Source: an uncultured Candidatus Saccharibacteria bacterium (lineage in GTDB: Bacteria; Patescibacteriota; WWE3; 2-01-FULL-39-13). Taken from it: a stretch of 64,000 nt of DNA. A program made the translations under genes and the position numbers. Within the stretch, counting starts at the first letter, position 1, and each line of letters starts with the position of its first letter. The notes under the pieces are model-generated. The model was not told the origin of the DNA. It ran no database searches and saw only the letters and a program-made list of their open reading frames with translations. Positions 1 through 64,000 of this stretch are shown here, piece by piece. The stretch spans positions 7,735 through 71,734 of the forward strand of contig CAYJKF010000003.1 in the NCBI GenBank assembly GCA_964370865.1, read 5' to 3'.

Positions 1-2
1 TT

Positions 3-1229
3 TTGGTTGATGTAGAAAGTGATGCACCTGAAGCTGAAAGTAACGTAGATGTTGATGAAAAAGTCGAAATTAAAGAGGTTGGCAGTGTTTTAGGAGCTTC
101 TACAATGCCAGCAACAGGTTCTAACTTTGGCTTCACACTATTTGGGGCAAGCTTAGTTCTACTTGGGCTTCTTGTAAGATTTAGAAGATTCTTTAAGAAA
201 CCTGTACAAATAGCTTTATTTACTCTAGCTTTATCAGTTTTCGCTGTTACTAAAGTAAACGCGTCAACATTAAATGCAAGGCTATACGAACCAAATGATA
301 ATGTTAATTCAACATTTAAATTAGATTTTGTAGTTCTATCTATGAATCAAAGTGATGGTGTTATAGTAGATTGTTATGTTAAAAGACCTGGTGAAGGTTC
401 TTTCTCAGTATTCCAAACGGTTAATTTAATAGCTGGTGGCACTTCATCTACATGTGATGTAAATAATTCTGTATTAACAACATCCAGTCTTACTCCATAT
501 GAATTCTACATAGAAGCTACTCAAGGTGTTAACAATGCCACTTCTGGAACTGTGGATACAAGATATGATTCTGCAGGACCAAATAAACCAGAAGATTTTG
601 ATGTCGATAGAGATAATGAGTGCGAATACGATATTGAATTCAAAACAGCTAACGACGGACAGACTGCAAAAGTTGAAGTTTACAGATCAACAAATGATGT
701 ATTTCCAGTAAATGACTCAACAAGGGTTAAAACAATAGTAATTGGTCCAAATACCGAACATAGTTTCACAGATACAGTAGCCGGTGTATTATGTGGAGAG
801 GTAAATTACTATGCTCTCAGAGCGTTTGACTCAGCAGGAAATGCCTCAGATGTAGCTAATCAAGATTATGATGAAACTTCAACCAAGACAGTTACCGTTT
901 CAACAACCTCCTCGGAGGGCAATGAAGGTGGTACCGCAGGTACAGGAGGAACAACTGGAGGCATTGGTGGAGCGATATTAATAGAAGAGGGTAGTGGCGC
1001 AGTAGCAACTCCAACCGACGAAGAAGGAGCCGTAGCTGGTACAACAGATGAAGAAGGTAATTCTATCGATGGATTGGAAATTATTGATACTGATGACTCA
1101 GAAGATGATGAATCAAATCCCTCAGTTCTTGGTGACACAGACAAACCATTTAACTGGTGGATTGTTTTAGGTATCCTTGGAGCAGGAATTGTTGGCTATG
1201 TCGGATACAAATACTTCGCAAGAAAATAA
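3..1229 (+). CDS. Cell-surface protein, 5'-partial (continues upstream of window). It has an N-x-S/T-rich ectodomain, a Gly/Thr- and Asp/Glu-rich stalk and a C-terminal hydrophobic anchor with basic tail. It also carries an internal LPXTG-like module (MPATG + hydrophobic stretch + RFRRFFKK) followed by a second signal-anchor-like helix.
   Basis: Uninterrupted ORF from the window edge. Hydrophobic/charged pattern read from the translation. Many N-x-S/T sequons. Its 3' end overlaps a sortase-like gene. Confidence 0.55.
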   Translation: MVDVESDAPEAESNVDVDEKVEIKEVGSVLGASTMPATGSNFGFTLFGASLVLLGLLVRFRRFFKKPVQIALFTLALSVFAVTKVNASTLNARLYEPNDNVNSTFKLDFVVLSMNQSDGVIVDCYVKRPGEGSFSVFQTVNLIAGGTSSTCDVNNSVLTTSSLTPYEFYIEATQGVNNATSGTVDTRYDSAGPNKPEDFDVDRDNECEYDIEFKTANDGQTAKVEVYRSTNDVFPVNDSTRVKTIVIGPNTEHSFTDTVAGVLCGEVNYYALRAFDSAGNASDVANQDYDETSTKTVTVSTTSSEGNEGGTAGTGGTTGGIGGAILIEEGSGAVATPTDEEGAVAGTTDEEGNSIDGLEIIDTDDSEDDESNPSVLGDTDKPFNWWIVLGILGAGIVGYVGYKYFARK

Positions 1230-1884
1230 AAAATACTTACAAGTCATAAGAAGGTCCATAAACGTTAACAGCGTTTCAAACCTTCTTATTTTGTTAGGAT
1301 TTGTAATTCTGTTTCTAACTTATTATAAAATTGCTTTTTATGAGTCACGTTACATCGTGTCCAAAGTCCTAACAGAAAATTCTGCTAATGATAGTAAAAC
1401 CACTTCCGCAAGTGACAACAATGCAAGTAAGGAAATTGACTTAACCGACGAGACTCGAATCATAATTCCAAAACTCCAAATAGATGCGCCCATTATTTTA
1501 GATATTGATCCATATAATGTGGCTGATTATCAAATAGCATTATCCAAAGGTGTCGCCCTATCAAAAACATCTGCAGACTTAGATGAGTTAGGTAGATCTT
1601 TCATCTTTGCACATTCCTCAGAGAACTTCTATGAAGCAAGCCGATATAATTCCATTTTTTATTTAGTAAATAAACTTGAAGCTGGTGACAAATTCTACAT
1701 AACGTACAAAAGTCAGCTTTATGAATACGAAGTAAAAGGCAGGGAATATGTTAAGCCTGATAGAGTTGATTTGATGTCAGCAAAAACTGATAACACAACT
1801 AAAGAGCTATATTTAATGACTTGTTGGCCACCAGGAACCACTTTCCAACGCTTAATAGTTAAGGCAGAATTAATTAACAAGTGA
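1177..1884 (+). CDS. Sortase-family transpeptidase, N-terminally membrane-anchored. The true start is probably an internal Met, e.g. MSDTNTSQ.
   Basis: N-terminal TM helix (LLILLGFVILFLTYY). Conserved His (FIFAHSS), catalytic TLxTC-like LYLMTCWPPG and downstream Arg (TTFQRLIV), in sortase order and spacing. Confidence 0.6.
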   Translation: MEQELLAMSDTNTSQENKKYLQVIRRSINVNSVSNLLILLGFVILFLTYYKIAFYESRYIVSKVLTENSANDSKTTSASDNNASKEIDLTDETRIIIPKLQIDAPIILDIDPYNVADYQIALSKGVALSKTSADLDELGRSFIFAHSSENFYEASRYNSIFYLVNKLEAGDKFYITYKSQLYEYEVKGREYVKPDRVDLMSAKTDNTTKELYLMTCWPPGTTFQRLIVKAELINK

Positions 1885-1896
1885 TAGACTATTTGT

Positions 1897-2247
1897 ATGC
1901 TTAAGCAAATTATAAAACTCTTTCTGGATGCATTAGCATTGATTTTAGTTTCTTATATTTTACCTTCACTCCAAATCTCCGATTATGTGACTGCACTTAT
2001 TGCCGTTTTAGTAATTGCTCTAGTTAATATGTTTATTAAGCCTATTGTTCATATACTTACATTGCCAATTAATATTGTTACGCTGGGATTATTTACATTA
2101 TTAATTAATGCGGCTATGTTCGCACTTGCTGCTTACTTTGTAGATGGATTTGAAATAGCCAATCTATTAACTGCAGTTCTTGGTTCGATACTATTTTCGA
2201 TTTTCTCTTTTGCCTTTGCCACTTTATTAAACGTTAATTCAGATTAA
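1897..2247 (+). CDS. YvlD/DUF360-family (phage-holin-4-like) small integral membrane protein
   Basis: Four predicted TM helices. Close resemblance to B. subtilis YvlD across ...ALIAVLVIALVNMFIKPIVHILTLPINIVTLGLFTLLINAAM... Confidence 0.65.
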   Translation: MLKQIIKLFLDALALILVSYILPSLQISDYVTALIAVLVIALVNMFIKPIVHILTLPINIVTLGLFTLLINAAMFALAAYFVDGFEIANLLTAVLGSILFSIFSFAFATLLNVNSD

Positions 2248-2259
2248 ATTTTTGGGAAA

Positions 2260-2829
2260 GTGAATAAAATTAAAACTCTGTCTCTTCTGACATTTTCAAT
2301 ATTACTTCTTGTTGTATTTTTATACTGGCAAGGACGACCGTTCATTTGTGAGTGTGGAACTATATCATTGTGGTCGGGAAACATATGGAGTTCAGAAAAC
2401 TCACAACAATTCTCTGATCCATATTCATTTACTCATTTACAACACGGTCTAGTATTCTTCATTTTAATTGCCATCCTTCTACCAAAGCTTAAAGCTAATA
2501 CAAAATTCTTAATAGCCATTTTTGTCGAGGTTCTTTGGGAAATTGTTGAGAACAGTACTTACGTTATTAATATCTATAGAACTAACACTGCATCACTTGG
2601 CTATACAGGTGATTCAATACTCAATTCTATCGGGGACATTCTGTTCTGTGTAATAGGTTATTTGATTGCCAAAAGGCTCGGTATTAAGAAGGCCATCATA
2701 CTATTCCTATTTATTGAAGTCACTATGGTTTACCTATTAAGAGATAGCCTAATTCTAAATATAATCACTATGATTCATCCATTTGAAAGTATCGTCAATT
2801 GGCAATTAGAAGCTGCCATAGCTATTTAA
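2260..2829 (+). CDS. Multi-pass membrane protein, UPF0314-like (ICxCG...LW.G...SSENSQ motif)
   Basis: Several hydrophobic helices. Motif FICECGTISLWSGNIWSSENSQ recalled from the UPF0314 family; the family assignment is from memory only. Confidence 0.4.
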   Translation: MNKIKTLSLLTFSILLLVVFLYWQGRPFICECGTISLWSGNIWSSENSQQFSDPYSFTHLQHGLVFFILIAILLPKLKANTKFLIAIFVEVLWEIVENSTYVINIYRTNTASLGYTGDSILNSIGDILFCVIGYLIAKRLGIKKAIILFLFIEVTMVYLLRDSLILNIITMIHPFESIVNWQLEAAIAI

Positions 2830-2969
2830 GACTAGATATGGTAATCTACTCCAAGTTAATTTTAAACGGCAACTTAGCCGCTATATCGACTAAAAACCAT
2901 AGAACACGCAGGCTAAACCACTTTGCTCTCGAAATCTTCAGTTTTTACTCCATATAAAAACAAGTAAAT

Positions 2970-4169
2970 ATGTATAAACAAAGCTTTAGTAGGTACAGAA
3001 ATGCCTCACGTGGTCCTAGTAGAAATGGTTCAGGTAGACGTCAAGGAGGAGGTCGTGGAAGATCAGCCGGTTTCCAAGATTTCTCAAAATTCATAAACAA
3101 GAATCCAGAAGATGTTATTGTAGAAGCATTTACACCACAAATTCAAATAAATGATTTGCCATTAGTTAGTGCTTTAAAGGCAAATATTATCAAAAAGGGT
3201 TACACGCAGTTAACTCCGATTCAAGATCAAGCCATTCCATTAGTAATGCAAGGTAAAGATCTTATTGGGGTTGCTAATACCGGAACAGGTAAAACAGCTG
3301 CATTTTTAATTCCGTTTATAAATAAGGCTTACAACGATATAAATCAGAGAGTCTTAATCATAGCTCCAACTAGAGAGTTAGCACAGCAAATTAATACTGA
3401 ATTTAGATCATTTAGCCAAGGCTTAAATCTCTATTCCGTTTTATGTATAGGTGGAACTAATATGTTCGCTCAAAGAAGAGAATTGAGCAAAGTTCACAAC
3501 TTTCTAATTTGTACACCTGGTAGAGTTAAGGATTTAACTCAAAGAGGTTGGGTAAATTTGTCATTATATAAGAATGTTGTAGTCGATGAAGTCGACAGAA
3601 TGTTTGACATGGGTTTTCAAAATGATATTCAATTTATATTAGGATCAGTTGCAAAAGAGAGACAAACTTTATTTTTCTCGGCAACAGTATCAAGTGAAAT
3701 TGAAGTCTTGATTAATAAGTATCTTGTTCAGCCAGAAAAGATTGTTATGAAGCAAAAAACTAGCTCTGCAAATATTATGCAGGATATAATTAGGACCTCA
3801 TCTCAAAAAGAAAAAATGGAAGTCTTGCACGATATGTTAATTAAAGAAGAATTCACAAAAGTTCTTATCTTCATTAAAACTAAATGGAATCTTGCAGAAA
3901 TCGAAGTTGAACTAAAAGATAGAGGTTTTAAAGTGGAGTCAATTCATGGCAATAAGTCACAAGCTCACAGACAAAGGTCCTTATCGAACTTTAAAGAGAA
4001 TAGAATTAAGATTTTATTAGCTACTGATGTAGCAGCTAGAGGACTGGATATAGATAACGTTTCTCATGTTATTAACTATGATCTTCCAGCGACTTATGAA
4101 GATTATGTTCATAGGATTGGAAGAACAGGAAGAGCTAACAATAAAGGTGTGGCTTTGACGTTCGTCTAA
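2970..4169 (+). CDS. DEAD-box ATP-dependent RNA helicase with an Arg/Gly-rich N-terminus; motif II is DEVD
   Basis: Q motif (TPIQ), motif I ANTGTGKTAAF, Ia PTRELAQQ, TPGR, motif II VVDEVD, SAT, motif VI HRIGRTGRA. Confidence 0.9.
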   Translation: MYKQSFSRYRNASRGPSRNGSGRRQGGGRGRSAGFQDFSKFINKNPEDVIVEAFTPQIQINDLPLVSALKANIIKKGYTQLTPIQDQAIPLVMQGKDLIGVANTGTGKTAAFLIPFINKAYNDINQRVLIIAPTRELAQQINTEFRSFSQGLNLYSVLCIGGTNMFAQRRELSKVHNFLICTPGRVKDLTQRGWVNLSLYKNVVVDEVDRMFDMGFQNDIQFILGSVAKERQTLFFSATVSSEIEVLINKYLVQPEKIVMKQKTSSANIMQDIIRTSSQKEKMEVLHDMLIKEEFTKVLIFIKTKWNLAEIEVELKDRGFKVESIHGNKSQAHRQRSLSNFKENRIKILLATDVAARGLDIDNVSHVINYDLPATYEDYVHRIGRTGRANNKGVALTFV

Positions 4170-4178
4170 AATATATTC

Positions 4179-4207
4179 TTGACTCATTTCCCCCAACAGG
4201 CTACTAT
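4179..4207 (+). promoter_or_regulatory. Putative sigma70-like promoter of the csoR-copA operon (-35 TTGACT, 17-nt spacer, -10 TACTAT)
   Basis: Hexamers read directly at 4179-4184 and 4202-4207, upstream of the csoR ATG at 4227. Confidence 0.45.
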
Positions 4208-4227
4208 ATCCCCATAGGGGGGATATA
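4205..4227 (+). promoter_or_regulatory. CsoR-type operator: GC-core inverted repeat TATATCCCC-ATA-GGGGGGATATA overlapping the -10/TSS region and abutting the csoR start codon
   Basis: Near-perfect palindrome read in the sequence. It resembles the known B. subtilis/M. tuberculosis CsoR operator (ATACCC...GGGTAT type). It lies immediately upstream of a CsoR-family gene and a copper ATPase gene. Confidence 0.65.
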
Positions 4228-4496
4228 TGTCGTACACACCAAAAGACTCAAAAGAAAGAATTCTACATAGATTAAAAATAGCAAACGGTCACCTTAAAAA
4301 AGTGCAAGATATGATGCAAGACGATGCATATTGCATTGATATAATCCATCAATCGAAAGCCATTCAAAAAGCCTTAAAAGAGGTTGATAATTTAATACTT
4401 GAAAACCACCTTAATGGTTGTGTTGCTGATGCAATCAGCCAAGGCAACAAAGATGAAGCGATATCAGAGGTAATGAATATTTTTAAAAAATCCTAG
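4227..4496 (+). CDS. csoR: CsoR/RcnR-family metal-sensing transcriptional repressor (copper-sensitive operon repressor)
   Basis: 89 aa with the conserved Cys-His-Cys ligand pattern (...YCIDIIHQ...NGCV) typical of CsoR (DUF156). Directly precedes copA. Confidence 0.85.
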
Positions 4497-4497
4497 A

Positions 4498-6789
4498 ATG
4501 ATTAACAAAAAATTTGAAGTTAAAGGAATGCACTGTGCAAGTTGCAGCTCGATTATAAAAAAGAAAATATCTAAACTTCCTGGGGTCGAAGAATGCCATA
4601 TAAACTACGCAACAGAGAAAGCCAATATTTCATTTGATCCAAAAAATGTATCCGTTAATCAGATGAATAGTGAAATTAATAAACTTGGATATTCAATCAT
4701 TGACACCGAAAGTGATATTACCAGTTCCAGCAAAACAAATGAGCACATGGATCACACTCATCATACCGGAATTTCGATGACTAAGGAAGATAAATTAACT
4801 GAACTTAATAAGGCGAAAGTTAAGGTCAGTTTTGCTATGCCCATAACTTTACAAATTTTCACAATAATGATGTGGGATATTGCATCTAAAATATTCGAGT
4901 GGATTCCTATGATGCCTATAAATATGGAAATCCTAAATGCGATTTCTTTTGTACTTGCAACAATCTTTATATTTTGGATAGGACAATCATTTTTAGAAGG
5001 GGCAATACGTTTCTTTAGATATCGAGTTGCTAATATGGATACGCTTATTGGTATTGGGACGATTTCAGCTTTTATTTACAGCAGTGCAATATTTTTATTT
5101 CCGCAAATTATAGAACTATTAAATGCTCCTAATCATACCTATTTTGATGTAACTATCGTTGTTATTGGGTTTGTGACTTTTGGTAAGTATTTAGAAGCGA
5201 AATCTAAATTAAAAACAGGGGAGGCAATCGAGAAATTGCTTAAACTCCAAGCAAAAACAGCTACCGTTATTCGAGACGGCAAGGAAGAAGAGTTACCAAT
5301 TGAAAGTGTTGTCGTTGATGACATTATTATAGTAAAGCCTGGTGCAAAGATTCCTTTAGATGGAATTATTATTGAAGGTCAAACTTCAGTAGATGAATCA
5401 ATGATTACTGGCGAACCAATTCCTGAAGATAAAAAAGTAGGGGACATTGTAATCGGTGCCACTATAAATAAACAAGGTAATATAAGATATAAAGCCACAA
5501 AAGTCGGTTCAGATACAATGCTTTCACAAATCATTAAGTTGGTAGAAGACGCACAGGGCTCTCAAGCACAAATTCAAAACCTAGCAGATAAAATTTCTTC
5601 AATTTTCGTACCTATCGTTTTGGTTATATCTGTATGCGTTTTGGTTCTATGGCTAACTATAGGTAGCTATTTTATGGGATTTTCTAGTGGATTATCATAT
5701 GGAATATTATCTTTTGTAGGCATCCTGGTAATTGCATGTCCATGTGCACTTGGTTTAGCTACTCCAACAGCAATTATTGTTGGAGTTGGTAAAGGTGCAG
5801 AAAATGGAATCTTAATTAAAAATGCCGAAAGCCTAGAGAAACTTTATAAAGTAACAACTCTTGTATTTGATAAGACAGGAACAATTACAAAAGGTAAACC
5901 AACGGTTACGGATATTGTCTCATTTAATAATAACTTTACGCTTGAAGATTTACTTGGTAAGGCTTCAAGTTTAGAAAAGCTTTCAAGTCATCCACTGGCA
6001 ATGGCCGTAACTGAAAAAGCTTCTGAACTTAAATTGGAAAATTTAAAAGTCGAGAGTTTTAAAGAAACTGATGGGGTCGGAGTTGAAGGATTAATTCACA
6101 ACTTGAAAGTAATTGTGCGAAAACCAGTTAATTCAGAAAATCAAAATGAGACTATTCAACGTCTACAGAGCGAAGGAAAGACTGTTATTGTGGTCGAAGA
6201 AGAATCATATTTAATAGGCGCTATAGCAATTAGCGACACAATTAAAGAAACAGCTGTGGGGGCTATTAAGAAACTTCACTTACTTGGAATTAAAACTGTA
6301 ATGTTAACAGGGGATAACAGCAAAGCGGCTAATTTTATTGCTAAACAAGTTGGAATCGATATTGTGAAAGCTGAGGTTATGCCACAGGATAAATCAGCTG
6401 TAATAAAAGATCTTCAAAAAGATGGTGCAATCGTGGCAATGGCAGGGGATGGTATAAATGACGCTCCAGCCTTAACACAAGCCGACGTAGGCGTAGCTAT
6501 GGCTACTGGTACTGATATTGCAATTGAGTCTTCAGATATAATTCTATTACACGGCGATATATCTAAAATTCCACAAGCTTTTAAACTATCTCATTCAACC
6601 ATTCGAACGATAAAGCAAAATCTGTTTTGGGCATTCATTTACAATGTAGTAGGAATACCTCTTGCTGCAGGAGCTCTCTATCCTTTCTTTGGAATATTTT
6701 TAAACCCTGTATTTGCAGGGCTAGCTATGGCATTATCTTCTGTATCAGTTGTAAGTAATTCATTATTATTAAAGAGGTTAAAACTATGA
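4498..6789 (+). CDS. copA: Copper-translocating P1B-type ATPase
   Basis: N-terminal HMA domain GMHCASC, TM CPC motif (ACPCALG), DKTGTIT phosphorylation site, GDGINDAP hinge. Confidence 0.95.
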
Positions 6790-7814
6790 TAGATAATTTA
6801 TGGGTAGTGTTCATTACTGGATTAACGGTTGGTGGACTTACTTGTCTTGCAGTCCAAGGTGGACTTCTTGCCTCTGTATTGGCAAGTAAAGAAAATGAAA
6901 ATCCTAACAGCAAAGATATTCGTAAAAAAACTATTATTGCTACAGGTGCTTTTCTTATCTCTAAGCTTATTGCTTATGCATCTTTAGGGTTTGTACTTGG
7001 TGCATTTGGATCAGCATTAAGTATTAGTGATGATGTACAAGTTTTAATGCAACTCGCCGCAGGATTATATATGGTTGCGGTTGCTCTAAATTTGCTCGAG
7101 GTACATCCGATATTTAGGTATGTTATTTTTCAACCTCCTAAATTTTTAACTAAGTTAGTGAGAAATCAGACAAAATCAAAGGACTTATTTGCCCCAGCAC
7201 TACTAGGAGCTATGACAGTTTTTATTCCATGTGGAACTACGATAGCTATGGAAACGCTTGCAATAAGCTCTGCCAATCCAATATATGGGGCTGCAATTAT
7301 GGCTGCATTTACGCTTGGAACAATTCCTGCATTTCTTGGAATCGGAGTTCTTACTTCATTCTTAGGTGAAACTTTTAAATCAAAATTTTTAAAAGTTGCG
7401 GCTTTTGCCGTTCTATATTTAGGTGTTACATCTATCTGGGGATCGTTTACTGCACTCGGTTTCACATTTCAAGTCGGTGAAGGACCAAATCGTAATACTA
7501 AAGAGAATACAGCAATCCTTGGATCGCAAAGTGAAGAAAATCAACCAATAGATCAGGAAGTAGAAATTAATATTACCTCCTCAGGATACTCACCTGCATA
7601 CATTCAGGTTAAACAGGGATCAAGAGTTAGAGTTACATTGATTGGAAAAGGCGCATATTCATGTGCAGCTGCTTTTAGAATACCTTCTCTTGGAATATCT
7701 GAGAATCTATCTCCAAATGATAAAGTTCAATTTAGTTTTACACCTCAAAATAAAGGAAAAATACCATTTAATTGCTCAATGGGAATGTATACAGGAGTAA
7801 TAGAAGTATTATGA
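6786..7814 (+). CDS. Integral membrane protein (DsbD_2/CcdA-like TM domain with single Cys in two helices) fused to a C-terminal cupredoxin-like putative copper-binding domain
   Basis: About 6 TM helices (LTCLAVQGG..., VFIPCGTT...). C-terminal about 90 aa beta-rich domain with Cys/His/Met (SCAAAF...[11 protein letters not shown]). Start overlaps the copA stop, in the copper operon. Confidence 0.5.
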
Positions 7815-8044
7815 AAGTAATAACACTAAAAATACTTGGAATGCACTGTACAGCTTGTGCTATGAATATTGATTTTGATTTAGAAGACTTAGACGGAGTT
7901 AAAAATTCAACAACAAACTATGCCAAACAAACATGTGAAGTTGAATTTGATGAAAGTCTTATTACAGTTGATCAACTACAAGAACAGATCAAAAAAATAG
8001 GTTACGATTCAGAGGTTTTCTCCACCACTACTATTTCTTCTTAA
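7811..8044 (+). CDS. copZ: HMA-domain copper chaperone
   Basis: [20 protein letters not shown] (GMxCxxC). The ATG overlaps the upstream stop (ATGA). The ORF track gives a longer form from 7772. Confidence 0.85.
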   Translation: MKVITLKILGMHCTACAMNIDFDLEDLDGVKNSTTNYAKQTCEVEFDESLITVDQLQEQIKKIGYDSEVFSTTTISS

Positions 8045-9413
8045 TATTTATCTTTAAATCTCTTAGTTGAATTTCAGTAACTTCACTTGGAGCATTCATT
8101 ACTGAGGTCTGACCATTTCCTGTCATTGGAAATGCCTGAACTTCTCGTAAATATTTCTCACCTGTAAGATTCATAATGCAACGCTCTACTCCAATAGCTA
8201 TACCACCATGTGGAGGCGTTCCAAATTGAAAGGCTTCAATCATATGACCGACGCTTTCCATCATTTCATCTTTTGAGTAACCCATTATTTTGTAAGTGGC
8301 TTCTAATATTTCAGATTTGTGAGCTCTAATACTACCTCCACCTGATTCATATCCATTACAAACTAAGTCATATTGAGTTGTTAATATTTGATCGATATTC
8401 TCACCTTTCATATGCCAGTCTAAATGTTCTGGAATAGGCATCGAAAATGGATTATGACTGAATGTCCACTTTCCATCCGATGTCTTTTCGAAAAAAGGAA
8501 ATTCAATAACCCAAGCGTAGGAGAGTACTCCGTCTTCTTTTTCTTGCTCAGTTCTGAGGTCAAATTTATCTGCCCCATACTTATCCATAGCATCTTTATA
8601 TGTAATTCTTGGGAATGGTTTTTCTTTTAACTTAAATCCCATACTTTCAACAACGGTAATCATCATTTCCTCAACAGTATTCATTACATCATTCATATCG
8701 ACAAATGACATTTCTAAATCGATTTGAGTATGTTCAAATCCTCTATCTGCCCTTAAATCTTCATCTCTAAGAGCCCTAGCTATTTGAAAATACCTCTCAA
8801 AACCAGCAGTCATTAATAATTGTTTATATTGTTGCGGTGACTGGGGGAGTGCATAGAATTTTCCGGGTTGGAGTCTTGAAGGAACTATAAAATCTCGTGA
8901 ACCTTCTGGAGTTGATTTCGTTAATAATGGAGTTTCAATTTCAACAAAATCCTTAGAAAATAAAGCTTCACGTGCCTTTTGAACAAAGTCACTTCTAAGT
9001 CTTATATTTTTTTGTAATCTCTGGGTTCTAAGATCTAAGTATCTATATTTTAAACGTGTGTTCTCCTCAATATTTGCAGTATCTTTACTAATTTCAAATG
9101 GGGGAGTTTTTGATTCGTTTAATATGGTTAATTGAGTGGCTTCTAACTCAACGGTCCCAGTTTCAATTTCTGTATTTATCATTGACTGAGGTCTTGCCTT
9201 AACAAGTCCTTCTATTTCAATAACGAATTCATCTCTAAGGGCTTTAGCTTGTTCAACGATTTCGCCTGCAAATACTACTTGAAGAAGTCCACTTCTGTCT
9301 TTAAGGTCCAAAAAAATAATTTTTCCATGTCCTCTTACAGAATTAACCCATCCTTTAACGAGTACGGTTTCTCCTACTTTTGACATGGTTTCTTTTATAA
9401 TAGTGCGGTTCAT
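8031..9413 (-). CDS. aspS: Aspartyl-tRNA synthetase, short form (460 aa, no GAD insertion domain)
   Basis: N-terminal OB fold. Class II motif 2 signature FYALPQSPQQYKQLLM...FERYFQIARALRDEDLRADRGFEHTQIDLEMSF matches AspRS. Motif 3 is GGIAIGVER. Confidence 0.9.
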   Translation of the reverse strand: MNRTIIKETMSKVGETVLVKGWVNSVRGHGKIIFLDLKDRSGLLQVVFAGEIVEQAKALRDEFVIEIEGLVKARPQSMINTEIETGTVELEATQLTILNESKTPPFEISKDTANIEENTRLKYRYLDLRTQRLQKNIRLRSDFVQKAREALFSKDFVEIETPLLTKSTPEGSRDFIVPSRLQPGKFYALPQSPQQYKQLLMTAGFERYFQIARALRDEDLRADRGFEHTQIDLEMSFVDMNDVMNTVEEMMITVVESMGFKLKEKPFPRITYKDAMDKYGADKFDLRTEQEKEDGVLSYAWVIEFPFFEKTSDGKWTFSHNPFSMPIPEHLDWHMKGENIDQILTTQYDLVCNGYESGGGSIRAHKSEILEATYKIMGYSKDEMMESVGHMIEAFQFGTPPHGGIAIGVERCIMNLTGEKYLREVQAFPMTGNGQTSVMNAPSEVTEIQLRDLKINIKKK

Positions 9414-9570
9414 TTGTATTTTATTGAAATATGTATATGGAGATTATACTCGAAATATGGGCTATTTTTAATAGCCTTTCATTATTAATTCTTACAAATA
9501 AATTCTAACAGATTTTCGTATCAATCCAGGCATACCTTTGAAATAGAATTGTATATGATAAAATCCCCTA

Positions 9571-9819
9571 ATGGATCAAACAAATGACAACAACTCTAGA
9601 AAAGTAGCAACAGTAACCGTAGATAAGAAAGCCTGCATAGGGGCTGCAACTTGTGTCGTATTAGCACCTAATGCATTTGAATTAGATTCTGATAATATAG
9701 CCTCACTTAAAACTACTGCACTCACTCATACAGACCAAGAATTAATTAATGCGGCTGCGTCATGCCCAACTCAGGCTATAAAGCTATTTGATGCAAGCGG
9801 GATCGAAATTAAAATATGA
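9571..9819 (+). CDS. Small [3Fe-4S]/[4Fe-4S] ferredoxin
   Basis: CIGAATCVVLAP...ASCPTQAI, a single-cluster Pyrococcus/Thermotoga-type ferredoxin pattern. Confidence 0.8.
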   Translation: MDQTNDNNSRKVATVTVDKKACIGAATCVVLAPNAFELDSDNIASLKTTALTHTDQELINAAASCPTQAIKLFDASGIEIKI

Positions 9820-10229
9820 ATAAAATAATATTAAAAATTTTCACGTTTTTTATAAGCCTAGGAATAGTAGGTGTCACTGGTTTTTTGATTCTTCATAACG
9901 AACAGGAAAATAAAAGGATTAAACATGCAAACGCACAAGATTATTATTCAGAACAATATAAATTATGGATGGATTATAAAAAGGAATACGACCTAAAAGT
10001 TTTAGAAATTAAACAGGCTAACCTCAAAGAGATGACCGAAGCAAAGTTAACTTATGAAAAGTTACTTGTTGATCAGCCCCAGTTAATTAAGGAACATACA
10101 CGATTAGTAGCTAGCGGAGTAACTAGTTCTCAAACCCAACAGAATACTGCGGCAACTTCAAGTAAAAAATCCAGTACAACTGTTCAGGTTTCAAAACCAA
10201 AGTCACAGCCTAAGACTCGTGCATCATAA
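9816..10229 (+). CDS. Membrane-anchored coiled-coil protein with a Ser/Thr/Gln-rich tail
   Basis: N-terminal TM helix. Start overlaps the ferredoxin stop (ATGA). No recognisable catalytic motif. Confidence 0.4.
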   Translation: MNKIILKIFTFFISLGIVGVTGFLILHNEQENKRIKHANAQDYYSEQYKLWMDYKKEYDLKVLEIKQANLKEMTEAKLTYEKLLVDQPQLIKEHTRLVASGVTSSQTQQNTAATSSKKSSTTVQVSKPKSQPKTRAS

Positions 10230-10231
10230 CT

Positions 10232-10729
10232 ATGAATAAACTATATCTACTAATAATTATATTTTTGATAACCATCTTCACCTTATTTCAAAGCTTAATA
10301 AATTCAAAAAACAGCCTTTTAAATAGCGGTCCTCAACCTGTTATCGCAGAGGATGACGATGAGAATGAAGACGAAGAAGAGGAAGAAGATGAACACGATG
10401 ATGAAAGAGAAGATGAGGATGAGTACGAAGATGATGACGATTATTATGAATATCTTACAGAGCCATCTGAATCTACTACAACTGTAGAGGAAGAACCTGT
10501 TACCACCTATATAAATGTTATTGATAATGGATATGAAGTCGATTCCGATAAGGATTTATTAGTAGATGCTGTTGATCCTCATCCGCTAATTCCCGAAATT
10601 GATTTTTTTACAGACTCGGATGAAGATTCTGTTCCTGATGCATATGATAGCTTTCCTGGTAAGGATGATTTCACCTATATAGAGTTCCAAGATATTGATG
10701 ATAATGGAATCCTCGATGATATTGAATAA
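10232..10729 (+). CDS. Secreted polyacidic (Asp/Glu-rich) protein, a possible cation-binding protein
   Basis: Signal peptide followed by a DDDENEDEEEEEDEHDDEREDEDEYEDDDDYYEY tract. Confidence 0.4.
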   Translation: MNKLYLLIIIFLITIFTLFQSLINSKNSLLNSGPQPVIAEDDDENEDEEEEEDEHDDEREDEDEYEDDDDYYEYLTEPSESTTTVEEEPVTTYINVIDNGYEVDSDKDLLVDAVDPHPLIPEIDFFTDSDEDSVPDAYDSFPGKDDFTYIEFQDIDDNGILDDIE

Positions 10730-10734
10730 ACTAA

Positions 10735-11673
10735 ATGCCTACTGTTGAGAAAAGCCTTCATAGAGAGATTATGGCTACTGATATCTACCTCTGTGTCAGC
10801 TCAGATAAATATCCAAAAGAAGAGATTGATGTTGATTTAAATCAAGCCATATCTAAACTCAAAGATTTTGAGCGTAGATTTAGTAGGTTTGATAGTGAAA
10901 GTGAGCTAAGCCAATTTAACAACTCCAGTAAATTTAAGGCCAGCCAAGAGTTCATAGATTTGCTCAATGTTTCACTAAAATATTATTTAAAAACTGAAAA
11001 AATATTTAACCCAGCACTTTTACCCCTTTTGTTGAAGGAAGGATATACTCATAGTTTTTATGATATGGATCAAAAAAGGAATCAAGTTATAAATAGCGAT
11101 GGGCATAATTATAATTTTGAAGATATAAAAATTAACACTCAAACTAATGTCGTTACTAAACCAATCAACATGAAGATAGATTTTGGAGGAATTGGAAAGG
11201 GATATATGGTAAATAAATTATCAGAATTCTTTAAAGAAAAATATAAGGATTATTGTATTGATTTAGGCGGTGACATGTTCCTAAGTGGAGAGGATAAACA
11301 AAATAAATATCCATATTGGGCAATAGAAATTGAAAATCCACTCTCAGATGAGTTGGAAATGCCAACTCTGATACTGAAAGATATGGCAATAGCTACTTCG
11401 GGTATTAATCGAAGAAATTGGCAAAAAGATAATGTAACTAAAAACCACATCATAAATAAAGTTCAAGGAAGCATTAACAATGATTTGTTATGCGTAACCG
11501 TCATATCTGACAATTGTATTAATTGCGATATATTTGCTAAAGTTCTATTGATTCTAGGGCTAGAATCTGGAGTAAAATATAGTGAAAATCATAATTTAGC
11601 AGCAATATTTGTTAGTAAAGGTAAATTATTAGTTATAAATAAAAATGCGCAAAAATTCGTTTGGACTGAATAA
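10735..11673 (+). CDS. apbE: FAD:protein FMN transferase, with no signal peptide and therefore probably cytoplasmic
   Basis: ApbE motifs IDFGGIGKGYMV, DLGGDM, AIATSG. N-terminus starts directly with the mature-domain-like MATDIYLCV. Confidence 0.8.
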   Translation: MPTVEKSLHREIMATDIYLCVSSDKYPKEEIDVDLNQAISKLKDFERRFSRFDSESELSQFNNSSKFKASQEFIDLLNVSLKYYLKTEKIFNPALLPLLLKEGYTHSFYDMDQKRNQVINSDGHNYNFEDIKINTQTNVVTKPINMKIDFGGIGKGYMVNKLSEFFKEKYKDYCIDLGGDMFLSGEDKQNKYPYWAIEIENPLSDELEMPTLILKDMAIATSGINRRNWQKDNVTKNHIINKVQGSINNDLLCVTVISDNCINCDIFAKVLLILGLESGVKYSENHNLAAIFVSKGKLLVINKNAQKFVWTE

Positions 11674-13333
11674 CTTAATACTTAGTGGGGTTATCTTTGG
11701 AATATTTTTATCCACTCCGACAATTACACTTGCACAATCCGATTATGCTGAAGATAGCGACCTTGATGGAATTAGTGACGAGGCCGAAATAGGCATATAT
11801 AAGACTAACCCAAACGATCCTGATACAGACAAAGATGGTGTATTAGATTATATTGAAATTACTGTCGACAAGACAAACCCCACAGATATAAACTCCTCCC
11901 ATTTAACTGAAATCTCTGCAGAGTCACTAATAAACCCAAGGGATCCGATTGTGTGGTACCTAAGTAGAATAACTGGAATAGGTGCCTTTATTATGTTTAC
12001 AATGGTGATTTCGATGGGTCTGTTGATGACATCGAAATTTCTACTAAAAGTGCCATTTCTTAAAGCTCCTGACGCCTTACAATTACATAGTTTTACAGCG
12101 TCGATAATAGCTTTCACATTAATGCTAGTACATTTTTTGTCATTAATTTTTGATGATTTTATAAAACTGGAACTGAGTGAGATTTTTGTACCTTTTATAT
12201 TAGATCGCGATACTAATAGTTCATTGGGGTTCAATCTTAGATTCCCAGTTGGTCTTGGAGTTACAGCATTCTATTTTGCATCCGTTCTAGTTATAACTTC
12301 ACAATTAAGAAAAAAGATTGTATCGATAAAAGTCTGGAGAAAAATACACTATTCTAGTTTTGTGTTTTATTTACTATTTTTATTTCACGCAATCCTTTCA
12401 GGTACGGATACAAAAGAACCATGGATGATAGGAATATACGTATGGTCCGTTACTCAGGTGACAATCCTCATTTTACTTAGAATTTTTGGTAAAAAATACT
12501 TTTTACCAAGGCCAGCGATGGTAAATCCTATTCCAACAACACAAACTCAGATAACACCTAAAATAGATATTCCCAAAAATATTTCAGTAACTCCTCAAAG
12601 ATTTGAATTCTCCCTTATGCAAAAAGCAATGTTAAATGAAAAAGTTATGCTGCTCAAATTATCTCTTCTAAATCCCCCAGAAATTAATTTTACTTCTGGC
12701 CAATTTTTAAATATAAAGGTTAACGATAAACAATATAGGTCATATTCCATTAGTTCAAGTAGTTCAGAAAAAAAATCAGTGGAAATTATTGCTGCAGTAG
12801 GTCATGAAGGCATTGGCGCTAATTACTTTAAGAGTTTAAAAGTAGGCGATAAAGGCGAATTTATTGGACCATCTGGTAAATTTATCCTACCTCAAGTCCT
12901 TTCCTCAAATTTAGTCTTTATAGCAACTGGAACTGGAATAAGTCCACTAATATCTATGTTAAGAACCCTTAACGAAAGGGACTGTAAATCAAATATTCAG
13001 TTAATTTTTGGAATCAGAAATCAAAGTGAATTGTTCCTCTTAGATGAAATAAAATCCTTTGAAAAATCAAAACTGACTTTTAAATACTTAGTATGTTTTT
13101 CACAATTACCTCAAGAAAGTGTTGAAAACTCAGTGAATGGACGGGTGACTGATTTTATTCCGATGGATAATAAAGAATCTCAATATTTTATATGTGGTAA
13201 CCCTTATATGGTGCAAGATGTAACAACGCTTTTAGAATCCAAACAAATACCACAAGAAAATATTTTTCATGAGAAGTTTACTGTAGTAAATGCTCCAAAA
13301 ATAGAAAACCCTGTACCTGTATTAAAAAACTAA
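11645..13333 (+). CDS. NOX/ferric-reductase-like flavocytochrome. It has a signal peptide, extracellular TSP3-like Ca-binding repeats, a 6-TM bis-heme ferric-reductase domain and a cytoplasmic FAD/NAD(P)H FNR-like domain.
   Basis: DSDLDGISDE / NPNDPDTDKDGVLD repeats. His pairs H-x14-H and H-x12-H in TM helices. FAD motif RSYSISS, GPSGKF, NAD motif GTGISP, CGNPYM. Confidence 0.75.
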   Translation: MRKNSFGLNNLILSGVIFGIFLSTPTITLAQSDYAEDSDLDGISDEAEIGIYKTNPNDPDTDKDGVLDYIEITVDKTNPTDINSSHLTEISAESLINPRDPIVWYLSRITGIGAFIMFTMVISMGLLMTSKFLLKVPFLKAPDALQLHSFTASIIAFTLMLVHFLSLIFDDFIKLELSEIFVPFILDRDTNSSLGFNLRFPVGLGVTAFYFASVLVITSQLRKKIVSIKVWRKIHYSSFVFYLLFLFHAILSGTDTKEPWMIGIYVWSVTQVTILILLRIFGKKYFLPRPAMVNPIPTTQTQITPKIDIPKNISVTPQRFEFSLMQKAMLNEKVMLLKLSLLNPPEINFTSGQFLNIKVNDKQYRSYSISSSSSEKKSVEIIAAVGHEGIGANYFKSLKVGDKGEFIGPSGKFILPQVLSSNLVFIATGTGISPLISMLRTLNERDCKSNIQLIFGIRNQSELFLLDEIKSFEKSKLTFKYLVCFSQLPQESVENSVNGRVTDFIPMDNKESQYFICGNPYMVQDVTTLLESKQIPQENIFHEKFTVVNAPKIENPVPVLKN

Positions 13334-13383
13334 CTCTAAGTGGGTATTTCGATTTTCTAGCTCATGATTTAGAAAATTGTTGG

Positions 13384-13878
13384 GTGTATAATTTGCGCAT
13401 GATAGATACATATCCAGACCAACTAACCGAACTTTCTTTAATACAAGACCCACGACATGATGAAATATGCAGTAACTCATTGAATCTGTTCTATTCAGCT
13501 GCTAAGGAAACGACATCAGAAGATTTATTTGCAAATTCAACGGTGGTATATACCCTAACCATAGATCCAGTTACACGAGAAAGATTTATTACTGAAATAG
13601 GTCAAAGAAATTTTACCTCTTCCGATGGGCCAGCAGAAGGTGAAAGTTTTAGTAATCCAGTTAATCTACTCCCAACCCTTCCAGCAATTTATCCAGTCAG
13701 GGGTATCGTCAATGTAATGATATGCTTTGCCAGAGGAGTGCCTCTAATCTGTGATGGTAGGGCCGCCCGTGAAATATTTGGTAAAGCTCTACCCGGTCCT
13801 AAAGGCGCTGATAGTGGAACACGTCGATTCGCAAATGAATGTGGAGAAGTAGTCATTCACTGGGTAGAATTAGATTAA
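13384..13878 (+). CDS. Hypothetical protein (apparently higher GC than surroundings)
   Basis: ORF only, no recognised motif. GTG or downstream ATG start. Confidence 0.35.
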   Translation: MYNLRMIDTYPDQLTELSLIQDPRHDEICSNSLNLFYSAAKETTSEDLFANSTVVYTLTIDPVTRERFITEIGQRNFTSSDGPAEGESFSNPVNLLPTLPAIYPVRGIVNVMICFARGVPLICDGRAAREIFGKALPGPKGADSGTRRFANECGEVVIHWVELD

Positions 13879-14030
13879 GCTACTAAAGTAACACATCATA
13901 CATAACCAGAATCCTCACTTCTTCCCTTAATATTTAAGAACATTGTCCTTTTGCATTACGTAAATCTCTTAATAAAACAAACAACCCGCCGCTAGCTGGC
14001 AGGTTGAATGTATTAAATGTCAAAAGGAAA

Positions 14031-14918
14031 TTAATTTACTTTTTTATTTCCTTGAGCATTTGGACTACTTTGAAGATAGCTTACGCAGTCTCCTTGGTTC
14101 TTGAATGCAGGATTATTGAAATCCATCCATCCTGAATTCTTACACTGATTTTTATCAGTTGGGCTAAGTGGCGTCTCAAAATCGAAAGTCGTGGTATCTC
14201 CACTAACTCCAAATTTAACCGCATCAATATTTTCGGTGTAACCATCAGCATATGGTTCTCCTACTCTTATACCTAACCATGAATCGGTTACACGAACTCT
14301 AACTCCAGAATAGGTAGCTAATATATCAGCCCAAGTTCTTGGCGTTGTTCCGGGTATTACTGATCCTGGCCATGTTGGTCCAGAGTATCTCCACATTGCA
14401 TTACCACTATTTAAAGCATCCCATTCTTGCCATGTATCTTGAACAACTGTTCCATTATCTGTTGGTAAAAAGACTAATCTTCTTTGCCATGTATCTGAAC
14501 CATTAAAATCAACATTAAATTGTAAGTAACCTGAACGGGTTGCTGATCCTCCATTACCTACTGAAGGGTTGTATGTGCTATATGCAAGTGTAGTTATATC
14601 AGCTAGTGGTGTTCCACTGAATTGATATGTAGCTAAATTCCTACGTTCGGATCCAGTTACGCTTATTTGAACGCTTCCAGTACCTTCAGGTGGTGTTGCT
14701 GGTCCTAAAACGAATGACCCGAGTGTATTATCAATAGTATCGGTTTCATCGTTATAGAAAAACCATGAATCAGGCTCTGCGACAACATCTGCTACATTAG
14801 TCGCCATATCACCTGGCAATACCACTACCGTAGAATCTGCTGCGAATGCTGGTCTTACGAGTAAAACCATAGCCAACGCTCCAAAGGTAATAAATAAATT
14901 TTTATATGTTATTTTCAT
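14031..14918 (-). CDS. Secreted hypothetical protein (signal peptide ...PAFA/ADS)
   Basis: N-terminal signal peptide. Trp/Gly/Thr-rich mature region. Confidence 0.45.
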   Translation of the reverse strand: MKITYKNLFITFGALAMVLLVRPAFAADSTVVVLPGDMATNVADVVAEPDSWFFYNDETDTIDNTLGSFVLGPATPPEGTGSVQISVTGSERRNLATYQFSGTPLADITTLAYSTYNPSVGNGGSATRSGYLQFNVDFNGSDTWQRRLVFLPTDNGTVVQDTWQEWDALNSGNAMWRYSGPTWPGSVIPGTTPRTWADILATYSGVRVRVTDSWLGIRVGEPYADGYTENIDAVKFGVSGDTTTFDFETPLSPTDKNQCKNSGWMDFNNPAFKNQGDCVSYLQSSPNAQGNKKVN

Positions 14919-14997
14919 TATTAATCACCTCCTTAATTTTCACTTAATACTTAACGTCACTGTGTAAATATATTTATTTACCTCTTACGTAATTTAC

Positions 14998-15264
14998 TTA
15001 TTCTTCAACTTGACCATGTGGTTCACAGTATGTATCTACCCATGCTCGTCTTTGTTCTCCTACATCACCTGTAAAAGACTGTTTTATATCCATGTTTTGT
15101 GGAAAAAACTTGTCACTAGCGTAGAAGGATCTATCCATACCCCAACATGCATTTGAATTAGCATTAGGATTTTTAACAGCCGCACCAGGTACTGCTGCAA
15201 AACTTGGTGTAACAGCAAGCACTAAGGCTACGAGTGCTAAAACTGAGATTATATATTTATTCAT
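14998..15264 (-). CDS. Small secreted Cys-containing hypothetical protein
   Basis: Signal peptide MNKYIISVLALVALVLAVTPSFA, then a 2-Cys mature peptide. Confidence 0.45.
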   Translation of the reverse strand: MNKYIISVLALVALVLAVTPSFAAVPGAAVKNPNANSNACWGMDRSFYASDKFFPQNMDIKQSFTGDVGEQRRAWVDTYCEPHGQVEE

Positions 15265-15399
15265 TCGGAATCACCCCCTTTTTACTATAACTTCATATAT
15301 ACAGGAATCTATTTGAAATGCAAACCGCTTAAGGAGGATAGATGTGACAGGTAAAATTATCTTTTTATTTTTTGAATAGTTTTAATTAAGATTTCGGAA

Positions 15400-16479
15400 C
15401 TACAATTTTTTAATCGGCAAAGTAAAATAAAAAGTTGACCCCTTATTTTCGATGCTTTTAACCCATAGGTCACCGCCATGTTGTTTGATAATCTCCTGAG
15501 AAATAAAGAGACCCAGACCAAGTCCAGGAATCTGACTCTCTTTTTGTCCTTTCGCTCTGAAAAATCTTTCATAGATTCTTTTTTGCTCTTCTTTGGGAAT
15601 ACCCATTCCAAAATCCTGAATTATAACTGTAGCTTTATCTTCTGAAGATTCTAGTGAAACATTTACTTTCTCAGAATCCGGTGAGTATTTAATTGCATTA
15701 GAGATAAGATTTACAAGTACTTGATGAACACGGGCTTTATCTGCATACACTTGGGCTTTTGTGGTGCTTGGGTATTTGATAACGTGAGAGCTAATTGTGT
15801 ATTGAAAATTACCAACAACTTCAGTAATAAGTTCTTCTAGTTGGAAATCCACTTTCTTAAGGCGTAGCTTTCCTGATTTTATCTTATATACGTTCATAAA
15901 GGATGCTACCAATTCAGTTAATCTATTCATTTGAAGATCCATGTTTTCAAGCATTACTGATGCTTTTTCATCATTTGTTATTAGCGGATGTCTTTGAAGA
16001 AGCTGTGTATATGCTTTCATGCTCGTTACAGGGGTCTTTAGTTCGTGAGATGCAATGGATATAAAATCATCTTTTTGTTGTTCGATATGCTTTTTTTCTG
16101 TAATGTCTTCCATAGACATAAGAATCATAGCGGCTTTATTATTCTTCTGGACTAATTTGCGAGCATTGATAAGGACAATTCTTTTTCCAATTTCCGGAAA
16201 GTCATGCTCGAGCTCAAAGTCCTGAAAAAAAGTTTTTTGAGGTAATATTTGCTCGAGTAATTTACGTAGCTGAGGGGAATTCCATTGTCCATTTCCTAAT
16301 TTATATATCAACTTTCGCTCAGTTTCCTTTTTATCTACATGAAAGATTTTATAGAAAGACCTATTTGCAGTAATTACGCGTAATTTTTCATCTAAAATAA
16401 TAAGAGGTTCCCGCACCGTTTCAACTATTGCCTCCGCGTAGTCTAATTCTTCTTTTGCCGATAACTCTTTTTTAGCCAT
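15400..16479 (-). CDS. Cytoplasmic PAS-domain sensor histidine kinase (orphan, no adjacent response regulator)
   Basis: H-box SHELKTP, N-box NLISNAIKYS, D-box DFGMGI, G-box GLGLGL. N-terminal PAS-like region. No TM segment. Confidence 0.9.
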   Translation of the reverse strand: MAKKELSAKEELDYAEAIVETVREPLIILDEKLRVITANRSFYKIFHVDKKETERKLIYKLGNGQWNSPQLRKLLEQILPQKTFFQDFELEHDFPEIGKRIVLINARKLVQKNNKAAMILMSMEDITEKKHIEQQKDDFISIASHELKTPVTSMKAYTQLLQRHPLITNDEKASVMLENMDLQMNRLTELVASFMNVYKIKSGKLRLKKVDFQLEELITEVVGNFQYTISSHVIKYPSTTKAQVYADKARVHQVLVNLISNAIKYSPDSEKVNVSLESSEDKATVIIQDFGMGIPKEEQKRIYERFFRAKGQKESQIPGLGLGLFISQEIIKQHGGDLWVKSIENKGSTFYFTLPIKKL

Positions 16480-16517
16480 ATTGGTTACTTAATGATTAGA
16501 GTATACACATTATTTAG

Positions 16518-17282
16518 GTGTTGTCGAAAGCTACACCAAGTTTAATAGTTTGTATTGCATATTGTACTTTCTACGTATACTATGGGTACATGAATGACAA
16601 ATCTGATTTTTTTCCTCTTTCAGATAATCCATTCGAGCCAGAACCTATCGAGGCAACAACCGAACGTGGACAAGAATTGTTAAAAGATCCGGAATACATT
16701 CAAGCAAGAGTATTAGCTGACGTTGCACTTCAATATATATGGTACTATCTGGGATCAGATTATAACAACATGATTGAAGGAATGTCTCCAGAACTTGAAA
16801 TTGCAGGATTAGAGCAAGATGTAGCTATAAAAGCTTATGGGCATTTATATAATTTTGCTAGAGGTACGGACATGAACGATCTAACAAAAATCCCAAGTGA
16901 TATGCTTCACCCTGTAGGAGAAGATAGTTCAACTCTTAAATCGTTTATTGATCGCCATTATCATAATGCTTTTTGGATGATTAGTGATGACAGGGCTAAT
17001 CATAGGAGAATATTTCACCTATTTAAACCAGGATTCAGAAGTCAAATGTTTCCAGAAGAAACACAAGGAGTCGGAGTAAAAATTGAGAGAATAAAATCTA
17101 CTGTTGAGGACTCAAGCGGATACCTATTAATTGATTTCTACCCTACTAACGACTATGGAAATTTACCACAATTTGGACCAACTAATGCGAGTACATTAAA
17201 TTTTACATTTGGCAATTTTCCTCCAACGTTTGAAATGAAAGGACATCGTTATACCAGTCCTATAAATAATAAAAACGGTTAA
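16518..17282 (+). CDS. Hypothetical protein (probable start at internal MNDKSDFF)
   Basis: ORF only. Confidence 0.4.
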   Translation: MLSKATPSLIVCIAYCTFYVYYGYMNDKSDFFPLSDNPFEPEPIEATTERGQELLKDPEYIQARVLADVALQYIWYYLGSDYNNMIEGMSPELEIAGLEQDVAIKAYGHLYNFARGTDMNDLTKIPSDMLHPVGEDSSTLKSFIDRHYHNAFWMISDDRANHRRIFHLFKPGFRSQMFPEETQGVGVKIERIKSTVEDSSGYLLIDFYPTNDYGNLPQFGPTNASTLNFTFGNFPPTFEMKGHRYTSPINNKNG

Positions 17283-17471
17283 TGAGAATTTTATTATGCG
17301 CGATTAATAGATTGATCCCTTGGCGTTTACCTAACTTGAAAATAAATTGGTTTGGATGCATGAAATCCAGTAGCATCAAATAAGTTTTTTCCTGGCTGGG
17401 CATGTCGGTCAAGAACGCAGCGCTTCTCTAGGATATAAATGATAGGGTTTAATTCATTTTAGGGAATGTAG

Positions 17472-17945
17472 TCAGATCTTTCTTGGAAAGAATTTTCGAA
17501 ACGGTAAAAATAGTCCTACAAGACTTATAATTATAAATACCGTTAAGGGCAGAATTAATGAAGGATTTGGTTCAGAGAATAAGTTTAAGCTAAGTCCAAT
17601 CCAACTTAAAAAGTAAATAGGAACAAACCAGAAAGCGTACCAAGCCCATTTTTGTCCTGACCTATAAGCAGTCATAGAAATGACTATAAGAAAAAAAGCA
17701 AAGCCTAAATCAGATAAACCCCCACCTCTAAAATAAAAATTGTACAAGTTGAAATCCCCCAAACTTGAAGATCTCAGTTCATCTAATGTTTTACCACTAA
17801 TGGTCAACACCAATGCTGGATCCGTATTAAAACCTAATGCATGAGGAAGCGCACCAACTAAGACAAATATTCCGATAACAAGGAATAGAATCCAGGCATA
17901 TTTCTCATAAAGCTTTACTGTGATAGAGTCATTCATCATTATCAA
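17472..17945 (-). CDS. Integral membrane protein, hypothetical (4-5 TM)
   Basis: Hydrophobic helices. Flanked by unusually long intergenic regions. Confidence 0.4.
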   Translation of the reverse strand: MIMMNDSITVKLYEKYAWILFLVIGIFVLVGALPHALGFNTDPALVLTISGKTLDELRSSSLGDFNLYNFYFRGGGLSDLGFAFFLIVISMTAYRSGQKWAWYAFWFVPIYFLSWIGLSLNLFSEPNPSLILPLTVFIIISLVGLFLPFRKFFPRKI

Positions 17946-18216
17946 TTATGCAAACTATCATTCGTAATATCAAGTGAACACTACATTTTTTACGTTTACC
18001 ATGTATTGATTTTGTATTATTAATTTATTGGTGTTAACTACGAATATACAAATTATCCTGTACGTATATTCTTCTAGATGGCTGGGCATCGTGGATGACG
18101 TTAGAACCATTATCCAAGATCAATCGGAGTATGTTTACATTCCAGATATAGCACATCAGCTTTAATTATCTTCTACTTTCTATAAAATTACCCCACCATA
18201 CCAATCACTATACTTT

Positions 18217-19212
18217 GTGTTCACAACCACGAGGTATAATCAATCCATGAAAAGAAAAATATTTCTCTGGGGACTCTTTGTTTTGGGGTTATTTTTATTT
18301 TTTCAACTTATAAGTATCTTGACTCTATACGCAGGCAATTACTTTTTAGAAAGTCATGCCACTCGCAAGGCTCAAGTCTTATTTACAACATCTTACTGGA
18401 CATCACTAACTCTAAATAAGGTGCCACTTGAGTTGGTTAAAGATATTAACAAAATTAAGCCAGAAGTAGAAATTAAAGATCCAAAGATAATACATAAAAT
18501 AGACTCATCTGAGGTATCCGTGTCAGATAAGAAAATAACAACTCAGGAATATGACGCTGGTCATAAAACTATTACACTTTCGGCAATACTAAAAAACAAC
18601 GCTAAGGTTGGCATTCCTAGCATCAAGCTATCGAATATCACAATGTACAATAAGGACAATGTTGTGATCGCTAAAAAACAAGATTACGACAAAAATATAT
18701 TTATGCCTTATGGCACAGAATATCCTTTTACATTCCAAATCATAAATCCATCCGAACCCCTGGATGTGAGTGATTTTAGTGTTGAGATGAGCATACCAGA
18801 ATTCACTATTAACGAAAAAGCTGTAAGGCTAGACACGTCTAATGCCAAATTACTTTCTGTTGAAACATTCGAAGCACAAAGTGGTAAAAATTATACATTT
18901 AGGTACAGATTCACGATAGGAAATAATACTGATAGAGAAGTAAATAATATTAGGAGGTTAACTTTTTTGAAACACGAAGGACATACATTAACACTAATGG
19001 AAGATGCCTGTTGTACTCAGGTAGCATTTGTTCCTCCAAGTACAAGCAATTACCCTAGTCTCGGTAATAGTGGATATGTCTGGAGTTTGAAACCACAGGA
19101 ACAAAGAGAATTTGAGTTACAAATTAGCCCAAATCCTGAATTATACACAACGGATATTAACTCCCAAAATATTGAGTTAATTAATTATATCTTCGGAGCA
19201 TACGCAGATTAA
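18217..19212 (+). CDS. Membrane-anchored hypothetical protein (probable start MKRKIFLW near 18247)
   Basis: N-terminal TM helix, then a soluble domain of unknown function. Confidence 0.4.
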   Translation: MFTTTRYNQSMKRKIFLWGLFVLGLFLFFQLISILTLYAGNYFLESHATRKAQVLFTTSYWTSLTLNKVPLELVKDINKIKPEVEIKDPKIIHKIDSSEVSVSDKKITTQEYDAGHKTITLSAILKNNAKVGIPSIKLSNITMYNKDNVVIAKKQDYDKNIFMPYGTEYPFTFQIINPSEPLDVSDFSVEMSIPEFTINEKAVRLDTSNAKLLSVETFEAQSGKNYTFRYRFTIGNNTDREVNNIRRLTFLKHEGHTLTLMEDACCTQVAFVPPSTSNYPSLGNSGYVWSLKPQEQREFELQISPNPELYTTDINSQNIELINYIFGAYAD

Positions 19213-19296
19213 TCATCACGATGACGAATAAAACAAAACCGATATTAATGATCTTTTATTTAAAGGGAGGTTATATTATCACCTGTAGTTTATAGG

Positions 19297-22200
19297 CTAC
19301 TTAAATTCTACTACTCTATCACGACGAAAGGTTTTGTTAGTCCCCGAAAAACTATCGTATGCTGAGAAATAAGTATCGTTAAACTCAATCAGCGATAATA
19401 ACCGCCAATACTTCGCACTACCAGCCTTAGTAGATTGATAGCGGATATTTATGTTTTTAGAAACACGATCCCCCAAATATTCGCCAAATGCGTCTTGATT
19501 AACTTCACGCGCACCGACACTAAATCCCTTATTTACTGAGGAGTTGGGCTTCTGAACTTTTGTCGTGGAGGTCCCATTAACATCGTGTACGTTATCTACT
19601 TCTTCGTCAGAGAAATTAGTGATATACATTTCTTTTGGGGCATCTTCAGGAGCGATTGTTTCTTTTTCTAATTCCTTAACTACATCCGTCTTGCTGATCA
19701 TGGATTCGTAATCGAAATACTCCTTTATGTAATCAATTAGAGCTTTTTCCTCTCCCGGTTGGTCGCTTATCCAATCGAAATACGATATACGATAGAAATT
19801 CCAGCCAGCCGCTTCTAGGACACCCTGGCGCTCCCAGTCGCTCTGAATATATACTTGACCGTCTCCTCCTTCGAAATGTGTAGGGCCGTCACATTCAATG
19901 GCTAACTTTTTGCCATTATGAGATACCGTTATATCAATCCTAAAACCTAGTGATTCAGTTTGTGTTTCTATTGTGTAATCGTTAGGATCTAATTCTTTAG
20001 CCAAGAAGCTATATATATTCTCTTCAAAACCCGAATCAAACTGTTGTGCAGATTTGATGTGTCGGCGAGAAACAATTCCAAACTTATCAATATATTCCAA
20101 GTACTTTTTAATCCAGATACCATCCGGCCATAGCTCTGTTGCAATCGATGTAACGGTATGGACTTGTAATCTCGCACGACTAAACGCAACATTCACTCGC
20201 CCTGCCGCGATATCTTTACGAATCTCACCTCCTTCTCCTGTTAGAGCTATATAACGCCTCTTATCGCTGGGGTCTTTGATGACGAAAGAGTAGATTACTA
20301 TATCTCTTTCATCTCCTTGAATCCCATCAATAATAGACACCTTTATGTTTTCATCAGAAATAGTTTTACGAATCAACTCCGCCTGTTCATTGAAGAAGGT
20401 TAAAATAGCAATAGTTTTATCTTTTAAAGCCGCATCAATCTTTATCTCCTCTAATATTTGCTGAATTTTCCTTACTTCTGCGATATTGGTTTTATCGGAA
20501 GTTTCTTCTAGTTCGTTTGGAGCTACTAAATGGGTTAATAAAATGCGTCCTGTATTTTTGTAAGGCACAATATTATCGTTTATCGCTTCGAGATTACGAC
20601 CTATCGGTTCATAAAATGACTGATTAGAGAAACCTATCAGCTCTTTGGGAGAACGATAGTGGTACTTAAGTGTTTTGGTTTTAAAACCATTTAAATGGGC
20701 GATGTCCATAACAGATTTAACGGTGTCTTCTTCTGCTTTGATTTGGTAGACATCAGGAATCTTGTGCTTTTTGGCAATCGCTTTCAATTGATCATTAGAC
20801 TTAAACATAATATTATCGTCTCGCATTTGTAATGTATCCCCAAAGAAAATAGTGTGTTTAGCACGGAACATAGAAGGAAATGCGTATGCAAAGTTGCATT
20901 GAGATGCCTCATCAATAATCACATAATCAAATGCGTTCATTTCTAAAGGTACAATTCGACTTACATCATCCAAACTCATCATCCAAATCGGAAGTACTTT
21001 AGTCATTGCCTTGAAATTATCTTCGTTATGTTTAAGCCTATCAAATGTTTTATTGGCTTTTTTACTTTTTGTTAGACTTCTAGCAACTTGTGCAAGAGTC
21101 GCTTTCAAAGATTTGTCGTTATTCGCTTCCCCGATTCTAGTTAAGATACGATTTCGGACATAATTAGTAGTATTAGTTCTGTAAAATTTTCTTATATCCT
21201 TTATTTCGCGATTTAATTCATTTGCCGAATATAATGACACCTCGTTAATCTGTTCAGAAATCTTAGTATACCGAGTTAAATCACTAAAGACCTGCTCCTC
21301 ACCTCCATTTTCTATAATAATCTTTTTAATATTTGTGAATGCCGTTGCGGGTATATTTTTACTCTGTAATAAATCCTGTACCAACGCGCGACTACGAGCG
21401 ATTGCCTTAATTTGACTGGTATAATTAAAATATTCCACAAGACTATCGAGTAGTTGTAAACGTGCTGACTTAGTGTTGTCTGAGAACAGTATTCTCTCAA
21501 GCTCAATATAAATTTCCTGAAGTATAGTTCGGCAGTATTTCTTTAAAGCATTATGTAGTTTTGTGTTATTAACTCTAATACCAAACCAACTGGATCGCTC
21601 AGGCATCTTAGACTTAAAATAGGTTTGAATATCTGTTATTGAATCGATGGTCGACTGGTAATTAATTTCAAGTGACTTAAACTTGGTGTCCAGAGCATTT
21701 ATTAATTTGCCGTGGACGTTCTCTGTATCTTTGATCTTTGACACCATCTTCGCAATGAATTTTTCCTGTTCCAATACTTGGTCATACCATTCACGACTGA
21801 TTCCGTAGGTATACAATGGTTCAAGATAATCCAGTTTTCTACGCTCAACGTATAATGTATATATATATCTTTCATTCTCGATATTTTTATCAAATATATT
21901 GGATCGGTCGGCGAGTAAGGCCAGAGGCTCTTTTAAGTCACCAACTTTACTTTTTTGGAATTCTCGATTTAAAGCTTGAAGGGTAATTGCTGCGCTATCC
22001 TTTTCGTCAGATTCATTATACATTTTTGAAGTCTTGTCTGGTATGTAACCAAATAAGAATGGAATATCTAATCCTTTCAGCTTATCCTTTACTCCACGAA
22101 TGGCTTGATCCTTTTGACTTGCAAAAAGTACGCGTTTACCTGTTGCTGCAAAATGAACTAACAAATTGGCAATTGTCTGTGACTTACCTGTACCTGGAGG

Positions 22201-23181
22201 ACCTTCAACAATTACTGCTTTATTTGAAGTGATTCCTAATACTTTTAATTGATACTTATCGTAGTCAAAGGGGAAGAATATTTCAGTACTTCCGTCTTCC
22301 GAAACATGCTGTTCAATTGTCATATCCTCATCTGAAACCCAACTTCCAAGAGACGTTTTAATTAAATCCGTGTCATCAATAGCTGCGATTGCTTTAAGGT
22401 CCTCCGCCAAGAAATAATTTGTCTTGTTGGTAATGCAAACAATACTAAATTCGAAAGAAGGAATAAGGGTAATTGACTTTGCATCGGCTCTATCAAGCTG
22501 CGTTCTTATTATTGCCCACAGTTCCTCAATGAACTCATCTTCAAGAGGCAAAATTGTTCTTCCTTCTGATTCTGCAGCCGCTATAAACGTAAATATCTCA
22601 TCATAGTATTGCTGCGGTAAGTAGTTCTTCAGTGGACCACATAGTATTTCAATATAATTGTCGGGCAGTTCAAGAATGACATTAACGCCAACCGCGGTGT
22701 ATTTGAGATTAATCGCAGCTACCGGTAACTGTATAAGGGGTGCTTCATATTTTTCGTATTCTTCGCTGTAATCGGCCTCTAAAATTCGTCGGGATTCAAA
22801 GGACACAAAACCGGTTTGAAGAACAACTCTTTTAGTGTACTCATCTGTTTTTATCTTAGTATCAATCTCTTGGATTTGATTTAAGAGTTCTCGGTCACGT
22901 GCAATACGAGCCTCTGCTTTACGCTGTTCCTCACTTTTGTCATCTTCCGGGGTATTGGGGTCAAAGTGACTATCTAATGATATTACTAGAGAAAGAGTGA
23001 TGCTAGCCATATCATTCTCAAAGATCAGTTCGGAAATTGGTAGCAAGTTAACATCTATTTTATCGGTTTTAACTGGCCTACTCCTCGGACCACTGCTTGA
23101 AATCAAACCCACATAGTCGAGTCCATAATTAGCTAATTGGCGAATTGATATTGGTATTTTTGACATACTATATAGAAGCAA
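19297..23181 (-). CDS. Large Upf1/DNA2-like SF1 helicase (AAA_11/AAA_12 type) with an N-terminal about 330-aa unknown (DUF4011-like) region and a C-terminal DUF559/Vsr-like endonuclease domain
   Basis: Walker A VIVEGPPGTGKSQTI, Walker B VIIDEASQ, motif V IDGIQGDERDIVIYSFV, motif VI RVNVAFSRAR. C-terminus ...LAIECDGPTHF...DWERQGVLEAAGWNFYRISYFDW matches the DUF559 core. Confidence 0.8.
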   Translation of the reverse strand: MLLYSMSKIPISIRQLANYGLDYVGLISSSGPRSRPVKTDKIDVNLLPISELIFENDMASITLSLVISLDSHFDPNTPEDDKSEEQRKAEARIARDRELLNQIQEIDTKIKTDEYTKRVVLQTGFVSFESRRILEADYSEEYEKYEAPLIQLPVAAINLKYTAVGVNVILELPDNYIEILCGPLKNYLPQQYYDEIFTFIAAAESEGRTILPLEDEFIEELWAIIRTQLDRADAKSITLIPSFEFSIVCITNKTNYFLAEDLKAIAAIDDTDLIKTSLGSWVSDEDMTIEQHVSEDGSTEIFFPFDYDKYQLKVLGITSNKAVIVEGPPGTGKSQTIANLLVHFAATGKRVLFASQKDQAIRGVKDKLKGLDIPFLFGYIPDKTSKMYNESDEKDSAAITLQALNREFQKSKVGDLKEPLALLADRSNIFDKNIENERYIYTLYVERRKLDYLEPLYTYGISREWYDQVLEQEKFIAKMVSKIKDTENVHGKLINALDTKFKSLEINYQSTIDSITDIQTYFKSKMPERSSWFGIRVNNTKLHNALKKYCRTILQEIYIELERILFSDNTKSARLQLLDSLVEYFNYTSQIKAIARSRALVQDLLQSKNIPATAFTNIKKIIIENGGEEQVFSDLTRYTKISEQINEVSLYSANELNREIKDIRKFYRTNTTNYVRNRILTRIGEANNDKSLKATLAQVARSLTKSKKANKTFDRLKHNEDNFKAMTKVLPIWMMSLDDVSRIVPLEMNAFDYVIIDEASQCNFAYAFPSMFRAKHTIFFGDTLQMRDDNIMFKSNDQLKAIAKKHKIPDVYQIKAEEDTVKSVMDIAHLNGFKTKTLKYHYRSPKELIGFSNQSFYEPIGRNLEAINDNIVPYKNTGRILLTHLVAPNELEETSDKTNIAEVRKIQQILEEIKIDAALKDKTIAILTFFNEQAELIRKTISDENIKVSIIDGIQGDERDIVIYSFVIKDPSDKRRYIALTGEGGEIRKDIAAGRVNVAFSRARLQVHTVTSIATELWPDGIWIKKYLEYIDKFGIVSRRHIKSAQQFDSGFEENIYSFLAKELDPNDYTIETQTESLGFRIDITVSHNGKKLAIECDGPTHFEGGDGQVYIQSDWERQGVLEAAGWNFYRISYFDWISDQPGEEKALIDYIKEYFDYESMISKTDVVKELEKETIAPEDAPKEMYITNFSDEEVDNVHDVNGTSTTKVQKPNSSVNKGFSVGAREVNQDAFGEYLGDRVSKNINIRYQSTKAGSAKYWRLLSLIEFNDTYFSAYDSFSGTNKTFRRDRVVEFK

Positions 23182-23238
23182 TTAACTCCTAGCCGTATTA
23201 TACAGCGAAAATTATTGCTTGTAGTGTATATTTAAAGT

Positions 23239-23874
23239 ATGTTTAGTCTTTCTACTACCAATACCGAGATAAAAGGAGAAATTGGCTATTTCAAACTTCA
23301 GAATTGGTGGCTGTCGAGCTTTACTCAAAAAGAACGAGACCGTATTGAAGAGATTTTTCACCCGATGGGTTCAAATTCAAACGACAAATCTCTTACAGAA
23401 TATACGATTCGTTGGACTTCTCAGACTGCAACTGGATTTCTTCAATCACTTGCGAGTTGGTTTAATAATCCGCAAGACAGAGAAATTGCGAAAAAGATAA
23501 TCGCGAAAGCCGAGGAATTAGCTCCCCTAAGCGGAGATATTCTCGACCAACATTTTACACTACAACAAAAGATGCAGATTTACTACCCTGAACGAGAAAC
23601 AAATCCATTGGCACTAGAAAAATCTATATCAGCTTGCAAAGAACAAATTGCTTTGGCTTCAAAAGCTTCAAAAGCCTTTCTGAAAGAATATCCCAATCAA
23701 CCCTTGCCAGTTCATGCAGGTTACTCTAAGCTCAGAATTATCCTTGAGAAGCAAAAGAAATATGATGAGGCAATAGAGCTTTGTTTAGAAGCAAAAGTTC
23801 AAGGTTGGAATGGTGACTGGGATAAACAGATAGAAACTCTCAAAAAGAAAAAAGAAAAACTTTCACACAGTTAG
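23239..23874 (+). CDS. Hypothetical protein
   Basis: ORF only. Lys-rich C-terminus. Confidence 0.35.
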   Translation: MFSLSTTNTEIKGEIGYFKLQNWWLSSFTQKERDRIEEIFHPMGSNSNDKSLTEYTIRWTSQTATGFLQSLASWFNNPQDREIAKKIIAKAEELAPLSGDILDQHFTLQQKMQIYYPERETNPLALEKSISACKEQIALASKASKAFLKEYPNQPLPVHAGYSKLRIILEKQKKYDEAIELCLEAKVQGWNGDWDKQIETLKKKKEKLSHS

Positions 23875-23899
23875 AATTATCACTACTCCACCATTAATC

Positions 23900-24349
23900 C
23901 TAGTACTTGAACTGATTTTTCGCATCTTCCCTTTTTGTACCGAATTCTTCCTCCATCATTTTCAGAAATTTATTATATACATTGTCAGCCTGCAAGTTGC
24001 CTTCTTCTGTAATAAAAACATGTAAGTCTTCATTACTAGCAATTACTTGTGTCTGCCTTGGAAGCCCATCTACATACGCCCACACCAACTTAGTGGCTGA
24101 AATATCACCATTCAAAGCCCTATCTACAATCTTTTTCACTAGCTTCTCTTTACGACTTAAACCTGTCTCACTATCAAGCTCATCCAAATACTCGCGGACA
24201 CAATCAGCAATTGTCTGACCTTTCAATGGCCTGCCTTTAGGATTACCTGAGACACCTTTTGTAAACGGCCTACCAATCACTCTGCTGTTATTCTCCTGTT
24301 TATCAGCAATTTCCATTAGCTTAATTATATACCAAGAAATGTCTATCAA
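23900..24349 (-). CDS. Phage/plasmid-associated small protein with a GNPxGRP motif (DUF5681-like)
   Basis: VSGNPKGRPLKGQ motif, recalled as common in phage/plasmid small proteins. Start uncertain. Confidence 0.4.
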   Translation of the reverse strand: MIDISWYIIKLMEIADKQENNSRVIGRPFTKGVSGNPKGRPLKGQTIADCVREYLDELDSETGLSRKEKLVKKIVDRALNGDISATKLVWAYVDGLPRQTQVIASNEDLHVFITEEGNLQADNVYNKFLKMMEEEFGTKREDAKNQFKY

Positions 24350-24391
24350 AGACTGTGAGTTGTTGGACTAATCTAATTTAGTCTATTTCAT

Positions 24392-27079
24392 TTGTGCAAT
24401 AATAAAAATATTCAGTATTTCAACTATAATCTAGGAATGGAAGCGGATAAATTATTATTCTTAGCAAAATTGCGTAAAATTGCCGAACAAAGAGGTGGGC
24501 TATGTCTCTCAAATAGCTATTATAGTGCAAAAACATCCATGTTATGGCAATGTAGAACTGGACATCAATGGTATGCAATTCCAGATTCAATTCGAAGAGG
24601 ATCATGGTGTCCTTACTGTTCCGGTAAACATCAGAGTATAAAAGATATGGAAGAGATTGCCGCCAAAAGAAATGGTAAATGTTTATCCTCTCATTTCGAT
24701 AAGGCGAAGACAAAACTATTATGGGAGTGTAACAAAGGGCATCAGTGGTATGCAACTCCAGATAAAGTTAAAAGGGGATCATGGTGTCCTCAATGCATTG
24801 GTAGAGGTAAGACGATTAATGATATGAAACAAGTAGCTGAATTGAATGGAGGAGTATGTCTATCCACAGAACTCATCAATTTGAATACTAAGCTGTTATG
24901 GAAATGCAAACACGGACATATATGGGAGGCAAGTGGCACTTCTGTATATACCAATGGTAATTGGTGTGCTAAATGTGGTTATAAAAAAGTAGCTAAGCAG
25001 AAAATAAAGCATACCCTATCAGAAGCTAAACAAATAGCTACAGAAAGGGGGGGTTATTGCGTAAGTAAAAAGTATATTTCATTTAACGCAAAATTATCTT
25101 GGAAGTGTCAAAATGGACATCTCTGGAAAGCTTCCTTTGGTAATATTCTTAAAGGAAGTTGGTGCCCAATATGTTCTTCTCATCGAGGTGAGAAAATATC
25201 TCGATTAATTTTAGAAAAATTATTTGGGCGAGAATTTCCCAAATCATATCCTAAGTGGTTAACAAGTAAGTCTCATACCCAACTAGAACTAGATGGATAC
25301 AACGACCAACTCAAAATTGGACTAGAATATCAGGGACAGTTGCATTTCAATAACATTGACCACTTTTATAATACTGATGAAGAGTTTCAGAACCGCCAAG
25401 AAACTGATAGACTTAAACGCAAATTGTGTCGAAAACACAACGTAAAATTATTGGAAATTCCATATACAATCGACTACGACAAAATTGAAAGCTACATTCG
25501 TATATGGTTAGTTGAAAATAAAATTCCACAAGATACAATTAATCCCCACAAAATAGATATTACTCCCTATGAAATATATTCAGCTACAGAAATGGATCAA
25601 CTAAAAGAAACTATAAGAAATCGTGGAGGCAATATAAATATTCAACAATATACCGGATCAGTAGGACGTATAGAAGTAATATGCAAAAATAACCACCGTT
25701 GGGAAACTACACCTACAAGTATAAAGTCTGGTAGGTGGTGCCCATACTGTTTAGGGAGATATAAAAGTATAGACGATATGCAAACCTTAGCATTACGAAA
25801 TGAAGGTTTATGTTTATCTGAAAAATATATAAACGGAATTACCCCACTTAAGTGGAAGTGCAAGGCCGGACACATATGGTATGCAAAGCCAAGTAACATT
25901 ATATTTGGAAAATGGTGTCCAAGATGCGTTGGGCAAAATAAAACAATACTTGATATGGTTACTCTAGCAAAAAAATTTGGAGGCAAGTGTCTTTCTCCAA
26001 TTTATATAAATGTAAAAACTCCACTTCAATGGGAATGCAGTAATGGTCATGTATGGGAGGATACACCCGATGCAATAATCCAAGGAAAACGTTGCCCATA
26101 TTGTAATCGGCAGTATTATACTATCGTCGAGGCTAAAAAGCTTGCAACAACTAAAAAGGGGGAGTGTTTATCTACTACAGATTATAAAGGGAAAACTAAT
26201 CTTCTTTGGAAATGCAATAAAGATCATAGTTGGAATGCCTCTCCGTTTGTTATCGAATCAGGAAAATGGTGTCCAGTATGTGCGAAAGAGAAGCGAATTA
26301 CTATTAATAAGGCAAGGAAGTTAGCAGAAAGTAGAGGTGGGGCATGTATTTCAGATCTCTATGTAAACTCGTTGACTCCATTATTATGGAAGTGTGCAAC
26401 AGGCCACGAATGGAAGAGCACATATCAGAACATTCGAAAGGGGAATTGGTGTCCGTATTGTTCAAAAAATAGAAAGATCACGAAGGATGTTATAGATGAT
26501 TTTATCAAACCTAGAGGTGGCATATGCCTGTCGAATGGCCCATTCAAATCTAAGATGGATCTTCAATGGATGTGTAAATATGGCCACAAATGGTCTACAC
26601 AGTATACTAATATACAACGAGGGCATTGGTGTCCTATATGTGCAAAGCAAACATCAATCCAAATTTCTGATATTAAGAAATTTGCTAATAGAAAGCATGG
26701 AGATTGCTTATCTACGTCTTATAAAAACAACTCTCAATTATTGACTTGGTCTTGTGAACAAGGACACGTTTGGAAAGCAAGTTATTCAAATGTTAGTCAA
26801 GGTACATGGTGTCCATATTGCCGAGGGAAATATAAAACAATTAAAGATATGCAAGAACTCGCAAAGCCTAAAGGTGGTAAATGTTTATCGAGTGTATATA
26901 TAAGCGCAAAAACCAAACTAACATGGGAATGTAAATATGGGCATATTTGGGAAGCTACACCTGATAGTATCATAAGTAAACATACATGGTGTCCAATCTG
27001 CAAGAGTCAACGCTTTAAACTTACACCTGAGATAGATAAGATTAGTTTGGAAGCAACTAATGATACACTTGCATCATAA
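24392..27079 (+). CDS. Protein with 12 tandem Cys/Trp/His zinc-ribbon-like repeats (DUF4379 / 'probable zinc-ribbon'-like). After repeat 4 the array is interrupted by a DUF559/Vsr-like endonuclease core.
   Basis: Repeats of about 58 aa matching GGxCLSxxYxxxxTxLxWxCxxGHxWxAxPxxIxxGxWCPxC, counted directly. Insert contains LELDGY...LEYQGQLH...DRLKRKLCRKHNVKLLEI, which resembles iEvDG..H...D.R...L...G.vlRf of DUF559. Confidence 0.7.
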   Translation: MCNNKNIQYFNYNLGMEADKLLFLAKLRKIAEQRGGLCLSNSYYSAKTSMLWQCRTGHQWYAIPDSIRRGSWCPYCSGKHQSIKDMEEIAAKRNGKCLSSHFDKAKTKLLWECNKGHQWYATPDKVKRGSWCPQCIGRGKTINDMKQVAELNGGVCLSTELINLNTKLLWKCKHGHIWEASGTSVYTNGNWCAKCGYKKVAKQKIKHTLSEAKQIATERGGYCVSKKYISFNAKLSWKCQNGHLWKASFGNILKGSWCPICSSHRGEKISRLILEKLFGREFPKSYPKWLTSKSHTQLELDGYNDQLKIGLEYQGQLHFNNIDHFYNTDEEFQNRQETDRLKRKLCRKHNVKLLEIPYTIDYDKIESYIRIWLVENKIPQDTINPHKIDITPYEIYSATEMDQLKETIRNRGGNINIQQYTGSVGRIEVICKNNHRWETTPTSIKSGRWCPYCLGRYKSIDDMQTLALRNEGLCLSEKYINGITPLKWKCKAGHIWYAKPSNIIFGKWCPRCVGQNKTILDMVTLAKKFGGKCLSPIYINVKTPLQWECSNGHVWEDTPDAIIQGKRCPYCNRQYYTIVEAKKLATTKKGECLSTTDYKGKTNLLWKCNKDHSWNASPFVIESGKWCPVCAKEKRITINKARKLAESRGGACISDLYVNSLTPLLWKCATGHEWKSTYQNIRKGNWCPYCSKNRKITKDVIDDFIKPRGGICLSNGPFKSKMDLQWMCKYGHKWSTQYTNIQRGHWCPICAKQTSIQISDIKKFANRKHGDCLSTSYKNNSQLLTWSCEQGHVWKASYSNVSQGTWCPYCRGKYKTIKDMQELAKPKGGKCLSSVYISAKTKLTWECKYGHIWEATPDSIISKHTWCPICKSQRFKLTPEIDKISLEATNDTLAS
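24452..27010 (+). repeat. Intragenic tandem coding repeats, about 174-bp period (4 copies, about 420-bp interruption, 8 copies)
   Basis: Repeated protein units produce periodic DNA. These are not CRISPR: there are no short identical repeats or spacers, and the region is coding. Confidence 0.7.
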
Positions 27080-27097
27080 TATCATCGATTAATTAGC

Positions 27098-27733
27098 ATG
27101 TATTATTCTAATAAATTTATCAAAGAATATTTGCATAATGATATTCAAAAATCTATTGAAAACGATGTTAAAACGGCGATTAAAGGTTACTCAGAACTCT
27201 GGATTAAGGAAACACGCGAAGCTGGTTTTTTCGCAATACCAAGGTTACTCTTCCCAGAAATAGACGGACTAGGATCGTATATTACAGGAAACTCAAATAC
27301 TACTACGATAAATATAAAAAGTTATTTGAGTATGGTAATGTCGCAAATTGATGATAACTACAAGAAATACGCTGGTTTTATAACAATTATCTTCAGACAC
27401 GGATTGCTACATCAACATGCTCCAAAAAAATTTCGTTACAACGGGAAGACAATTGGTTGGGCAATTCAAGTTGGCTCACCTAATTTACCAATATCTGCTC
27501 TCCGAAAATCCCACCTAATTTTTAGTGGTTCTCATCTATGGATACATGCAAATGTTTTTTGTGATGATTTAATCAAATCAATTGACCTGTTCGAACCATT
27601 AGTTATCCAGAAATATAGGGAACATTTTATAAAATCTTACCGCGAGCAAAATCGCAAACTCTCCATACATGACTCAATAAGACCGAATGTGATAGAACGG
27701 GATGATTTTAATTTTCTCAAAGACTTAAAATAA
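27098..27733 (+). CDS. Hypothetical protein
   Basis: ORF only. Confidence 0.35.
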   Translation: MYYSNKFIKEYLHNDIQKSIENDVKTAIKGYSELWIKETREAGFFAIPRLLFPEIDGLGSYITGNSNTTTINIKSYLSMVMSQIDDNYKKYAGFITIIFRHGLLHQHAPKKFRYNGKTIGWAIQVGSPNLPISALRKSHLIFSGSHLWIHANVFCDDLIKSIDLFEPLVIQKYREHFIKSYREQNRKLSIHDSIRPNVIERDDFNFLKDLK

Positions 27734-27794
27734 TCCCGTTCAGTAAATGCATATAAATTGTATTTACACGGACGACAAACAATAAAATCCCAAA

Positions 27795-28034
27795 TTAGAA
27801 ACACTCAGAATATAGGCTTTCAGATGAAAGTGAGCCACTTGAAATCGCAAACTGTTCAACACAACTAAAAAATGAATCGTAATTCGCTTCTGATTCTATA
27901 TATTCGCCATACCACTCTTTAGCAGTTTGACCTTCGTATTTTCCGTTAGAACCTATACCCCAAAAAATAGAAATAATTACAATTGTGCAAATAACTCCGC
28001 CTATAAAACCACCTGAAGAATTTTCGTCTATCAT
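27795..28034 (-). CDS. Small membrane protein, hypothetical
   Basis: One TM helix. Confidence 0.3.
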   Translation of the reverse strand: MIDENSSGGFIGGVICTIVIISIFWGIGSNGKYEGQTAKEWYGEYIESEANYDSFFSCVEQFAISSGSLSSESLYSECF

Positions 28035-28039
28035 TTGTG

Positions 28040-28762
28040 TTAATAGCTAAAACTAATGTCTACTCCATTTTTTTTGTACTTTATAATTGTCGGCAAAACT
28101 TCCTCTTCACCAAACACATTTTTAAAAAAGTCTAATCCTTCTCTACGATCTACGATGAAACCTAGATTCCGAAAATCATCGTCATCAATGTTTCTTGCGA
28201 AATGAGGAAATTCACATAATGTGATGAACTTATTTTTCTCATTAGAATTATCCTCATCTCGGTATTCGAGACATGGTAATAGCATCCACTCATAGATTCC
28301 CTGGGGACTTTTCACAAGCTTTTCATAGATGCTAAATAAAATATGATTTTCAAGACCGTCGTCATCACCTGCAACTGTTGCAGAATAAAGTAGATTAGTC
28401 GTTTGATCCCGAAATATGATACCGCATCCTTGATACGAATTAATAAAGTAAGCGTTTTCAGAAGACAAATATGTCAAGTTTACTCTAGATCTTAGTCTAA
28501 ACTTTCTGAAATCAGAATTAGAACTCTTCAATTTATCTTTATCAGTTTTTGTCCAATCTTTAAACTCTTTACCTTCAGTTGCACTAGCAATACCGCAGAG
28601 TTCGCCAAATTTATCAAATTTAAGAACTGATTGCACAGCATCGATAGACATACTGTATGAGTATCCACTATTCCTTTCCTTTTCGAGATTTTTGATTCTT
28701 CTATCAATCTGGTAATAAAAATAACCTGCAATTACTATTACAATTACGGTTGTAAGCCACAT
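28040..28762 (-). CDS. Membrane-anchored hypothetical protein
   Basis: N-terminal TM helix. No recognised motif. Confidence 0.35.
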   Translation of the reverse strand: MWLTTVIVIVIAGYFYYQIDRRIKNLEKERNSGYSYSMSIDAVQSVLKFDKFGELCGIASATEGKEFKDWTKTDKDKLKSSNSDFRKFRLRSRVNLTYLSSENAYFINSYQGCGIIFRDQTTNLLYSATVAGDDDGLENHILFSIYEKLVKSPQGIYEWMLLPCLEYRDEDNSNEKNKFITLCEFPHFARNIDDDDFRNLGFIVDRREGLDFFKNVFGEEEVLPTIIKYKKNGVDISFSY

Positions 28763-28811
28763 ATTAATTATTACTCTCTTCGCTCAGTAATAGTTTACTG
28801 AGAATTGAGAA

Positions 28812-29129
28812 TTAACTACGTAGTATATCTTGTAAATCCTTCTCCAAAGATTTCCTTTGTTCTTCAGTTAATTTTTCCATATTTTCTTCGGCAATCTTCG
28901 TAATATCCTCATTTGTAATTTGCATTTTCCTTTGAATAGCAATCAATTTGGTCTCATTCCATACTTCAAAAACACGAACAAGCTTGCGAAGGTAATCTAC
29001 TTTCATGTCTAGCCCAATCAAAAGTGCCATGAATGCATACACTAAAAACAATCTCAAATCAATTAAAATTAGAATTGTTGCTAGAATTAACTCAAATAAA
29101 TAGGTGACGATCTTACTTGTTTTAGACAT
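28812..29129 (-). CDS. Small membrane protein (start taken at internal MSKTSK to avoid overlap with the upstream HTH gene)
   Basis: Two TM helices. The ORF track gives 28812..29225. Confidence 0.3.
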   Translation of the reverse strand: MSKTSKIVTYLFELILATILILIDLRLFLVYAFMALLIGLDMKVDYLRKLVRVFEVWNETKLIAIQRKMQITNEDITKIAEENMEKLTEEQRKSLEKDLQDILRS

Positions 29130-29343
29130 TAGTTTTAACCTCCGTAGAATTGACCTGTTTTTTTTCTGAAGCCAGAAACTTCTCAATATCTTCCTTTCTA
29201 TAACGCCGATCTCCTCGTTGACCAAATCTAACCGCTTTTAGAATCCCATTTTTATCCCATTTTCTCAAGGTATTTTGGTGGACTTTCAAACTCTGTGCTA
29301 CTTCCGATATTGTCATGAGGTCTGAAATTAGTTGTTTTTCCAT
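29122..29343 (-). CDS. Excisionase/MerR-type helix-turn-helix DNA-binding protein (Xis-like)
   Basis: MTISEVAQSLKVHQNTLRKWDKNGILKAVRFGQRGDRRY is a typical excisionase-family HTH. Confidence 0.7.
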   Translation of the reverse strand: MEKQLISDLMTISEVAQSLKVHQNTLRKWDKNGILKAVRFGQRGDRRYRKEDIEKFLASEKKQVNSTEVKTNV

Positions 29344-29387
29344 AGACTAACTTTACTTAACTATACTCTACTTTATTATACACATAT

Positions 29388-30329
29388 TTGGTAAAATATC
29401 AGGCAAATACTAAGATATTTTTGAACAAAATTAAAATGAATATTGATTTAGAATGCATTGGATTGTTAAGTTTGATTCTACAAGACAGTCCAAATGACCG
29501 ACAATTTATCCTTGCAATATTGGCTAGGTCGAATACAGACCCATCAAAAATTTTCTTCGATCCAACTACAGAATATCCAGTATTTTATCGATATGCAAAT
29601 AACAAGATCCCTTTTTATCTAATGGGGAAAGGAGTATTAACTAACATACCTCGTAAAGGATTTTCAAAAAGAATTTTTTCCTCCTACTACCTGTCATTTG
29701 CTGAATCCATTATTAATAGCTCTAAAGACCAGGACGTATCTAAAAAGTTGTTAAGTGTTTCTAACTTCATTACTTTGGAAAATAGTACTGGATATAGAGA
29801 TGCCGAGGCTTTTTTGATATTCAGAGATAAGGCATTAGTTTTTATTCGAAATTATGCTACCACACATAAGGAGGAAATAAATTCCTTCCTGGGCACTGAA
29901 CTTAGCAAAGATATATATAAATCAAATGAAACCAATAAGTCGGAAGCCCAGAACAAACCAAGACCTTCAGAAAATCAACTAGTTTGGAGCGATTTAGTCC
30001 TCAACCTTGACCGATGTGTACTGAGATATAAGGACAATTCTCCCACCGAGATTTCTATTGACACAAAAATAGCAAAGTTTCTTATGATACTAATGAATAA
30101 CCAGGATAAAGTCATTCAGTACAAAGATATCGCAAAGGAATTGCAATTGAATTGTTGGAATAATGAAGTGGATAATAAAAATGTTGCTCGCGATGTTCAA
30201 TCTACAAAGAGAGATTTGTTGCGTTTTCTTGAGGATAAAGTAGGAATGACCAAAAAGATTACATCAAATATGATAATAGTCAAAAAGAATGTGGGATTCA
30301 AATTAAGTCACTCGAGCTCTTCACACTAA
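29388..30329 (+). CDS. Hypothetical protein, possible C-terminal winged-helix regulator
   Basis: ORF only. Confidence 0.35.
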   Translation: MVKYQANTKIFLNKIKMNIDLECIGLLSLILQDSPNDRQFILAILARSNTDPSKIFFDPTTEYPVFYRYANNKIPFYLMGKGVLTNIPRKGFSKRIFSSYYLSFAESIINSSKDQDVSKKLLSVSNFITLENSTGYRDAEAFLIFRDKALVFIRNYATTHKEEINSFLGTELSKDIYKSNETNKSEAQNKPRPSENQLVWSDLVLNLDRCVLRYKDNSPTEISIDTKIAKFLMILMNNQDKVIQYKDIAKELQLNCWNNEVDNKNVARDVQSTKRDLLRFLEDKVGMTKKITSNMIIVKKNVGFKLSHSSSSH

Positions 30330-30398
30330 AAAATCACAATAAAATCATAAAAATTACCACAGAAAAATCGTCGAGTATTCTTCACTATTGCGTCAATA

Positions 30399-30689
30399 TT
30401 GAGTCAGTTCAAATTGTTAAATATTACAATGACTCTAGATACAAAAGATTATTACTTCACTTCAGATCTTGCATTGGCAGCTGCTATATCGCTGTACTTC
30501 CCTCTTGAAGTAATTGACAGAACAAATCCCAACAAAGCTCAATTTCTTTTTAAAAGAGATGAAAGTCTCGATCAGCTTATTGAAGCTTTCTGGAGAAATG
30601 AAATGAAAGTTGATCCGCAAATATATTTCAATCAGCTAAAAGTCACTAAATCGAGGTTATACGAGAAAGAGAAAGATGTTATCAGATGA
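30399..30689 (+). CDS. Small hypothetical protein (mobile-element cargo)
   Basis: ORF only. Overlapping small-gene array typical of phage-like regions. Confidence 0.3.
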   Translation: MSQFKLLNITMTLDTKDYYFTSDLALAAAISLYFPLEVIDRTNPNKAQFLFKRDESLDQLIEAFWRNEMKVDPQIYFNQLKVTKSRLYEKEKDVIR

Positions 30690-30951
30690 GCAAGTTAAAA
30701 AATTTCAGAGGCTCTATATGTTCGTTACGGATAGAATCGATTTGGCAACATCATTAATTGCACTCGGGCATTATTTGCACGAATGTTTAATTCAAGATTT
30801 TAAAATAATATTTGTATTCAAAGACACAGAGGACTGTATAAAGATAAAGAAAGACTGGAATAATTGCACTTTATATCCAAACATTAAATTATATCTCCTT
30901 GCTCAAAAACAAATTAATAAAATCATTTATGATGGAGGGCTTTATGCTTAG
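30676..30951 (+). CDS. Small hypothetical protein
   Basis: ORF only. Confidence 0.3.
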   Translation: MLSDEQVKKFQRLYMFVTDRIDLATSLIALGHYLHECLIQDFKIIFVFKDTEDCIKIKKDWNNCTLYPNIKLYLLAQKQINKIIYDGGLYA

Positions 30952-31120
30952 TGAAGTAGCCATCCTTGAATTCAAACGCCTCTATGAGTCAGATACGGGC
31001 ATCATAATCACTTATGAAGAGGCATTATCCAAAGCAACCGAGTTCGTTTCATTCATAAAAATTTTCATTAAGAGCAATAAGTCGATTAATAATACACAAC
31101 CAAATGATGATGAAAACTAG
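30899..31120 (+). CDS. Small hypothetical protein
   Basis: ORF only. Confidence 0.25.
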   Translation: MLKNKLIKSFMMEGFMLSEVAILEFKRLYESDTGIIITYEEALSKATEFVSFIKIFIKSNKSINNTQPNDDEN

Positions 31121-31823
31121 CATGGAAGAAGCCTTATATATTCGGAAACAATCAGCTCGAATGAAAAGATATATAAAAACACCGAGGCCTCTGATTTTCT
31201 TATTTTCACTTAAATACTTAACTCCAACTGCCTTTGGTTTATATATGTACCTAGCTATGTATGCTGGTTTCGATAGTCGGAACTCACAGTATGGAGTGAT
31301 AGAATTAAAAACTAGCGAACTTGCATCCTTACTCGGATTTAATATAAAAACAATTCAAACAAATCTAAAAAAATTATCTCAAATAAATGCAATTCAATTC
31401 ACTAAGGACAACTATATATCAATCACAAACTATGAAACTCTTTTTGTCAAAACTAAAGAAACATTTCCAAAGAATGAAGACGCGTTATTTTTACTAGAGA
31501 ATTATTTTTCCATTAATTCGCAAAATAATTCCAATAAACAGAAATATATTTCCACAGTTGAGAAAAATATTTCCAATCAAACTCTAAATAATGATAATCA
31601 GATTAAGGAACAAACCCCGTATACTGTAAGTTCCTATAAGGTAAGTAAAGTTAATAATAATGATGAAGAAGAAACAGATGATAATGATTATAAGCGTATA
31701 AAGTACATCAATGGAGACAAATATGAACACTCTCAAGGAACTTGGATGAAAGTAGACAAGTTTACAGATGAGGAGTTAGATGATATTTCCGAAAAGATTA
31801 ATGAAGATGTATCAAACTGGTAA
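31104..31823 (+). CDS. Putative winged-helix DNA-binding / replication-organizer-like protein with an Asn-rich C-terminus
   Basis: HTH-like segment TSELASLLGFNIKTIQTNLKKLSQ. Context is next to the recombinase. Confidence 0.3.
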   Translation: MMMKTSMEEALYIRKQSARMKRYIKTPRPLIFLFSLKYLTPTAFGLYMYLAMYAGFDSRNSQYGVIELKTSELASLLGFNIKTIQTNLKKLSQINAIQFTKDNYISITNYETLFVKTKETFPKNEDALFLLENYFSINSQNNSNKQKYISTVEKNISNQTLNNDNQIKEQTPYTVSSYKVSKVNNNDEEETDDNDYKRIKYINGDKYEHSQGTWMKVDKFTDEELDDISEKINEDVSNW

Positions 31824-31876
31824 TAGATGTAGAATTAATTAGTGAATGTATCTTTTGGAGGGTTGAAATAGCCGAA

Positions 31877-33658
31877 TTGGGTATAACCCTCAAAAGTTGT
31901 GCATTCACAACCAGTTCGGCTATCTTAGTCATGAAACAAATTAAACCAACACAACCAACCAAATATATTATCTACTGTCGTAAAAGTAGTGAGGAAGAAG
32001 ACCGACAAATACTCAGTCTAGAAGCACAAAAAAGAGAACTAGAAGAATTTGCACAAAAATCTAACTTAAATGTTATAGATACACTCACTGAATCACAAAG
32101 CGCATTTAAAACAGGACGACCAATATTTAGCACTCTTCTCTCTAGAATTCAGAAAGGTGAAGCAAATGGAGTCATCTGTTGGCAACCAAATCGTATAAGT
32201 AGGAACCCAAAAGATGGTGGCGAATTTATTTATATGATGGATCTTGGTTTCATCAAAGAGCTGAGAACTCCATACAAGTCATTTGTGAACTCTGCTGATG
32301 ATAAATTCTTTCTCAACCTTGAATTTGGAATTGCAAAAAAAGATTCTGACGATAAATCCGAAAATGTAAAAAGAGGAAACAGACAAAAAATATTAAATGG
32401 AGACATTCCGGGATGTGCTCCACAAGGATATCTGAATGTAACTGATCCGATCACAAAAAGAAAGTATGTCGATATTGACCCAAGTCGTTTTCCTTTGATA
32501 CAAAAAGCCATACGACTTATTCTTTACGAAAGCAAAACTCCAATGCAAGCAATGGAAATATTAAACAATGAATGGGGGTATAGATCACGACAGACGCTAA
32601 AAATGGGTAATAAGAAAATGTCACCGAGCACATGGTATAACCTACTCAACAATCAATTTTACTATGGCAAAATACTAAGAATCGACACAGAAACAATAGG
32701 AAATCACCCACCAATGATAACCGAAGATGAATACAATCGAGTCCAGATTCTTCTTGGGAATAGAGGAAGACCAACCGTAAAAAAAGTCGGTTTTTATGCT
32801 AAAGGAATAATAAAATGTGGAGAATGTGGAGGAAATCTTACGGCTCATGATAAATGGCAAATAATATGTCCTGTTTGCAAAAATAAATTTCACAAATCAA
32901 TTGACAGAAAAGAATGCCCTATTTGCTCTACTGCAATCGCTAATATGAAGGATCCCAAATTACTATATTATGTTTACTATTCTTGTGTAAATAATAATCA
33001 TGGGAAATGCAAACAAGGATCATTAACTGAAACCACTCTAGAAAATACTGTAATGGAAAAACTAAGCAAGATTAGACTTAAAGATACCTACAGAGACTGG
33101 GCAATAAAATATTTAAATGAAATTGCAGATGATGACATCGAAGTGTATCAAAAAGGAACTGAAAATCTGGAAAAGAGGAAAACGGAAATAGATAAAACAT
33201 TAGATAATTTACTTAAAGTATTTATATCTCCAATTAATACAGATAAAGCAATTATGTCGGATCTTCAATATATAAATCAAAAAGAAAGACTCACAAATGA
33301 GCTGAAAGAAATTGGAGAGGATGTATCAAAGGCAGAAAAATACCATAGGAATTGGAGAGATGAGATAATAAAGAAATTCAACTTCGCACATGACGCACCT
33401 AAGAGATTTGAAACAGCAGATACAAATGAAAAAGCGACCATACTATCTAGTATAGGTTTGAACCTGACTGTACTTGATAGAAAACTGCACATTCAAGGGG
33501 ATCCAATCTTCTTCCTGATCGAAGAAGGTATAGAAAAATCAAAAGTGATAGAAGATAAGTTAGAACCTGTGAATATGCTTACAGTTAGTGAACAATCGGA
33601 GTGTATCGAGGAGCTTCATCAGACTTGGCTGCCCAACTTGGATTCGAACCAAGATTGA
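31877..33658 (+). CDS. Large serine recombinase (resolvase/invertase catalytic domain, recombinase domain, zinc-ribbon, coiled coil). Likely start is MKQIKPT near 31931.
   Basis: Catalytic-Ser N-terminal domain YIIYCRKSSEEE...GVICWQPNRISRN. Cys pairs CPVC / CPIC. Long coiled-coil C-terminus. 3' end overlaps tRNA-Gln antisense. Confidence 0.85.
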   Translation: MGITLKSCAFTTSSAILVMKQIKPTQPTKYIIYCRKSSEEEDRQILSLEAQKRELEEFAQKSNLNVIDTLTESQSAFKTGRPIFSTLLSRIQKGEANGVICWQPNRISRNPKDGGEFIYMMDLGFIKELRTPYKSFVNSADDKFFLNLEFGIAKKDSDDKSENVKRGNRQKILNGDIPGCAPQGYLNVTDPITKRKYVDIDPSRFPLIQKAIRLILYESKTPMQAMEILNNEWGYRSRQTLKMGNKKMSPSTWYNLLNNQFYYGKILRIDTETIGNHPPMITEDEYNRVQILLGNRGRPTVKKVGFYAKGIIKCGECGGNLTAHDKWQIICPVCKNKFHKSIDRKECPICSTAIANMKDPKLLYYVYYSCVNNNHGKCKQGSLTETTLENTVMEKLSKIRLKDTYRDWAIKYLNEIADDDIEVYQKGTENLEKRKTEIDKTLDNLLKVFISPINTDKAIMSDLQYINQKERLTNELKEIGEDVSKAEKYHRNWRDEIIKKFNFAHDAPKRFETADTNEKATILSSIGLNLTVLDRKLHIQGDPIFFLIEEGIEKSKVIEDKLEPVNMLTVSEQSECIEELHQTWLPNLDSNQD

Positions 33659-33699
33659 CGGCTTCAAAGGCCGCTGTCCTACCGTTAGACGATCGGGCA
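33626..33699 (-). tRNA. tRNA-Gln (UUG)
   Basis: Cloverleaf folded by hand: acceptor UGCCCGA/UUGGGCA, anticodon loop CUUUGAA, T-loop TTCGAAT, discriminator G and CCA encoded. Confidence 0.85.
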
Positions 33700-33846
33700 A
33701 TATAACTCCCACTATTATATTAAGAATTACACTTAAATTATAGAGCCAGAACCAACTTTAAGAAATTGTCACCTAATGTCAGCGTATAACCTATAGACAT
33801 ATAAATAACATTGGATAAAATCATAAGTAGTTAGTACCTTCAAATA

Positions 33847-36366
33847 ATGACATATTTTAGAGCTTTACTTCAAAGCAAATATTTTAGAAAACTTAAGAAT
33901 TATACGGATATACTTATAGTATTCCTGGGCAGGGTGCTCTATTATATTTTTGACTTTTATTACAACCTCTTTAAAAACATATACAAATACATCAAAACCT
34001 TCTTACAATATATTTACACAAAGCATAAAGATATTAGACTTAAACTTGTATACAATGGAATAACTAAGACCAAAAGTAAAAGTAAGCAGCGTAAAATGAA
34101 AATTACAGGTAAAAGTCAGTACAAAAATTTAGGTGCACATAAACGCCATCATACTCCGAGAAGCTGGTACTATTTAAAAATTGTATTTTTTCCATTCTAT
34201 GCCATTTATAAAATACTTAGATGGCTATTTAGCTGGGAATTTAAAGTCAAACCTTTTTCATTTAGCTTTATTGCTTTCACCATATTTATCTCATCACTTG
34301 TAGCTTTTGCGATATTATATTTTTCAATAATAGAGCAATTACCAACTGTTGAGTCATTGCAAACATATAATCCAAAATACACAACTAATATATATGATAG
34401 AAAAGGAAATCTTCTCTATCGAACGTATAACAACGAAGATAGATATTATGTTCAACTTGAGGAAATTCCAGATATCGTGCAAAAAGCTACTATTGCCGTT
34501 GAAGACGCCACCTTTTACGACCACTTCGGGCTATCATTTAAAGGAATCGTAAGAGCCGCAAAGAAAAGTTACCTAGAAGATGATTTACAAGGTGGATCAA
34601 CAATTACTCAGCAGTTGGTTAAAAATTCGCTACTATCAGGAGAGAGAACATATACAAGAAAAATTAAGGAGGCAATACTATCACTTGAACTAGAAAGAAA
34701 ATTCGATAAAGCAGACATTCTTGAAATGTATCTGAATAAAATTTCATACGGCGGCACTTCTTATGGAATTAAATCCGCAGCTAATAAATATTTTGGTAAG
34801 GAATTAAGTGAATTAACTCTGGCAGAAGCTTCCTTATTAGCTGGATTACCAGCATCACCATCAAACTACTCACCACTAATAAACGACGTTTCAATAGCAA
34901 AGGCCCGACAATGGGAAGTACTAGATTTAATGGTAAAAAGCTTTTATATAACCCAAGAACAAGCAGATGCCGCATTTGAGGAGGAATTAGTATACAAAGC
35001 TAAACTCGAACAAATAGTTGCACCTCATTTTGTTAACTACGTTATAAGCGAACTCGAAAAAAAGTATGGCCAAAAAATGGTAGCTGAAGGTGGACTTAAT
35101 GTATACACAACAATAGATTTAGAACTTCAAAATAAATTGCAAGAAATCGTGACTAAAAATATCGCTCAGATGGGAAAAAGAAGTGGAGTTACAAATGGTG
35201 CCGCATTAATCACAAATCCATCAACTGGCGAAATCCTCGCAATGGTTGGAAGTATTAACTATTGGCATGAGGAAAATGATGGACAAGTAAATGTTACGAC
35301 ATCCTTAAGACAACCTGGTTCTTCTATAAAACCAATTACATATGCTCTGGCATTTGAAAGTGGAATGCATCCATTTGATACCGTAGAAGATTCTCCAGTA
35401 ACCTATAAAATTGAGGGACAACCAGACTACAAACCTGTAAATTACGATGGCGGATATCACGGAAAAGTTACTTTAAAGGCTGCGTTAGCTAATTCCTACA
35501 ATATCCCCGCAGTAAAAGTTTTGGATAAACTAGGTATGGAAAAATATCTAGACTTCGCTCATAAAATCGGAATAAATAGTTTTGAGGATACAAGTAGATT
35601 TGGTTTATCAATAACACTCGGTGCCGGAGAAGTTAAAATGACGGACATGGCAACTGCTTATGGAACATTTCCAAATAATGGATATAAAGTAGAAGCTTCA
35701 CCAATACTTAGAATCTATGATTATTATGGTAATACAGTTTTCAATAACGATTGCGCTAAGTTAACATATGAAGAACAATCTGTAATTGCACAAAAAGCAT
35801 ATGCAGGACCAAACACAACAGGTCATACAGGAATAAACACCTGCCATCCAGAAAAAGTAATTTCAGAAGATACAGCTTTTTATATAAACGAAATTCTCTC
35901 CGATAACCAGGCCAGATTACCCGCTTTTGGAGCAGGAAATAATCTTGCTATAAAGGGAAAACAAGTCGCAGTTAAAACAGGAACTACACAAAACCTAAAA
36001 GATAACTGGGCCATAGGTTATACAAAAGAATACGTGGTACTAACATGGATAGGAAATAACGATGGAACACCTATGAAAAATGTCGCCTCAGGCTATGGCA
36101 GCGCATCTCAACTCTGGAGAGAAACTTTTGACTACCTAATTAAAAATAAGGAAGTAAGCGATAAATTTAGTATTCCATCAGACATGATTGAAGTAAGTGT
36201 TTGCCCGATTACAAATACACTAGCTTGTGGTGGTTGCCCAAACGTAAAGAGATTATATAAAAAGGGCAGTGAACCAGAAAAGGCTTGTAATTCAGATACA
36301 ATTAGACAAATACTTGAGGATCAAGAGAGACAAAAACGTGAAGATGAAGACCATGATGGCGATTAA
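33847..36366 (+). CDS. ponA: Class A penicillin-binding protein (PBP1A-type transglycosylase/transpeptidase). Probable true start is MKITGKS near 34096.
   Basis: GT51 motifs EDATFYDHFG, GGSTITQQLVKN. Transpeptidase SSIKP (SxxK), SYN (SxN), KTGTT (KTG). N-terminal TM anchor. Confidence 0.9.
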   Translation: MTYFRALLQSKYFRKLKNYTDILIVFLGRVLYYIFDFYYNLFKNIYKYIKTFLQYIYTKHKDIRLKLVYNGITKTKSKSKQRKMKITGKSQYKNLGAHKRHHTPRSWYYLKIVFFPFYAIYKILRWLFSWEFKVKPFSFSFIAFTIFISSLVAFAILYFSIIEQLPTVESLQTYNPKYTTNIYDRKGNLLYRTYNNEDRYYVQLEEIPDIVQKATIAVEDATFYDHFGLSFKGIVRAAKKSYLEDDLQGGSTITQQLVKNSLLSGERTYTRKIKEAILSLELERKFDKADILEMYLNKISYGGTSYGIKSAANKYFGKELSELTLAEASLLAGLPASPSNYSPLINDVSIAKARQWEVLDLMVKSFYITQEQADAAFEEELVYKAKLEQIVAPHFVNYVISELEKKYGQKMVAEGGLNVYTTIDLELQNKLQEIVTKNIAQMGKRSGVTNGAALITNPSTGEILAMVGSINYWHEENDGQVNVTTSLRQPGSSIKPITYALAFESGMHPFDTVEDSPVTYKIEGQPDYKPVNYDGGYHGKVTLKAALANSYNIPAVKVLDKLGMEKYLDFAHKIGINSFEDTSRFGLSITLGAGEVKMTDMATAYGTFPNNGYKVEASPILRIYDYYGNTVFNNDCAKLTYEEQSVIAQKAYAGPNTTGHTGINTCHPEKVISEDTAFYINEILSDNQARLPAFGAGNNLAIKGKQVAVKTGTTQNLKDNWAIGYTKEYVVLTWIGNNDGTPMKNVASGYGSASQLWRETFDYLIKNKEVSDKFSIPSDMIEVSVCPITNTLACGGCPNVKRLYKKGSEPEKACNSDTIRQILEDQERQKREDEDHDGD

Positions 36367-36419
36367 TTTAAGTAAGTTAGTAGGGAAGTGGCATTACCAG
36401 AAACAGGGCAGGAAGATGT

Positions 36420-36755
36420 TTATTCAACTTTAGAACTGGTATTAGGAAGGGTTTTAACCCCATTAATCGAGATTTCTACTCTATTATCTGACCCTGCAGT
36501 ATTAGTATTAGGAATAGTATTAGGTATTCCACCGATATTCACACCCTCCGAGTTATTATCAGAATCTAATTTCTCTTCACCCGGAACAACATCGATTTCA
36601 GGGCTTAGAACATCAGCACTTAATTCTGGAGCCTGAAGATTTACTTCTGGAACTTTTGGTCTGTTTTGCAAATATCCAAAAAAAACAACAGCAACCGGTA
36701 TTAATAATATAGCGATAACTGATGCAACAGTTCTTGCTGATTCATTTATGTTCAT
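36420..36755 (-). CDS. Membrane-anchored hypothetical protein
   Basis: N-terminal TM helix. Pro/Asn-rich. Confidence 0.35.
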   Translation of the reverse strand: MNINESARTVASVIAILLIPVAVVFFGYLQNRPKVPEVNLQAPELSADVLSPEIDVVPGEEKLDSDNNSEGVNIGGIPNTIPNTNTAGSDNRVEISINGVKTLPNTSSKVE

Positions 36756-36756
36756 G

Positions 36757-37332
36757 CTATATCACCTCCTTATTATTATAATTAATCAACTTTAATATTT
36801 TAGCTTTAACCAGTATTCTAAATTCGTCATTTGGTCCATCACACGTAAAAAGGCTTAAGTGAGTATCCCCAATAGATGATATTTTGTCAATTTCGTCAGG
36901 CAATACAACCTCTTTCGATACAATCTCATAAGTCACAACTCCAGATGGAGTATAAATCTTTATAGTTTCTCCTTTGTTTAACTGATTCATATTCCCAAGT
37001 AATTCAGGAATGGCATGACCATAAACAATTAAATTTCCACCGTTTTCAAATTCCAACTCACTATTCTCAACATAAGCTAGAAAATGCCTATAAACCTTCC
37101 AAGATTCGTTTACTTCTTCACTTTTTTGTAAGCCTACTTTTATCCCAATACTTGGAATTGAAATCGCAACCGGTTTATCAAAACCCTTATAAGGACTGAA
37201 TTCTGATGGAGAATTCGAAATATAAAAGTCTGACTTCGAGTGGACTATCGTGGGATTTGCAATTTGATAAATCGAGAATAATAGTACTGAAAAATTTAAG
37301 CTAGCAAACAGCAAAATATATTTATAAAACAT
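36757..37332 (-). CDS. Sortase-like transpeptidase (second copy), N-terminally anchored
   Basis: His in LIVYGHAIPE, TLxTC-like HLSLFTCDG, then Arg (EFRILV) 8 residues on. N-terminal TM. Less certain than the first sortase. Confidence 0.4.
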   Translation of the reverse strand: MFYKYILLFASLNFSVLLFSIYQIANPTIVHSKSDFYISNSPSEFSPYKGFDKPVAISIPSIGIKVGLQKSEEVNESWKVYRHFLAYVENSELEFENGGNLIVYGHAIPELLGNMNQLNKGETIKIYTPSGVVTYEIVSKEVVLPDEIDKISSIGDTHLSLFTCDGPNDEFRILVKAKILKLINYNNKEVI

Positions 37333-37357
37333 CTATATAAAGGGCAGAAAACAATTT

Positions 37358-39052
37358 CTAATATTTCATTAAGTCTTTTGGTTCCATCCAACCTCTTTGA
37401 GCTATGTTAATTCCATATTTCATCAAATCTAGATCGCTTACCGAGTGTGCGTCAGTGTTAATTGCAATTGAACAACCAAGACTTATAGCCAGTCTAACTA
37501 AATTCTCATTCAAATCAAGTCTTTGAGGATGTGCATTAATTTCTAAAGCAACATCATACTCCTTACATAACTTAAATATATATTCGTAGTCAAACTCATA
37601 CCCTGGACGTTGTCCTATAAGCCTGCCAGTTGGATGAGCTATGAATTTTGTTAAAGGATTTTTAACAGCAACTTCGATTCTTTTTGTCATTTCATCAATT
37701 GTCATTTTCGTAGACATATGAATTGATACGATTACATAATCAAGTTTTGACAACAACTTTTCATCATACTTAAAAGTTCCATCGCGATCTATATCTACTT
37801 CTGCTCCAGCATAAATTTTTATACCATCAACCTTTTGCTCAATTTCTCTAATGTCGGATAAATAGTCATTAAATTGACTTTGTGGAATTGGATTAGCTAC
37901 TGGAGGTGCTCCAAAATGGTCACTTATTCCAATATATTTATAACCTTTAGATTTCGCAGCTAAAACCATTTCTTCAATTGTATTGTTCGCATCACTCCAA
38001 GTTGTATGTGTATGTAAATCTCCTTTTATATCATCAAGAGTAATTAAGGTCGGTAATTCATTTTTAATTGCGGATTCTATTTCACCATTATTCTCTCTTA
38101 AAACCGGTGGTATAAAACGTGAAACTAATGTCTGGTAAATTTTTTCCTCACTTTTTCCTTCGATAAGATCATCAGTTTTTCTATCAAACAGACCATATTC
38201 AGATAATTTGTATCCCTTCGAGATAGCAATATTTCTTAACTTAACATTATGATCTTTGCTACCAGTAAAATACTGCATTGCCGCTCCGTATGAATCGATT
38301 GGAACAATACGCATATCTGCTTGAACCTTCTGCTTTAGCCATACCGATGACTTTGTATCTCCAGAGCCAAGTATTTTATCGACTTCTTTGTATTTAGTAA
38401 AAAAATCTCTTGTTAAATCAGGTTCCTTAGTTGAGACCAAAAAATCCATATCACCAATCTGTTCCTTCTTTCTTCTAAAGGAGCCAAGCGCCTCAACTTT
38501 AATAATATTTTTATCGCCCTTAAGGTAATTTAGATAATCTTCAACCAGTGGTTCGATTTGGTAATATGGTTTCTTATCTTTATTCGTAATCGCAAATTTT
38601 ATACTTTCTAAAATATTGTCTTGAGATTTTTTACCAAAGCCTTCGAGCGTGGCAATTTTGTTTTCATCCGCGGCTTTTTGCAAATCAGAGATATTTTTAA
38701 TTCCGAGCGTCTTATATAATTTGAGGATTTTCTTAGGACCAATACCTTGTATTTGTAGAAGTCCCTCTAATTCAACTGGGCTAGATTTTTTTAATTCCTC
38801 ATAGTCAGTTATTTTTCCTTCTAATAAGTATTCAACAATGTTAGCAGCAGTAACTTTTCCAATACCTTCCATCGCTACTAATAATTGAGGATTCTTTATG
38901 AATTTTTCATCTGCTAAATCAACGGATAGGGAATTTATAACTTCTGCGGCTTTTCGGTATGCACGTGATTTAAAGAAAGCATTTTTATCCTCCAACATAT
39001 CTATGTAGGAAGCCATTTTAGAGAAAATGTCAGCGATCTCTTGATTTATCAT
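37358..39052 (-). CDS. polX: Family X DNA polymerase with C-terminal PHP phosphoesterase domain (PolX)
   Basis: HhH motifs. Pol-beta nucleotidyltransferase GSFRRKKEQIGDMDFLV. PHP motif DLHTHTTWSD. Confidence 0.85.
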   Translation of the reverse strand: MINQEIADIFSKMASYIDMLEDKNAFFKSRAYRKAAEVINSLSVDLADEKFIKNPQLLVAMEGIGKVTAANIVEYLLEGKITDYEELKKSSPVELEGLLQIQGIGPKKILKLYKTLGIKNISDLQKAADENKIATLEGFGKKSQDNILESIKFAITNKDKKPYYQIEPLVEDYLNYLKGDKNIIKVEALGSFRRKKEQIGDMDFLVSTKEPDLTRDFFTKYKEVDKILGSGDTKSSVWLKQKVQADMRIVPIDSYGAAMQYFTGSKDHNVKLRNIAISKGYKLSEYGLFDRKTDDLIEGKSEEKIYQTLVSRFIPPVLRENNGEIESAIKNELPTLITLDDIKGDLHTHTTWSDANNTIEEMVLAAKSKGYKYIGISDHFGAPPVANPIPQSQFNDYLSDIREIEQKVDGIKIYAGAEVDIDRDGTFKYDEKLLSKLDYVIVSIHMSTKMTIDEMTKRIEVAVKNPLTKFIAHPTGRLIGQRPGYEFDYEYIFKLCKEYDVALEINAHPQRLDLNENLVRLAISLGCSIAINTDAHSVSDLDLMKYGINIAQRGWMEPKDLMKY

Positions 39053-39965
39053 TAAATAGTTTTTCTAATGCGGCCTTCTGCTCACGATTTACCGACTTTG
39101 GAATTAGTACTTTTATAGTAACATAATGATCTCCGCGTCCGAATCCTTTGGGATTGGGCATTCCCATACCATTTAACTTGAACATTGTATTTGGCTGAGT
39201 ACCAGCTGGAATTTTGAGAGATTTATTACTGAATGCAGTTTTTGACTTTGGATCAACCACTTTAATATCAACTTTTCCTCCAAGTATTGCAGAAGTAAAT
39301 GGAATATCTTGTACACTTTCAACATCCAATCCGTGCCTTACAAATTCTTTATGAGGTGCAACCTGGATTGTAAGTAGAAGATCTCCAGCTTCACCATCTT
39401 TAGCACGGGATGGTTCACCCTTACCAGCAAATTTAACTGTAGTTCCATCTAGTACACCAGGGGGTAGTTTTATCTTTAATTTGTGATTATCGACTGAAAT
39501 TACTTGCTCAAATCCTTTAATTGCATCTTCGAAATCAATAGACATAGAATATCTTAGATTTCTACCTTTTCTATTTGCCCCCCCAAACCCTCTGAATCCA
39601 AAAACTTCCTCAAAAATATCAAAAGGATCTTGTCCGGCACCACCAGGACCACCAAAACCTCCATCAGATGAATAGGACCATGAGAATGGCCCATAATTCC
39701 CTCCAGAACCACCAAATGGATTACCACCGCTATATCCTGGCTGTTCGTTTGGAGCAGTCCCAAATTGGTCGTAATGAGCTTTTTTTGTCTTATCTCCGAG
39801 TATTTGATACGCCTCGTTTATTTCTTTGAATTTGGTTTCGGCATCCGGTTTGTCTTTAGCAACATCCGGATGCCATTCCCTTGCTTTCTTTCTATACGCA
39901 GACTTTATTTCCGCTTCAGAAGCTGACTTTTCTACACCCAATACTGCATAATAGTCCTTTGACAT
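39030..39965 (-). CDS. dnaJ: DnaJ-family co-chaperone (J domain, G/F region, no CxxCxGxG zinc finger; class B/CbpA-like)
   Basis: YYAVLGV...HPD J-domain. Gly/Phe-rich linker. Confidence 0.9.
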   Translation of the reverse strand: MSKDYYAVLGVEKSASEAEIKSAYRKKAREWHPDVAKDKPDAETKFKEINEAYQILGDKTKKAHYDQFGTAPNEQPGYSGGNPFGGSGGNYGPFSWSYSSDGGFGGPGGAGQDPFDIFEEVFGFRGFGGANRKGRNLRYSMSIDFEDAIKGFEQVISVDNHKLKIKLPPGVLDGTTVKFAGKGEPSRAKDGEAGDLLLTIQVAPHKEFVRHGLDVESVQDIPFTSAILGGKVDIKVVDPKSKTAFSNKSLKIPAGTQPNTMFKLNGMGMPNPKGFGRGDHYVTIKVLIPKSVNREQKAALEKLFNDKSRDR

Positions 39966-39970
39966 GTAGT

Positions 39971-41902
39971 TTATTCAACTTCTCCTTCGACAGCATCGTT
40001 TTTATTGTCTTTTGGCTTATCGCCATCAGGAGAATCCTGAGTTCCAGATTGGGATTGATCACCATTTTCTGAACCTGTTGCATCTGCTGACTTATTATCT
40101 GTAGAAGCGTAGAGAATACTTCCTAGTTCCATTAATAATTTATTAACTTCTTCGGTCTTTGAAGTTATTACTGCATCATCCGATGAAGTTTTAATTAAGT
40201 CTTTTAATTCATTTAGTTGTTTTTCTAGCTCTTCCTTCTTGTCAGCTGGTAATTTATCACCATTTTCTCTAACTGACTTTTCAGCAGAATAAACTACGTT
40301 TTCTGCGGTATTCTTTGCTTCAACCGCTTTTTTACGTTTTTCATCATCAGCTTTATGAGTTTCAGCCTCTTTTACCATACGTTCCACCTCGGCATCAGAT
40401 AAACCTGTACTACCTTGAATAGTGATTTTTTGCTCTTTGTTCGTGGCTTTATCTTTAGCAGTTACGTGCAAAATTCCGTTTGCATCGATATCAAATTTAA
40501 CTTCAATTTGTGGGACACCTCTTGGTGCAGGTGGTATTCCATCTAGAATAAATGTACCTAGTGATTTATTATCGCTGGCCATTTCTCTTTCTCCTTGAAG
40601 AACATTAATCTGTACGCTAGTTTGGCTATCAGCCGCTGTACTGTAAACTTGAGATGCACTTGTTGGAATTGTTGTATTACGTTTTATAACTGCCGTACTA
40701 ACTCCTCCAAGAGTTTCGATACCAAGAGATAGGGGAGTAACATCCAATAAAACTACATCCTTAACATCTCCTGTTAAAACTCCACCTTGAATTGCAGCAC
40801 CGATAGCTACAACTTCATCAGGATTAACTCCTTGGTGGGGCTCTTTACCAAAAAATTCTTTAACTTTTGAAACAATTTTTGGTGTTCTAGTCATTCCTCC
40901 AACTAAAACAACTTCTTGGATTTGTTCTTTACTAAAACCAGAATCCTTCAAAGCTTGTTTTAGTGGTTCTAAGGTTTGATCAATAAGATCACTGACTAAC
41001 TGCTCATATTTAGACCGAGTTAACGTTACATCCATGTGTTTTGGACCACTTTGATCTGCAGTAATAAACGGAATACTAATTTGTGTTGACTCTACACTAC
41101 TAAGCTCGATTTTGGCTTTTTCAGCAGCATCTTTTAACCTTTGCATTGCTTGTTTATCACCGGTTAAATCGACACCATTATCTTTTTTGAATTCTTGAAT
41201 TAACCACTCAATAACTTTTTTATCAAAATCATCTCCGCCTAGTAAGGTATTTCCGTTTGTAGCTTTAACTTCAAAAACTCCATCACCGATTTCTAAAATT
41301 GAAATATCAAAAGTACCTCCACCTAAATCGTAAACGGCGATAATTTCATTATTCTTTTTATCCAAACCATAAGCTAACGAAGCAGCTGTTGGTTCGTTTA
41401 TAATTCTTTCAACTTCTAAACCTGCAATTTTACCAGCTTCCTTTGTAGCATTACGCTGAGCGTCATTAAAATAAGCAGGAACTGTAATTACAGCTTTAGT
41501 AATGGTTTCACCTAAAAATCTTTCTGCATCAGCTTTTAATTTTCTTAAAACATGTGCTGAAATTTCTTGAGGTGTGTATTCTTTACCATCAATTTCAACT
41601 ACAGCCATTCCGTTTGCATTAGATTTAATGTTGTACGGTACTTCTGCTTTAATTTTTTGAACCTCTTCATCAGAAAACTTTCTACCCATAATACTTTTTA
41701 CAGAATAGATTGTATTTTTAGGATTGATAACAGCTTGTCTTTTAGCAGCTGCTCCTACAGTTATTTCTGAATTAGATATTGTTACTACAGATGGAGTAGT
41801 TCTATTTCCCTCTGCGTTTTCTATGATCTTGGATTTGCCACCTTCCATTATAGACATGGCACTGTTTGTTGTTCCGAGATCTATTCCTATAATTTTGCTC
41901 AT
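39971..41902 (-). CDS. dnaK: Hsp70 chaperone DnaK
   Basis: [18 protein letters not shown] and other Hsp70 signatures. Confidence 0.97.
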
Positions 41903-41930
41903 TTTATTTCTCCTTTTTTAAAATATTTAA

Positions 41931-42380
41931 TTATTTACTTTTATTACCTACTGCAACGATGGCTATTTGTATAACCTTCGAATTTAATATGTATCCCTTA
42001 CGATATATTTTCATTATTTTTCCGTCTTCACCATCAACGGACTCTATTGCTTCGTGCAAATTTGGATCAAATTGCGTTTTTCCTATATCAATCTTAATTT
42101 CTGTTAAGCCATATGATTCTAAAGTTTTAGTGAAATTATCTTTAACTTTATTTAATCCAGCATCATTTAAATGTTCTTCTGCTTTTTCTAAATCCAATAA
42201 AACACTTAACAGTTTCTTTATTAATTCTTCATTAGCATATTCAATAAATCTTTTACGATCTTCTTCAGTTCGTTTTTCTAGATTTTGATAGTCTGCTAAC
42301 GACCTTTTATATTTATTCTCGAGCTCATTTATTTGCTCAGTTAACTTATCTATTTGTTTTTCGTTCTCTTTATGTGACAT
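41931..42380 (-). CDS. grpE: GrpE nucleotide-exchange factor
   Basis: KRSLADYQNLEKRTEED...LLSVLLDLEKA typical of GrpE. Operon position. Confidence 0.85.
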   Translation of the reverse strand: MSHKENEKQIDKLTEQINELENKYKRSLADYQNLEKRTEEDRKRFIEYANEELIKKLLSVLLDLEKAEEHLNDAGLNKVKDNFTKTLESYGLTEIKIDIGKTQFDPNLHEAIESVDGEDGKIMKIYRKGYILNSKVIQIAIVAVGNKSK

Positions 42381-42384
42381 ATGA

Positions 42385-43110
42385 TTATAAATTTTGGCCT
42401 ACTTCTGTTAACAGAGTTTTCATATAACGAAGAATCGGTAAATTTTTTTCGTAATTAGATCTAGCTGGACCGATTACACCGACAAAACATTGGTGAGTAC
42501 CAAGAACCGTATGAATTGCAGTTATACAAACTGGATCCATATGTGCTAAACCTATTTCACGTCCAATCAAGACTGTTACGTCTCGATCTGATACATGACT
42601 AGTAATTATCGATTTTATTAATTCGTAATCATCAACGAATCTCAATACCGATTTTGTTACGTCTATTTCAAAGAACTCTGGTTTATCAAGAATTTTACTT
42701 GTTCCAGTATAAGAAATGTATCCGTCATCTGTGACTGCAAATGCTAAGCTATCTGTCAGATCGGACAGTACTTGCGCAGCATTTCTTAATAATCTTTCAA
42801 TCTCGTAGCGCTCATTCCAAATCTTCTGTCTCATCGAGACTTCCTCTACAACACTAATTGGAACCTCTACCATTAATTCAGAGATATAGTATCTATAAGC
42901 TCTTTCGTTAGGTACTCTTCCGCTTGATACGTGAAGCATATTTAAATACCCTTTACGTACAAGATCAGACATTATATTTCTTACAGTAGCTCCACTTACA
43001 GTTAACCTTCTATTTTCTACTAATTCTACTGAACCTACAGGCTGTGCGCTTTTAATATATTCCTCTATAATTGCCTTTAGTATTTGGCTTTGCCTCGGTG
43101 ATAGATTCAT
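42385..43110 (-). CDS. hrcA: Heat-inducible transcription repressor HrcA (short form)
   Basis: N-terminal winged helix LSPRQSQILKAIIEEYIKSAQPVGS. Operon position upstream of grpE-dnaK-dnaJ. Confidence 0.8.
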   Translation of the reverse strand: MNLSPRQSQILKAIIEEYIKSAQPVGSVELVENRRLTVSGATVRNIMSDLVRKGYLNMLHVSSGRVPNERAYRYYISELMVEVPISVVEEVSMRQKIWNERYEIERLLRNAAQVLSDLTDSLAFAVTDDGYISYTGTSKILDKPEFFEIDVTKSVLRFVDDYELIKSIITSHVSDRDVTVLIGREIGLAHMDPVCITAIHTVLGTHQCFVGVIGPARSNYEKNLPILRYMKTLLTEVGQNL

Positions 43111-43138
43111 CTATCACTCATAGTACTATGAGTGATAG
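43111..43138. promoter_or_regulatory. CIRCE-like HrcA operator: a perfect 28-bp palindrome CTATCACTCATAGTACTATGAGTGATAG abutting the hrcA start
   Basis: Perfect inverted repeat read in the sequence. Core ATCACTC...GAGTGAT resembles the CIRCE consensus TTAGCACTC-N9-GAGTGCTAA. It sits in the hrcA/ksgA divergent intergenic region. Confidence 0.55.
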
Positions 43139-43157
43139 CCTTTCGTCAACAGTAAAA

Positions 43158-43955
43158 ATGCAAGAATTTAAAGCAGTAAAACATTTAGGACAAAACTTCC
43201 TACAAAATCATAAGATAGCTGATTTAACAGTCGAATCTCTTGATATCCAAAAAGGGGACAGAGTACTTGAAATAGGGCCTGGACCAGGCATTTTAACTGA
43301 AAGAATTATACAGAAGAACCTTTCGAAACTAACTTTAGTCGAGCTCGACAATAAGTTCCTAAATAAACTTAAGCTTATCACTCTTGGACATTACGACATT
43401 GTAGAAATTAGAAACGAAAATATTCTTGACTACTTAAATACTGGAAAAATAGAACATAATAAAATTATCGGAGCAATTCCATACAACATTACTTCCCCCC
43501 TTTTTCACAAAATTCTAAGTTTAGACGTTTTACCTGAAACAATTGTTATGATAATTCAACTCGAGGTCGCAAATAAAATTACAAATTACGACGCGGGAAG
43601 TAACTACTGGAATTTAGTAACGATGATGTACGATAAACAACTCGTCGCCAAAGTTCCAGCAAAAGATTTCTTACCATCACCCAAAGTTGATAGCGCAGTA
43701 ATTAAACTACAAATTAATAACGCTAACTATGACATTTTTAAAAATGAAATCGGTTCGCTTTTTAGGTGGTCAAAATTCTTACATTCATTCTTTATTTCTC
43801 CACGTAAAAAATTAAATAAAAGTTTATATAAAAATGTATTAACTCAATTAGATATTGATACGAACCTACGACCACATCAGTTATCTCAATCGCAAATCCT
43901 CGAAGTATTCCGACTAGCGGTTAAAAGTGGTATTCTTAAAACCGAAAACAAATGA
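43158..43955 (+). CDS. rsmA: 16S rRNA (adenine1518/1519-N6)-dimethyltransferase RsmA/KsgA (start taken at MQEFKAVKHLGQNFL)
   Basis: GQNFLQN...VLEIGPGPGILTE SAM motif. The ORF track gives a longer form from 43071. Confidence 0.85.
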   Translation: MQEFKAVKHLGQNFLQNHKIADLTVESLDIQKGDRVLEIGPGPGILTERIIQKNLSKLTLVELDNKFLNKLKLITLGHYDIVEIRNENILDYLNTGKIEHNKIIGAIPYNITSPLFHKILSLDVLPETIVMIIQLEVANKITNYDAGSNYWNLVTMMYDKQLVAKVPAKDFLPSPKVDSAVIKLQINNANYDIFKNEIGSLFRWSKFLHSFFISPRKKLNKSLYKNVLTQLDIDTNLRPHQLSQSQILEVFRLAVKSGILKTENK

Positions 43956-44911
43956 AACACCTCGAAGAACATATCGTACAATCAGATATTTGGGAAAATT
44001 TTAAAAACGAATTTGGCAACGAAACGTTAAAAGTTGCAGATGTACTTATTATTAAACATAAAATACCTTTACTACCTTATTATGTTGGATATGCACCACG
44101 TGTAAATTTTCTTACTCAAAATTGCAGTTGGAAGGAACTAAAAAAGATTTGCAAAGATGAAAGAATAATTTTTGTAAGATTTGATATACCAAACATTACA
44201 AAAGATCAGATTACATCCGGAAGATCGGCAAAAGTTTTCGAGGACCTTGTCAAACATTGCAAGAAATCCCCAAGAAACACATTTGCTAAGTGGAATATTC
44301 TTTTAAATTTAAACCGTTCGGAATCAGAAATTATCGACTCATTTAGTCAGAAGACTAGGTATAACGTGCGACTTGCTTCAAAAAAGGGCGTTTACACAAA
44401 AGTCGAGAACACTGAAGCAGGGTTTAAGGTCTTTATTAAACTTTTAAAAGAGACATCTAAAAGACAGAAATATTTAATTCATTCAGAAAGCTACTATAAA
44501 AAATTGTTTAAAATGCTTTTAGAGCAGAAAATGGTTAATATTTTAAACGCTTATCATAATGACCAACCTTTAGCATCCTGGTTTCTAATTAACTATAGAA
44601 AAACTTTTTACTATCCATATGGGGGATCTTCTGAATTGCATAAGAATTTAATGGCTTCGAATTTAATAGCTTGGGATGCAATAGCACTTGGAAAATCCCT
44701 TGGATGTGAATTATTCGATATGTGGGGAGCTACAAATGATCAAAATAGTTCATGGTGGGGATTTACTAAATTTAAATTAGGTTACGGTGGAGAGTTAGTA
44801 GAATACATTGATTCATACGATTTCTACGTTAATAAACCGATGTCATTTTTGTTTAATACGGCTTATCAGACTTTTTGGAATATCGTAGGATTCGGTAGAC
44901 GTTTTAGATAG
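43952..44911 (+). CDS. FemAB-family aminoacyltransferase (peptidoglycan interpeptide-bridge formation)
   Basis: Tandem GNAT-like FemAB layout with a conserved C-terminal region ...ASWFLINYRKTFYYPYGGSS...LIAWDAIALGKSLGCELFDMWG. Confidence 0.65.
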   Translation: MKHLEEHIVQSDIWENFKNEFGNETLKVADVLIIKHKIPLLPYYVGYAPRVNFLTQNCSWKELKKICKDERIIFVRFDIPNITKDQITSGRSAKVFEDLVKHCKKSPRNTFAKWNILLNLNRSESEIIDSFSQKTRYNVRLASKKGVYTKVENTEAGFKVFIKLLKETSKRQKYLIHSESYYKKLFKMLLEQKMVNILNAYHNDQPLASWFLINYRKTFYYPYGGSSELHKNLMASNLIAWDAIALGKSLGCELFDMWGATNDQNSSWWGFTKFKLGYGGELVEYIDSYDFYVNKPMSFLFNTAYQTFWNIVGFGRRFR

Positions 44912-44927
44912 AAAATAACGACTAGTG

Positions 44928-47900
44928 TTAATTTAATTCGTGTTTACCAATTCCATTTGGCCAACAGTGTTTTTCATATGCACAACCTTTACAAGTAGAA
45001 AGATCAGTTGTCCGCTCAAATTTTAATTCATGAATCGCTTTCCAGGTTGATCTAATTTCTTCTTTAGCTCCATCTAAACTAATATCAGAAACATCAAAAG
45101 ATTCTCGTTTTGCATCTAGTTTTCCGTTGCCTAAAAAATCTAGTTCAACTATATTAACTTTGAGTTTTATACGTCTGCTTAATTCAACCAAAAGTTTATA
45201 GAAAAGCATTTGTCTAAATAGCTTTCCATCAGAATTTGCTGTTTTTCCTAAAATTTCATTGCGGGTTTTAGGTTTGCCTGTTTTGTAATCGACTATTTTA
45301 ACGGACTTGTCATCTATGTTTAAGTCGATAATTTTATCGATTTTCCCTTGTAATAATATATCGCCATCTAATACAGGTAAATCAAAATCGAAGCCAAAGT
45401 ATTTTTCTAAAAACAGAATATTGTGTTCAGAATTGCTGAATTCTTCCTTATATTTTTCGTAATACTTAGTTAAGGTAGCCTCTCCTTCTGATTTTATTTC
45501 TTTATAATCTTTTGCACTTACAATTTGTTTATCGAGGAATTCATTAAATTTGGTAATCATAAAATCAATTGATGCCACTTCATTATTAATTAGTTTCTTA
45601 TAAGCATTTTCTAGAGCGTAGTGAATTGAACTTCCCATAGTTAAAGCCTTATGGAGTTCTCTCGGCGTGTGAAATAGAAAGTCTAATTTAAATTTATAGG
45701 CGCAATCTAAGTATGTATTCAAAGAAGTAGCACTAAGTTTAAAATTCTTCAAGGCATTTTGTAAGAATTGGATTTCATCCGGATTATCATTTGCAGGAGA
45801 ACTTCTACTTTGCATAATTGTCTGAAGAAGTTCAATTCCTATTTGATTATACTTTTCATCATTTGCGTTATTAACAAGTACCGGATCTATTTCATATAAA
45901 TATTTTGAGGAAATCGCATCTTTCTCGCCAGTTACTCCATAAGTTTTTGCATTAGAAATATATAAATGATTTTTTGTACGTGTAATTGCAACGTATACTA
46001 AACGACGCTCATCCTCGTCATTTAGCGTTTTAGGATCTATCGGGTTCTTATCCACGTTGGATGGTATTTTTATTAGGTCTCTAATCACATTATTACCCCA
46101 TTTTTTATCAGTAAAATAGGGGATAAATACATGCTGAAATTCAAGCCCCTTAGATTTATGAGCAGTCATTAAATTAACCGAGTTCTCAGAGAGGTTTAAA
46201 TCTTCTTCTGTAATTCTAATATTGTGCTCAATCATTAGTTCTAGGTTATTTACTAACTCTCTAAGGCTTAATTTGTGATTCGTTTGATTAAGCTTTTTAA
46301 TATCAGACAGAAATGAATTAAGTTTATTTAGTAATCTAAAATTATCTTTCTGATTAAGTACCCATATTAAATATCCAGTGTCATCAAGTAATTGCCTGAT
46401 AAAATCAAAAACCTGAGCATTATGGGACTTTTCTTGCAAGGTGGCAATCATATCAAAGAAGTCTCTAAAGGCTTGAATATCGATACCAATTTCAGCAACC
46501 TCATCAGAATAGACGGCTTCAAATAAAGGTATCTTCTTTTCAGTGGCGTATCTTGAAAGTTTTAATACATCTAGTGGCTTAAGTTTAATAAATTCATAGT
46601 TCATTAGCACAAAGAGTTCGCTTTCTTCCTGTTTTATATTTATTCTAGAGATCACATTCAATATATGAATTAGCCTTGTTATAATTCCTGATGTTAAAAT
46701 ATTTTCTCCGCCAGCAATTTGATAACGTATACCAAATCTAGAAAACATCTCTGCAATTGTTTCAACATCTTGGTTATTTCTATAAATAACTGCAATCTCT
46801 GCGGGGTTGGTACCAGAAGCAATTAATTCTCTAACTTTATCCGCTATAAAAAACGACTCAGCATAATGATTTATGAATTCGAAGTTATCAATTTGAACAG
46901 ATGATTTATCCTCAGGAATTTCTGATTTTAGCGATTTAGTAATATCCAATATGCTAGAAATTCTGTTTTCGTTATGAGCAATTAGTGATGCTGCAGCATC
47001 TAACACATATTGTTGGCTTCGGTAGTTTTTATCAAGTACAACTTTTTTACAGTTTGGATATTTTTCTAAAAAGGATTTAATATTATCGATAGATGCTCCT
47101 TGAAATCTATAAATAGATTGGTCATCGTCACCTACCACGAATAAATTTGGATTCTCTTTATCAAACTCAGTTAATTTAGTTAAGAGTTCAAATTGTGACC
47201 CATTTGTATCTTGAAACTCGTCAACTAAAAAGTATAAAAACCTTTCTTGATATTTTAGTAGTAACTCAGAGTTTGTTTCAAAGGCTTTAATTACAAAATT
47301 AATCATATCCTCAAAGTCATATCGCTTACTAGCCTTTATCATTTCTTCGTATTGGATATAAACCTCAAGTAATTCCTGGTTTTTAAGAAGGTCCTCTCCC
47401 ACGATTTCCGATTCTTTAATAATTGTCTGGTACTCATCGGGTAAAATACCTTCACGCTTTAGGTATTTAATTTTATTAATGATGGTTCCAAGATAATAAT
47501 AAGAAGCATTAAATGGCTTAATCATTTTGAAATTACTTTTATCCAGGATATCTCTAAATATAAAAATTCTCTCTAAATCTGAAAGTGGTTCGATGTCGCC
47601 GTGAATAATAAAATGGCTTGGATTATTTCGAATTACATCAGTAGCAAATGAATGGAATGTATATATTCCAATATCATAGGCTGTTGGTCCGATAATTGAG
47701 CGGAGTCTATCTCTCATGGCTCTAACTCCAGATTCAGTAAAAGTTAAGGCTAAGATTTCAGAAGGATTTGTATCAGTCTTAGTTAAGATATTTGCGATTC
47801 GAGAAGTTAGGATTTGTGTTTTTCCAGTACCTGGCCCCGCTAAAACAAGAACAGGGCCTTCAAGAGCGTCAACGGCATCTTTTTGTCTGTCATTTAATTT

Positions 47901-47942
47901 TTTATATACTTCTTGAAATGTTTTATCGTACTGCGTTGTCAC
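44928..47942 (-). CDS. UvrD/PcrA-like SF1 DNA helicase fused to a C-terminal RecB/Cas4-like PD-(D/E)xK nuclease with a Cys cluster
   Basis: Walker A LAGPGTGKTQ, UvrD motifs (VDEFQDTN, etc.). C-terminal ...VDYKTGKPK...CKGCAYEKHCW. Confidence 0.8.
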   Translation of the reverse strand: MTTQYDKTFQEVYKKLNDRQKDAVDALEGPVLVLAGPGTGKTQILTSRIANILTKTDTNPSEILALTFTESGVRAMRDRLRSIIGPTAYDIGIYTFHSFATDVIRNNPSHFIIHGDIEPLSDLERIFIFRDILDKSNFKMIKPFNASYYYLGTIINKIKYLKREGILPDEYQTIIKESEIVGEDLLKNQELLEVYIQYEEMIKASKRYDFEDMINFVIKAFETNSELLLKYQERFLYFLVDEFQDTNGSQFELLTKLTEFDKENPNLFVVGDDDQSIYRFQGASIDNIKSFLEKYPNCKKVVLDKNYRSQQYVLDAAASLIAHNENRISSILDITKSLKSEIPEDKSSVQIDNFEFINHYAESFFIADKVRELIASGTNPAEIAVIYRNNQDVETIAEMFSRFGIRYQIAGGENILTSGIITRLIHILNVISRINIKQEESELFVLMNYEFIKLKPLDVLKLSRYATEKKIPLFEAVYSDEVAEIGIDIQAFRDFFDMIATLQEKSHNAQVFDFIRQLLDDTGYLIWVLNQKDNFRLLNKLNSFLSDIKKLNQTNHKLSLRELVNNLELMIEHNIRITEEDLNLSENSVNLMTAHKSKGLEFQHVFIPYFTDKKWGNNVIRDLIKIPSNVDKNPIDPKTLNDEDERRLVYVAITRTKNHLYISNAKTYGVTGEKDAISSKYLYEIDPVLVNNANDEKYNQIGIELLQTIMQSRSSPANDNPDEIQFLQNALKNFKLSATSLNTYLDCAYKFKLDFLFHTPRELHKALTMGSSIHYALENAYKKLINNEVASIDFMITKFNEFLDKQIVSAKDYKEIKSEGEATLTKYYEKYKEEFSNSEHNILFLEKYFGFDFDLPVLDGDILLQGKIDKIIDLNIDDKSVKIVDYKTGKPKTRNEILGKTANSDGKLFRQMLFYKLLVELSRRIKLKVNIVELDFLGNGKLDAKRESFDVSDISLDGAKEEIRSTWKAIHELKFERTTDLSTCKGCAYEKHCWPNGIGKHELN

Positions 47943-47968
47943 TTGGTTTGATAGTGAATCATAAAGTT

Positions 47969-48727
47969 CTAACTGTCAATCTCAATATCAATTTCAATAT
48001 TCTCATTAACGAAATTAATTATGCCCTGAGCTATACCTTTTGCTGAAACTTCTGGCTTATTAATCAAGAATTGCGCATCTGAATGATTAGTTAAAAACCC
48101 TGTTTCTACAATAACGCCTGGAGTCATTTCATGAATTGCATGATCATACTTTCTAGTGTTAAATGCATAATATCTTGTCATGTTTCTAGTAATGTTAGGA
48201 TCAAGTGGCAATTTAGTAGTTTCGCCGTATGTATCCTCAATCTGTTTCGATAGTATATCGGCTAAAGACGTTCTATCTCTAGCATAATGTGCTACTTTAT
48301 ATCCTGAAATTGAAGTATCAAGATTTCCATCGGCATGAATTGCTATGAATGCATCCGCCCAGTAATCTTTAGGAACTGTAGCAGGTAGAATATCCACAAC
48401 GTATCCTTGGTCCTCTAATATTTCTTTAGTTTCTTCGGCAATAACAAGCGCTACTTCCCACTCAGTTTTTCCAAATCCAGAAGTCCCACCGCCATTGTCA
48501 CGAATATTTGAAAGTTCATCTGGCATTTCAAGACGTTTATAGTGTCCAACCTGTAAACCAATTTTTATTGGTCCATCTGGCCTTTTCCAACCCTCGGGTA
48601 CTTGTGGCTCAAACCCCATATAGAGGACTTCACCTTTTGATCTAGTTGAGTCATATGTCCAGTATCCAAGACCTGAAATACTTAGCAGAAGGACTAGGAA
48701 CAGGACTACTTTTTGCTTTTTAAACAC
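47969..48727 (-). CDS. N-acetylmuramoyl-L-alanine amidase (Amidase_3-like), secreted/anchored
   Basis: N-terminal hydrophobic anchor. QVGHYK...GGGTSG...AFIAIHADGN resembles the Amidase_3 GHGG / HaNa motifs. Confidence 0.55.
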   Translation of the reverse strand: MFKKQKVVLFLVLLLSISGLGYWTYDSTRSKGEVLYMGFEPQVPEGWKRPDGPIKIGLQVGHYKRLEMPDELSNIRDNGGGTSGFGKTEWEVALVIAEETKEILEDQGYVVDILPATVPKDYWADAFIAIHADGNLDTSISGYKVAHYARDRTSLADILSKQIEDTYGETTKLPLDPNITRNMTRYYAFNTRKYDHAIHEMTPGVIVETGFLTNHSDAQFLINKPEVSAKGIAQGIINFVNENIEIDIEIDS

Positions 48728-48788
48728 TTTAGTAGTTAAGCATGTTGGACTTGAAGTTGGTAGGGGATAATAGTGGCGAAAAACCAGC

Positions 48789-49439
48789 TTATTTTGTATA
48801 TCTATTTTTCTCTCGCCAATTTGTGATTTCTTTGTGATTTCCGTTTAACAATACTTCAGGAACTTTCATTCCATTAAAATCCGCTGGACGTGTATATTGC
48901 GGATAATCTAATAAATTTCTATCGGTTGGATTCGAATAAGATTCCGAGTTATTAAATTCATCATTTTTGATGGCCCCAGGAATTAATCTAACTATAGAAT
49001 CTATAAGTACCATTGCTGGTACTTCACCACCACTTAAAACGTAATCTCCAATCGAAATTTCATAATCAACATATTTATCAATAACCCGCTGATCGATGCC
49101 TTCATATCTTCCACATATGAGTATAAGGTGACTTTGTTTTGATAGATTCTCGGCAGTTGATTGACTATAAGTTGAGCCACTTGGAGTCAAAAATATTACT
49201 TTTGAATTTTCCTGCTTAACGGATTCAATTGCTTTCGATAGTGGCTCTGGCATTAGTACCATTCCGACACCACCACCAAAAGGACGATCATCAACTTGCT
49301 TATATTTATCACTTGTAAATTCACGTAGGTCTAAAACATTTATTTTTACTACTTGAGATTTTTGAGCTTGATTAACAATTCCAGAAATAAGAAAATCTGT
49401 AAATAAATTTGGAAAGATGGTTATGATGTCTATTTGCAT
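48789..49439 (-). CDS. trmD: tRNA (guanine37-N1)-methyltransferase
   Basis: Full-length match to the TrmD pattern (IDIITIFP...GGGVGMVL...ICGRYEGIDQRV...SIGDYVLSGGE). Confidence 0.95.
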   Translation of the reverse strand: MQIDIITIFPNLFTDFLISGIVNQAQKSQVVKINVLDLREFTSDKYKQVDDRPFGGGVGMVLMPEPLSKAIESVKQENSKVIFLTPSGSTYSQSTAENLSKQSHLILICGRYEGIDQRVIDKYVDYEISIGDYVLSGGEVPAMVLIDSIVRLIPGAIKNDEFNNSESYSNPTDRNLLDYPQYTRPADFNGMKVPEVLLNGNHKEITNWREKNRYTK

Positions 49440-49490
49440 ATACCTTATACTCTAACTTATGTTCGACTGTACGTTAAACAAATTTAATTT

Positions 49491-51017
49491 CTATAAATAT
49501 TCCGCCTGGTAAACTTCTACCCAAATATGTTTTGAAAATTGCACTTTTTCTAGTTTTGTATAATTAGCATCCATAAAACTTTTGACATCCAAGGCACCAC
49601 TTAAATTATCTGTAATTAGAACATAAAATTTGCTATGCCCTTTCCTCAAAATTTCAATATCTGATCTTAAAAGCTCTTCTGAAACAATTGGTATGGCGCC
49701 TTCTTTCTTATCCCAAATAGGAAAAGTCGTAGCTTTTGCTAGTCCATTATAATAATACTGAAATGGATAGATTGTATAGGCTGGTGTTAATAAGACTATA
49801 TCGCGGGAATCAGCATTATTTTCTATAAACGCAATTGCGTCTTTATAATTTTCTCTCGCAGGATTTTGCATGTGATTTTGTTGAACATATAACATCACAG
49901 CCATTAATAGAAAAAACATACAAACTAATATGTTTCTAGTAACGCCTCTCAATTCAGTTAAATACCAAGCCATAAAAATATAAAGCATAGGAGTAACGAT
50001 AATAAAATACCTGCTTAAAAAAACGGATTTAACAACGACGCTAAAAGTATAACCTAGCAAAATCGGCAGTATGGTACCTAACACTACCAAAAATAGTGTA
50101 TATGAAAAGGGGTTCTGTCTTTTAGTTAGAAAAATAAAGCCAAAGAATATTGATATCGGCCAGACAGATAATAATATCGAACCAATACTATCTGGTAAAA
50201 ACCCTCCAATATATTCAAAATAAGTTTGAATTATATTAAATGGAATTGGGGTCGCAAGTTCTGGTGCGTATGTACCCGACCCGTAATTCATAATTAGGGC
50301 TCTCACCCAAGGGAAAAAAGTTAAACCTATTAATACTGCGCATATTACAAGTTTCAAAAAGCGCGAAGTTACGTTAAAATTCTTAAACTCCTCACTTAAG
50401 CTCATGCTTCGGCTTGAAATTATAAAGAATACAGCCTGTACTAGCAGAACTAACAAAAAGAAATAATGTGTATATACTCCGACTATATTAACTATTACAT
50501 AAAAGAAATAATCAATTAACTTATTTCTTTTTAATGTTCGGATGAAAAATAAATATGAGAGTGTTGTAATAAAAATTAATAACGTATACATACGAATTTC
50601 TCGGCTGTACCAAACCCATATTGGGGACAGCGCAGCGATTAACATCGTATACTTAGATCGATCCTTTCCAATTACTTCCGATGATAGATAATAAATGGCT
50701 GGGATAGTTAATATTCCTGGAATTAATGCTAATAATCTCACCATATAAACATCTGAGCCAAAATATAAAATCCAGTAATGAAGTAAAGAGTTGTGTAGAG
50801 GCAAATGTACATTCTTAAGCATGTACTGAGTTATAAATGGAATAGAATGAGATGCCTGCCAAATGCTTTGAGTTTCATCCAACCTGAGACTTTCCGATTG
50901 AATCCCAATTAGTCGTAAACCAGTAGCCAATACCATTATGGCAAAAAGAATCACCGGTTCTCTTAAGAGATACTTGACCTTGAGTTTGTAATTATGTCTT
51001 AATATTTTTCTAAACAT
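49491..51017 (-). CDS. GT-C superfamily glycosyltransferase (ArnT/PMT-like, GT39/GT83-type) with about 12 TM helices
   Basis: Polytopic. Acidic DE in the first extracytoplasmic loop (LRLDETQS). Start overlaps the upstream GT2 gene. Confidence 0.6.
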   Translation of the reverse strand: MFRKILRHNYKLKVKYLLREPVILFAIMVLATGLRLIGIQSESLRLDETQSIWQASHSIPFITQYMLKNVHLPLHNSLLHYWILYFGSDVYMVRLLALIPGILTIPAIYYLSSEVIGKDRSKYTMLIAALSPIWVWYSREIRMYTLLIFITTLSYLFFIRTLKRNKLIDYFFYVIVNIVGVYTHYFFLLVLLVQAVFFIISSRSMSLSEEFKNFNVTSRFLKLVICAVLIGLTFFPWVRALIMNYGSGTYAPELATPIPFNIIQTYFEYIGGFLPDSIGSILLSVWPISIFFGFIFLTKRQNPFSYTLFLVVLGTILPILLGYTFSVVVKSVFLSRYFIIVTPMLYIFMAWYLTELRGVTRNILVCMFFLLMAVMLYVQQNHMQNPARENYKDAIAFIENNADSRDIVLLTPAYTIYPFQYYYNGLAKATTFPIWDKKEGAIPIVSEELLRSDIEILRKGHSKFYVLITDNLSGALDVKSFMDANYTKLEKVQFSKHIWVEVYQAEYL

Positions 51018-52599
51018 TGTTTTTATTAATTAGCTCTTTCCTTATGCCTAAGTTACGACTAATTCTCAATAAAATTGATGATAAAAGGGCTTTATCAACA
51101 ACGACTCTAGCTAAACTGCGCCATGGATAGGATACCCTTATAAATCCAAAAAACATTCCAATATTAAAAATTATCCAGGATGAATTAGTAAGTACAGATG
51201 GTGTAATACCCTGTTTTATTAGTGCAAAAATTATGACAGATATTCCTAAAACCATATACATAATATGAGGAATAGCGAATTTTATAAAATTTCCGGTCTC
51301 CGCTTCTTTTGATGTAACATTAAATTTAGATTTAAAATTAAGTATTGTAGAAAGAACCGCTTTTATATAAATAAAAGACGAACTCATCGATAATTGTATG
51401 GCTCTAAATGTAATCGTGTTTTCAGTTGAGGCCATTAATAAATAGATTGTTGAAAATATAAATGGGAGGAAAAATATAATAAAACTTCCGAATTGGTCGG
51501 TTACTGGCGACACGCCTGTTAGTAAAACAATTATTGGTACTAAAATATCAATTAATACAATAAATCCGTTTAAATAGTAGCTTGAGGAATATATATATTG
51601 AATTTTCTGAAGTAGAGTTAAATTTTTTTTAAATATTGGATTATATTTAAAAATTAATTCGGAAGAACCACGAGCCCAGCGAAATTGTTGAATTACATAA
51701 TTTTGTAGATTATGTGGTGCTAAGCCCTCCGCAAGAATTTTTGAAATATAAACCGAATTCCATCCTTTCTCATGCATAAATAAAGAAGCTAAAAAGTCCT
51801 CTGCTATATTATTTTCAGGAACCCCTCCAATTTCTTCTATGGCTTTTCTTCTAACAACTGCATTTGTTCCACACCAAAAGGTTGAATTCATTTGACTTTT
51901 TCCTCTACAAATTGAGCCGAAAAACAACTCCTGTTGTTCCCAAGTTGCTGTTGTTAAAAATGAATCATGTCGATTCTGATAATACTGAGGTGCTTGGGCT
52001 AAAGCTAATTTTTCGTCATTAAAATAGGGCATAATCTCTTTTAGATAATTAGAGTAAGGAACATGGTCCGCATCGAAGATGGTTATAAAAGGTGCAGAAG
52101 TTTCTTTTAGTGCATTGTTTATATTTCCAGCCTTGGCTCCAATATTGTGCTTCCGAGAGATGGCTTTTGCTCCTAGTGCAATTGCCATTTTATTTATGTC
52201 TTTCCAGTTCTCAGCTTTTCTTCCTCTTCCATCATTTAGCACGTAAACATTAAAATTTGGATAATCCATTGCCAGTGCAGCAGTGACAGTCTTTTTAACT
52301 ATATCAGTTGGTTCACCACAAACAGTTATAAATACGTCAACGGGTGGAGTTTCGTTTGAGACTGGCGCTTCGGATTTTCTCTGATTCCAAATGGTAATTG
52401 CATATGCTAATGCTTGAAATACATGATAAATTTCACCAACCAGTAAAGGTATATAAAGCCATAAAACACCAGCATGTGAAAAATCAAACCACCAATAGAG
52501 ATATATAATTGATGCTAAAACATTTAATAAAATTAACCCCCTAGGAACGGTTACTGTGGCATCTATGATTTCATGAGGTTGTTTAAGGTTGAAAGTCAT
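51010..52599 (-). CDS. Processive family-2 glycosyltransferase (cellulose/hyaluronan-synthase-like, BcsA-like core)
   Basis: DxD (FDADH), QxxRW (QQFRWARG). TM helices N- and C-terminal to the catalytic domain. Confidence 0.85.
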   Translation of the reverse strand: MTFNLKQPHEIIDATVTVPRGLILLNVLASIIYLYWWFDFSHAGVLWLYIPLLVGEIYHVFQALAYAITIWNQRKSEAPVSNETPPVDVFITVCGEPTDIVKKTVTAALAMDYPNFNVYVLNDGRGRKAENWKDINKMAIALGAKAISRKHNIGAKAGNINNALKETSAPFITIFDADHVPYSNYLKEIMPYFNDEKLALAQAPQYYQNRHDSFLTTATWEQQELFFGSICRGKSQMNSTFWCGTNAVVRRKAIEEIGGVPENNIAEDFLASLFMHEKGWNSVYISKILAEGLAPHNLQNYVIQQFRWARGSSELIFKYNPIFKKNLTLLQKIQYIYSSSYYLNGFIVLIDILVPIIVLLTGVSPVTDQFGSFIIFFLPFIFSTIYLLMASTENTITFRAIQLSMSSSFIYIKAVLSTILNFKSKFNVTSKEAETGNFIKFAIPHIMYMVLGISVIIFALIKQGITPSVLTNSSWIIFNIGMFFGFIRVSYPWRSLARVVVDKALLSSILLRISRNLGIRKELINKNNV

Positions 52600-53834
52600 T
52601 CGATTTCATATAAATTGTTAAGTCGATTGCTGTATGCCGCCATTCCAAACCATACGAGATTTTGAGCATAATACCCAATATCCTCTTTAAAATCTTCGGT
52701 ATCAGGATTATAAAGTGGTGCAATTTTACTTACATATATTTCATCGGCAGTTTTTGGAGCGATAATTGCGAATGCTGGAAGTAAGATTCCGTATACACTA
52801 TTACTTTCACTATCGTTACCGATGCTACCATCATGATTATATTCACGTGATATCTTCTTCCGTTTCTGCCATTCTTCGTCTAAAAACTTTAATTTTTCTA
52901 AATACTCTTTTGCCCTAGGATCTTTATGCCACTGCCAATCCAATGCAACTCTATAAGGAACTCTTATTGCATCGTCTGAAAAATGAGTCGATTTATCTTC
53001 ATGAATTACACTGATTATTTTCCCGGTAATTGGATCTAAATTTACCCAATCTGGAGGTAAATTTACTGATTTTTCTAAATCTAAATTGCTTTCAGTCGAC
53101 TCAAAAAGTACCCCATACGCCGTATCTTTCAATTTATCCCAAGGATGTGTTGGATCAACTTCAGCAAATATTGGATAAGCAGCAAATGAGAAATAGGATG
53201 GGTTAATAGTAGGCTGTTTTTCTTCTTTCGCCCAATTACCCGCAACAAGATAGTAATTACCATTTAATTCATAAACTTCATTTTCCCAAATGTCGTTTAA
53301 AATTATCAGAGCTTCATCTAAATAATATTTATCATTCCATCGCTTGGAGGCAAAGATTAAGGCTAATGCTATATCCTGATCAGCATCTGAAGCGGTATTC
53401 ATACCTCCCTCGTTTACTAGGACATCCCATTTACCATCTGGATTTTGCCCCCATTTCCATGCAAATAAGTCATCCTCAGGTCTTTTTTGAAGATTATTAT
53501 TTGTCCATTTTAAAACCTTATCAAACACTTCTTTATCGTCAATCCAAACAGCTCGTAATAATGAATATGATTGACCCTCAGATGTGGTCAGGTAATTGAG
53601 TGATCTATCAATTGTTCGACCATCTTTCTGAATTTTGTCCTTATAAGCAACCCAAAGTTGCTCTAAAACCGCAACCGGATATGTTTTTATAAAAAGTGCC
53701 TCCTGGGTGTTTTGAGTTTTCAAAAATTCAAAGTTTGTACTTACGTAATTTTTACCATCCCGTTTTGTATACAATGCGACAAAAACTAGCACTAAAAAGG
53801 TAAATAGTATTGTTAATAGAAGACTCTTTTTCAT
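52596..53834 (-). CDS. Glycoside hydrolase family 8 endoglucanase (BcsZ-like), membrane-anchored/secreted
   Basis: TSEGQSYSLL (compare BcsZ TSEGQSYGMF) and ASDADQDIALAL GH8 signatures. Confidence 0.8.
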   Translation of the reverse strand: MKKSLLLTILFTFLVLVFVALYTKRDGKNYVSTNFEFLKTQNTQEALFIKTYPVAVLEQLWVAYKDKIQKDGRTIDRSLNYLTTSEGQSYSLLRAVWIDDKEVFDKVLKWTNNNLQKRPEDDLFAWKWGQNPDGKWDVLVNEGGMNTASDADQDIALALIFASKRWNDKYYLDEALIILNDIWENEVYELNGNYYLVAGNWAKEEKQPTINPSYFSFAAYPIFAEVDPTHPWDKLKDTAYGVLFESTESNLDLEKSVNLPPDWVNLDPITGKIISVIHEDKSTHFSDDAIRVPYRVALDWQWHKDPRAKEYLEKLKFLDEEWQKRKKISREYNHDGSIGNDSESNSVYGILLPAFAIIAPKTADEIYVSKIAPLYNPDTEDFKEDIGYYAQNLVWFGMAAYSNRLNNLYEIE

Positions 53835-53938
53835 ATTATATTAAACTTATAGTCCTTACCAAAAAGGCAATAATTATATCGAAACGATACTTATTATATA
53901 GTGTTAATAGAATTTTGTAACCTATTTAGAAATTTACT

Positions 53939-54015
53939 TGGTCGGGGAGACAGGACTCGAACCTGTGACCTCTTCGTCCCAAACGAAGCGCGCTAGCCAA
54001 CTGCGCTACACCCCG
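53939..54015 (-). tRNA. tRNA-Pro (UGG); U6:U67 mismatch in the acceptor stem
   Basis: Hand-folded cloverleaf: D-stem GCGC/GCGC, anticodon loop UUUGGGA, T-loop TTCGAGT, CCA encoded. Confidence 0.75.
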
Positions 54016-54339
54016 AAAATCTTGTATCTACTTAATTGGCAATCCTATAGTTTTACCGACGTTCTTTAGTACGCCAACCACAATTGACAGGACGAGTTTA
54101 CAAAAATAGAAAAAAACCTTTAGAATTCGAGACAGAACAAATGCTGCATACTGTTCAGCCTGGTTTTTCTTAACATCCATATCATACTGGTTTTGTACGA
54201 AGTTGTCTTGCATTATGAAATTATACGTTAAATGTAGATTTTAAGCATCATATACGTTTATAATATATATGCGTTACAATAACAAAAACGGTCAGTTTGT
54301 ATGTTGTGTCTAGAAATACCCACAACTGGTGCCTTTTAT

Positions 54340-54425
54340 GCCGCGGTGGCGGAATGGTAGACGCGCTGGACTTAAAATCCAGTTCCTTCACCGGAGTGAG
54401 AGTTCGAGTCTCTCCCGCGGCACCA
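54340..54425 (+). tRNA. tRNA-Leu (UAA), long variable arm
   Basis: Acceptor GCCGCGG/CCGCGGC, anticodon loop CUUAAAA, T-loop TTCGAGT, CCA encoded. Confidence 0.85.
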
Positions 54426-54437
54426 AGGCATGGATTT

Positions 54438-54514
54438 GCCTCTGTAGCTCAATTGGATAGAGCGTCGGTCTTCGGAACCGCAGGTTGGGGGTTCAAATCC
54501 TCTCGGAGGCACCA
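54438..54514 (+). tRNA. tRNA-Arg (UCG)
   Basis: Acceptor GCCTCTG/CGGAGGC (one G-U), anticodon loop CUUCGGA, T-loop TTCAAAT, CCA encoded. Confidence 0.75.
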
Positions 54515-54531
54515 TAATATACATACCATCC

Positions 54532-54607
54532 GGGTGCATAGCTCAATTGGCAGAGCAACTGGCTCTTAACTAGTAGGTTGCAGGTTCAAGCCCTGCTGCA
54601 CCCACCA
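54532..54607 (+). tRNA. tRNA-Lys (CUU)
   Basis: Acceptor GGGTGCA/TGCACCC, anticodon loop CUCUUAA, T-loop TTCAAGC, CCA encoded. Confidence 0.85.
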
Positions 54608-54651
54608 AATTTGCCAAAGATAAATTTTCTGAAACAGTATAATAGTAGATA

Positions 54652-55848
54652 ATGGTCGATTTAACTGCCGAGCAAAAAAAAATAACTGAAAAACTACTTG
54701 ATTGGATAGAAGTGCTTTCGGAAGAATCGGATGATGACTGGATTGAGCTCGATAAACAATTTATTACTGTCGGCGGTTATGCTGGTACAGGTAAAACTAC
54801 TCTTATTAGTCACTTTCGAAAAATTCTAAAAGAAAAGCATCCAAAAGTTAAAGTCGCTTTCTGTGCCTATACAGGAAAAGCAACAAGAGTCCTAAAAAAT
54901 AAACTAGAAGAAGCAGGGTCTATCTATTCAACAGATTCAATCTCAACAATCCACGGTCTTATTTATACTCCAATAGAAGATGATAGAGACCGAATTGTGG
55001 GTTGGGAAAGAAAACCAGAAATAAAAGAAGATTTAATAATAATTGATGAGGCTTCAATGGTAGACGAGAATATTTGGAACGACATCACTCAGTACCACAT
55101 TCCAATTATTGCTATTGGCGATCATGGCCAACTTCCACCTATAAATGGAAATTTTAATTTAATGGAAACTCCTCAATATAAATTAAATGAAATTCATAGA
55201 CAGGCTAAGGATAATCCAATCATAAAGTTATCAATCCACGCTAGAAATTTTGGACAGGTATTACCCAATGTATACTCTGACACGGTTCTAAAAGTTAAAA
55301 GAAGTGATGAAAACTCTGGTTATAAAATCGAAGAGGTTATGGAAAAATATGACCGAGATACTTTAGTTATATGTGGTTACAACCAAACTCGAATTAAACT
55401 CAATAAATATATCAGGCAAAAGCTGGGCTTTGAATCAGTCGAACCTATCCGCGGTGATAGAGTTATTTGTCTTAGAAACAATCATGAGGAAGGTATTTAT
55501 AATGGAATGTTTGGTGAAATCGTAAACATCGAGGATAAAGATGAACGAAGATATAAAGTTGAAATTAGGATAGACGACACAGGAGAAATTTATCTTGGAA
55601 ATATTCTAAAAGTCCAGTTTAATAATCCACAGTCCATGAATTTTACCGATCAGCGCGTTTTGACGTTGGATTCAGATTTGTTCGATTTCGGTTATGCTGT
55701 GACAGTTCATAAAAGTCAGGGAGGTCAAGCAAAACGCGTAATCTTCTTTGAAGAAAAAATGGGCAAAATGCAACCAGATACAAAGCGAAAATGGTTATAT
55801 ACCGCTATCACAAGAGCTCAAGAAGAACTCTATATTATTGAAAGTTAG
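54652..55848 (+). CDS. RecD/Dda-like SF1 DNA helicase (AAA_30 + UvrD_C_2 type)
   Basis: Walker A GYAGTGKTT, Walker B IIIDEASM, C-terminal YAVTVHKSQGGQ and TAITRAQE motifs. Confidence 0.75.
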   Translation: MVDLTAEQKKITEKLLDWIEVLSEESDDDWIELDKQFITVGGYAGTGKTTLISHFRKILKEKHPKVKVAFCAYTGKATRVLKNKLEEAGSIYSTDSISTIHGLIYTPIEDDRDRIVGWERKPEIKEDLIIIDEASMVDENIWNDITQYHIPIIAIGDHGQLPPINGNFNLMETPQYKLNEIHRQAKDNPIIKLSIHARNFGQVLPNVYSDTVLKVKRSDENSGYKIEEVMEKYDRDTLVICGYNQTRIKLNKYIRQKLGFESVEPIRGDRVICLRNNHEEGIYNGMFGEIVNIEDKDERRYKVEIRIDDTGEIYLGNILKVQFNNPQSMNFTDQRVLTLDSDLFDFGYAVTVHKSQGGQAKRVIFFEEKMGKMQPDTKRKWLYTAITRAQEELYIIES

Positions 55849-55868
55849 TTACGTGTTACCATTATTTA

Positions 55869-57278
55869 ATGCAACTTCAGCCTCTTAAAAGAGACGTACT
55901 TCCTGAACCACCAAAATCAGTATGGAAATTACTTGGTCCAAGTTTTATTTTACTAGGACTTGGTCTTGGAACCGGAGAATTAATTCTCTGGCCATTTCTT
56001 GTTTCTAACTGGGGACTTGGAATTATGTGGGGAGCTGTTCTTGGAATTACCATCCAATATTTCTTAAATATGGAAATTGAAAGATACACACTAGTGAATG
56101 GTGAAAGTATTTTTGTGGGATTTGCACGAATTTTTAGATTCTTACCGATGTGGTTTATTGGTTCAACGGTTATTGCTTGGTCTTGGCCAGCATTTTCATC
56201 TGCTTCCGCGGCAATATTTTCTCAGTTTGGAATTGTACATACCGAATATATTGCAGTAGGAATGTTAATTCTAGTTGGACTAATTCTAACCTTAGGGCCA
56301 GTTCTGTATAAGACTGTAGAGACTGTGGAAAAAGTTTTAATCTGTATTGCAATTCCACTTATCATAATCATTGCCGCGTTAGTTATAGATATATTTGATA
56401 TTAGGACTCTTTTACTTGGAATTCTGGGAGTAGGTGAAGGATATTATTTTGTTCCGCTAGATACTGATTCAGGAAAAGTCTTTCCTTACATGGCATTTTT
56501 AGCAGCATTTGCATATTCAGGAGCAGGAGGAAATCTTCTTTTAGCACAGTCCTTCTATATCAAAGAAAAAGGCTATGGAATGGGCAAGTACTCCGGAAAA
56601 ATAACTAGCCTGATCACGGGTAAAGCAGAAGAAATCCACCTAGAAGGCACAACTTATAATGTAACTGAAGATGAAAAAAGAAAATTTAAATCATGGTTTG
56701 CAATTGCTGGCAAAGAACACTTTATTGTTTTCTGGGGAATGGGTCTTTTAACCATGTTACTACTTGGAACTATTTCTTATGCATCAGTTTATGGAAATCC
56801 ATCTAATGCTGAAGGAATTAATTTTGTATTTAATCAAGCCAAAGCTATAAATGCAATGTCAGGTGGAATTTTAGGAACGCTATTACTAATCGTTACTTCA
56901 CTTATGCTTTTTTCGACACAACTTTCTGTAATAGATGGAGCAGGAAGAATTGTTGCCGAAAACGTAGCTCTCGTCGCTAGAGAAAAAATTGGACCAAAGA
57001 AAATGCCATATGTTTATTACGCAGCTATATGGATTATTTTAATTTTTGGAATGATGATGCTTTTAGTTGGTGTCAAAGAACCACAATTCTTGATTGTTAC
57101 TGGCGCTGTGATAAATGCTGTTTGTATGACAGTATTTGCAGGCCTATTAAATAGAACCAACTCACGTCTACTTCATCACAGCGCCCAAGCTAGTGATTTC
57201 AGAAAAGCTATAATTACAGCTATCTTTGTAATACTATTGGTTTTTACAAGCTTAGTCCTTGTTGATAGGATTTTTTAA
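55869..57278 (+). CDS. NRAMP-fold divalent-cation transporter homolog with a non-canonical first metal-site motif (GTGE instead of DPGN)
   Basis: About 11 TM. N-terminal LGPSFILLGLGLGTGELILWP parallels Nramp LGPGFL...DPGN. Confidence 0.5.
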   Translation: MQLQPLKRDVLPEPPKSVWKLLGPSFILLGLGLGTGELILWPFLVSNWGLGIMWGAVLGITIQYFLNMEIERYTLVNGESIFVGFARIFRFLPMWFIGSTVIAWSWPAFSSASAAIFSQFGIVHTEYIAVGMLILVGLILTLGPVLYKTVETVEKVLICIAIPLIIIIAALVIDIFDIRTLLLGILGVGEGYYFVPLDTDSGKVFPYMAFLAAFAYSGAGGNLLLAQSFYIKEKGYGMGKYSGKITSLITGKAEEIHLEGTTYNVTEDEKRKFKSWFAIAGKEHFIVFWGMGLLTMLLLGTISYASVYGNPSNAEGINFVFNQAKAINAMSGGILGTLLLIVTSLMLFSTQLSVIDGAGRIVAENVALVAREKIGPKKMPYVYYAAIWIILIFGMMMLLVGVKEPQFLIVTGAVINAVCMTVFAGLLNRTNSRLLHHSAQASDFRKAIITAIFVILLVFTSLVLVDRIF

Positions 57279-57330
57279 TAAATACGCAAGCTGGAAAATA
57301 ATATTAGCTGGTTTTTACTTCATGAGTAAA

Positions 57331-57349
57331 GTGCTAAAATTTCACTCAG
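57331..57349 (+). promoter_or_regulatory. Conserved 19-mer GTGCTAAAATTTCACTCAG (copy 1) upstream of tRNA-Gly(GCC); contains the -10-like TAAAAT
   Basis: Near-identical copy (18/19) at 60489-60507 upstream of tRNA-Gly(UCC). Confidence 0.4.
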
Positions 57350-57357
57350 CAAACTGA

Positions 57358-57432
57358 GCGGGTATCGTATAGTGGCTATTATACTTCCTTGCCAAGGAAG
57401 AGATACGGGTCCGATTCCCGTTACCCGCTCCA
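57358..57432 (+). tRNA. tRNA-Gly (GCC)
   Basis: Acceptor GCGGGTA/TACCCGC, anticodon loop UUGCCAA, CCA encoded. Weak D-stem. Confidence 0.8.
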
Positions 57433-57436
57433 TACC

Positions 57437-57458
57437 GGACATATGTCCAGTTTTTTTA
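57437..57458 (+). terminator. Rho-independent terminator (GGACATATGTCC hairpin + T7)
   Basis: Perfect 12-nt palindrome followed by TTTTTTT, directly after tRNA-Gly. Confidence 0.55.
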
Positions 57459-57700
57459 TTTCTCCCCAATAAATCAATCCTTTCTTGAGTCCGAGCGAGA
57501 ATTTCTGGTAAAATTCGCCAGCCTGGAAATGTAAATACTGGCAAAGAGAATAGAACCTATGGATGATAATCACATGTATATAACAAAAGAAGAACTTGAG
57601 GAATTTAAGCAACTTGCTTTTAAGGAATATGGGATTAAACTCACAGATGAGCAGGCTTACTAACAAGGAAGTGCTTTGTTGAGGTTGATGGATTGCGTGC

Positions 57701-58330
57701 TTGATAAGACTCTTTAACAGAAAAAAAAAGACGCTGTTCGTAGGACTATTGATAAAAAATAACATGAATATTACTTGGGAAGAACTTCTATTGGAAACAT
57801 TACCTTTTCGTGAAGAGATCTTAGAGTGGTGTAAAACTCACCCCGAGTTTAAAAAAGGGCTAAAAGTTTTAGCCTCTGAAAGATTTCTCCATTTAGGAAC
57901 GGTGATGATTTCTTACCCTCCTGGAACAAATGACCAAGTCATTGGCGTGTATGCTTATGATTACAAGCACAATCCTCCGCTGTTTAAACAAGACTTTATC
58001 GTAGATGTAAATCAAGCTCACAAAGAATTTGTTCTTTACACAGGATTTCCAAAAGGCACTCAAAGCACTAAATATGTAAAACATATGAATGATTTTTTCT
58101 CTAAATACGGAAGAAACGGGAATTATGCTGGTTCACATCACTTAACATTTGATCAGTTGCCTGAAGATCCTGAGATAAGACGAAGAGCTGAAAGAATGAT
58201 CGAACGCGCAAAGGATTTGCCTGAGGATATTACCAATCCTCCACAACAAATGATGGTGGATTATTTATCAAAAATCAAAGAAGCCAAAAAAGATAAAAGG
58301 GCAGAGATTCGAAAGCTTAAAGAAAAATAA
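57701..58330 (+). CDS. Hypothetical protein (probable start MNITWEE near 57764)
   Basis: ORF only. Confidence 0.4.
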   Translation: MIRLFNRKKKTLFVGLLIKNNMNITWEELLLETLPFREEILEWCKTHPEFKKGLKVLASERFLHLGTVMISYPPGTNDQVIGVYAYDYKHNPPLFKQDFIVDVNQAHKEFVLYTGFPKGTQSTKYVKHMNDFFSKYGRNGNYAGSHHLTFDQLPEDPEIRRRAERMIERAKDLPEDITNPPQQMMVDYLSKIKEAKKDKRAEIRKLKEK

Positions 58331-58391
58331 AGATAATCTACACCAAGCTGGTTTTCAAACTTACTAAGTTGTAAAATACAACCAATAAATT

Positions 58392-59255
58392 ATGGCAAAA
58401 CGAACTGTTATTGAAGCAACTTCCCCTCCAAAATTAGTAATGCCGCAAGAAAAGGTAAGGGAATTACTTAACAAGCAATTGGAAAAAGGTAGAGAACTTC
58501 AAAATGTTCAAATAAATAGTGAGCAGAGCTATGATTCTGCTGAAGCTTCTAAAGAGAAATGGAAAGACTTTACAGAAGAGATATTACAACGATCATTTGA
58601 CAATGATTCGATGAGAAAAGAATTCGCTTCTAGCTATGGAGCGATGAGAATGGCTTCAGATCTGTATGACATGATTTCGAATTACAAGAATGATATTGAT
58701 GCGAAAGTAAATAAATTAGATTCGATAATAGAGAGACTAGATCTAATTCCAGAATTGCTACCGACACTAGGTCCTAGTAATGAAAATCCACAACAAAGCA
58801 ATGACGTAAGTTCAAAAGAAGTGTTTATTGTTCATGGACATAATCATGAAATGAAAGTTCAAGTTGCACGTTTTATCGAAAGTGTCGGTTTAACTCCAAT
58901 CATACTTCATGAGCAACCCAATGGAGGCAAAACATTAATCGAGAAGCTTGAGCATCATTCAGCCGTTGGTTTTTGCGTTGTTCTTGTAACAGCAGATGAC
59001 ATGGGCTACGAGGTTGGGCATGAAAAGGATGCAAGACCAAGAGCTAGACAAAACGTGATCGCTGAACTGGGATTTTTTGTAGGGAAGCTTACTAGAAAAA
59101 ATGTTTCTGTACTTTATGCAGCTGGTGTTGAACTCCCTTCAGATTTTTTTGGCGTTGTTTATATCCCGATAGATAAGGACGAAGGGTGGAAATTGAAACT
59201 AGCTAAAGAAATTAAGAATGCTGGTATGCCAATAGATTTGAATCGTGCTCTGTAA
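58392..59255 (+). CDS. Two-domain protein: an N-terminal about 130-aa coiled/unknown domain and a C-terminal TIR-like Rossmann domain (COG4271 / 'predicted nucleotide-binding protein containing TIR-like domain' type)
   Basis: C-terminal KEVFIVHGHNHEMKVQVARFIESVGLTPIILHEQPNGGKTLIEKLE...GFCVVLVTADDMG matches the recalled TIR-like (PF10137-type) consensus VFIVHGHD...PIIL.EQ.N.G.TIIEK.E...FAVVLLTPDD. Confidence 0.5.
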   Translation: MAKRTVIEATSPPKLVMPQEKVRELLNKQLEKGRELQNVQINSEQSYDSAEASKEKWKDFTEEILQRSFDNDSMRKEFASSYGAMRMASDLYDMISNYKNDIDAKVNKLDSIIERLDLIPELLPTLGPSNENPQQSNDVSSKEVFIVHGHNHEMKVQVARFIESVGLTPIILHEQPNGGKTLIEKLEHHSAVGFCVVLVTADDMGYEVGHEKDARPRARQNVIAELGFFVGKLTRKNVSVLYAAGVELPSDFFGVVYIPIDKDEGWKLKLAKEIKNAGMPIDLNRAL

Positions 59256-59423
59256 GATTCTTACTTTAACTCTAAAAAGCTTTTTATAGCGATGTGGTTC
59301 TTTAGTGCAGTGAGTTGTAGAATCAAATTAGGAGCACTCGACTTCCGTAGGTTCGAGCGAAGTTCGGTTACCAGCTCCAAAATTATTTGTGATATTAGTA
59401 CGAATGTTATATTCTAGTTCAGT

Positions 59424-60485
59424 ATGCTATTTGACTACCCAACTGTACTATCATTTGACGATGTCTTATTAGTACCACAACGAAGCAGAGTTAACTCCAG
59501 GTCAGAGGTAGATTTAACAACACACATTACTCCAGATTTTAAATTAGATATTCCGCTTATAACATCCAACATGTCGACCATTACAGGCATAGACATGGTT
59601 TTAGAAATGAATCGACTTGGAGGAATGTCAGTTCTACATCGATTCGAATCATTAGATGAACAAATTAAAAAAATAATTTTTCTAAAAAAGAATAATGCAA
59701 AATTTGCTGTTTCTTTAGGAATAAAGAGTGACGTTTTAGAAACCGCAAGAAAACTAGTGAATGCTGGTGCATACGTGATTAATATTGACGCTGCACATGG
59801 CCACTTAGAAAAAACTCTAAAAACAATAAAGATTCTCAGAGATGAATTTGGAAGCGATGTAATTATATGGGGAGGAATAGCAGCGACATATGAAGCTGCA
59901 AGAGATCTATATGCAGCAGGCTCAGATGTTGTAACAGTTGGAGTAGGTGGAGGATCAATCTGTACCACCAGAATTCAAACTGGATGCGGACTTCCGACTT
60001 TTACGTCGATAGTTGAGGCGGCAAGGGCCGCAAAAGAATACAATCGTACAGTTATTCCACTCGCTGGCATAGAAAATTCAGGCATGATTGTCAAAGCCCT
60101 TGCCGCCGGCGCATGCGCCATAATGGGAGGAAATCTCTTTGCCGGTACAGACGAATGCCCAACTCCAATCGTAGAAATTAATGGCAAAAAATTTAAACAA
60201 TATAATGGATCAACTTCACTTACGGAAAAATCAAACCATCAGCAAAGCGGTTTAAATAATGAGAAACACTACACTACGCATATCGAAGGAGTTGAAGGAT
60301 ATGTAAGTTATAAAGGACCAGTCTCCAACGTCGTTGAAAATATGTTAGCAGGAGTGAAATCCGGATTATCCTACAGTGGGGCTACTTCTATAAAAGAGTT
60401 ACAAGAAAAAGCCAAATTCGCTAAGGTCACTCCAGCGGTTCAGAAAGAAAATAACTTCCACGATATTGTTAGAAATATTACTTAA
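59424..60485 (+). CDS. IMPDH/GMP-reductase family enzyme without a CBS subdomain (GuaC-like, 353 aa)
   Basis: TIM-barrel IMPDH signatures: active-site loop GVGGGSICTTR, N-terminal DDVLLVP. Confidence 0.8.
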   Translation: MLFDYPTVLSFDDVLLVPQRSRVNSRSEVDLTTHITPDFKLDIPLITSNMSTITGIDMVLEMNRLGGMSVLHRFESLDEQIKKIIFLKKNNAKFAVSLGIKSDVLETARKLVNAGAYVINIDAAHGHLEKTLKTIKILRDEFGSDVIIWGGIAATYEAARDLYAAGSDVVTVGVGGGSICTTRIQTGCGLPTFTSIVEAARAAKEYNRTVIPLAGIENSGMIVKALAAGACAIMGGNLFAGTDECPTPIVEINGKKFKQYNGSTSLTEKSNHQQSGLNNEKHYTTHIEGVEGYVSYKGPVSNVVENMLAGVKSGLSYSGATSIKELQEKAKFAKVTPAVQKENNFHDIVRNIT

Positions 60486-60488
60486 AGG

Positions 60489-60507
60489 GTGCTAAAATTT
60501 CATTCAG
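60489..60507 (+). promoter_or_regulatory. Conserved 19-mer GTGCTAAAATTTCATTCAG (copy 2) upstream of tRNA-Gly(UCC)
   Basis: See copy 1. Confidence 0.4.
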
Positions 60508-60573
60508 TTTATATATCTTTGCGGAAATCGATTAAGCGTTAAACGCTGACGAATACCCAGAGTGTACCCATGA

Positions 60574-60648
60574 GCGGGTATCGTATAATGGCTATTATGT
60601 CACCCTTCCAAGGTGAAGACGCGAGTTCGACTCTCGCTACCCGCTCCA
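60574..60648 (+). tRNA. tRNA-Gly (UCC)
   Basis: Acceptor GCGGGTA/TACCCGC, anticodon loop CUUCCAA, T-loop TTCGACT, CCA encoded. Confidence 0.8.
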
Positions 60649-60656
60649 TAAAAAAA

Positions 60657-61022
60657 ATGAATAAATATACATTAATTGGTTCAATAACATTTCTTATCGC
60701 ATTGAGTGAAATAGCTTTTTTACTCTGCTTATGGGTTTTTGTAATGCCAAAAATGTTTGCTATTTATGATTCTTTCAAAGTAGAAATTTCGTATTGGCCA
60801 TTAACACTTGGAACTGTATTATTAAGTTTTCTAGGACTTGGAGGACTCTTTGTAGCTTATAAACTTTTTTCAAAAGATCAAAATAATAAAAATATATACT
60901 TTAACCTTGGAATAATACAGACGATGCTTGTGTTTGTATTGGTAGGTATATTTGCAGCCTTTGTCGTTCACTCAGCGATTTCTCCTATCTATACACTTTC
61001 CACTGTTCTTGAACCTAAATAG
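60657..61022 (+). CDS. Small integral membrane protein, hypothetical (start MNKYTLIG; the longer track ORF would overlap the tRNA)
   Basis: 3-4 TM helices. Confidence 0.4.
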   Translation: MNKYTLIGSITFLIALSEIAFLLCLWVFVMPKMFAIYDSFKVEISYWPLTLGTVLLSFLGLGGLFVAYKLFSKDQNNKNIYFNLGIIQTMLVFVLVGIFAAFVVHSAISPIYTLSTVLEPK

Positions 61023-61089
61023 GAATGATCGAACCCAAACCTGAACCGACGCAAGAAGAACTCCTTTTTAAGTACATTAAGGTGACAAA

Positions 61090-61716
61090 TTGAAGCAACG
61101 GCTATATACTCGAAGTATGTTTACACTTCCGGAACTCAAGTACCAATATACTGAGCTAGAACCACATATCGATGCTACTACTATGGAAATTCACCATACA
61201 AAGCATCATCAAGCTTACATCACTAAATTGAATGAGGCTATTGATAAACATCCAGAACTCGCAAATAAAACAATTGAAGAATTATTAAGGGATGTCGACA
61301 CCACCCCAGAAGATATTCAGGCTGCAATTAAAAATCATGGTGGTGGACATCATAATCACTCCTTATTTTGGAATGTAATTGGTCCAAAAGAAACACAACC
61401 ATCTGATGTATTTCAATCAAAAATAAGTAGCCAGTTTGAATCTTATGAGAAGTTTAAGAGTGAATTTACTGAGAACGCGCTATCCAGATTTGGAAGTGGC
61501 TGGTCATGGCTTGTGAAAACATCAGTAGGTGACTTAAAATTATATTCTCTCCCAAACCAAGATTCACCAATTACACTTGGAGATACTCCACTCCTCGGAC
61601 TAGATGTTTGGGAACATGCTTACTATTTAAATTACCAAAATAGGCGAGCTGACTATGTTAATGCCTTCTGGAATATCGTTAACTGGCCTGAAGTTGAAAA
61701 AAATTACTTAAATTAG
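61090..61716 (+). CDS. sodA: Fe/Mn superoxide dismutase
   Basis: LPELKYQYTELEPHID..HHTKHHQ.Y and DVWEHAYYLNYQNRRADY signatures. Confidence 0.95.
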   Translation: MKQRLYTRSMFTLPELKYQYTELEPHIDATTMEIHHTKHHQAYITKLNEAIDKHPELANKTIEELLRDVDTTPEDIQAAIKNHGGGHHNHSLFWNVIGPKETQPSDVFQSKISSQFESYEKFKSEFTENALSRFGSGWSWLVKTSVGDLKLYSLPNQDSPITLGDTPLLGLDVWEHAYYLNYQNRRADYVNAFWNIVNWPEVEKNYLN

Positions 61717-62420
61717 ATCGAAAAATATCTACCTGAATTCACATGAAGACTTTGCCCTGTAACATGTTTTGCATTTATCAAAAATAAAATTAGTTCAGCA
61801 ATTTCCTTTGGGTCAGAAGGACTTTTTATTGGTAATCTATCGAGAATATCGGGTCTCTCCTTTAAAATATTTTTACCTAGACCAACATCCATAATACCAG
61901 GACTAATTACATTCGACCTAATACCTTTATTCGAAAACTCTCTTGCACAAGTTAACATTACCCCCTCAAATGCTCGTTTTGAAGTATGATATGGAACCTC
62001 CGATTGAGTTCCACCTTTGGTTGAAACTGAAGATATATAGGTTATTGTATGATTTGATTCTGCCAAATTCGTATTCTTAGATAACCACTTTTTAATTGCA
62101 AGTTGAGTAATTGCGAAGTGGCTTAAAAAGTTTGTCTTATATGGAAGATTAAAATCTTGTATGCTTAAATCTAAAAAATCTTTTGCCTCTAGCATTGCAT
62201 GGGCAAGAACAAGATGATCAAATGAGAGTTGATTAATTGTGGCCAAGGAGTTTTCAAAGTTTGTTAAATTTAAATCAAAGTGAGAAAAGTTTTCATTGGA
62301 TTTTAATTGAGTACCAGCCTTACCAATTGAAATAACTTTATAATTTTTATCCAATAGGGTTGAACAAACAATGGTGCCTAATCCACCATTTCCACCAGTA
62401 ACAAGTACGGTTTCTTGCAT
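61713..62420 (-). CDS. Short-chain dehydrogenase/reductase (SDR)
   Basis: TGGNGGLG cofactor motif. Catalytic YHTSK (YxxxK). Confidence 0.8.
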   Translation of the reverse strand: MQETVLVTGGNGGLGTIVCSTLLDKNYKVISIGKAGTQLKSNENFSHFDLNLTNFENSLATINQLSFDHLVLAHAMLEAKDFLDLSIQDFNLPYKTNFLSHFAITQLAIKKWLSKNTNLAESNHTITYISSVSTKGGTQSEVPYHTSKRAFEGVMLTCAREFSNKGIRSNVISPGIMDVGLGKNILKERPDILDRLPIKSPSDPKEIAELILFLINAKHVTGQSLHVNSGRYFSI

Positions 62421-62461
62421 ACTAATATACTATACCTATGTATTATGTATGTGAAGAATAT

Positions 62462-63238
62462 CTATTCAGTAGCTGATGTTTTTTTTACTTCAACATCCAA
62501 TATTTTTACTGGATTAACTGGAGTCGACATCTCACGCATCATGTTAGCTTTAACAGGTGCAGTGGCAATTTTATCTACAACATCTAATCCACCAACAACA
62601 CTTCCGAAAATCACATAATCTTTTGGTAATGGGTTATCGGCATGCATGATAAAGAATTGACTTCCATTTGTATCGGGACCGGAATTCGCCATCGCTACAG
62701 TTCCTCTTGTATATTCTCCAACAAAAACCTCATCATCAAATTTATATGCAGGACCTCCAGTTCCATCTCCTTTTGGATCACCTGATTGAATCATAAATCC
62801 ATCAATTACTCGATGAAAAATCACATCATTATAAAAACCCAATTCAGCAAGTGATACAAAATTATTTGCCGTAAGTGGCGTTTCTTTTTCATTTACATCG
62901 ATTGTTATGTCTCCTTCAGTCGTTTTTAATACTACCTGGTAATTTGTATTACTTTCCAACTCAGTTGTTGGTTTCGATAGGTTTAATTTTTCTTCTAGTG
63001 ACATCTTTACGTTTGCCATTTTTGTATCCTTTTGTGGAGTTTCAGTAGGTTTTGCAACTGACCCTGTATCATCCTGTGGGAGAGACAAGGAAGTATTTTC
63101 ATCAGAATCATAGCCAAAATCACCAGTTATCTTTGCCTCATTTGATTTTTGATTCTTAGTAGATAGGTAGACAAGACCTAAAAATCCTACAACTAATATA
63201 ACTACTAATACTAACGCTATTGTTTGATTTTTTTCCAT
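62462..63238 (-). CDS. Cyclophilin-type peptidyl-prolyl cis-trans isomerase, membrane-anchored/secreted
   Basis: N-terminal TM. FHRVIDGFMIQSGDP...GTVAMANSGPDTNGSQFFI cyclophilin core. Confidence 0.9.
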   Translation of the reverse strand: MEKNQTIALVLVVILVVGFLGLVYLSTKNQKSNEAKITGDFGYDSDENTSLSLPQDDTGSVAKPTETPQKDTKMANVKMSLEEKLNLSKPTTELESNTNYQVVLKTTEGDITIDVNEKETPLTANNFVSLAELGFYNDVIFHRVIDGFMIQSGDPKGDGTGGPAYKFDDEVFVGEYTRGTVAMANSGPDTNGSQFFIMHADNPLPKDYVIFGSVVGGLDVVDKIATAPVKANMMREMSTPVNPVKILDVEVKKTSATE

Positions 63239-63316
63239 AAGGACTTTTTAACACATGCGGAATTTAATATCTATAATCCAATAAATTTTGATAGTATAAT
63301 GTGAGGTGTGACATTT

Positions 63317-63393
<77 letters not shown>

Positions 63394-63409
63394 CATTATA
63401 AATGGGAGG

Positions 63410-64000
63410 ATGTCTTTAAACATCTTGCCCATGGAATCAAAAGTAAATCTCCAGAAATTAAAAGAAAACACTATTAAAGTATTCAATGACTGTTTACTAC
63501 CAAATGGATGCTTAGTAGCCGCGCCATCGCATATGCCATATTATCCATCTCATGCAAAAAGCTATTTGTATAGCTGGCCTGGCAGAGATAATGGATTTAA
63601 TCTTCTTGCGATGGCGCACATTGGTTTCGACAAATACGAACCAGTTTTAACTTGGCTTTGGGAAAGAGCCGAAGATTTCCAGATTGCTATCGAGCCACAC
63701 CATCCCGGATTAATCCATCGCAGTTATTATCCAAACGGAACAATTAGAGAATATCAATTTCAACCAGATCAAGGCGCTACTTTAATATGGAGCATTGATG
63801 AAAAAAACAAACTATTTAATAAATCACCAAGTAGACTTGAAACAAAAATTATTAGAGCTTTAGCTGAGGCTTATAGAACAATATGGAGTGAAAATAAGTT
63901 CACGCTTAACATCGAAGACATCTGGGAAGAAAGAGAACTGGCCATAGACCATGGAAATTTCACTTATTCACTCTCCGTTTGTGCAATTGCAATGGAACGA
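63410..64000 (+). CDS. GH15-family (glucoamylase/trehalase-like) glycoside hydrolase, 3'-partial (runs off the window; not in the supplied ORF track)
   Basis: Manual translation from the ATG at 63410 gives MSLNILPMESKVNLQKLKENTIKVFNDCLLPNGCLVAAPSHMPYYP...SYLYSWPGRDNGFNLLAMAHIG, resembling the GH15 Y.YvWpRDaa...al signature. No stop before the window end. Confidence 0.5.
   Translation, partial: MSLNILPMESKVNLQKLKENTIKVFNDCLLPNGCLVAAPSHMPYYPSHAKSYLYSWPGRDNGFNLLAMAHIGFDKYEPVLTWLWERAEDFQIAIEPHHPGLIHRSYYPNGTIREYQFQPDQGATLIWSIDEKNKLFNKSPSRLETKIIRALAEAYRTIWSENKFTLNIEDIWEERELAIDHGNFTYSLSVCAIAMER

Follow-up and report, generated by a model that had tools for sequence, protein, structure and literature searches.

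A free-standing gene for a predicted Vsr-like endonuclease with twelve zinc-finger modules in a mobile island of a Patescibacteria chromosome

Results

The gene and its product

The window, that is, the whole 64,000-nucleotide stretch of DNA analysed here, contained a long open reading frame on the plus strand (Table 1). The initial annotation had described this frame as an 895-aa protein starting at a TTG codon; the frame was confirmed, with a downstream ATG as the likelier start. Public gene calls used this ATG and gave a product with 100% identity (record P0002), and an exact-sequence look-up found the 880-aa form on record and no public record of the 895-aa form. The TATAAT hexamer close upstream of the ATG is a possible, weak candidate for a -10 box, in which case the leader would be very short or absent; a scan for consensus promoters did not report it. 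Because this hexamer lies at 24425-24430 and the public calls begin at ATG 24437, we regarded the 880-aa form as the likelier product. The 90%-identity cluster of the 880-aa protein consisted of one sequence, found on 24 contigs, and a scan with the repeat HMM detected no second copy of the gene in the 64-kb window.

Table 1. Coordinates of the gene and of the features of its product
Feature	Coordinates	Strand	Remarks
Mechanical ORF	24392-27079	+	895 aa from TTG 24392; stop included
TATAAT hexamer	24425..24430	+	6 nt 5' of ATG 24437, then AGGA; read from the sequence
Coding sequence, likelier form	24437..27079	+	880 aa from ATG 24437; public gene calls
Zinc-finger repeat 1, aa 27-76	24470..24619	+	Pfam, repeat HMM
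Zinc-finger repeat 2, aa 86-135	24647..24796	+	Repeat HMM; repeat chosen for structure model
Zinc-finger repeat 3, aa 146-195	24827..24976	+	Repeat HMM; knuckle CAKC, 1-aa insertion
Zinc-finger repeat 4, aa 212-261	25025..25174	+	Repeat HMM; CPIC abuts nuclease domain directly
Vsr/EDxHD-like nuclease core, aa 262-378	25175..25525	+	alpha-beta-beta-alpha-beta-alpha order
E267 codon	25190..25192	+	Invariant, helix 1; inferred to correspond to Vsr E25 and I-Bth0305I E170 (PMC3239194)
D301 codon (ELDGY)	25292..25294	+	Invariant; proposed Mg2+ ligand, equivalent of Vsr D51 and I-Bth0305I D196 (PMC3239194)
E312-Y-Q314 (EYQ)	25325..25333	+	E312 invariant, 11 residues after D301
H318 codon	25343..25345	+	Invariant; 17 residues after D301; proposed general base
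D339-R-L-K342	25406..25417	+	Helix 2; D339 and K342 invariant; D339 proposed equivalent of Vsr D97 and I-Bth0305I D222
Linker from nuclease core to repeat 5, aa 379-403	25526..25600	+	Lower model confidence, pLDDT ~73
Zinc-finger repeat 5, aa 404-453	25601..25750	+	Repeat HMM; most divergent, without the GGxCLS cysteine
Zinc-finger repeat 6, aa 463-512	25778..25927	+	Repeat HMM
Zinc-finger repeat 7, aa 522-571	25955..26104	+	Repeat HMM
Zinc-finger repeat 8, aa 581-630	26132..26281	+	Repeat HMM
Zinc-finger repeat 9, aa 641-690	26312..26461	+	Repeat HMM
Zinc-finger repeat 10, aa 701-750	26492..26641	+	Repeat HMM
Zinc-finger repeat 11, aa 761-810	26672..26821	+	Repeat HMM
Zinc-finger repeat 12, aa 821-870	26852..27001	+	Repeat HMM; 1-aa insertion

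Zinc-finger repeats

The twelve tandem repeats counted in the initial annotation were recovered in three ways. Pfam PF14311, which is named DUF4379 and not zinc_ribbon_15 as had been proposed, matched the protein in 12 stretches (E = 2.5e-57; 191.4 bits against a cut-off of 24.5 bits); an HMM built from the repeats found 12 domains (i-E 1e-24 to 1e-28 each) and none elsewhere in the window; and the pattern C-x3-H-x14/15-C-x2-C was complete in 12 of 12 repeats. Across 118 aligned repeats G, C, H, C, and C were invariant. Spacing of the repeats was 59-60 aa with two exceptions: repeats 3 and 4 were 66 aa apart, and repeats 4 and 5 were 192 aa apart, where the nuclease domain divides the array into four N-terminal and eight C-terminal modules. 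The predicted pI of the arrays was 9.4-9.6, versus 6.6 for the nuclease domain. Faint matches to Redoxin, zf-Di19, and Jiv90 had no matching stretch and were dismissed as CxxC artefacts.

In a structure model of repeat 2 (pLDDT 84), C-x3-H was located in a beta-hairpin and CPxC at the N-terminus of a helix, a treble-clef-like placement. Neither a Foldseek search of the repeat model against the PDB nor a PDB sequence search with the repeat profile gave a significant match. The zinc-ribbon type assigned at first stands as far as the repeats are the DUF4379 module, described as a "probable treble-clef zinc finger"; the zinc-binding fold itself was not confirmed by the fold search.

Two further statements about the repeats were not supported. 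They had been called identical and recombination-prone, but mean pairwise identity between repeats was 32% at the protein level and 44% at the DNA level, the longest exact DNA match was 15 nt, and Tandem Repeats Finder did not detect the array. A programmable nuclease had also been suggested, but variable positions were spread over ~25 sites per repeat with no visible two-residue code, and the repeats were not collinear with those of the best homologues (no positional orthology).

The founding member of Pfam CapR (PF21817) is CapR from PLE, a phage satellite of Vibrio cholerae. This small Cys/His zinc-finger DNA-binding protein has one module and no nuclease, and its cysteines are needed for sequence-specific DNA binding (PMC8096241). 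The CapR HMM matched five of the six scanned homologues over the same repeats and gave no match in the 880-aa protein at E<=1; the repeat module is related to CapR, with its own sequence below threshold. Repeated CapR-type modules are known from phage homing endonucleases (PMC10448857). Among these, the T5orf172 enzymes, often with several CapR/DUF723/DUF4379 modules, have a GIY-YIG-superfamily nuclease and not a Vsr-like one (PMC10448857).

Nuclease domain

An insert of ~140 aa had been noted between repeats 4 and 5, and was found at aa 262-403 (~142 aa) with ELDGY, EYQGQLH, and DRLKRKLCRKHNVKLLEI. In the AlphaFold model of the nuclease (pLDDT 89, pTM 0.78) the core had a Vsr-type restriction-endonuclease-like fold, and the proposed catalytic residues were in the expected secondary-structure elements. 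E267, D301, E312, H318, D339, and K342 were invariant in alignments of 55-190 homologues. E267, D301, E312, H318, and D339 compose the EDxHD motif E...D...x...H...D, and both spacings, 11 residues from D to the acidic residue and 17 from D to His, equaled those of I-Bth0305I, in which H213 lies 17 residues after D196 (PMC3239194). The EDxHD enzymes have an acidic residue that is conserved at the Vsr F62 position, matching E312 (PMC3239194). From spacing and secondary structure, we infer the residue-by-residue correspondence with Vsr and I-Bth0305I given in Table 1.

I-Bth0305I, the EDxHD prototype (PDB ID: 3R3P), shares the invariant E, D, (acidic), H, and D with the 880-aa protein (PMC3239194). 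Its gene lies in a recA group I intron; the enzyme acts as a dimer and binds DNA through N-terminal NUMOD/helix-turn-helix motifs, whereas the 880-aa protein has DUF4379 repeats on both sides of the nuclease instead and shows no sequence-level match to it. Searches of the PDB by profile or single sequence did not retrieve 3r3p at E<=10, and PDB sequence searches with the insert, the insert profile, and a phage homologue gave nothing significant. A published analysis likewise called the relation to the EDxHD family distant ("outgroup") (PMC12350094).

Pfam scans at E<=1 with the whole protein, and at E<=10 with only the insert, matched no nuclease family, DUF559 (PF04480), MTES_1575, and Vsr included; the insert scan returned only DUF5889 (0.068) and Phage_ProQ_C_like (0.083). 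NCBIfam and PADLOC likewise showed no match to a nuclease family, either for the whole protein or for its insert. In fold and motif the insert is DUF559-like, as the initial annotation had it, without being a DUF559 member. Vsr-superfamily domains of the DUF559, MTES_1575, and RAP types (e.g., PDB ID: 3HRL) usually form a helicase C-terminus or stand alone and are not placed inside zinc-finger arrays.

Could the protein be a Vsr-type mismatch-repair nickase acting on T:G mismatches that arise from methylated cytosines? We consider this extremely unlikely. E. coli Vsr (PDB ID: 1CW0) is a single-domain repair nickase of 156 aa without DNA-binding arrays; the Pfam Vsr HMM gave no match, and neither did aligning the family profile with E. 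coli Vsr in hhalign (probability 0.2%). The Vsr zinc site and mismatch-intercalating residues were not evident, C346 being the sole conserved cysteine of the core in the family alignment. There was no partner cytosine methyltransferase among the scanned ORFs around the gene, and a C5 methylase was found in only 1 of 135 neighbours of homologues.

CapR also provides a precedent for a domesticated, catalytically silent DNA-binding protein such as an island repressor, since it was derived from the DNA-binding domain of a homing endonuclease (PMC8096241), and 12 DNA-binding modules could suffice alone. CapR, however, lost its nuclease domain entirely, whereas the nuclease here is retained with every invariant residue intact and a confident predicted fold, which makes such a regulator very improbable.

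Homologues and distribution

With the insert as query, a word-indexed search yielded a single relative; the family emerged from an exhaustive search: more than 1000 full-length homologues and ~11,000 nuclease-domain clusters from bacteria, archaea, plasmids, phages, and giant viruses. They were scattered among many bacterial and archaeal phyla, and the viral contigs included giant-virus MAGs, which carry relatives of the nuclease domain. The nuclease was located between two arrays in 116 of 120 full-length homologues, and the examined full-length relatives had 8-16 modules. On a B. mycoides plasmid, a multi-copy signal ("10 places") looked like an artefact of one repeat-rich gene split by linearisation: the record's first 50 kb contain a single annotated zinc-ribbon gene, which borders on the record start, and the best match lies at the opposite end of the record.

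The link to phage and giant-virus homing-type nucleases, which the initial annotation had drawn, proved real. The 880-aa protein matched PHROGs 559 (E = 1.1e-115), 681 (E = 1e-98), 9084 (E = 2.7e-8), and 7140 (E = 1.7e-6), of which 9084 is annotated as "homing endonuclease" and 7140 as "intron encoded nuclease". Since the 607-position profile of PHROG 559 reaches past the nuclease, two-sided forms probably occur in phages too. The nuclease HMM matched IepB of phage Twort (8e-23), located inside the terminase intron, and ORF171 of Enterococcus phage 113 (1e-23), annotated as "group I intron-associated VSR homing endonuclease"; tblastn matched both as well. A CPxC-GE...D...EYQGxQH...DxxK signature was common to these two proteins and the 880-aa protein. 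The CapR/DUF4379 repeats of ORF171 were above the Pfam cut-offs, and the DUF4379 match of IepB was sub-threshold (E = 0.034; 14.8 bits against 24.5 bits).

These phage VSR homing endonucleases (IepB, ORF171, and the four PHROGs) have the same zinc-finger module type and nuclease domain, with 30-47% identity over 100-150 aa, and the group II intron homing endonuclease genes of PMC12350094 were placed in the same group. The phage proteins examined were ~310-330 aa long, with ~3 N-terminal repeats and a C-terminal nuclease, inside introns splitting essential genes; this short form was found in 587 phage records. By comparison, the 880-aa protein has its nuclease flanked on either side by a total of 12 repeats and is free-standing in a cellular island. 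The "putative restriction endonuclease" of Marseilleviridae (Lausannevirus; Insectomime ISTM_159), which we likened by its description, reportedly has four DUF4379 repeats and a restriction-endonuclease-type domain (PMC5513546), with fewer repeats and a eukaryotic-virus host. The protein family is best known from phage intron-encoded homing endonucleases, and proteins combining CapR/DUF4379/DUF723-like repeats with an EDxHD/Vsr-like domain have been described as a large homing-endonuclease outgroup that had gone unrecognised (PMC12350094).

These relatives also bear on a role directed at RNA, in which structured RNA would be the ligand of the arrays and the Vsr/RAP-like core would bind RNA or cleave it, in the manner of eukaryotic organellar RAP-domain proteins. 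This seems very unlikely: the full EDxHD-type catalytic set is invariant, the relatives at sequence level are annotated as DNA homing endonucleases in phage introns, CapR binds DNA (PMC8096241), and fold matches of the repeats were too weak to carry weight.

Genomic setting

The gene was free-standing between a DUF5681 gene and a downstream 211-aa gene of no named family. A serine recombinase adjoined tRNA-Gln at the end of the island. The island is an integrated mobile element of a WWE3-like Patescibacteria chromosome and carries this copy of the gene as cargo. Rfam detected no intron in the window, and the gene lies outside any intron or intein. The gene context was the same in 23 of 23 contigs read, none of which had an allele without the gene; relatives of the downstream 211-aa gene, sought in metagenomes as a route to a gene-free allele, were not found, and no meaningful direct repeat of the tRNA-Gln end of >=12 nt (att-type, marking the island limits) was found.

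A helicase gene at 19297-23181, 1.2 kb from the gene, encodes an SF1 helicase fused to a C-terminal MTES_1575 nuclease and matched PDC-S37, a candidate system in PADLOC (E = 1e-71), and also Hhe. Homologues from Bacillus and Paenibacillus were also in integrase-bearing islands; beside the Paenibacillus homologue are an nSTAND3 NTPase of 1311 aa, a DUF2326 protein, and an HNH protein. These neighbours, the island location of the B. thuringiensis homologue, and the patchy distribution, which suits defence genes as well as selfish genes, would fit an anti-phage or anti-plasmid nuclease that the island retains for cutting invading DNA and not for self-copying. However, in PADLOC-DB the 880-aa protein itself had only a chance-level PtuB match (E = 0.013, no stretch), and its closest annotated relatives are intron-encoded phage genes, associated with offence or selfishness and not host defence. 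In 80 homologue loci, moreover, the immediate neighbours included housekeeping genes and were not enriched for defence or integrase families: all-against-all BLAST found no recurrent family and no recurrence of any neighbour from the window, and among the 135 nearest neighbours, tallied by Pfam family, the commonest family was seen in 4. We consider a defence role unlikely, although it is the most plausible of the alternatives considered.

Discussion

Judged from its sequence, the gene probably encodes a free-standing, active, site-specific DNA endonuclease composed of CapR/DUF4379-type modules and a Vsr-like (EDxHD-related) catalytic domain, a prediction to which we assign a probability of roughly 0.6. 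The computations support the domain identities, the fold, the invariant residues, the homology to phage intron endonucleases, and the absence of conserved partners. We counted against the prediction the location outside an intron or intein, the failure to match Vsr, I-Bth0305I, or any chain in the PDB by sequence, and the defence-like neighbours in the island.

In such an endonuclease, each of the 12 modules would hold one Zn2+ through C-x3-H and C-x2-C, and the two strongly basic arrays of four and eight modules would lie along the DNA and recognise a long asymmetric site. By analogy with Vsr and I-Bth0305I, the near-neutral central domain would cut a phosphodiester bond within the recognition site, with Mg2+ held by D301 and D339, perhaps with E312, H318 acting as the general base, and E267 and K342 assisting. 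Having one active site per chain, the protein may only nick DNA or, like I-Bth0305I, it could dimerise and produce a double-strand break. This break would either promote homing, with the gene copied into alleles that have been cut, or destroy competing DNA.

The long two-sided arrays might form a natural modular DNA-reading scaffold in which each treble-clef module reads a few base pairs, an idea that we regard as doubtful. If it were true, an asymmetric target of ~40-60 bp for the single embedded Vsr-type active site would be set by how many modules there are and in which order; and if, in addition, the modules were separable and their specificity predictable, they would offer a new engineerable DNA-targeting platform beside C2H2 zinc fingers and TALEs, with a built-in nickase or nuclease. 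The variability over ~25 positions per module and the lack of collinearity between homologues do not favour a simple recognition code.

The domain combination and its reading as a homing endonuclease were published in 2021-2025, and current knowledge is not overturned; the gene is a genuine but rather unremarkable member of a large family, little studied so far, that is known from phage introns. For the long two-sided cellular forms, we found no experimental study or biochemical data in the literature searched, and these forms could show how tandem treble-clef fingers read long DNA sites. In the small Patescibacteria chromosome the gene marks a mobile island. For the large set of proteins called only "zinc-ribbon domain-containing" or "hypothetical", we propose a likely function as site-specific Vsr-type endonucleases with modular zinc-finger targeting.

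Gene and start codon

The endonuclease ORF was found exactly where the initial annotation had placed it (see table below), and residues are numbered here on its 895-aa translation. An identical public sequence (P0002, 100% identity), present on at least 24 contigs, starts at ATG 24437 and has 880 aa. Direct reading showed a TATAAT hexamer shortly upstream of this codon (24425–24430); from the public calls and this hexamer, ATG 24437 was taken as the likely start. The perfect –10 hexamer in TATAATCTAGGAATG lies just 6 nt ahead of it, and the leader of the transcript may be very short or absent altogether; a consensus promoter scan of the window did not call this hexamer. A 211-aa ORF begins 18 nt past the endonuclease stop codon and may be co-transcribed. 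It had no match in Pfam, PHROG, or PADLOC, and no relative in a metagenome scan, by which no allele without the endonuclease was found either; its 90%-identity cluster held a single member.

Features of the window
Feature	Position	Strand	Remarks
Aspartate–tRNA ligase	8031–9413	-	~460 aa
SF1 helicase (AAA_11/AAA_12) with C-terminal MTES_1575/RAP-type nuclease	19297–23181	-	1294 aa
211-aa protein	23239–23874	+	weak TPR-like C-terminus; PHROG 22434
DUF5681 protein	23900–24316	-	E = 4e-11; PHROG 26239
Endonuclease ORF	24392–27079	+	TTG start, 895 aa
–10 hexamer to likely start	24425–24439		TATAATCTAGGAATG
20-nt tandem duplication	25526–25567		two copies
Downstream 211-aa ORF	27098–27733	+
Large serine recombinase	31877–33658		593 aa; Resolvase + Zn_ribbon_recom
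tRNA-Gln(ttg)	33626–33699	-	opposite strand to recombinase ORF
tRNA cluster Pro, Leu, Arg, Lys	53939–54607
tRNA-Gly	57358–57432
150-aa ORF	60570–61022		mechanical listing
tRNA-Gly	60574–60648
tRNA-Val	63317–63393

Zinc-finger repeat arrays

Three lines of evidence upheld the initial count of twelve tandem repeats: 12 stretches of the endonuclease matched Pfam PF14311/DUF4379, the "probable treble clef zinc finger" (E = 2.5e-57, 191 bits; curated cut-off, 24.5 bits), an HMM derived from the repeats recovered 12 domains with i-E between 1e-24 and 1e-28, and a pattern scan located C-x3-H-x14/15-C-x2-C in 12/12 repeats. When all six reading frames of the window were translated and searched, the HMM detected no further domains. 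The repeat period was 59–60 aa, with the exceptions of 66 aa from repeat 3 to repeat 4 and 192 aa across the nuclease-bearing insert between repeats 4 and 5. The repeats had been described as identical and recombination-prone, which was wrong: mean pairwise identity was 32% for protein and 44% for DNA, exact DNA matches from one repeat to another reached at most 15 nt, and Tandem Repeats Finder did not detect the 177-nt-period array. An imperfect 20-nt duplication (81% match) in the linker that joins the nuclease core to repeat 5 is probably insignificant.

When 118 repeats of the endonuclease and of homologues were aligned, G, C, H, C, and C proved invariant, and an extra Cys (GGxCLS), one Ser, one Tyr, and three Trp were at least 90% conserved. 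For the fold, posed initially as a matter for structure prediction of one repeat, the AlphaFold model of repeat 2 (pLDDT 84) gave an N-terminal helix, a beta-hairpin with C-x3-H in the turn, a short helix, and a CPxC knuckle opening the last helix, an arrangement that looks treble-clef-like. The pI values of the two arrays were 9.6 and 9.4, compared with a near-neutral 6.6 for the central domain, and the whole protein had 141 K+R versus 76 D+E; because both arrays are strongly basic, nucleic-acid binding by them would fit. The suggested programmability was unsupported, as variable positions were spread across about 25 sites per module and modules were not collinear between the endonuclease and homologues.

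Nuclease domain

The insert (aa 262–403) contained the ELDGY, EYQGQLH, and DRLKRKLCRKHNVKLLEI strings quoted in the initial annotation. No nuclease model of Pfam, NCBIfam, or PADLOC matched it, even when the insert alone was searched at E ≤ 10, and membership of the DUF559 or Vsr family was ruled out at the HMM level; the DUF559 label held for fold and motif only. With the insert as query, exhaustive phmmer at E ≤ 1e-3 retrieved 11,277 cluster representatives (3,745 at E ≤ 1e-10), and the insert therefore represents a large family for which there is no curated model.

Conserved D/E/K residues, as the initial annotation required, were found, with E267, D301, E312, D339, and K342, together with H318, invariant in alignments of 55–190 family members. 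The AlphaFold model built on the family alignment was confident (pLDDT 89, pTM 0.78) and had the alpha-beta-beta-alpha-beta-alpha order of restriction-endonuclease-like folds, with E267 in helix 1 and D339 and K342 in helix 2, as expected for EDxHD/Vsr. The EDxHD composite motif of I-Bth0305I (E170, D196, H213, D222) corresponds to E25, D51, H69, and D97 of Vsr (PMC3239194). H318 lies at D301+17, as H213 does at D196+17 in I-Bth0305I, and E312 lies at D301+11, the spacing of F62 from D51 in Vsr. We infer from spacing and secondary structure that the insert residues are equivalent to the Vsr/I-Bth0305I catalytic set; sequence-level searches of the family against Vsr and 3r3p gave no link.

Foldseek placed the repeat model nearest to PDB 6yxx_E2 and 6sga_Fd, Trypanosoma brucei mitoribosome assembly factors, neither significantly; one of them is annotated as a DUF4379-domain protein. 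With the RAP-domain matches of the nuclease core, both halves of the architecture thus have eukaryotic organellar RNA-associated relatives. Action on RNA, DNA binding with a silent nuclease, and Vsr-like repair, even taken together, were considered quite improbable as roles of the protein.

Genomic context

The window is bacterial chromosome carrying DnaK, AspRS, PolX, and CopA; DnaK shared 76–77% identity with proteins named as candidate division WWE3 and 66–69% with other Patescibacteria. The aspartate–tRNA ligase aligned with the bacterial model (590 aa) as two separate stretches, a pattern that would fit absence of the central insertion domain. Besides tRNA-Gln there were seven tRNA genes, one of which (tRNA-Gly) lies within the 150-aa ORF, so that this ORF is probably not a gene.

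The endonuclease gene was surrounded by mostly unannotated ORFs, ending in the large serine recombinase, and the region, which also holds an HTH_17/MerR-like and an HTH_36 gene, resembles an integrated mobile element. At its 3' end the recombinase gene overlaps the tRNA-Gln gene by about 33 nt, which suggests an island integrated at this tRNA; no meaningful att-like direct repeat of the tRNA-Gln end (12 nt or more) was found elsewhere in the window to mark the left end. One other contig (L002) carries a 517-aa version of the recombinase. The context was the same in all 23 contigs examined. Rfam detected no intron family in the window, and this gene copy is therefore free-standing.

The upstream helicase-nuclease matched the PADLOC candidate defence system PDC-S37 (E = 1e-71) as well as Hhe and MkoA/C, and its MTES_1575 nuclease and the endonuclease core place two Vsr-superfamily domains within 5 kb in the same island. 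The DUF5681 and PHROG 22434 proteins between the two genes matched only phage families of unassigned function. Homologues in B. thuringiensis and Paenibacillus likewise lie in integrase-bearing islands, the latter adjoining an nSTAND3 NTPase and an HNH protein. Over 80 loci from diverse taxa, the nearest neighbours, which included housekeeping genes, showed no recurrent family (maximum 4/135), and none of the neighbours in the window recurred; the endonuclease therefore works alone. A defence role, in which the island would use it to attack competing DNA, was judged unlikely.

Relatives and probable function

The nuclease domain was flanked by two arrays in 116 of the 120 best full-length homologues. 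Repeat totals ranged from 8 to 16 (median 10) among high-scoring full-length homologues and from 0 to 13 (median 4) in a sample drawn by the nuclease domain alone; 12 repeats is therefore at the upper end and not unique. The family was scattered over many bacterial and archaeal phyla, where a single peptide pattern gave 416 confirmed matches among species-representative genomes. It was also seen on plasmids (100 records) and in viral contigs (249 matches), some of them from giant-virus MAGs.

The endonuclease matched PHROG 559 (E = 1e-115), PHROG 681 (1e-98), PHROG 9084 "homing endonuclease", and PHROG 7140 "intron encoded nuclease". By tblastn the insert matched 134 phage records. Among them were Twort "intron-encoded protein B" (IepB), which lies in the intron of the terminase large-subunit gene, and the "group I intron-associated VSR homing endonuclease" of Enterococcus phage 113 (ORF171), which likewise splits the terminase gene; the short phage form occurred in 587 phage records. 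IepB and ORF171 share the CPxC-GE...D...EYQGxQH...DxxK signature, and CapR/DUF4379 repeats were above Pfam cut-offs in ORF171, whereas the DUF4379 match of IepB was sub-threshold. The link to homing endonucleases is thus at the sequence level.

Pfam CapR (PF21817) matched homologues across the same repeats as DUF4379, but not the endonuclease itself. CapR, a repressor encoded by a phage satellite, derives from the DNA-binding domain of a homing endonuclease, and its sequence-specific DNA binding needs its four cysteines (PMC8096241). Homing endonucleases of the phage T5orf172 type often carry several modules like CapR, DUF723, or DUF4379 (PMC10448857). In Marseilleviruses, four DUF4379 domains occur in a "putative restriction endonuclease" (PMC5513546), and three to five CapR/DUF4379/DUF723-like domains with an EDxHD/Vsr-like nuclease have been published (PMC12350094). 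Both this combination of domains and its reading as a homing endonuclease are already known from the literature and phage annotations; no experimental characterisation of the long two-sided cellular architecture was found in the literature searched.

A homing-type endonuclease is the reading that we favour, with a probability of about 0.6; the central idea of the initial annotation was right. The protein is predicted to be a solitary endonuclease of the CapR/DUF4379-repeat and Vsr-like family, probably with site-specific activity on DNA, in which the two basic zinc-finger arrays would position one Vsr-type active site, for either a nick or a cut through both strands, on an extended asymmetric target.

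What the first reader, a model, noticed from the sequence alone, without database searches (positions are those of the whole stretch)
27098..33699. Integrated mobile element terminating at tRNA-Gln
A large serine recombinase is transcribed toward, and overlaps, the 3' half of tRNA-Gln. Upstream lies an excisionase-type HTH, a replication-organizer-like wHTH protein and an array of short overlapping unknown ORFs. All of this is typical of a prophage or integrative element at a tRNA attB. The about 400-bp AT-rich spacer between the tRNA and the real PBP1A start (about 34096) fits an att/promoter region. The left boundary, and hence whether the helicase-nuclease and ZnR-nuclease genes are cargo, could not be fixed by eye.
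Basis: partly seen in the sequence, partly recalled or inferred. Interest (0 to 1): 0.55.

Follow-up and report, generated by a model that had tools for sequence, protein, structure and literature searches.

The report
Serine-integrase mobile element at tRNA-Gln
A 15.5-kb mobile element sits at the 3' end of tRNA-Gln in a candidate-phyla-radiation bacterium, inserted by a serine integrase from a clade that appears to target tRNA ends and whose own gene tail is swapped on insertion.

Summary
tRNA-Gln(UUG) lies at 33626-33699 (-), and a 593-aa large serine recombinase (LSR, 31877-33658, +) ends 33 nt inside its 3' part.

The interpretation as an integrated element is supported, but the element is larger than the finding. 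It spans 18085-33631 (15,547 bp). The only repeat is 6 bp, TGGCTG, at 18079-84 and 33626-31. It covers the tRNA CCA end, the discriminator and the first two acceptor-stem bases.

Joining the LSR ORF across this core to 18085 restores 26 codons (GIVDDVRTIIQDQSEYVYIPDIAHQL*). These match the C-termini of family members that do not abut a tRNA.

The element-side half-site at attL carries TTAGAACC 5 nt farther from the core than the tRNA T-loop TTCGAACC. That is the published attP/attB offset of serine integrases.

Five other metagenomic elements (6.8-11 kb; tRNA-Asn or tRNA-Gln) show the same in-frame split.

Relatives with the same tRNA-Gln/PBP1A synteny lack the element (PBP1A 73, 63 and 55-56% identical). 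Two others carry related elements whose LSR (73-78%) is far more conserved than the host genes (50-58%).

Cargo includes the helicase-nuclease and the Zn-ribbon nuclease. No phage structural genes were found. No empty site or circular form was seen in the element's own population.

The parts
18079..18084 (+). attL core TGGCTG, identical to the tRNA-Gln 3' end (CCA, discriminator and two acceptor-stem bases). The predicted crossover dinucleotide is TG at 18083-18084.
   Evidence: The pattern TGGCTG-N16-TTMGAACC occurs once in the window against 0.01 expected. The symmetry of the attP consensus places the centre at core nt 5/6.
18085..18108 (+). P' half-site of attL, GGCATCGTGGATGACGTTAGAACC. 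GGA sits at the same offset as in the tRNA, and TTAGAACC (18101-18108) sits 5 nt farther from the core than the tRNA T-loop motif.
   Evidence: The published 5-bp attP/attB shift was read in PMC3783163.
18085..18165 (+). Displaced 3' end of the LSR gene: 26 codons (GIVDDVRTIIQDQSEYVYIPDIAHQL) plus a TAA stop, in frame with LSR codon 585 across the core.
   Evidence: It aligns with the native C-termini of more than 20 homologues. An HMM of 24 native tails, built without the window, scores it best of 3044 six-frame segments (E=0.002, next best 0.24), and the match starts exactly at 18085.
18247..19212 (+). Cargo gene, 321 aa, no family found.
   Evidence: Called gene. No Pfam, PHROG, PADLOC or NCBIfam hit of note.
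19297..23181 (-). Cargo gene: SF1 helicase (AAA_11/AAA_12) fused to a MTES_1575 restriction-endonuclease-like domain. It resembles anti-phage proteins.
   Evidence: Pfam. PADLOC PDC-S37 9.9e-72, Hhe and MkoA. NCBIfam ProA and Hhe, both partial and far below their cut-offs.
23239..23874 (+). Cargo gene, 211 aa, unknown function.
   Evidence: phrog_22434 at 2.2e-07, a family of unknown function.
23900..24349 (-). Cargo gene with a DUF5681 domain.
   Evidence: Pfam 4.1e-11. phrog_26239.
24392..27079 (+). Cargo gene: at least 10 DUF4379 treble-clef zinc-finger repeats (177-nt period) around a nuclease-like core.
   Evidence: Repeat families D1-D6. Pfam DUF4379 2.5e-57 in 10 stretches. phrog_559 'HNH endonuclease' 1.9e-115 and phrog_681 6.6e-99.
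27098..29225 (.). Four cargo genes of unknown function: 211 aa (+), 79 aa (-), 240 aa (-), 105-137 aa (-).
   Evidence: No family hits.
29122..29343 (-). 73-aa HTH_17 protein of the excisionase family. It is a candidate regulator or directionality factor.
   Evidence: TIGR01764 at 38.5 bits against a cut-off of 28.8. phrog_66.
29388..31823 (+). Conserved LSR-proximal module: a 297-313-aa protein, two DUF5659 proteins, a 58-73-aa protein, and a 239-aa wHTH protein (HTH_36, possible replication role).
   Evidence: Pfam. Homologues sit at the same relative positions in L079. DUF5659 and the small protein recur in L096, L155, L161 and L164.
31877..33658 (+). Large serine recombinase, integrated form. 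The last 9 codons and the stop are read from the tRNA.
   Evidence: The profile matches solved serine-integrase structures, SPbeta YokA and TP901-1 among them. Y33, R35 and S37 are invariant in 36 homologues.
33626..33631 (+). attR core TGGCTG. The P arm lies to its left, inside the LSR coding sequence. The B' arm to its right is the acceptor stem and T-arm of the tRNA.
33626..33699 (-). tRNA-Gln(UUG). It stays intact because the element supplies identical terminal bases.

Best explanation
Positions 18085-33631 are a 15.5-kb integrative element inserted by its own large serine recombinase at the 3' end of tRNA-Gln.

Shown:
- The two ends share only TGGCTG.
- The attR junction is the LSR 3' coding sequence followed by the tRNA. 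The attL junction is chromosome followed by a tRNA-like half-site.
- Recombining the two cores in silico would give a circle. In it the LSR ORF continues for 26 more codons into a tail that is conserved in the family. The chromosome would keep an intact tRNA-Gln.

Inferred:
- The crossover is at TG, core nt 5-6.
- The integrase reads the T-stem/T-loop of the tRNA (GGA TTCGAACC) as the attB half-site.
- It reads a mimic with a 5-nt insertion (GGA CGANG TTMGAACC) as the attP half-site. This matches the recombinase-domain-fixed, zinc-ribbon-domain-shifted geometry described for serine integrases.

Because attP lies inside the LSR gene, integration replaces the native tail (...WLGIVDDVRT...) with tRNA-encoded residues (...WLPNLDSNQD).

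The LSR-proximal module (wHTH protein, DUF5659 proteins, small ORFs) is the conserved backbone. The rest is variable cargo, including two nuclease genes of defence or homing-endonuclease type. How the element moves between cells is unknown.
For: 1. The attL signature is unique in the window: TGGCTG-N16-TTMGAACC occurs once at 18079-18108, with 0.01 expected.
2. The rebuilt 611-aa ORF ends in [DE][DEK]VRT plus a YxxIP-like tail, as in more than 20 homologues that do not abut a tRNA. An unbiased tail HMM picks 18085 as the best of 3044 six-frame segments (E=0.002).
3. The VRT codons in 26 attP-type loci are almost only GTT/ATT, CGA/AGA and ACC/ACT. This points to a DNA-level motif, TT(C/A)GAAC(C/T), at nt 23-30, against nt 18-25 in tRNAs. 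GGA holds the same position in both kinds of site, and TCC/GGA are symmetric about core nt 5/6. The 5-bp shift is published for LI integrase (PMC3783163).
4. The pattern is general. About 35 of 80 metagenomic homologue loci have a minus-strand tRNA (Gln, Asn, Ser, His, Leu, Trp) overlapping the end of the LSR ORF. At least 55 of the top 120 homologues end in a tRNA read-through of the ...DSN type. Five further elements (L096, L131, L155, L160, L164; 6.8-11 kb) have an in-frame displaced tail at their attL.
5. Empty tRNA-Gln/PBP1A sites exist in L172 (PBP1A 73% identical), L171 (63%) and L007-L009 (55-56%).
6. The LSR is 78% and 73% identical to those of L079 and L081. The adjacent host genes are less conserved: PBP1A 52/50%, PolX 53/55%, DnaJ 58%, DnaK 74%.
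7. Genes to the left of attL look chromosomal: histidine kinase, ApbE, AspRS, a P-type ATPase.
Against: No empty site and no circular junction were found in the element's own population. All 23 long contigs read for each of four marker genes carry the element, and the 611-aa circular-form protein is absent from the protein collection.

The left half-sites (P and B arms) show no recognisable inverted copy of the T-loop motif, so the site model is asymmetric.

The window's left flank has no orthologues next to tRNA-Gln in any relative. The boundary therefore rests on the att signature alone, not on synteny.

In L079, L081 and L164 the attL is preceded by a remnant of an LSR 3' end. Arrays therefore form, and the 15.5 kb could include material from older elements.

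No activity was measured.
Confidence: 0.82

Rival explanations
1. The current element is only the LSR-proximal module (about 29.1-33.6 kb, or the reader's 27.1-33.7 kb). On this view the attL at 18079 is the relic of an older element that joined a tandem array, and 18-29 kb is decayed older cargo.
For: Only 29.36-33.66 kb is shared with the L079 element. Tandem arrays and LSR remnants exist in L079, L081, L164 and L169. One 5,999-nt contig spans 27907-33905.
Against: No second P'-type site or LSR remnant lies between 18.1 and 31.8 kb. The tail at 18085 is intact, in frame and shares the exact core of this LSR. The 5,999-nt contig overruns the tRNA by 206 nt and has about 6x coverage, so its ends do not look like element ends.
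Confidence: 0.1
2. The element is a fixed, immobilised remnant. It was integrated by the LSR in the past but no longer excises. This is compatible with the anatomy described above.
For: The element is present in every long contig of the population. No circular form was found. One sample carries an LSR split by a frameshift into 310 and 237 aa (L005). The L079 tail is frameshifted.
Against: In the window, the LSR, its catalytic motif, both cores and the 26-codon tail are all intact. The LSR is more conserved than host genes across lineages.
Confidence: 0.3
3. The region is a prophage integrated at a tRNA.
For: The LSR matches phage integrase phrog_95. DUF5681, the ZnR endonuclease and the HTH_17 protein have PHROG matches.
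Against: None of the 18 or so genes scanned against Pfam and PHROGs has a capsid, portal, terminase, tail or lysis match. The LSR finds nothing in IMG/VR. Related elements are only 6.8-11 kb.
Confidence: 0.05
4. The overlap between the LSR and the tRNA is a coincidence, and the recombinase is an invertase or resolvase unrelated to the tRNA.
For: None beyond a weaker match to phrog_125 'DNA invertase' (1.5e-18).
Against: The same in-frame read-through into tRNAs occurs across the family. The junction has no insertions or deletions among three lineages. The matching attL exists.
Confidence: 0.02

Closest known systems
Large serine integrases of temperate phages and integrative elements (LI/A118, phiC31, Bxb1, TP901-1, SPbeta SprA/YokA)
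   Same: Same domain order: resolvase catalytic domain, recombinase domain, zinc-ribbon domain. The family profile matches solved YokA, TP901-1 and phiC31 structures. The att identity is tiny (6 bp). The distal motif is shifted 5 bp between the attP-type and attB-type half-sites, as published.
   Different: The target is the 3' end of a tRNA gene. TIGER authors stated that this had not been reported for serine integrases and found it in only 14 of 297 cases (PMC7192596). attP lies inside the integrase ORF. Only the right-hand half-sites show the motif.
tRNA-integrating genomic islands with tyrosine integrases (Islander type)
   Same: The integrase sits next to the tRNA 3' end, the tRNA is kept intact, the cargo is variable, and tandem arrays and remnants occur.
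   Different: The enzyme family is different. There is no displaced tRNA fragment of 15 nt or more.
Tycheposons of Prochlorococcus
   Same: They are small cargo-carrying elements at tRNA genes. Many carry replication genes, and 27 of 937 carry a large serine recombinase (10.1101/2020.12.28.424599). The related element in L169 carries a Prim-Pol/D5 primase.
   Different: The host phylum differs. Most tycheposons use tyrosine recombinases. No sequence relationship was tested, and the split integrase tail is not mentioned in the passages I read.
SSV-type integrases of archaeal fuselloviruses (from memory, not checked here)
   Same: attP lies inside the integrase gene, so integration partitions the gene. 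The target is a tRNA.
   Different: Those are tyrosine recombinases that are split into two large parts. Here a serine recombinase loses only its last 26 codons and stays otherwise intact.

Membership tests
Large serine recombinase (serine integrase) | N-terminal resolvase catalytic domain with the catalytic serine motif | tested here: met
   PF00239 at 2e-16. Y33, R35 and S37 (YCRKSS) are invariant in 36 homologues.
Large serine recombinase (serine integrase) | Recombinase domain followed by a zinc-ribbon domain with four Cys | tested here: met
   PF07508 at 23.1 bits (cut-off 21.1) and PF13408 at 33 bits (cut-off 25.3). C314, C317, C331, C334, C347 and C350 are invariant.
Large serine recombinase (serine integrase) | Coiled-coil motif inserted in the zinc-ribbon domain | not tested
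   No structure was predicted. Residues of about 400-520 look helical by eye only.
Large serine recombinase (serine integrase) | Short att sites with a central dinucleotide and no long direct repeat | tested here: met
   6-bp identity in the window and 5-13 bp in five other elements. The position of the dinucleotide is inferred from symmetry.
Large serine recombinase (serine integrase) | Distal (zinc-ribbon-domain) motif 5 bp farther from the centre in attP than in attB, on both half-sites | tested here: inconclusive
   Met on the right half-sites: nt 23-30 against nt 18-25. No conserved motif was seen on the left half-sites.
Large serine recombinase (serine integrase) | Catalyses attP x attB recombination | not testable with these tools
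   This needs an in vitro or heterologous assay.
tRNA-targeting island of the tyrosine-integrase (Islander) type | Tyrosine integrase | tested here: not met
   The only recombinase present is of the serine type.
tRNA-targeting island of the tyrosine-integrase (Islander) type | Displaced tRNA 3' fragment as a direct repeat at the far end | tested here: not met
   The 25-mer has no second copy at up to 3 mismatches. Short-word BLAST found none. No partial tRNA was found in 1-34000 at E up to 10.
Prophage | Capsid, portal, terminase, tail or lysis genes | tested here: not met
   Pfam and PHROG scans of the element's genes found none. The small ORFs with no family could hide some.
Integrative element (general) | Presence/absence polymorphism at a conserved site among relatives | tested here: met
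   Empty sites in L172, L171 and L007-L009. Occupied sites in the window, L079 and L081.
Integrative element (general) | Excised circular form or an empty site within the same population | tested here: not met
   Neither was found in assembled contigs. Raw reads were not available.
Anti-phage defence gene (Hhe, ProA, PDC-S37) for the 1294-aa cargo protein | Full-length match above the curated cut-off | tested here: not met
   ProA 224.9 bits against a cut-off of 1500, and Hhe 146.5 against 2000. Only the helicase-nuclease part matches.

The most novel reading that the evidence does not exclude
A whole clade of Patescibacteria serine integrases would use the universal end of tRNA genes (CCA end, acceptor stem, T-arm) as attB. 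It would carry a tRNA-mimicking attP half-site, with the canonical 5-bp insertion, inside its own reading frame. Integration and excision would then switch the enzyme between two C-termini: a native tail in the circle and a tRNA-encoded tail in the chromosome. The swap itself would help set directionality or expression, acting as a self-encoded switch without, or alongside, a separate directionality factor.
Probability: 0.3. Interest if true: 0.8.

Novelty: new variant of a known kind. Interest (0 to 1): 0.62.

Why it matters
Serine integrases are the main tools for inserting large DNA. Their natural targets are almost always protein-coding genes, and how they choose sites is only partly understood.

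This case offers a clade with predicted attP/attB pairs on several different tRNAs. The attB half-site is the most conserved sequence in biology, the T-arm. The attP half-site can be read directly from the integrase gene.

That makes the proposed geometry testable on natural variants: the recombinase domain stays fixed while the zinc-ribbon domain shifts by 5 bp. It also suggests programmable landing sites at tRNA genes.

For Patescibacteria, whose mobile elements are poorly known, it defines a family of small cargo-carrying elements (6.8-15.5 kb). It also provides a simple rule for finding both ends.

The split integrase tail is a possible new layer of directionality control.

Tried and rejected
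- Searching the window with the P' sequences of L079 and L081: this gave only a chance-like hit inside the ZnR repeats at 26035. I rejected it because it lies within an intact ORF.
- Empty site in the element's own population: exact-protein look-ups of the LSR, PBP1A, the 211-aa protein and the histidine kinase all showed the same context.
- Exact right-flank DNA pattern in JGI metagenomes: no match.
- LSR against IMG/VR: no relatives.
- Circular-form LSR protein in the protein collection: absent.
- Terminal repeats on whole contigs that carry homologues: none.
- Left-flank synteny: the 230-aa neighbour is an ORFan. The left flanks of L007-L009, L171 and L172 share nothing with the window's left flank.
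- The two 211-aa proteins are not paralogues.
- An apparent inverted repeat in the L079 attP (CAAACATG...CATGTTGG), noted by eye: rejected, because its centre would lie outside the shared core.
- GC content does not mark the element.


Full report
**Observation.**
ARAGORN and Rfam place tRNA-Gln(UUG) at 33626-33699 on the minus strand. ORF 31877-33658 (+) encodes a 593-aa protein with Resolvase, Recombinase and Zn_ribbon_recom domains. It matches phage integrase phrog_95 at 2.9e-64. A profile of 36 homologues matches solved serine-integrase structures, including SPbeta YokA, TP901-1 and phiC31. Y33, R35 and S37 are invariant in those homologues. The last 33 nt of the ORF are the tRNA's 3' part, read as ...W L P N L D S N Q D stop.

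**Host and site.**
The window comes from a Patescibacteria genome of the WWE3/Microgenomates type. The best PBP1A match among GTDB species genomes is 56%. The order tRNA-Gln, PBP1A, sortase, PolX, DnaJ, DnaK, GrpE, HrcA is conserved in relatives.

- Five relatives have no recombinase at the site: L172 (PBP1A 73% identical), L171 (63%) and L007-L009 (55-56%).
- Two lineages, L079 and L081, carry an LSR that reads into tRNA-Gln at exactly the same junction, with no insertion or deletion.
- Those LSRs are 78% and 73% identical to the window's. The adjacent host proteins are less conserved: PBP1A 52/50%, PolX 53/55%, DnaJ 58%, DnaK 74%.

An integrase that is more conserved than DnaK across these hosts, together with a patchy presence, indicates horizontal movement.

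**The expected repeat is absent.**
The tRNA 3' 25-mer has no second copy at up to 3 mismatches. Short-word BLAST and a permissive Rfam scan found no tRNA fragment to the left. This argues against a tyrosine-integrase type of site. It is normal for a serine integrase.

**The clue from the family.**
The LSR has 456 homologues at E<1e-10, mostly from Microgenomates and WWE3 bins. Their C-termini fall into two kinds.

- The first kind ends ...W[L/R]xxxDSN[P/Q/H]. This is the in-frame translation of a reverse-complemented tRNA 3' end, where TGG is the CCA and GATTCGAAC is the T-loop.
- About 35 of 80 metagenomic loci have a minus-strand tRNA overlapping the end of the ORF: Gln-UUG/CUG, Asn, Ser (three anticodons), His, Leu or Trp.
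- The second kind has no tRNA nearby. It ends ...[W/x]Lxxx[D/E]xVRT[Y/W/F]... followed by 10-40 further residues.
- In 26 such loci the V, R and T codons are almost only GTT/ATT, CGA/AGA and ACC/ACT. What is conserved is therefore a DNA motif, TT(C/A)GAAC(C/T). It is the T-loop motif, but it starts 23 nt from the first core base instead of 18 nt.
- Anchored consensus sequences show GGA at the same position in both kinds of site, and TCC/GGA symmetric about core nt 5/6.

Rutherford et al. showed for LI integrase that the zinc-ribbon-domain motif lies at positions 16-24 in attP and 11-19 in attB, while the recombinase domain stays in register (PMC3783163). I therefore read the second kind of C-terminus as attP (P-core-P') and the first kind as attR (P-core-B').

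**Finding attL in the window.**
I scanned the plus strand left of the LSR for the P' motif. One site came with the right core at the right distance: 18079-18108, TGGCTGGGCATCGTGGATGACGTTAGAACC. The pattern TGGCTG-N16-TTMGAACC is unique in the window, with 0.01 expected even when one mismatch is allowed. The site lies in a 310-bp intergenic gap.

Joining LSR codon 585 (ending at 33631) to 18085 keeps the frame. It adds GIVDDVRTIIQDQSEYVYIPDIAHQL and a stop at 18163-18165. This aligns with the native tails of more than 20 homologues, including the DDVRT motif and a Y-x-x-I-P element.

As an unbiased test, I built an HMM from 24 native tails, leaving the window out. I searched it against all 3044 six-frame segments of the window. 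The top hit started exactly at 18085 (E=0.002), and the next best had E=0.24.

**Generality.**
The same rule found in-frame displaced tails in five other tRNA-adjacent loci. These are L096, L131, L155 and L160 (tRNA-Asn) and L164 (tRNA-Gln-CUG). The elements are 6.8-11.0 kb and the attL/attR identity blocks are 5-13 nt. All blocks share GCT[C/G], which corresponds to core nt 3-6. About 0.4 chance matches were expected by my own estimate.

In L079, L081/L085 and L164 the attL is preceded by a degenerate copy of an LSR 3' end, which makes the junction attP-like. L169 has two LSRs with native tails in tandem. Elements therefore pile up at the tRNA and decay. The window's attL has no such remnant.

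**Anatomy.**
The element is 18085-33631, 15,547 bp.

- Cargo:
  - a 321-aa protein of unknown function;
  - an SF1 helicase fused to a MTES_1575 nuclease domain, with partial matches to PDC-S37, ProA and Hhe that fall far below the curated cut-offs;
  - a DUF5681 protein;
  - an 895-aa protein with at least 10 DUF4379 zinc-finger repeats around a nuclease core, matching phrog_559 'HNH endonuclease' at 1.9e-115;
  - several proteins with no family.
- Backbone: an HTH_17 excisionase-family protein, a 297-aa protein, two DUF5659 proteins, a 58-aa protein, the wHTH protein and the LSR. Parts of this backbone recur next to related LSRs.
- No capsid, portal, terminase, tail or conjugation gene was detected.
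- IMG/VR holds no relative of the LSR.
- Genes to the left of attL are ordinary chromosomal ones.

**Mechanism, with status.**

- Shown: two directly oriented sites share a 6-bp core.
- Shown: recombining them in silico yields an intact tRNA-Gln in the chromosome and a circle with a full-length integrase gene.
- Inferred: the crossover is at TG (18083-84 and 33630-31).
- Inferred: the T-arm serves as the attB half-site.
- Inferred: the mimic with the 5-nt insertion serves as the attP half-site.
- Speculative: the swap of the C-terminus on integration has a regulatory role.
- Unknown: current activity, the directionality factor, and the route between cells.

**Weak points.**

- No empty site or circular form was found in the element's own population. 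One sample has a frameshifted LSR.
- The left half-sites lack a recognisable motif.
- The window's left flank is lineage-specific, so synteny cannot confirm the boundary.
- Part of the 15.5 kb could descend from older array members.

**Comparison and novelty.**
This is a serine-integrase integrative element, which is a known kind. What is unusual is a clade that consistently targets tRNA 3' ends.

- The TIGER authors wrote that use of a tRNA gene by a serine integrase had not been reported, and they found it in 14 of 297 cases (PMC7192596).
- 27 of 937 tycheposons and related elements carry a large serine recombinase.
- My literature searches found no description of this clade, of the T-arm mimic, or of an LSR gene split by its own attP.
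- The closest analogy for the split gene is the SSV-type tyrosine integrase, which I cite from memory.

I rate the finding as a new variant of a known kind, with interest about 0.6.

Noticed in passing
window 24392-27079 (+): An 895-aa protein built from at least 10 copies of a 59-aa DUF4379 treble-clef zinc-finger unit (177-nt period) on both sides of a nuclease-like core at about residues 260-400. It matches phage families phrog_559 (1.9e-115) and phrog_681 (6.6e-99), which are annotated as HNH or other endonucleases.
   Followed up: partly
window 33560-33567, and the same position in family members: The near-invariant L/F-E-P motif of the LSR, about 70 nt upstream of the core, is encoded by TTAGAACC or TTCGAACC. 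This is the same 8-mer as the P' motif and the T-loop motif, in direct orientation. In L081 the left breakpoint of the LSR 3' remnant falls exactly on this 8-mer. I could not tell whether this is a DNA site, a recombination hotspot or coincidence.
   Followed up: partly
L081 1-750 (same in L085 1-230); L079 24-89; L164 about 518-560: attL is preceded by degenerate copies of LSR 3' ends. In L081 it is also preceded by the C-terminal part of a second, distant LSR that has a native tail and the same TGGCTG core. This suggests that new elements insert between a resident element and the tRNA, even though that site is formally attR-like.
   Followed up: partly
L169 85-11743: Two LSR genes with native (attP-type) tails and TGGCTG cores lie about 10 kb apart. 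Between them are a Prim-Pol/D5 primase, an HTH_3 and M78 peptidase pair, and an Omega_Repress-like protein. A 3577-aa cadherin/Big-repeat protein gene follows. There is no tRNA in the 21.7-kb locus.
   Followed up: no
contig ends: L002 ends at window 33679; L006 starts at 33534; L170 starts exactly at the tRNA-Gln 3' end; L173 and L174 start inside tRNA-Gln; many JGI contigs end about 100 nt after the LSR: Independent assemblies break at or inside the tRNA next to these integrases. The cause could be strain heterogeneity at the att site, or identical tRNA sequence shared between genomes. The data do not distinguish the two.
   Followed up: partly
L005 8032-9812 (window about 31877-33658): In sample ERZ13692942 the LSR is called as two genes of 310 and 237 aa. 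The contig differs from the window by 11 mismatches and one gap over 14.4 kb. This looks like a strain variant with an inactivated integrase.
   Followed up: no
window 30429-30951 (+): Two adjacent, overlapping DUF5659 paralogues. DUF5659 proteins recur 2-3.5 kb upstream of the LSR end in L079, L096, L155 and L161. They are candidates for an accessory or directionality factor.
   Followed up: partly
window 33847-34095: The PBP1A gene is called with an 83-codon AT-rich N-terminal extension (839 aa). Homologues range from 646 to 1023 aa, so the true start (33847 or 34096) is unresolved.
   Followed up: no
L172 2303-2308: The closest relative with an empty site has TGGTTG instead of TGGCTG at the tRNA-Gln 3' end, a different discriminator base. 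The mismatch is at core nt 4, next to the predicted crossover dinucleotide. It might affect whether this element can use that site.
   Followed up: no
window 53939-63393: Seven further tRNA genes (Pro, Leu, Arg, Lys, Gly x2, Val) lie in the last 10 kb of the window. None has a recombinase next to it in the ORF lists I examined.
   Followed up: no

What the first reader, a model, noticed from the sequence alone, without database searches (positions are those of the whole stretch)
58392..59255. Stand-alone protein with a C-terminal TIR-like domain
The C-terminal 150 aa match the VFIVHGHD...PIIL.EQ...TIIEK...VVLVTADD pattern of bacterial TIR-like (COG4271/PF10137-type) domains. These act as NAD+-degrading or signal-generating effectors in CBASS, Pycsar and Thoeris. 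Here the domain is fused to an unknown coiled N-terminal domain, with no CD-NTase or cyclase partner within 5 kb, and it lies between two tRNA genes. It could be a minimal single-gene abortive-infection module.
Basis: partly seen in the sequence, partly recalled or inferred. Interest (0 to 1): 0.5.

Follow-up and report, generated by a model that had tools for sequence, protein, structure and literature searches.

The report
Stand-alone sensor-TIR NADase defence gene
This is a real single gene in which a small helical domain is joined by a flexible linker to a TIR enzyme domain of the NAD-destroying kind; it belongs to a large family already listed as a candidate anti-phage defence, so it is a sound but fairly ordinary find.

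Summary
The ORF at 58392-59255 (+, 287 aa) is real. Its C-terminal half is a confident PF10137 (Cap12/PycTIR-type) TIR domain (E 6.5e-35).

- **Active site:** the SfSTING residues are all present and invariant or nearly so across 120 relatives: R219, N221, catalytic E225, and D251, which is supplied in trans.
- **N-terminal half:** this is not a coiled coil. It is predicted to be a four-helix bundle (pLDDT >90), followed by a 14-24 aa disordered linker.
- **Family:** the whole protein matches PADLOC candidate single-gene defence family PDC-S35 (E 1e-75) and phrog_16442. More than 7,300 relatives were found in bacteria, archaea, prophages and plasmids.
- **Partners:** no neighbouring gene is conserved in 47 genomes, and no CD-NTase or cyclase lies nearby.
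- **Closest analogue:** the architecture copies Bacillus SpbK (four-helix bundle, linker, TIR), which is activated when a phage portal clusters it. Homology to SpbK was not detectable.
- **Local context:** the gene sits in a 2-kb block downstream of tRNA-Gly(GCC). The block is bounded by a 13-nt repeat of the tRNA 3' end and is 96% identical to a block at tRNA-Gly in another Saccharimonadales contig with unrelated flanks.

This is a new member of a catalogued but experimentally uncharacterised kind. Interest is modest.

The parts
58392..59255 (+). Complete gene for the 287-aa sensor-linker-TIR protein (PADLOC PDC-S35 / phrog_16442 family)
   Evidence: ORF. PDC-S35 E 1.3e-75 over aa 34-285. phrog_16442 E 2.4e-64 over aa 14-280. 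Identical protein found on 23 metagenome contigs.
58431..58754 (+). N-terminal four-helix-bundle domain (aa 14-121), the presumed sensor or clustering domain
58755..58817 (+). Disordered S/A/P/T-rich linker (aa 122-142)
   Evidence: pLDDT <50 at aa 126-137. Linker length 14-24 aa, median 19, across 120 relatives.
58818..59252 (+). C-terminal TIR domain (aa 143-287), Cap12/PycTIR clade
59046..59066 (+). R219-Q220-N221-V-I-A-E225 active-site motif; the catalytic Glu codon is at 59064-59066
   Evidence: Aligned to SfSTING R78/N80/E84 (alignment; residue roles from PMC9402430). R219, Q220, N221 and E225 are invariant in 120/120 sequences.
59142..59144 (+). D251 codon, equivalent to SfSTING D110, which completes the neighbouring subunit's active site
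   Evidence: Alignment ELPSDFFG / DLPTDLDG. Role of D110 from PMC9402430. D in 118/120 sequences.
57358..57432 (+). tRNA-Gly(GCC), left boundary of the shared 2-kb block
   Evidence: ARAGORN and Rfam. Only 84% identical to the L091 tRNA, while the cargo is 95-98% identical.
57420..57432 (+). attL-like copy of the 13-nt direct repeat GTTACCCGCTCCA (tRNA 3' end)
   Evidence: The pattern GTTACCMGCTCCA occurs exactly twice in 64 kb; expected 0.00 from shuffles.
57574..57762 (+). Remnant of a 62-aa ORF, interrupted by two in-frame stops in the window but intact in L091
   Evidence: tblastn 93.5% over 62 aa, and the translation shows two stops.
57764..58330 (+). ORF188, a Saccharimonadales-specific protein of unknown function; co-resident in the block but not an obligate partner of the TIR gene
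   Evidence: 96% identical in L091. 32 homologues, none with a Pfam domain. Homologues follow a tRNA-Gly gene but have no TIR neighbour.
59256..59379 (+). 3' tail of the block, ending in the attR-like repeat GTTACCAGCTCCA (59367-59379), preceded by a GGTTCGA T-loop-like motif
   Evidence: Similarity to L091 stops at 59379. Repeat. No RNA family and no significant fold.

Best explanation
The gene encodes a self-contained abortive-infection protein. [quoted passage not shown]

Proposed mechanism:
- In uninfected cells the TIR domains are inactive, because a complete active site needs an Asp (D251) donated by a neighbouring TIR.
- During infection the N-terminal domain binds a multimeric phage-derived ligand, or is otherwise induced to cluster.
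- The flexible linker then lets the TIR domains pack head-to-tail into an oligomer or filament. E225, R219 and N221 cleave NAD+, and the infected cell stops supporting phage replication.
- No second-messenger synthase or separate effector is needed.

Shown here: the domain architecture, the family membership, conservation of the catalytic residues, the absence of a conserved partner, and carriage on mobile DNA.

Inferred only: NADase activity, the oligomerisation switch, the nature of the trigger, and the anti-phage phenotype.
For: - **Active site.** R219, N221, E225 and D251 align to SfSTING R78, N80, E84 and D110. PMC9402430 describes these as the NAD+ pocket, the catalytic Glu and the trans-acting Asp. 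They are conserved in 118-120 of 120 relatives.
- **Catalogue match.** Full-length match to PADLOC single-gene candidate PDC-S35 and to phrog_16442.
- **Stand-alone.** In 47 full-length loci from different species, the commonest neighbour family occurs in only 3. ORF188 homologues occur without a TIR gene.
- **Modular sensor design.** 165 proteins share this TIR domain, always at the C-terminus, behind 24 N-terminal types that cannot be related to each other. The N-domain evolves faster than the TIR domain, 39% against 61% identity. Tandem paralogues occur in L022 and L034.
- **Mobile and defence context.** 116 IMG/VR viral contigs and 1,153 plasmids carry relatives. Closer relatives sit next to a Type IIG R-M system and a Type II R-M system, or inside a recombinase/terminase-bearing element. 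The window copy lies in a tRNA-bounded block shared at 96% identity with a contig whose flanks are unrelated.
- **Precedent.** SpbK has the same layout: bundle at 1-94, an 18-aa linker, then TIR. It is activated by clustering on a phage portal and forms STING-TIR-like filaments (PMC12847820).
Against: - No experiment on this family was found.
- In the 47-genome sample most neighbours are ordinary housekeeping genes, and PADLOC hits among 150 neighbours are sparse. No background rate was computed.
- In the window itself the flanking genes are housekeeping.
- The N-domain has no identifiable ligand-binding relatives.
- Homology to SpbK was not detected, so the activation model rests on analogy.
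Confidence: 0.6

Rival explanations
1. Signal-generating TIR (Thoeris ThsB-like). On sensing phage, the protein converts NAD+ into a cyclic-ADPR-type messenger that activates an effector encoded elsewhere in the genome.
For: TIR domains with the same catalytic Glu make signalling molecules in Thoeris (abstract of 10.64898/2025.12.03.692087). SpbK itself produces N1-cADPR as well as ADPR.
Against: No effector gene is conserved next to it in 47 genomes. The Pfam hit is PF10137, not the ThsB families, and PADLOC returns no ThsB model. The characterised members of this TIR clade, Cap12 and PycTIR, are NAD+-depleting effectors. The Thoeris survey explicitly set stand-alone TIRs aside as probable depleters.
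Confidence: 0.1
2. Orphan CBASS/Pycsar-type effector, switched on by a cyclic nucleotide made by a synthase encoded elsewhere.
For: The closest sequence and structure relatives are Cap12 (TIR-STING) and PycTIR.
Against: The N-domain is a four-helix bundle, not a STING, SAVED or cNMP-binding fold. The NCBIfam Cap12 models score 33 bits against a 450-bit cut-off. No CD-NTase or cyclase lies within 10 kb, none appears among the listed PADLOC hits for the whole window (only the top 25 of 96 families were displayed), and none recurs in 47 genomes.
Confidence: 0.05
3. A housekeeping or regulatory hydrolase of the TIR/deoxyribosyltransferase/MilB fold, unrelated to phage defence. Examples would be nucleotide salvage or removal of NAD caps from RNA.
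Against: No deoxyribosyltransferase or LOG Pfam family was hit even at E 0.1. The distribution is patchy and has no synteny. Relatives are carried on prophages and plasmids and sit next to R-M systems. The trans-acting Asp typical of oligomerisation-gated NADases is conserved. N-terminal domains are swapped and fast-evolving.
Confidence: 0.1
4. An addiction or competition module that serves the mobile element carrying it, for example by excluding rival elements or stabilising the island, rather than defending the host.
For: It sits in a tRNA-bounded block shared between contigs with unrelated flanks. Relatives are frequent on conjugative plasmids and prophages.
Against: No cognate antitoxin-like partner is conserved. 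Many copies lie in plain chromosomal contexts. The mechanism would be the same as in the best explanation, so this differs in beneficiary rather than in how the protein works.
Confidence: 0.1

Closest known systems
PADLOC PDC-S35 (phage-defence candidate, single gene) / PHROG phrog_16442
   Same: Full-length profile matches: PDC-S35 E 1.3e-75 and phrog_16442 E 2.4e-64. Both cover the helical N-domain and the TIR domain. The single-gene organisation is the same.
   Different: Nothing structural differs, so this protein is a member. The family is only a bioinformatic candidate. I found no paper that tests or even names it. This copy is in a Saccharimonadales (CPR) genome.
SpbK (YddK) of Bacillus subtilis ICEBs1
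   Same: [quoted passage not shown] SpbK TIR filaments resemble those of STING-TIR (PMC12847820).
Cap12 / TIR-STING (CBASS effector, e.g. SfSTING 7UN8, 9LMQ)
   Same: Closest TIR domain by sequence and structure. The NAD+ pocket is shared: Arg, Asn, the catalytic Glu, and the Asp inserted from the neighbouring subunit.
   Different: There is no STING domain. The domain order is reversed, with TIR at the C-terminus here. There is no CD-NTase operon. The NCBIfam equivalog score is far below cut-off.
PycTIR (Pycsar effector, 8JSJ)
   Same: Same Pfam TIR clade. Weak but significant profile match, 5.5e-5.
   Different: No cyclic-nucleotide-binding domain and no adjacent pyrimidine cyclase.

Membership tests
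Pfam PF10137 (CAP12/Pycsar-effector TIR clade) | HMM score above the gathering threshold over most of the model | tested here: met
   120.1 bits against a 24.7 cut-off, profile positions 2-118 of 119.
Pfam PF10137 (CAP12/Pycsar-effector TIR clade) | TIR (flavodoxin-like) fold most similar to solved members of the clade | tested here: met
Pfam PF10137 (CAP12/Pycsar-effector TIR clade) | Catalytic Glu on helix alpha-C, plus the Arg/Asn pocket and the trans-acting Asp | tested here: met
   E225, R219, N221 and D251 align to SfSTING E84, R78, N80 and D110. Conserved in 118-120 of 120 sequences.
Pfam PF10137 (CAP12/Pycsar-effector TIR clade) | NAD+ glycohydrolase activity | not testable with these tools
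   Needs an enzyme assay.
PADLOC PDC-S35 | Full-length match to the family HMMs | tested here: met
   Five PDC-S35 models hit. The best is E 1.3e-75, aa 34-285 against profile 15-261 of 264.
PADLOC PDC-S35 | Single-gene system with no conserved partner | tested here: met
   338 neighbours in 47 loci; the largest shared neighbour family occurs in 3 loci. ORF188 is not linked to the TIR gene elsewhere.
PADLOC PDC-S35 | Anti-phage activity | not testable with these tools
   No publication found. Needs phage challenge experiments.
CBASS Cap12 (TIR-STING) | NCBIfam equivalog score, a STING domain, and an adjacent CD-NTase | tested here: not met
   32.7 and 29.7 bits against a 450 cut-off, TIR part only. 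The N-domain is a helical bundle. No CD-NTase within 10 kb.
Pycsar PycTIR | Cyclic-nucleotide-binding domain and an adjacent pyrimidine cyclase | tested here: not met
   Only the TIR part matches the PycTIR model, aa 180-267. No cyclase family is recorded on the neighbours.
Thoeris ThsB | ThsB-type TIR next to a ThsA-like effector | tested here: not met
   No ThsB Pfam or PADLOC hit. No conserved neighbour.
SpbK-type sensor-TIR | Architecture of four-helix bundle, flexible linker and C-terminal TIR in a single gene | tested here: met
   compared with the description of SpbK in PMC12847820.
SpbK-type sensor-TIR | Detectable homology to SpbK | tested here: inconclusive
   No SpbK hit from the family profile against PDB sequences at E<=10, in the PADLOC output, or in the top structural matches. 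I could not obtain the SpbK N-domain sequence or model for a direct comparison.
SpbK-type sensor-TIR | Activation by binding a phage portal or other multimeric phage protein | not testable with these tools
   Needs escaper genetics or binding assays.
Nucleoside 2-deoxyribosyltransferase / LOG / MilB hydrolases | Sequence-family membership | tested here: not met

The most novel reading that the evidence does not exclude
The gene may be the cargo of a roughly 2-kb, integrase-less mini-island. The island would insert at the 3' end of tRNA-Gly genes and move between Saccharimonadales (CPR) genomes, spreading a SpbK-like protein that senses a phage protein directly and depletes NAD+. That would be a first look at mobile abortive-infection immunity in ultra-small episymbiotic bacteria. 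It would also give a handle on the unknown trigger for a family of more than 7,000 members.
Probability: 0.25. Interest if true: 0.5.

Novelty: new member of a known kind. Interest (0 to 1): 0.3.

Why it matters
If the inference holds, PDC-S35 is a very widespread one-protein immune receptor. More than 7,300 sequence clusters were found, relatives occur in bacteria and archaea, and the TIR domain is on more than 1,100 plasmids, including ones from Klebsiella and E. coli. The receptor would combine the Cap12-type, oligomerisation-gated NADase with a small, fast-evolving, swappable sensor domain, which is the SpbK design principle arrived at with different parts. The family has no published experimental test and its trigger is unknown, so it is a cheap and well-defined target for validation. 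For this particular genome, it shows that a reduced Saccharimonadales chromosome carries an abortive-infection candidate on recently exchanged DNA. It is not a new kind of system.

Tried and rejected
- **Literature:** searches for 'PDC-S35' and 'COG4271' found nothing on this family. 'PF10137' and broader TIR/helix-bundle searches gave only surveys and the SpbK and SfSTING papers.
- **ORF188 as a partner or antitoxin:** rejected, because its homologues lack TIR neighbours. It has no PHROG or Pfam identity.
- **Common origin of the 24 N-terminal types:** hhalign probabilities were below 35%, so they could not be related.
- **The 3' tail as a tRNA-like or structured RNA:** no Rfam match, and the fold z-score was -0.47.
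- **Promoter and terminator scan:** not above the shuffled expectation.
- **Base composition:** no island signal, GC is flat at about 0.36.
- **Empty-site test for the islet:** the metagenome scan with the IMPDH-like neighbour returned only relatives at 41% identity or less, so it was uninformative.
- **Defence enrichment around 47 distant relatives:** PADLOC hits were sparse and I had no background rate, so I do not use this as positive evidence.

Full report

Yes. An ATG-initiated ORF of 287 codons occupies exactly 58392-59255 on the + strand. Pfam assigns aa 144-261 to PF10137, 'CAP12/Pycsar effector protein, TIR domain'. The E-value is 6.5e-35, the score is 120 bits against a cut-off of 24.7, and almost the whole model is covered. 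No other Pfam family appears even at E 0.1.

Two tRNA-Gly genes flank the region: GCC at 57358-57432 and TCC at 60574-60648. The precomputed Pfam annotation of about 10 kb on either side shows glycosyltransferases, a RecD/PIF1-like helicase, an IMPDH/GMP-reductase-like gene, superoxide dismutase and the like. It shows no CD-NTase or nucleotide cyclase.

**2. What is the protein?**

An AlphaFold2 model built on 120 homologues is confident (mean pLDDT 91) and has three parts:
- a helical N-terminal domain at aa ~14-121;
- a disordered stretch, with pLDDT below 50 at aa 126-137;
- an alpha/beta domain at aa 143-287.

Modelled on its own, the N-domain gives pLDDT 92 and pTM 0.83, and forms an up-down four-helix bundle. 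So 'coiled' in the finding should read 'four-helix bundle'.

Foldseek against the PDB ranks the TIR domains of bacterial TIR-STING (Cap12; 9LMQ, 9LMR, 7UN8) first, at E 4e-6 to 2e-4. TIR-APAZ/SPARTA, SARM1 and MyD88 follow. Deoxyribosyltransferase-like proteins appear only at E 0.025-0.04.

**3. Is the catalytic machinery intact?**

The HMMER alignment to SfSTING can be read against the residue roles given by Morehouse et al. (PMC9402430). The PDB chain numbering is offset by +8 consistently at all four positions:

| This protein | SfSTING | Role |
|---|---|---|
| R219 | R78 | NAD+ pocket |
| N221 | N80 | NAD+ pocket |
| E225 | E84 | catalytic glutamate |

In the 120-sequence alignment, R219, Q220, N221 and E225 are invariant and D251 is present in 118 of 120. 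F145 in the first strand probably corresponds to SfSTING F6, but that part lies outside the printed alignment, so this is inference. Conservation of the trans-acting Asp is the main reason to expect activity gated by oligomerisation.

**4. Family and catalogue status.**

The whole protein, not just the TIR part, matches five PADLOC models named PDC-S35. The best is E 1.3e-75, with aa 34-285 on profile positions 15-261 of 264. From my own knowledge, 'PDC-S' stands for single-gene 'phage defence candidate' in PADLOC-DB v2. The protein also matches phrog_16442, of unknown function, at E 2.4e-64. The NCBIfam Cap12 equivalogs match only the TIR core, at 30-33 bits against a 450-bit cut-off. So this is not a Cap12.

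The protein search returned 7,314 hits at E<=1e-3 among the 8,000 candidates scored. The best 120 are all about 275-320 aa, cover 90-100% of the query, and carry PF10137 as their only Pfam domain. Sources name them 'predicted nucleotide-binding protein' or 'TIR domain-containing protein'.

Relatives occur widely:
- at least 565 of the species-representative genomes, spanning Bacteroidota, Chloroflexota, Planctomycetota, Proteobacteria, Acidobacteriota, Saccharibacteria and archaea (Halobacteria, Thermoplasmatota);
- 116 IMG/VR viral contigs;
- a few deposited phages, including E. coli phages, where it is annotated 'TIR-like domain-containing protein';
- 1,153 plasmids, mostly matching through the TIR domain only, and half of them conjugative.

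I found no paper that names or tests PDC-S35. A recent Thoeris survey explicitly discarded stand-alone TIRs as probable NAD+ depleters.

**5. Stand-alone or part of an operon?**

I called ORFs in 47 loci from different species that encode full-length relatives and clustered the 338 genes lying within four positions of the TIR gene. The most widespread neighbour family occurs in 3 loci, and gene sizes and orientations vary freely. Pfam and PADLOC scans of 150 neighbours show a heterogeneous mix. It includes MutS, methyltransferases and 2-oxoacid dehydrogenase, as well as some integrases, HTH proteins, Type III methyltransferases, other PDC candidates and four extra PF10137 paralogues. I had no background rate, so I do not claim enrichment.

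The seven closer relatives (50-98% identity) give a clearer picture:
- one is followed by DUF4352, NERD and a Type IIG restriction-modification enzyme (L093);
- one abuts a Type II REase plus methylase (L096), confirmed with PADLOC;
- one lies in an element with a serine recombinase, a small terminase, an HNH protein and a PIN-like gene;
- one is next to an HD-CE/HATPase_c_3 protein;
- one is next to a PIF1-like helicase;
- two are in housekeeping surroundings.

**6. The N-terminal domain.**

It diverges faster than the TIR domain, with mean pairwise identity 39% against 61%. It is joined by a linker of 14-24 residues (median 19) rich in Ser, Ala, Pro and Thr.

Among 165 proteins from the fetched loci that share this TIR domain, the TIR is always C-terminal with no extension beyond it. 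The N-terminal parts, mostly 100-175 aa, fall into 24 BLAST clusters. The query type is the largest, with 100 of 161. The others show no profile-profile relationship to it (hhalign probability below 35%). Tandem paralogues with different N-termini occur in L034 and L022.

This pattern is a constant enzymatic module behind a variable, rapidly evolving small domain. It is what one expects of a sensor-effector immune protein.

**7. Mechanistic model and its precedent.**

[quoted passage not shown] Its N-domain docks on the clip domains of the dodecameric SPbeta portal protein YonE. [quoted passage not shown]

The protein studied here has the same three-part layout, and it has a TIR domain that is itself of the STING-TIR type, with the trans-Asp. 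I therefore propose the same logic: ligand-induced clustering through the bundle, then TIR oligomerisation, then NAD+ depletion.

This is analogy, not homology. No SpbK model or chain appeared in any sequence or structure search. The SpbK TIR is reported to be closest to the SPARTA TIR. The identity of the trigger is unknown.

**8. Local genomic context (beyond the finding).**

The window is a chromosomal stretch with DnaK, AspRS, PBP1A, PcrA, PolX and CopA. The closest genome hit for the TIR gene is a Candidatus Saccharibacteria MAG. The upstream ORF188 has homologues only in a small family, one of which NCBI labels Candidatus Saccharimonadales. The organism is therefore most likely a Saccharimonadales (CPR) bacterium. 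The identical locus is seen on 23 metagenome contigs.

A contig from another sample (L091) carries a 98%-identical TIR protein, and it shares one continuous block with the window, 57358-59379 (2,022 bp, 96.3% identity). The block contains tRNA-Gly(GCC), a 62-codon ORF (intact in L091, two in-frame stops here), ORF188, the TIR gene and a 124-nt tail. The DNA on both sides is unrelated: a membrane protein and the IMPDH-like gene here, against EF-P and an HD-CE ATPase in L091.

Within the block, the tRNA is the least conserved segment, at 84% against 95-98% for the cargo. The block ends with GTTACCAGCTCCA, a 12-of-13 copy of the tRNA 3' end GTTACCCGCTCCA. That pattern occurs only at these two places in 64 kb, with 0.00 expected.

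This is the signature of an element integrated into the 3' end of a tRNA gene and recently exchanged between different genomes, although no integrase lies inside it. ORF188 homologues elsewhere also sit directly after tRNA-Gly genes (anticodons TCC, CCC, CCC) but without a TIR gene, and once beside a serine recombinase. ORF188 is therefore not a functional partner of the TIR protein. An empty-site test could not be completed.

**9. Verdict.**

The gene is a new member of an already catalogued, very large, but experimentally untested candidate defence family. Its most likely mechanism is that of a stand-alone, clustering-activated TIR NADase (confidence about 0.6). The alternatives cannot be excluded without experiments: a signalling TIR, an orphan cyclic-nucleotide effector, a metabolic hydrolase, or a module serving the mobile element.

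Interest is modest (0.3). A specialist would not be surprised by it. The family is a well-defined, inexpensive target for validation, and the small tRNA-Gly-associated block in a CPR genome is a minor curiosity worth a follow-up.

Noticed in passing
window 57358-59379 (compare L091:3461-5480): A 2,022-bp block (tRNA-Gly(GCC), a decayed 62-codon ORF, ORF188, the TIR gene and a tail) is 96% identical to a contig whose flanks are otherwise unrelated. The tRNA is less conserved (84%) than the cargo (95-98%). The block ends in a 12-of-13 repeat of the tRNA 3' end. It looks like an integrase-less mini-island at tRNA-Gly.
   Followed up: partly
window 57764-58330; L176:217-792, L177:4001-4576, L178:4001-4582: ORF188 is a Saccharimonadales-restricted protein with no known domain. 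In every contig examined it sits immediately downstream of a tRNA-Gly gene (anticodons GCC, TCC, CCC), with variable genes after it. In L176 it is near a serine recombinase. Its function is unknown.
   Followed up: partly
window 19297-23181 (-): A 1,294-aa helicase-like protein matches another PADLOC candidate family, PDC-S37 (E 1e-71, partial), and also the Hhe and MkoA/MkoC models. It may be a second defence candidate in the window, or a housekeeping helicase.
   Followed up: no
window 54652-55848 (+); L092:1082-2518: A 398-aa RecD/PIF1-like SF1 helicase lies 2.5 kb upstream of the TIR gene and hits PADLOC PDC-M16A (E 9e-46). A 58%-identical TIR relative (P0003) has a PIF1-like helicase immediately downstream. 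This may be coincidence.
   Followed up: no
window 53939-54607: A cluster of four tRNA genes (Pro on the - strand; Leu, Arg and Lys on the + strand) lies just upstream of the helicase. In all, eight tRNA genes are scattered through the 64-kb window.
   Followed up: no
L022:354-2295 and L034:10001-11992: Tandem arrays of PF10137 genes. There are three in a row in a Poribacteria contig: two are TIR-only (153 and 175 aa) and one is full-length. In Chryseobacterium luquanense there are two, with different N-terminal domains. This suggests local diversification of the sensor part.
   Followed up: partly
L091:5631-8297: In the contig with the 98%-identical TIR gene, the downstream neighbour is an 888-aa protein with HD-CE and HATPase_c_3 (MORC-like ATPase) domains. 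It has no PADLOC match and could be an uncatalogued defence gene.
   Followed up: no
window 59424-60485 (+): The 353-aa IMPDH-family protein lacks room for the CBS pair, so it is more likely a GMP reductase (GuaC-type) than IMP dehydrogenase. Its adjacency to the NAD-cleaving TIR gene is specific to this lineage and is not conserved.
   Followed up: no
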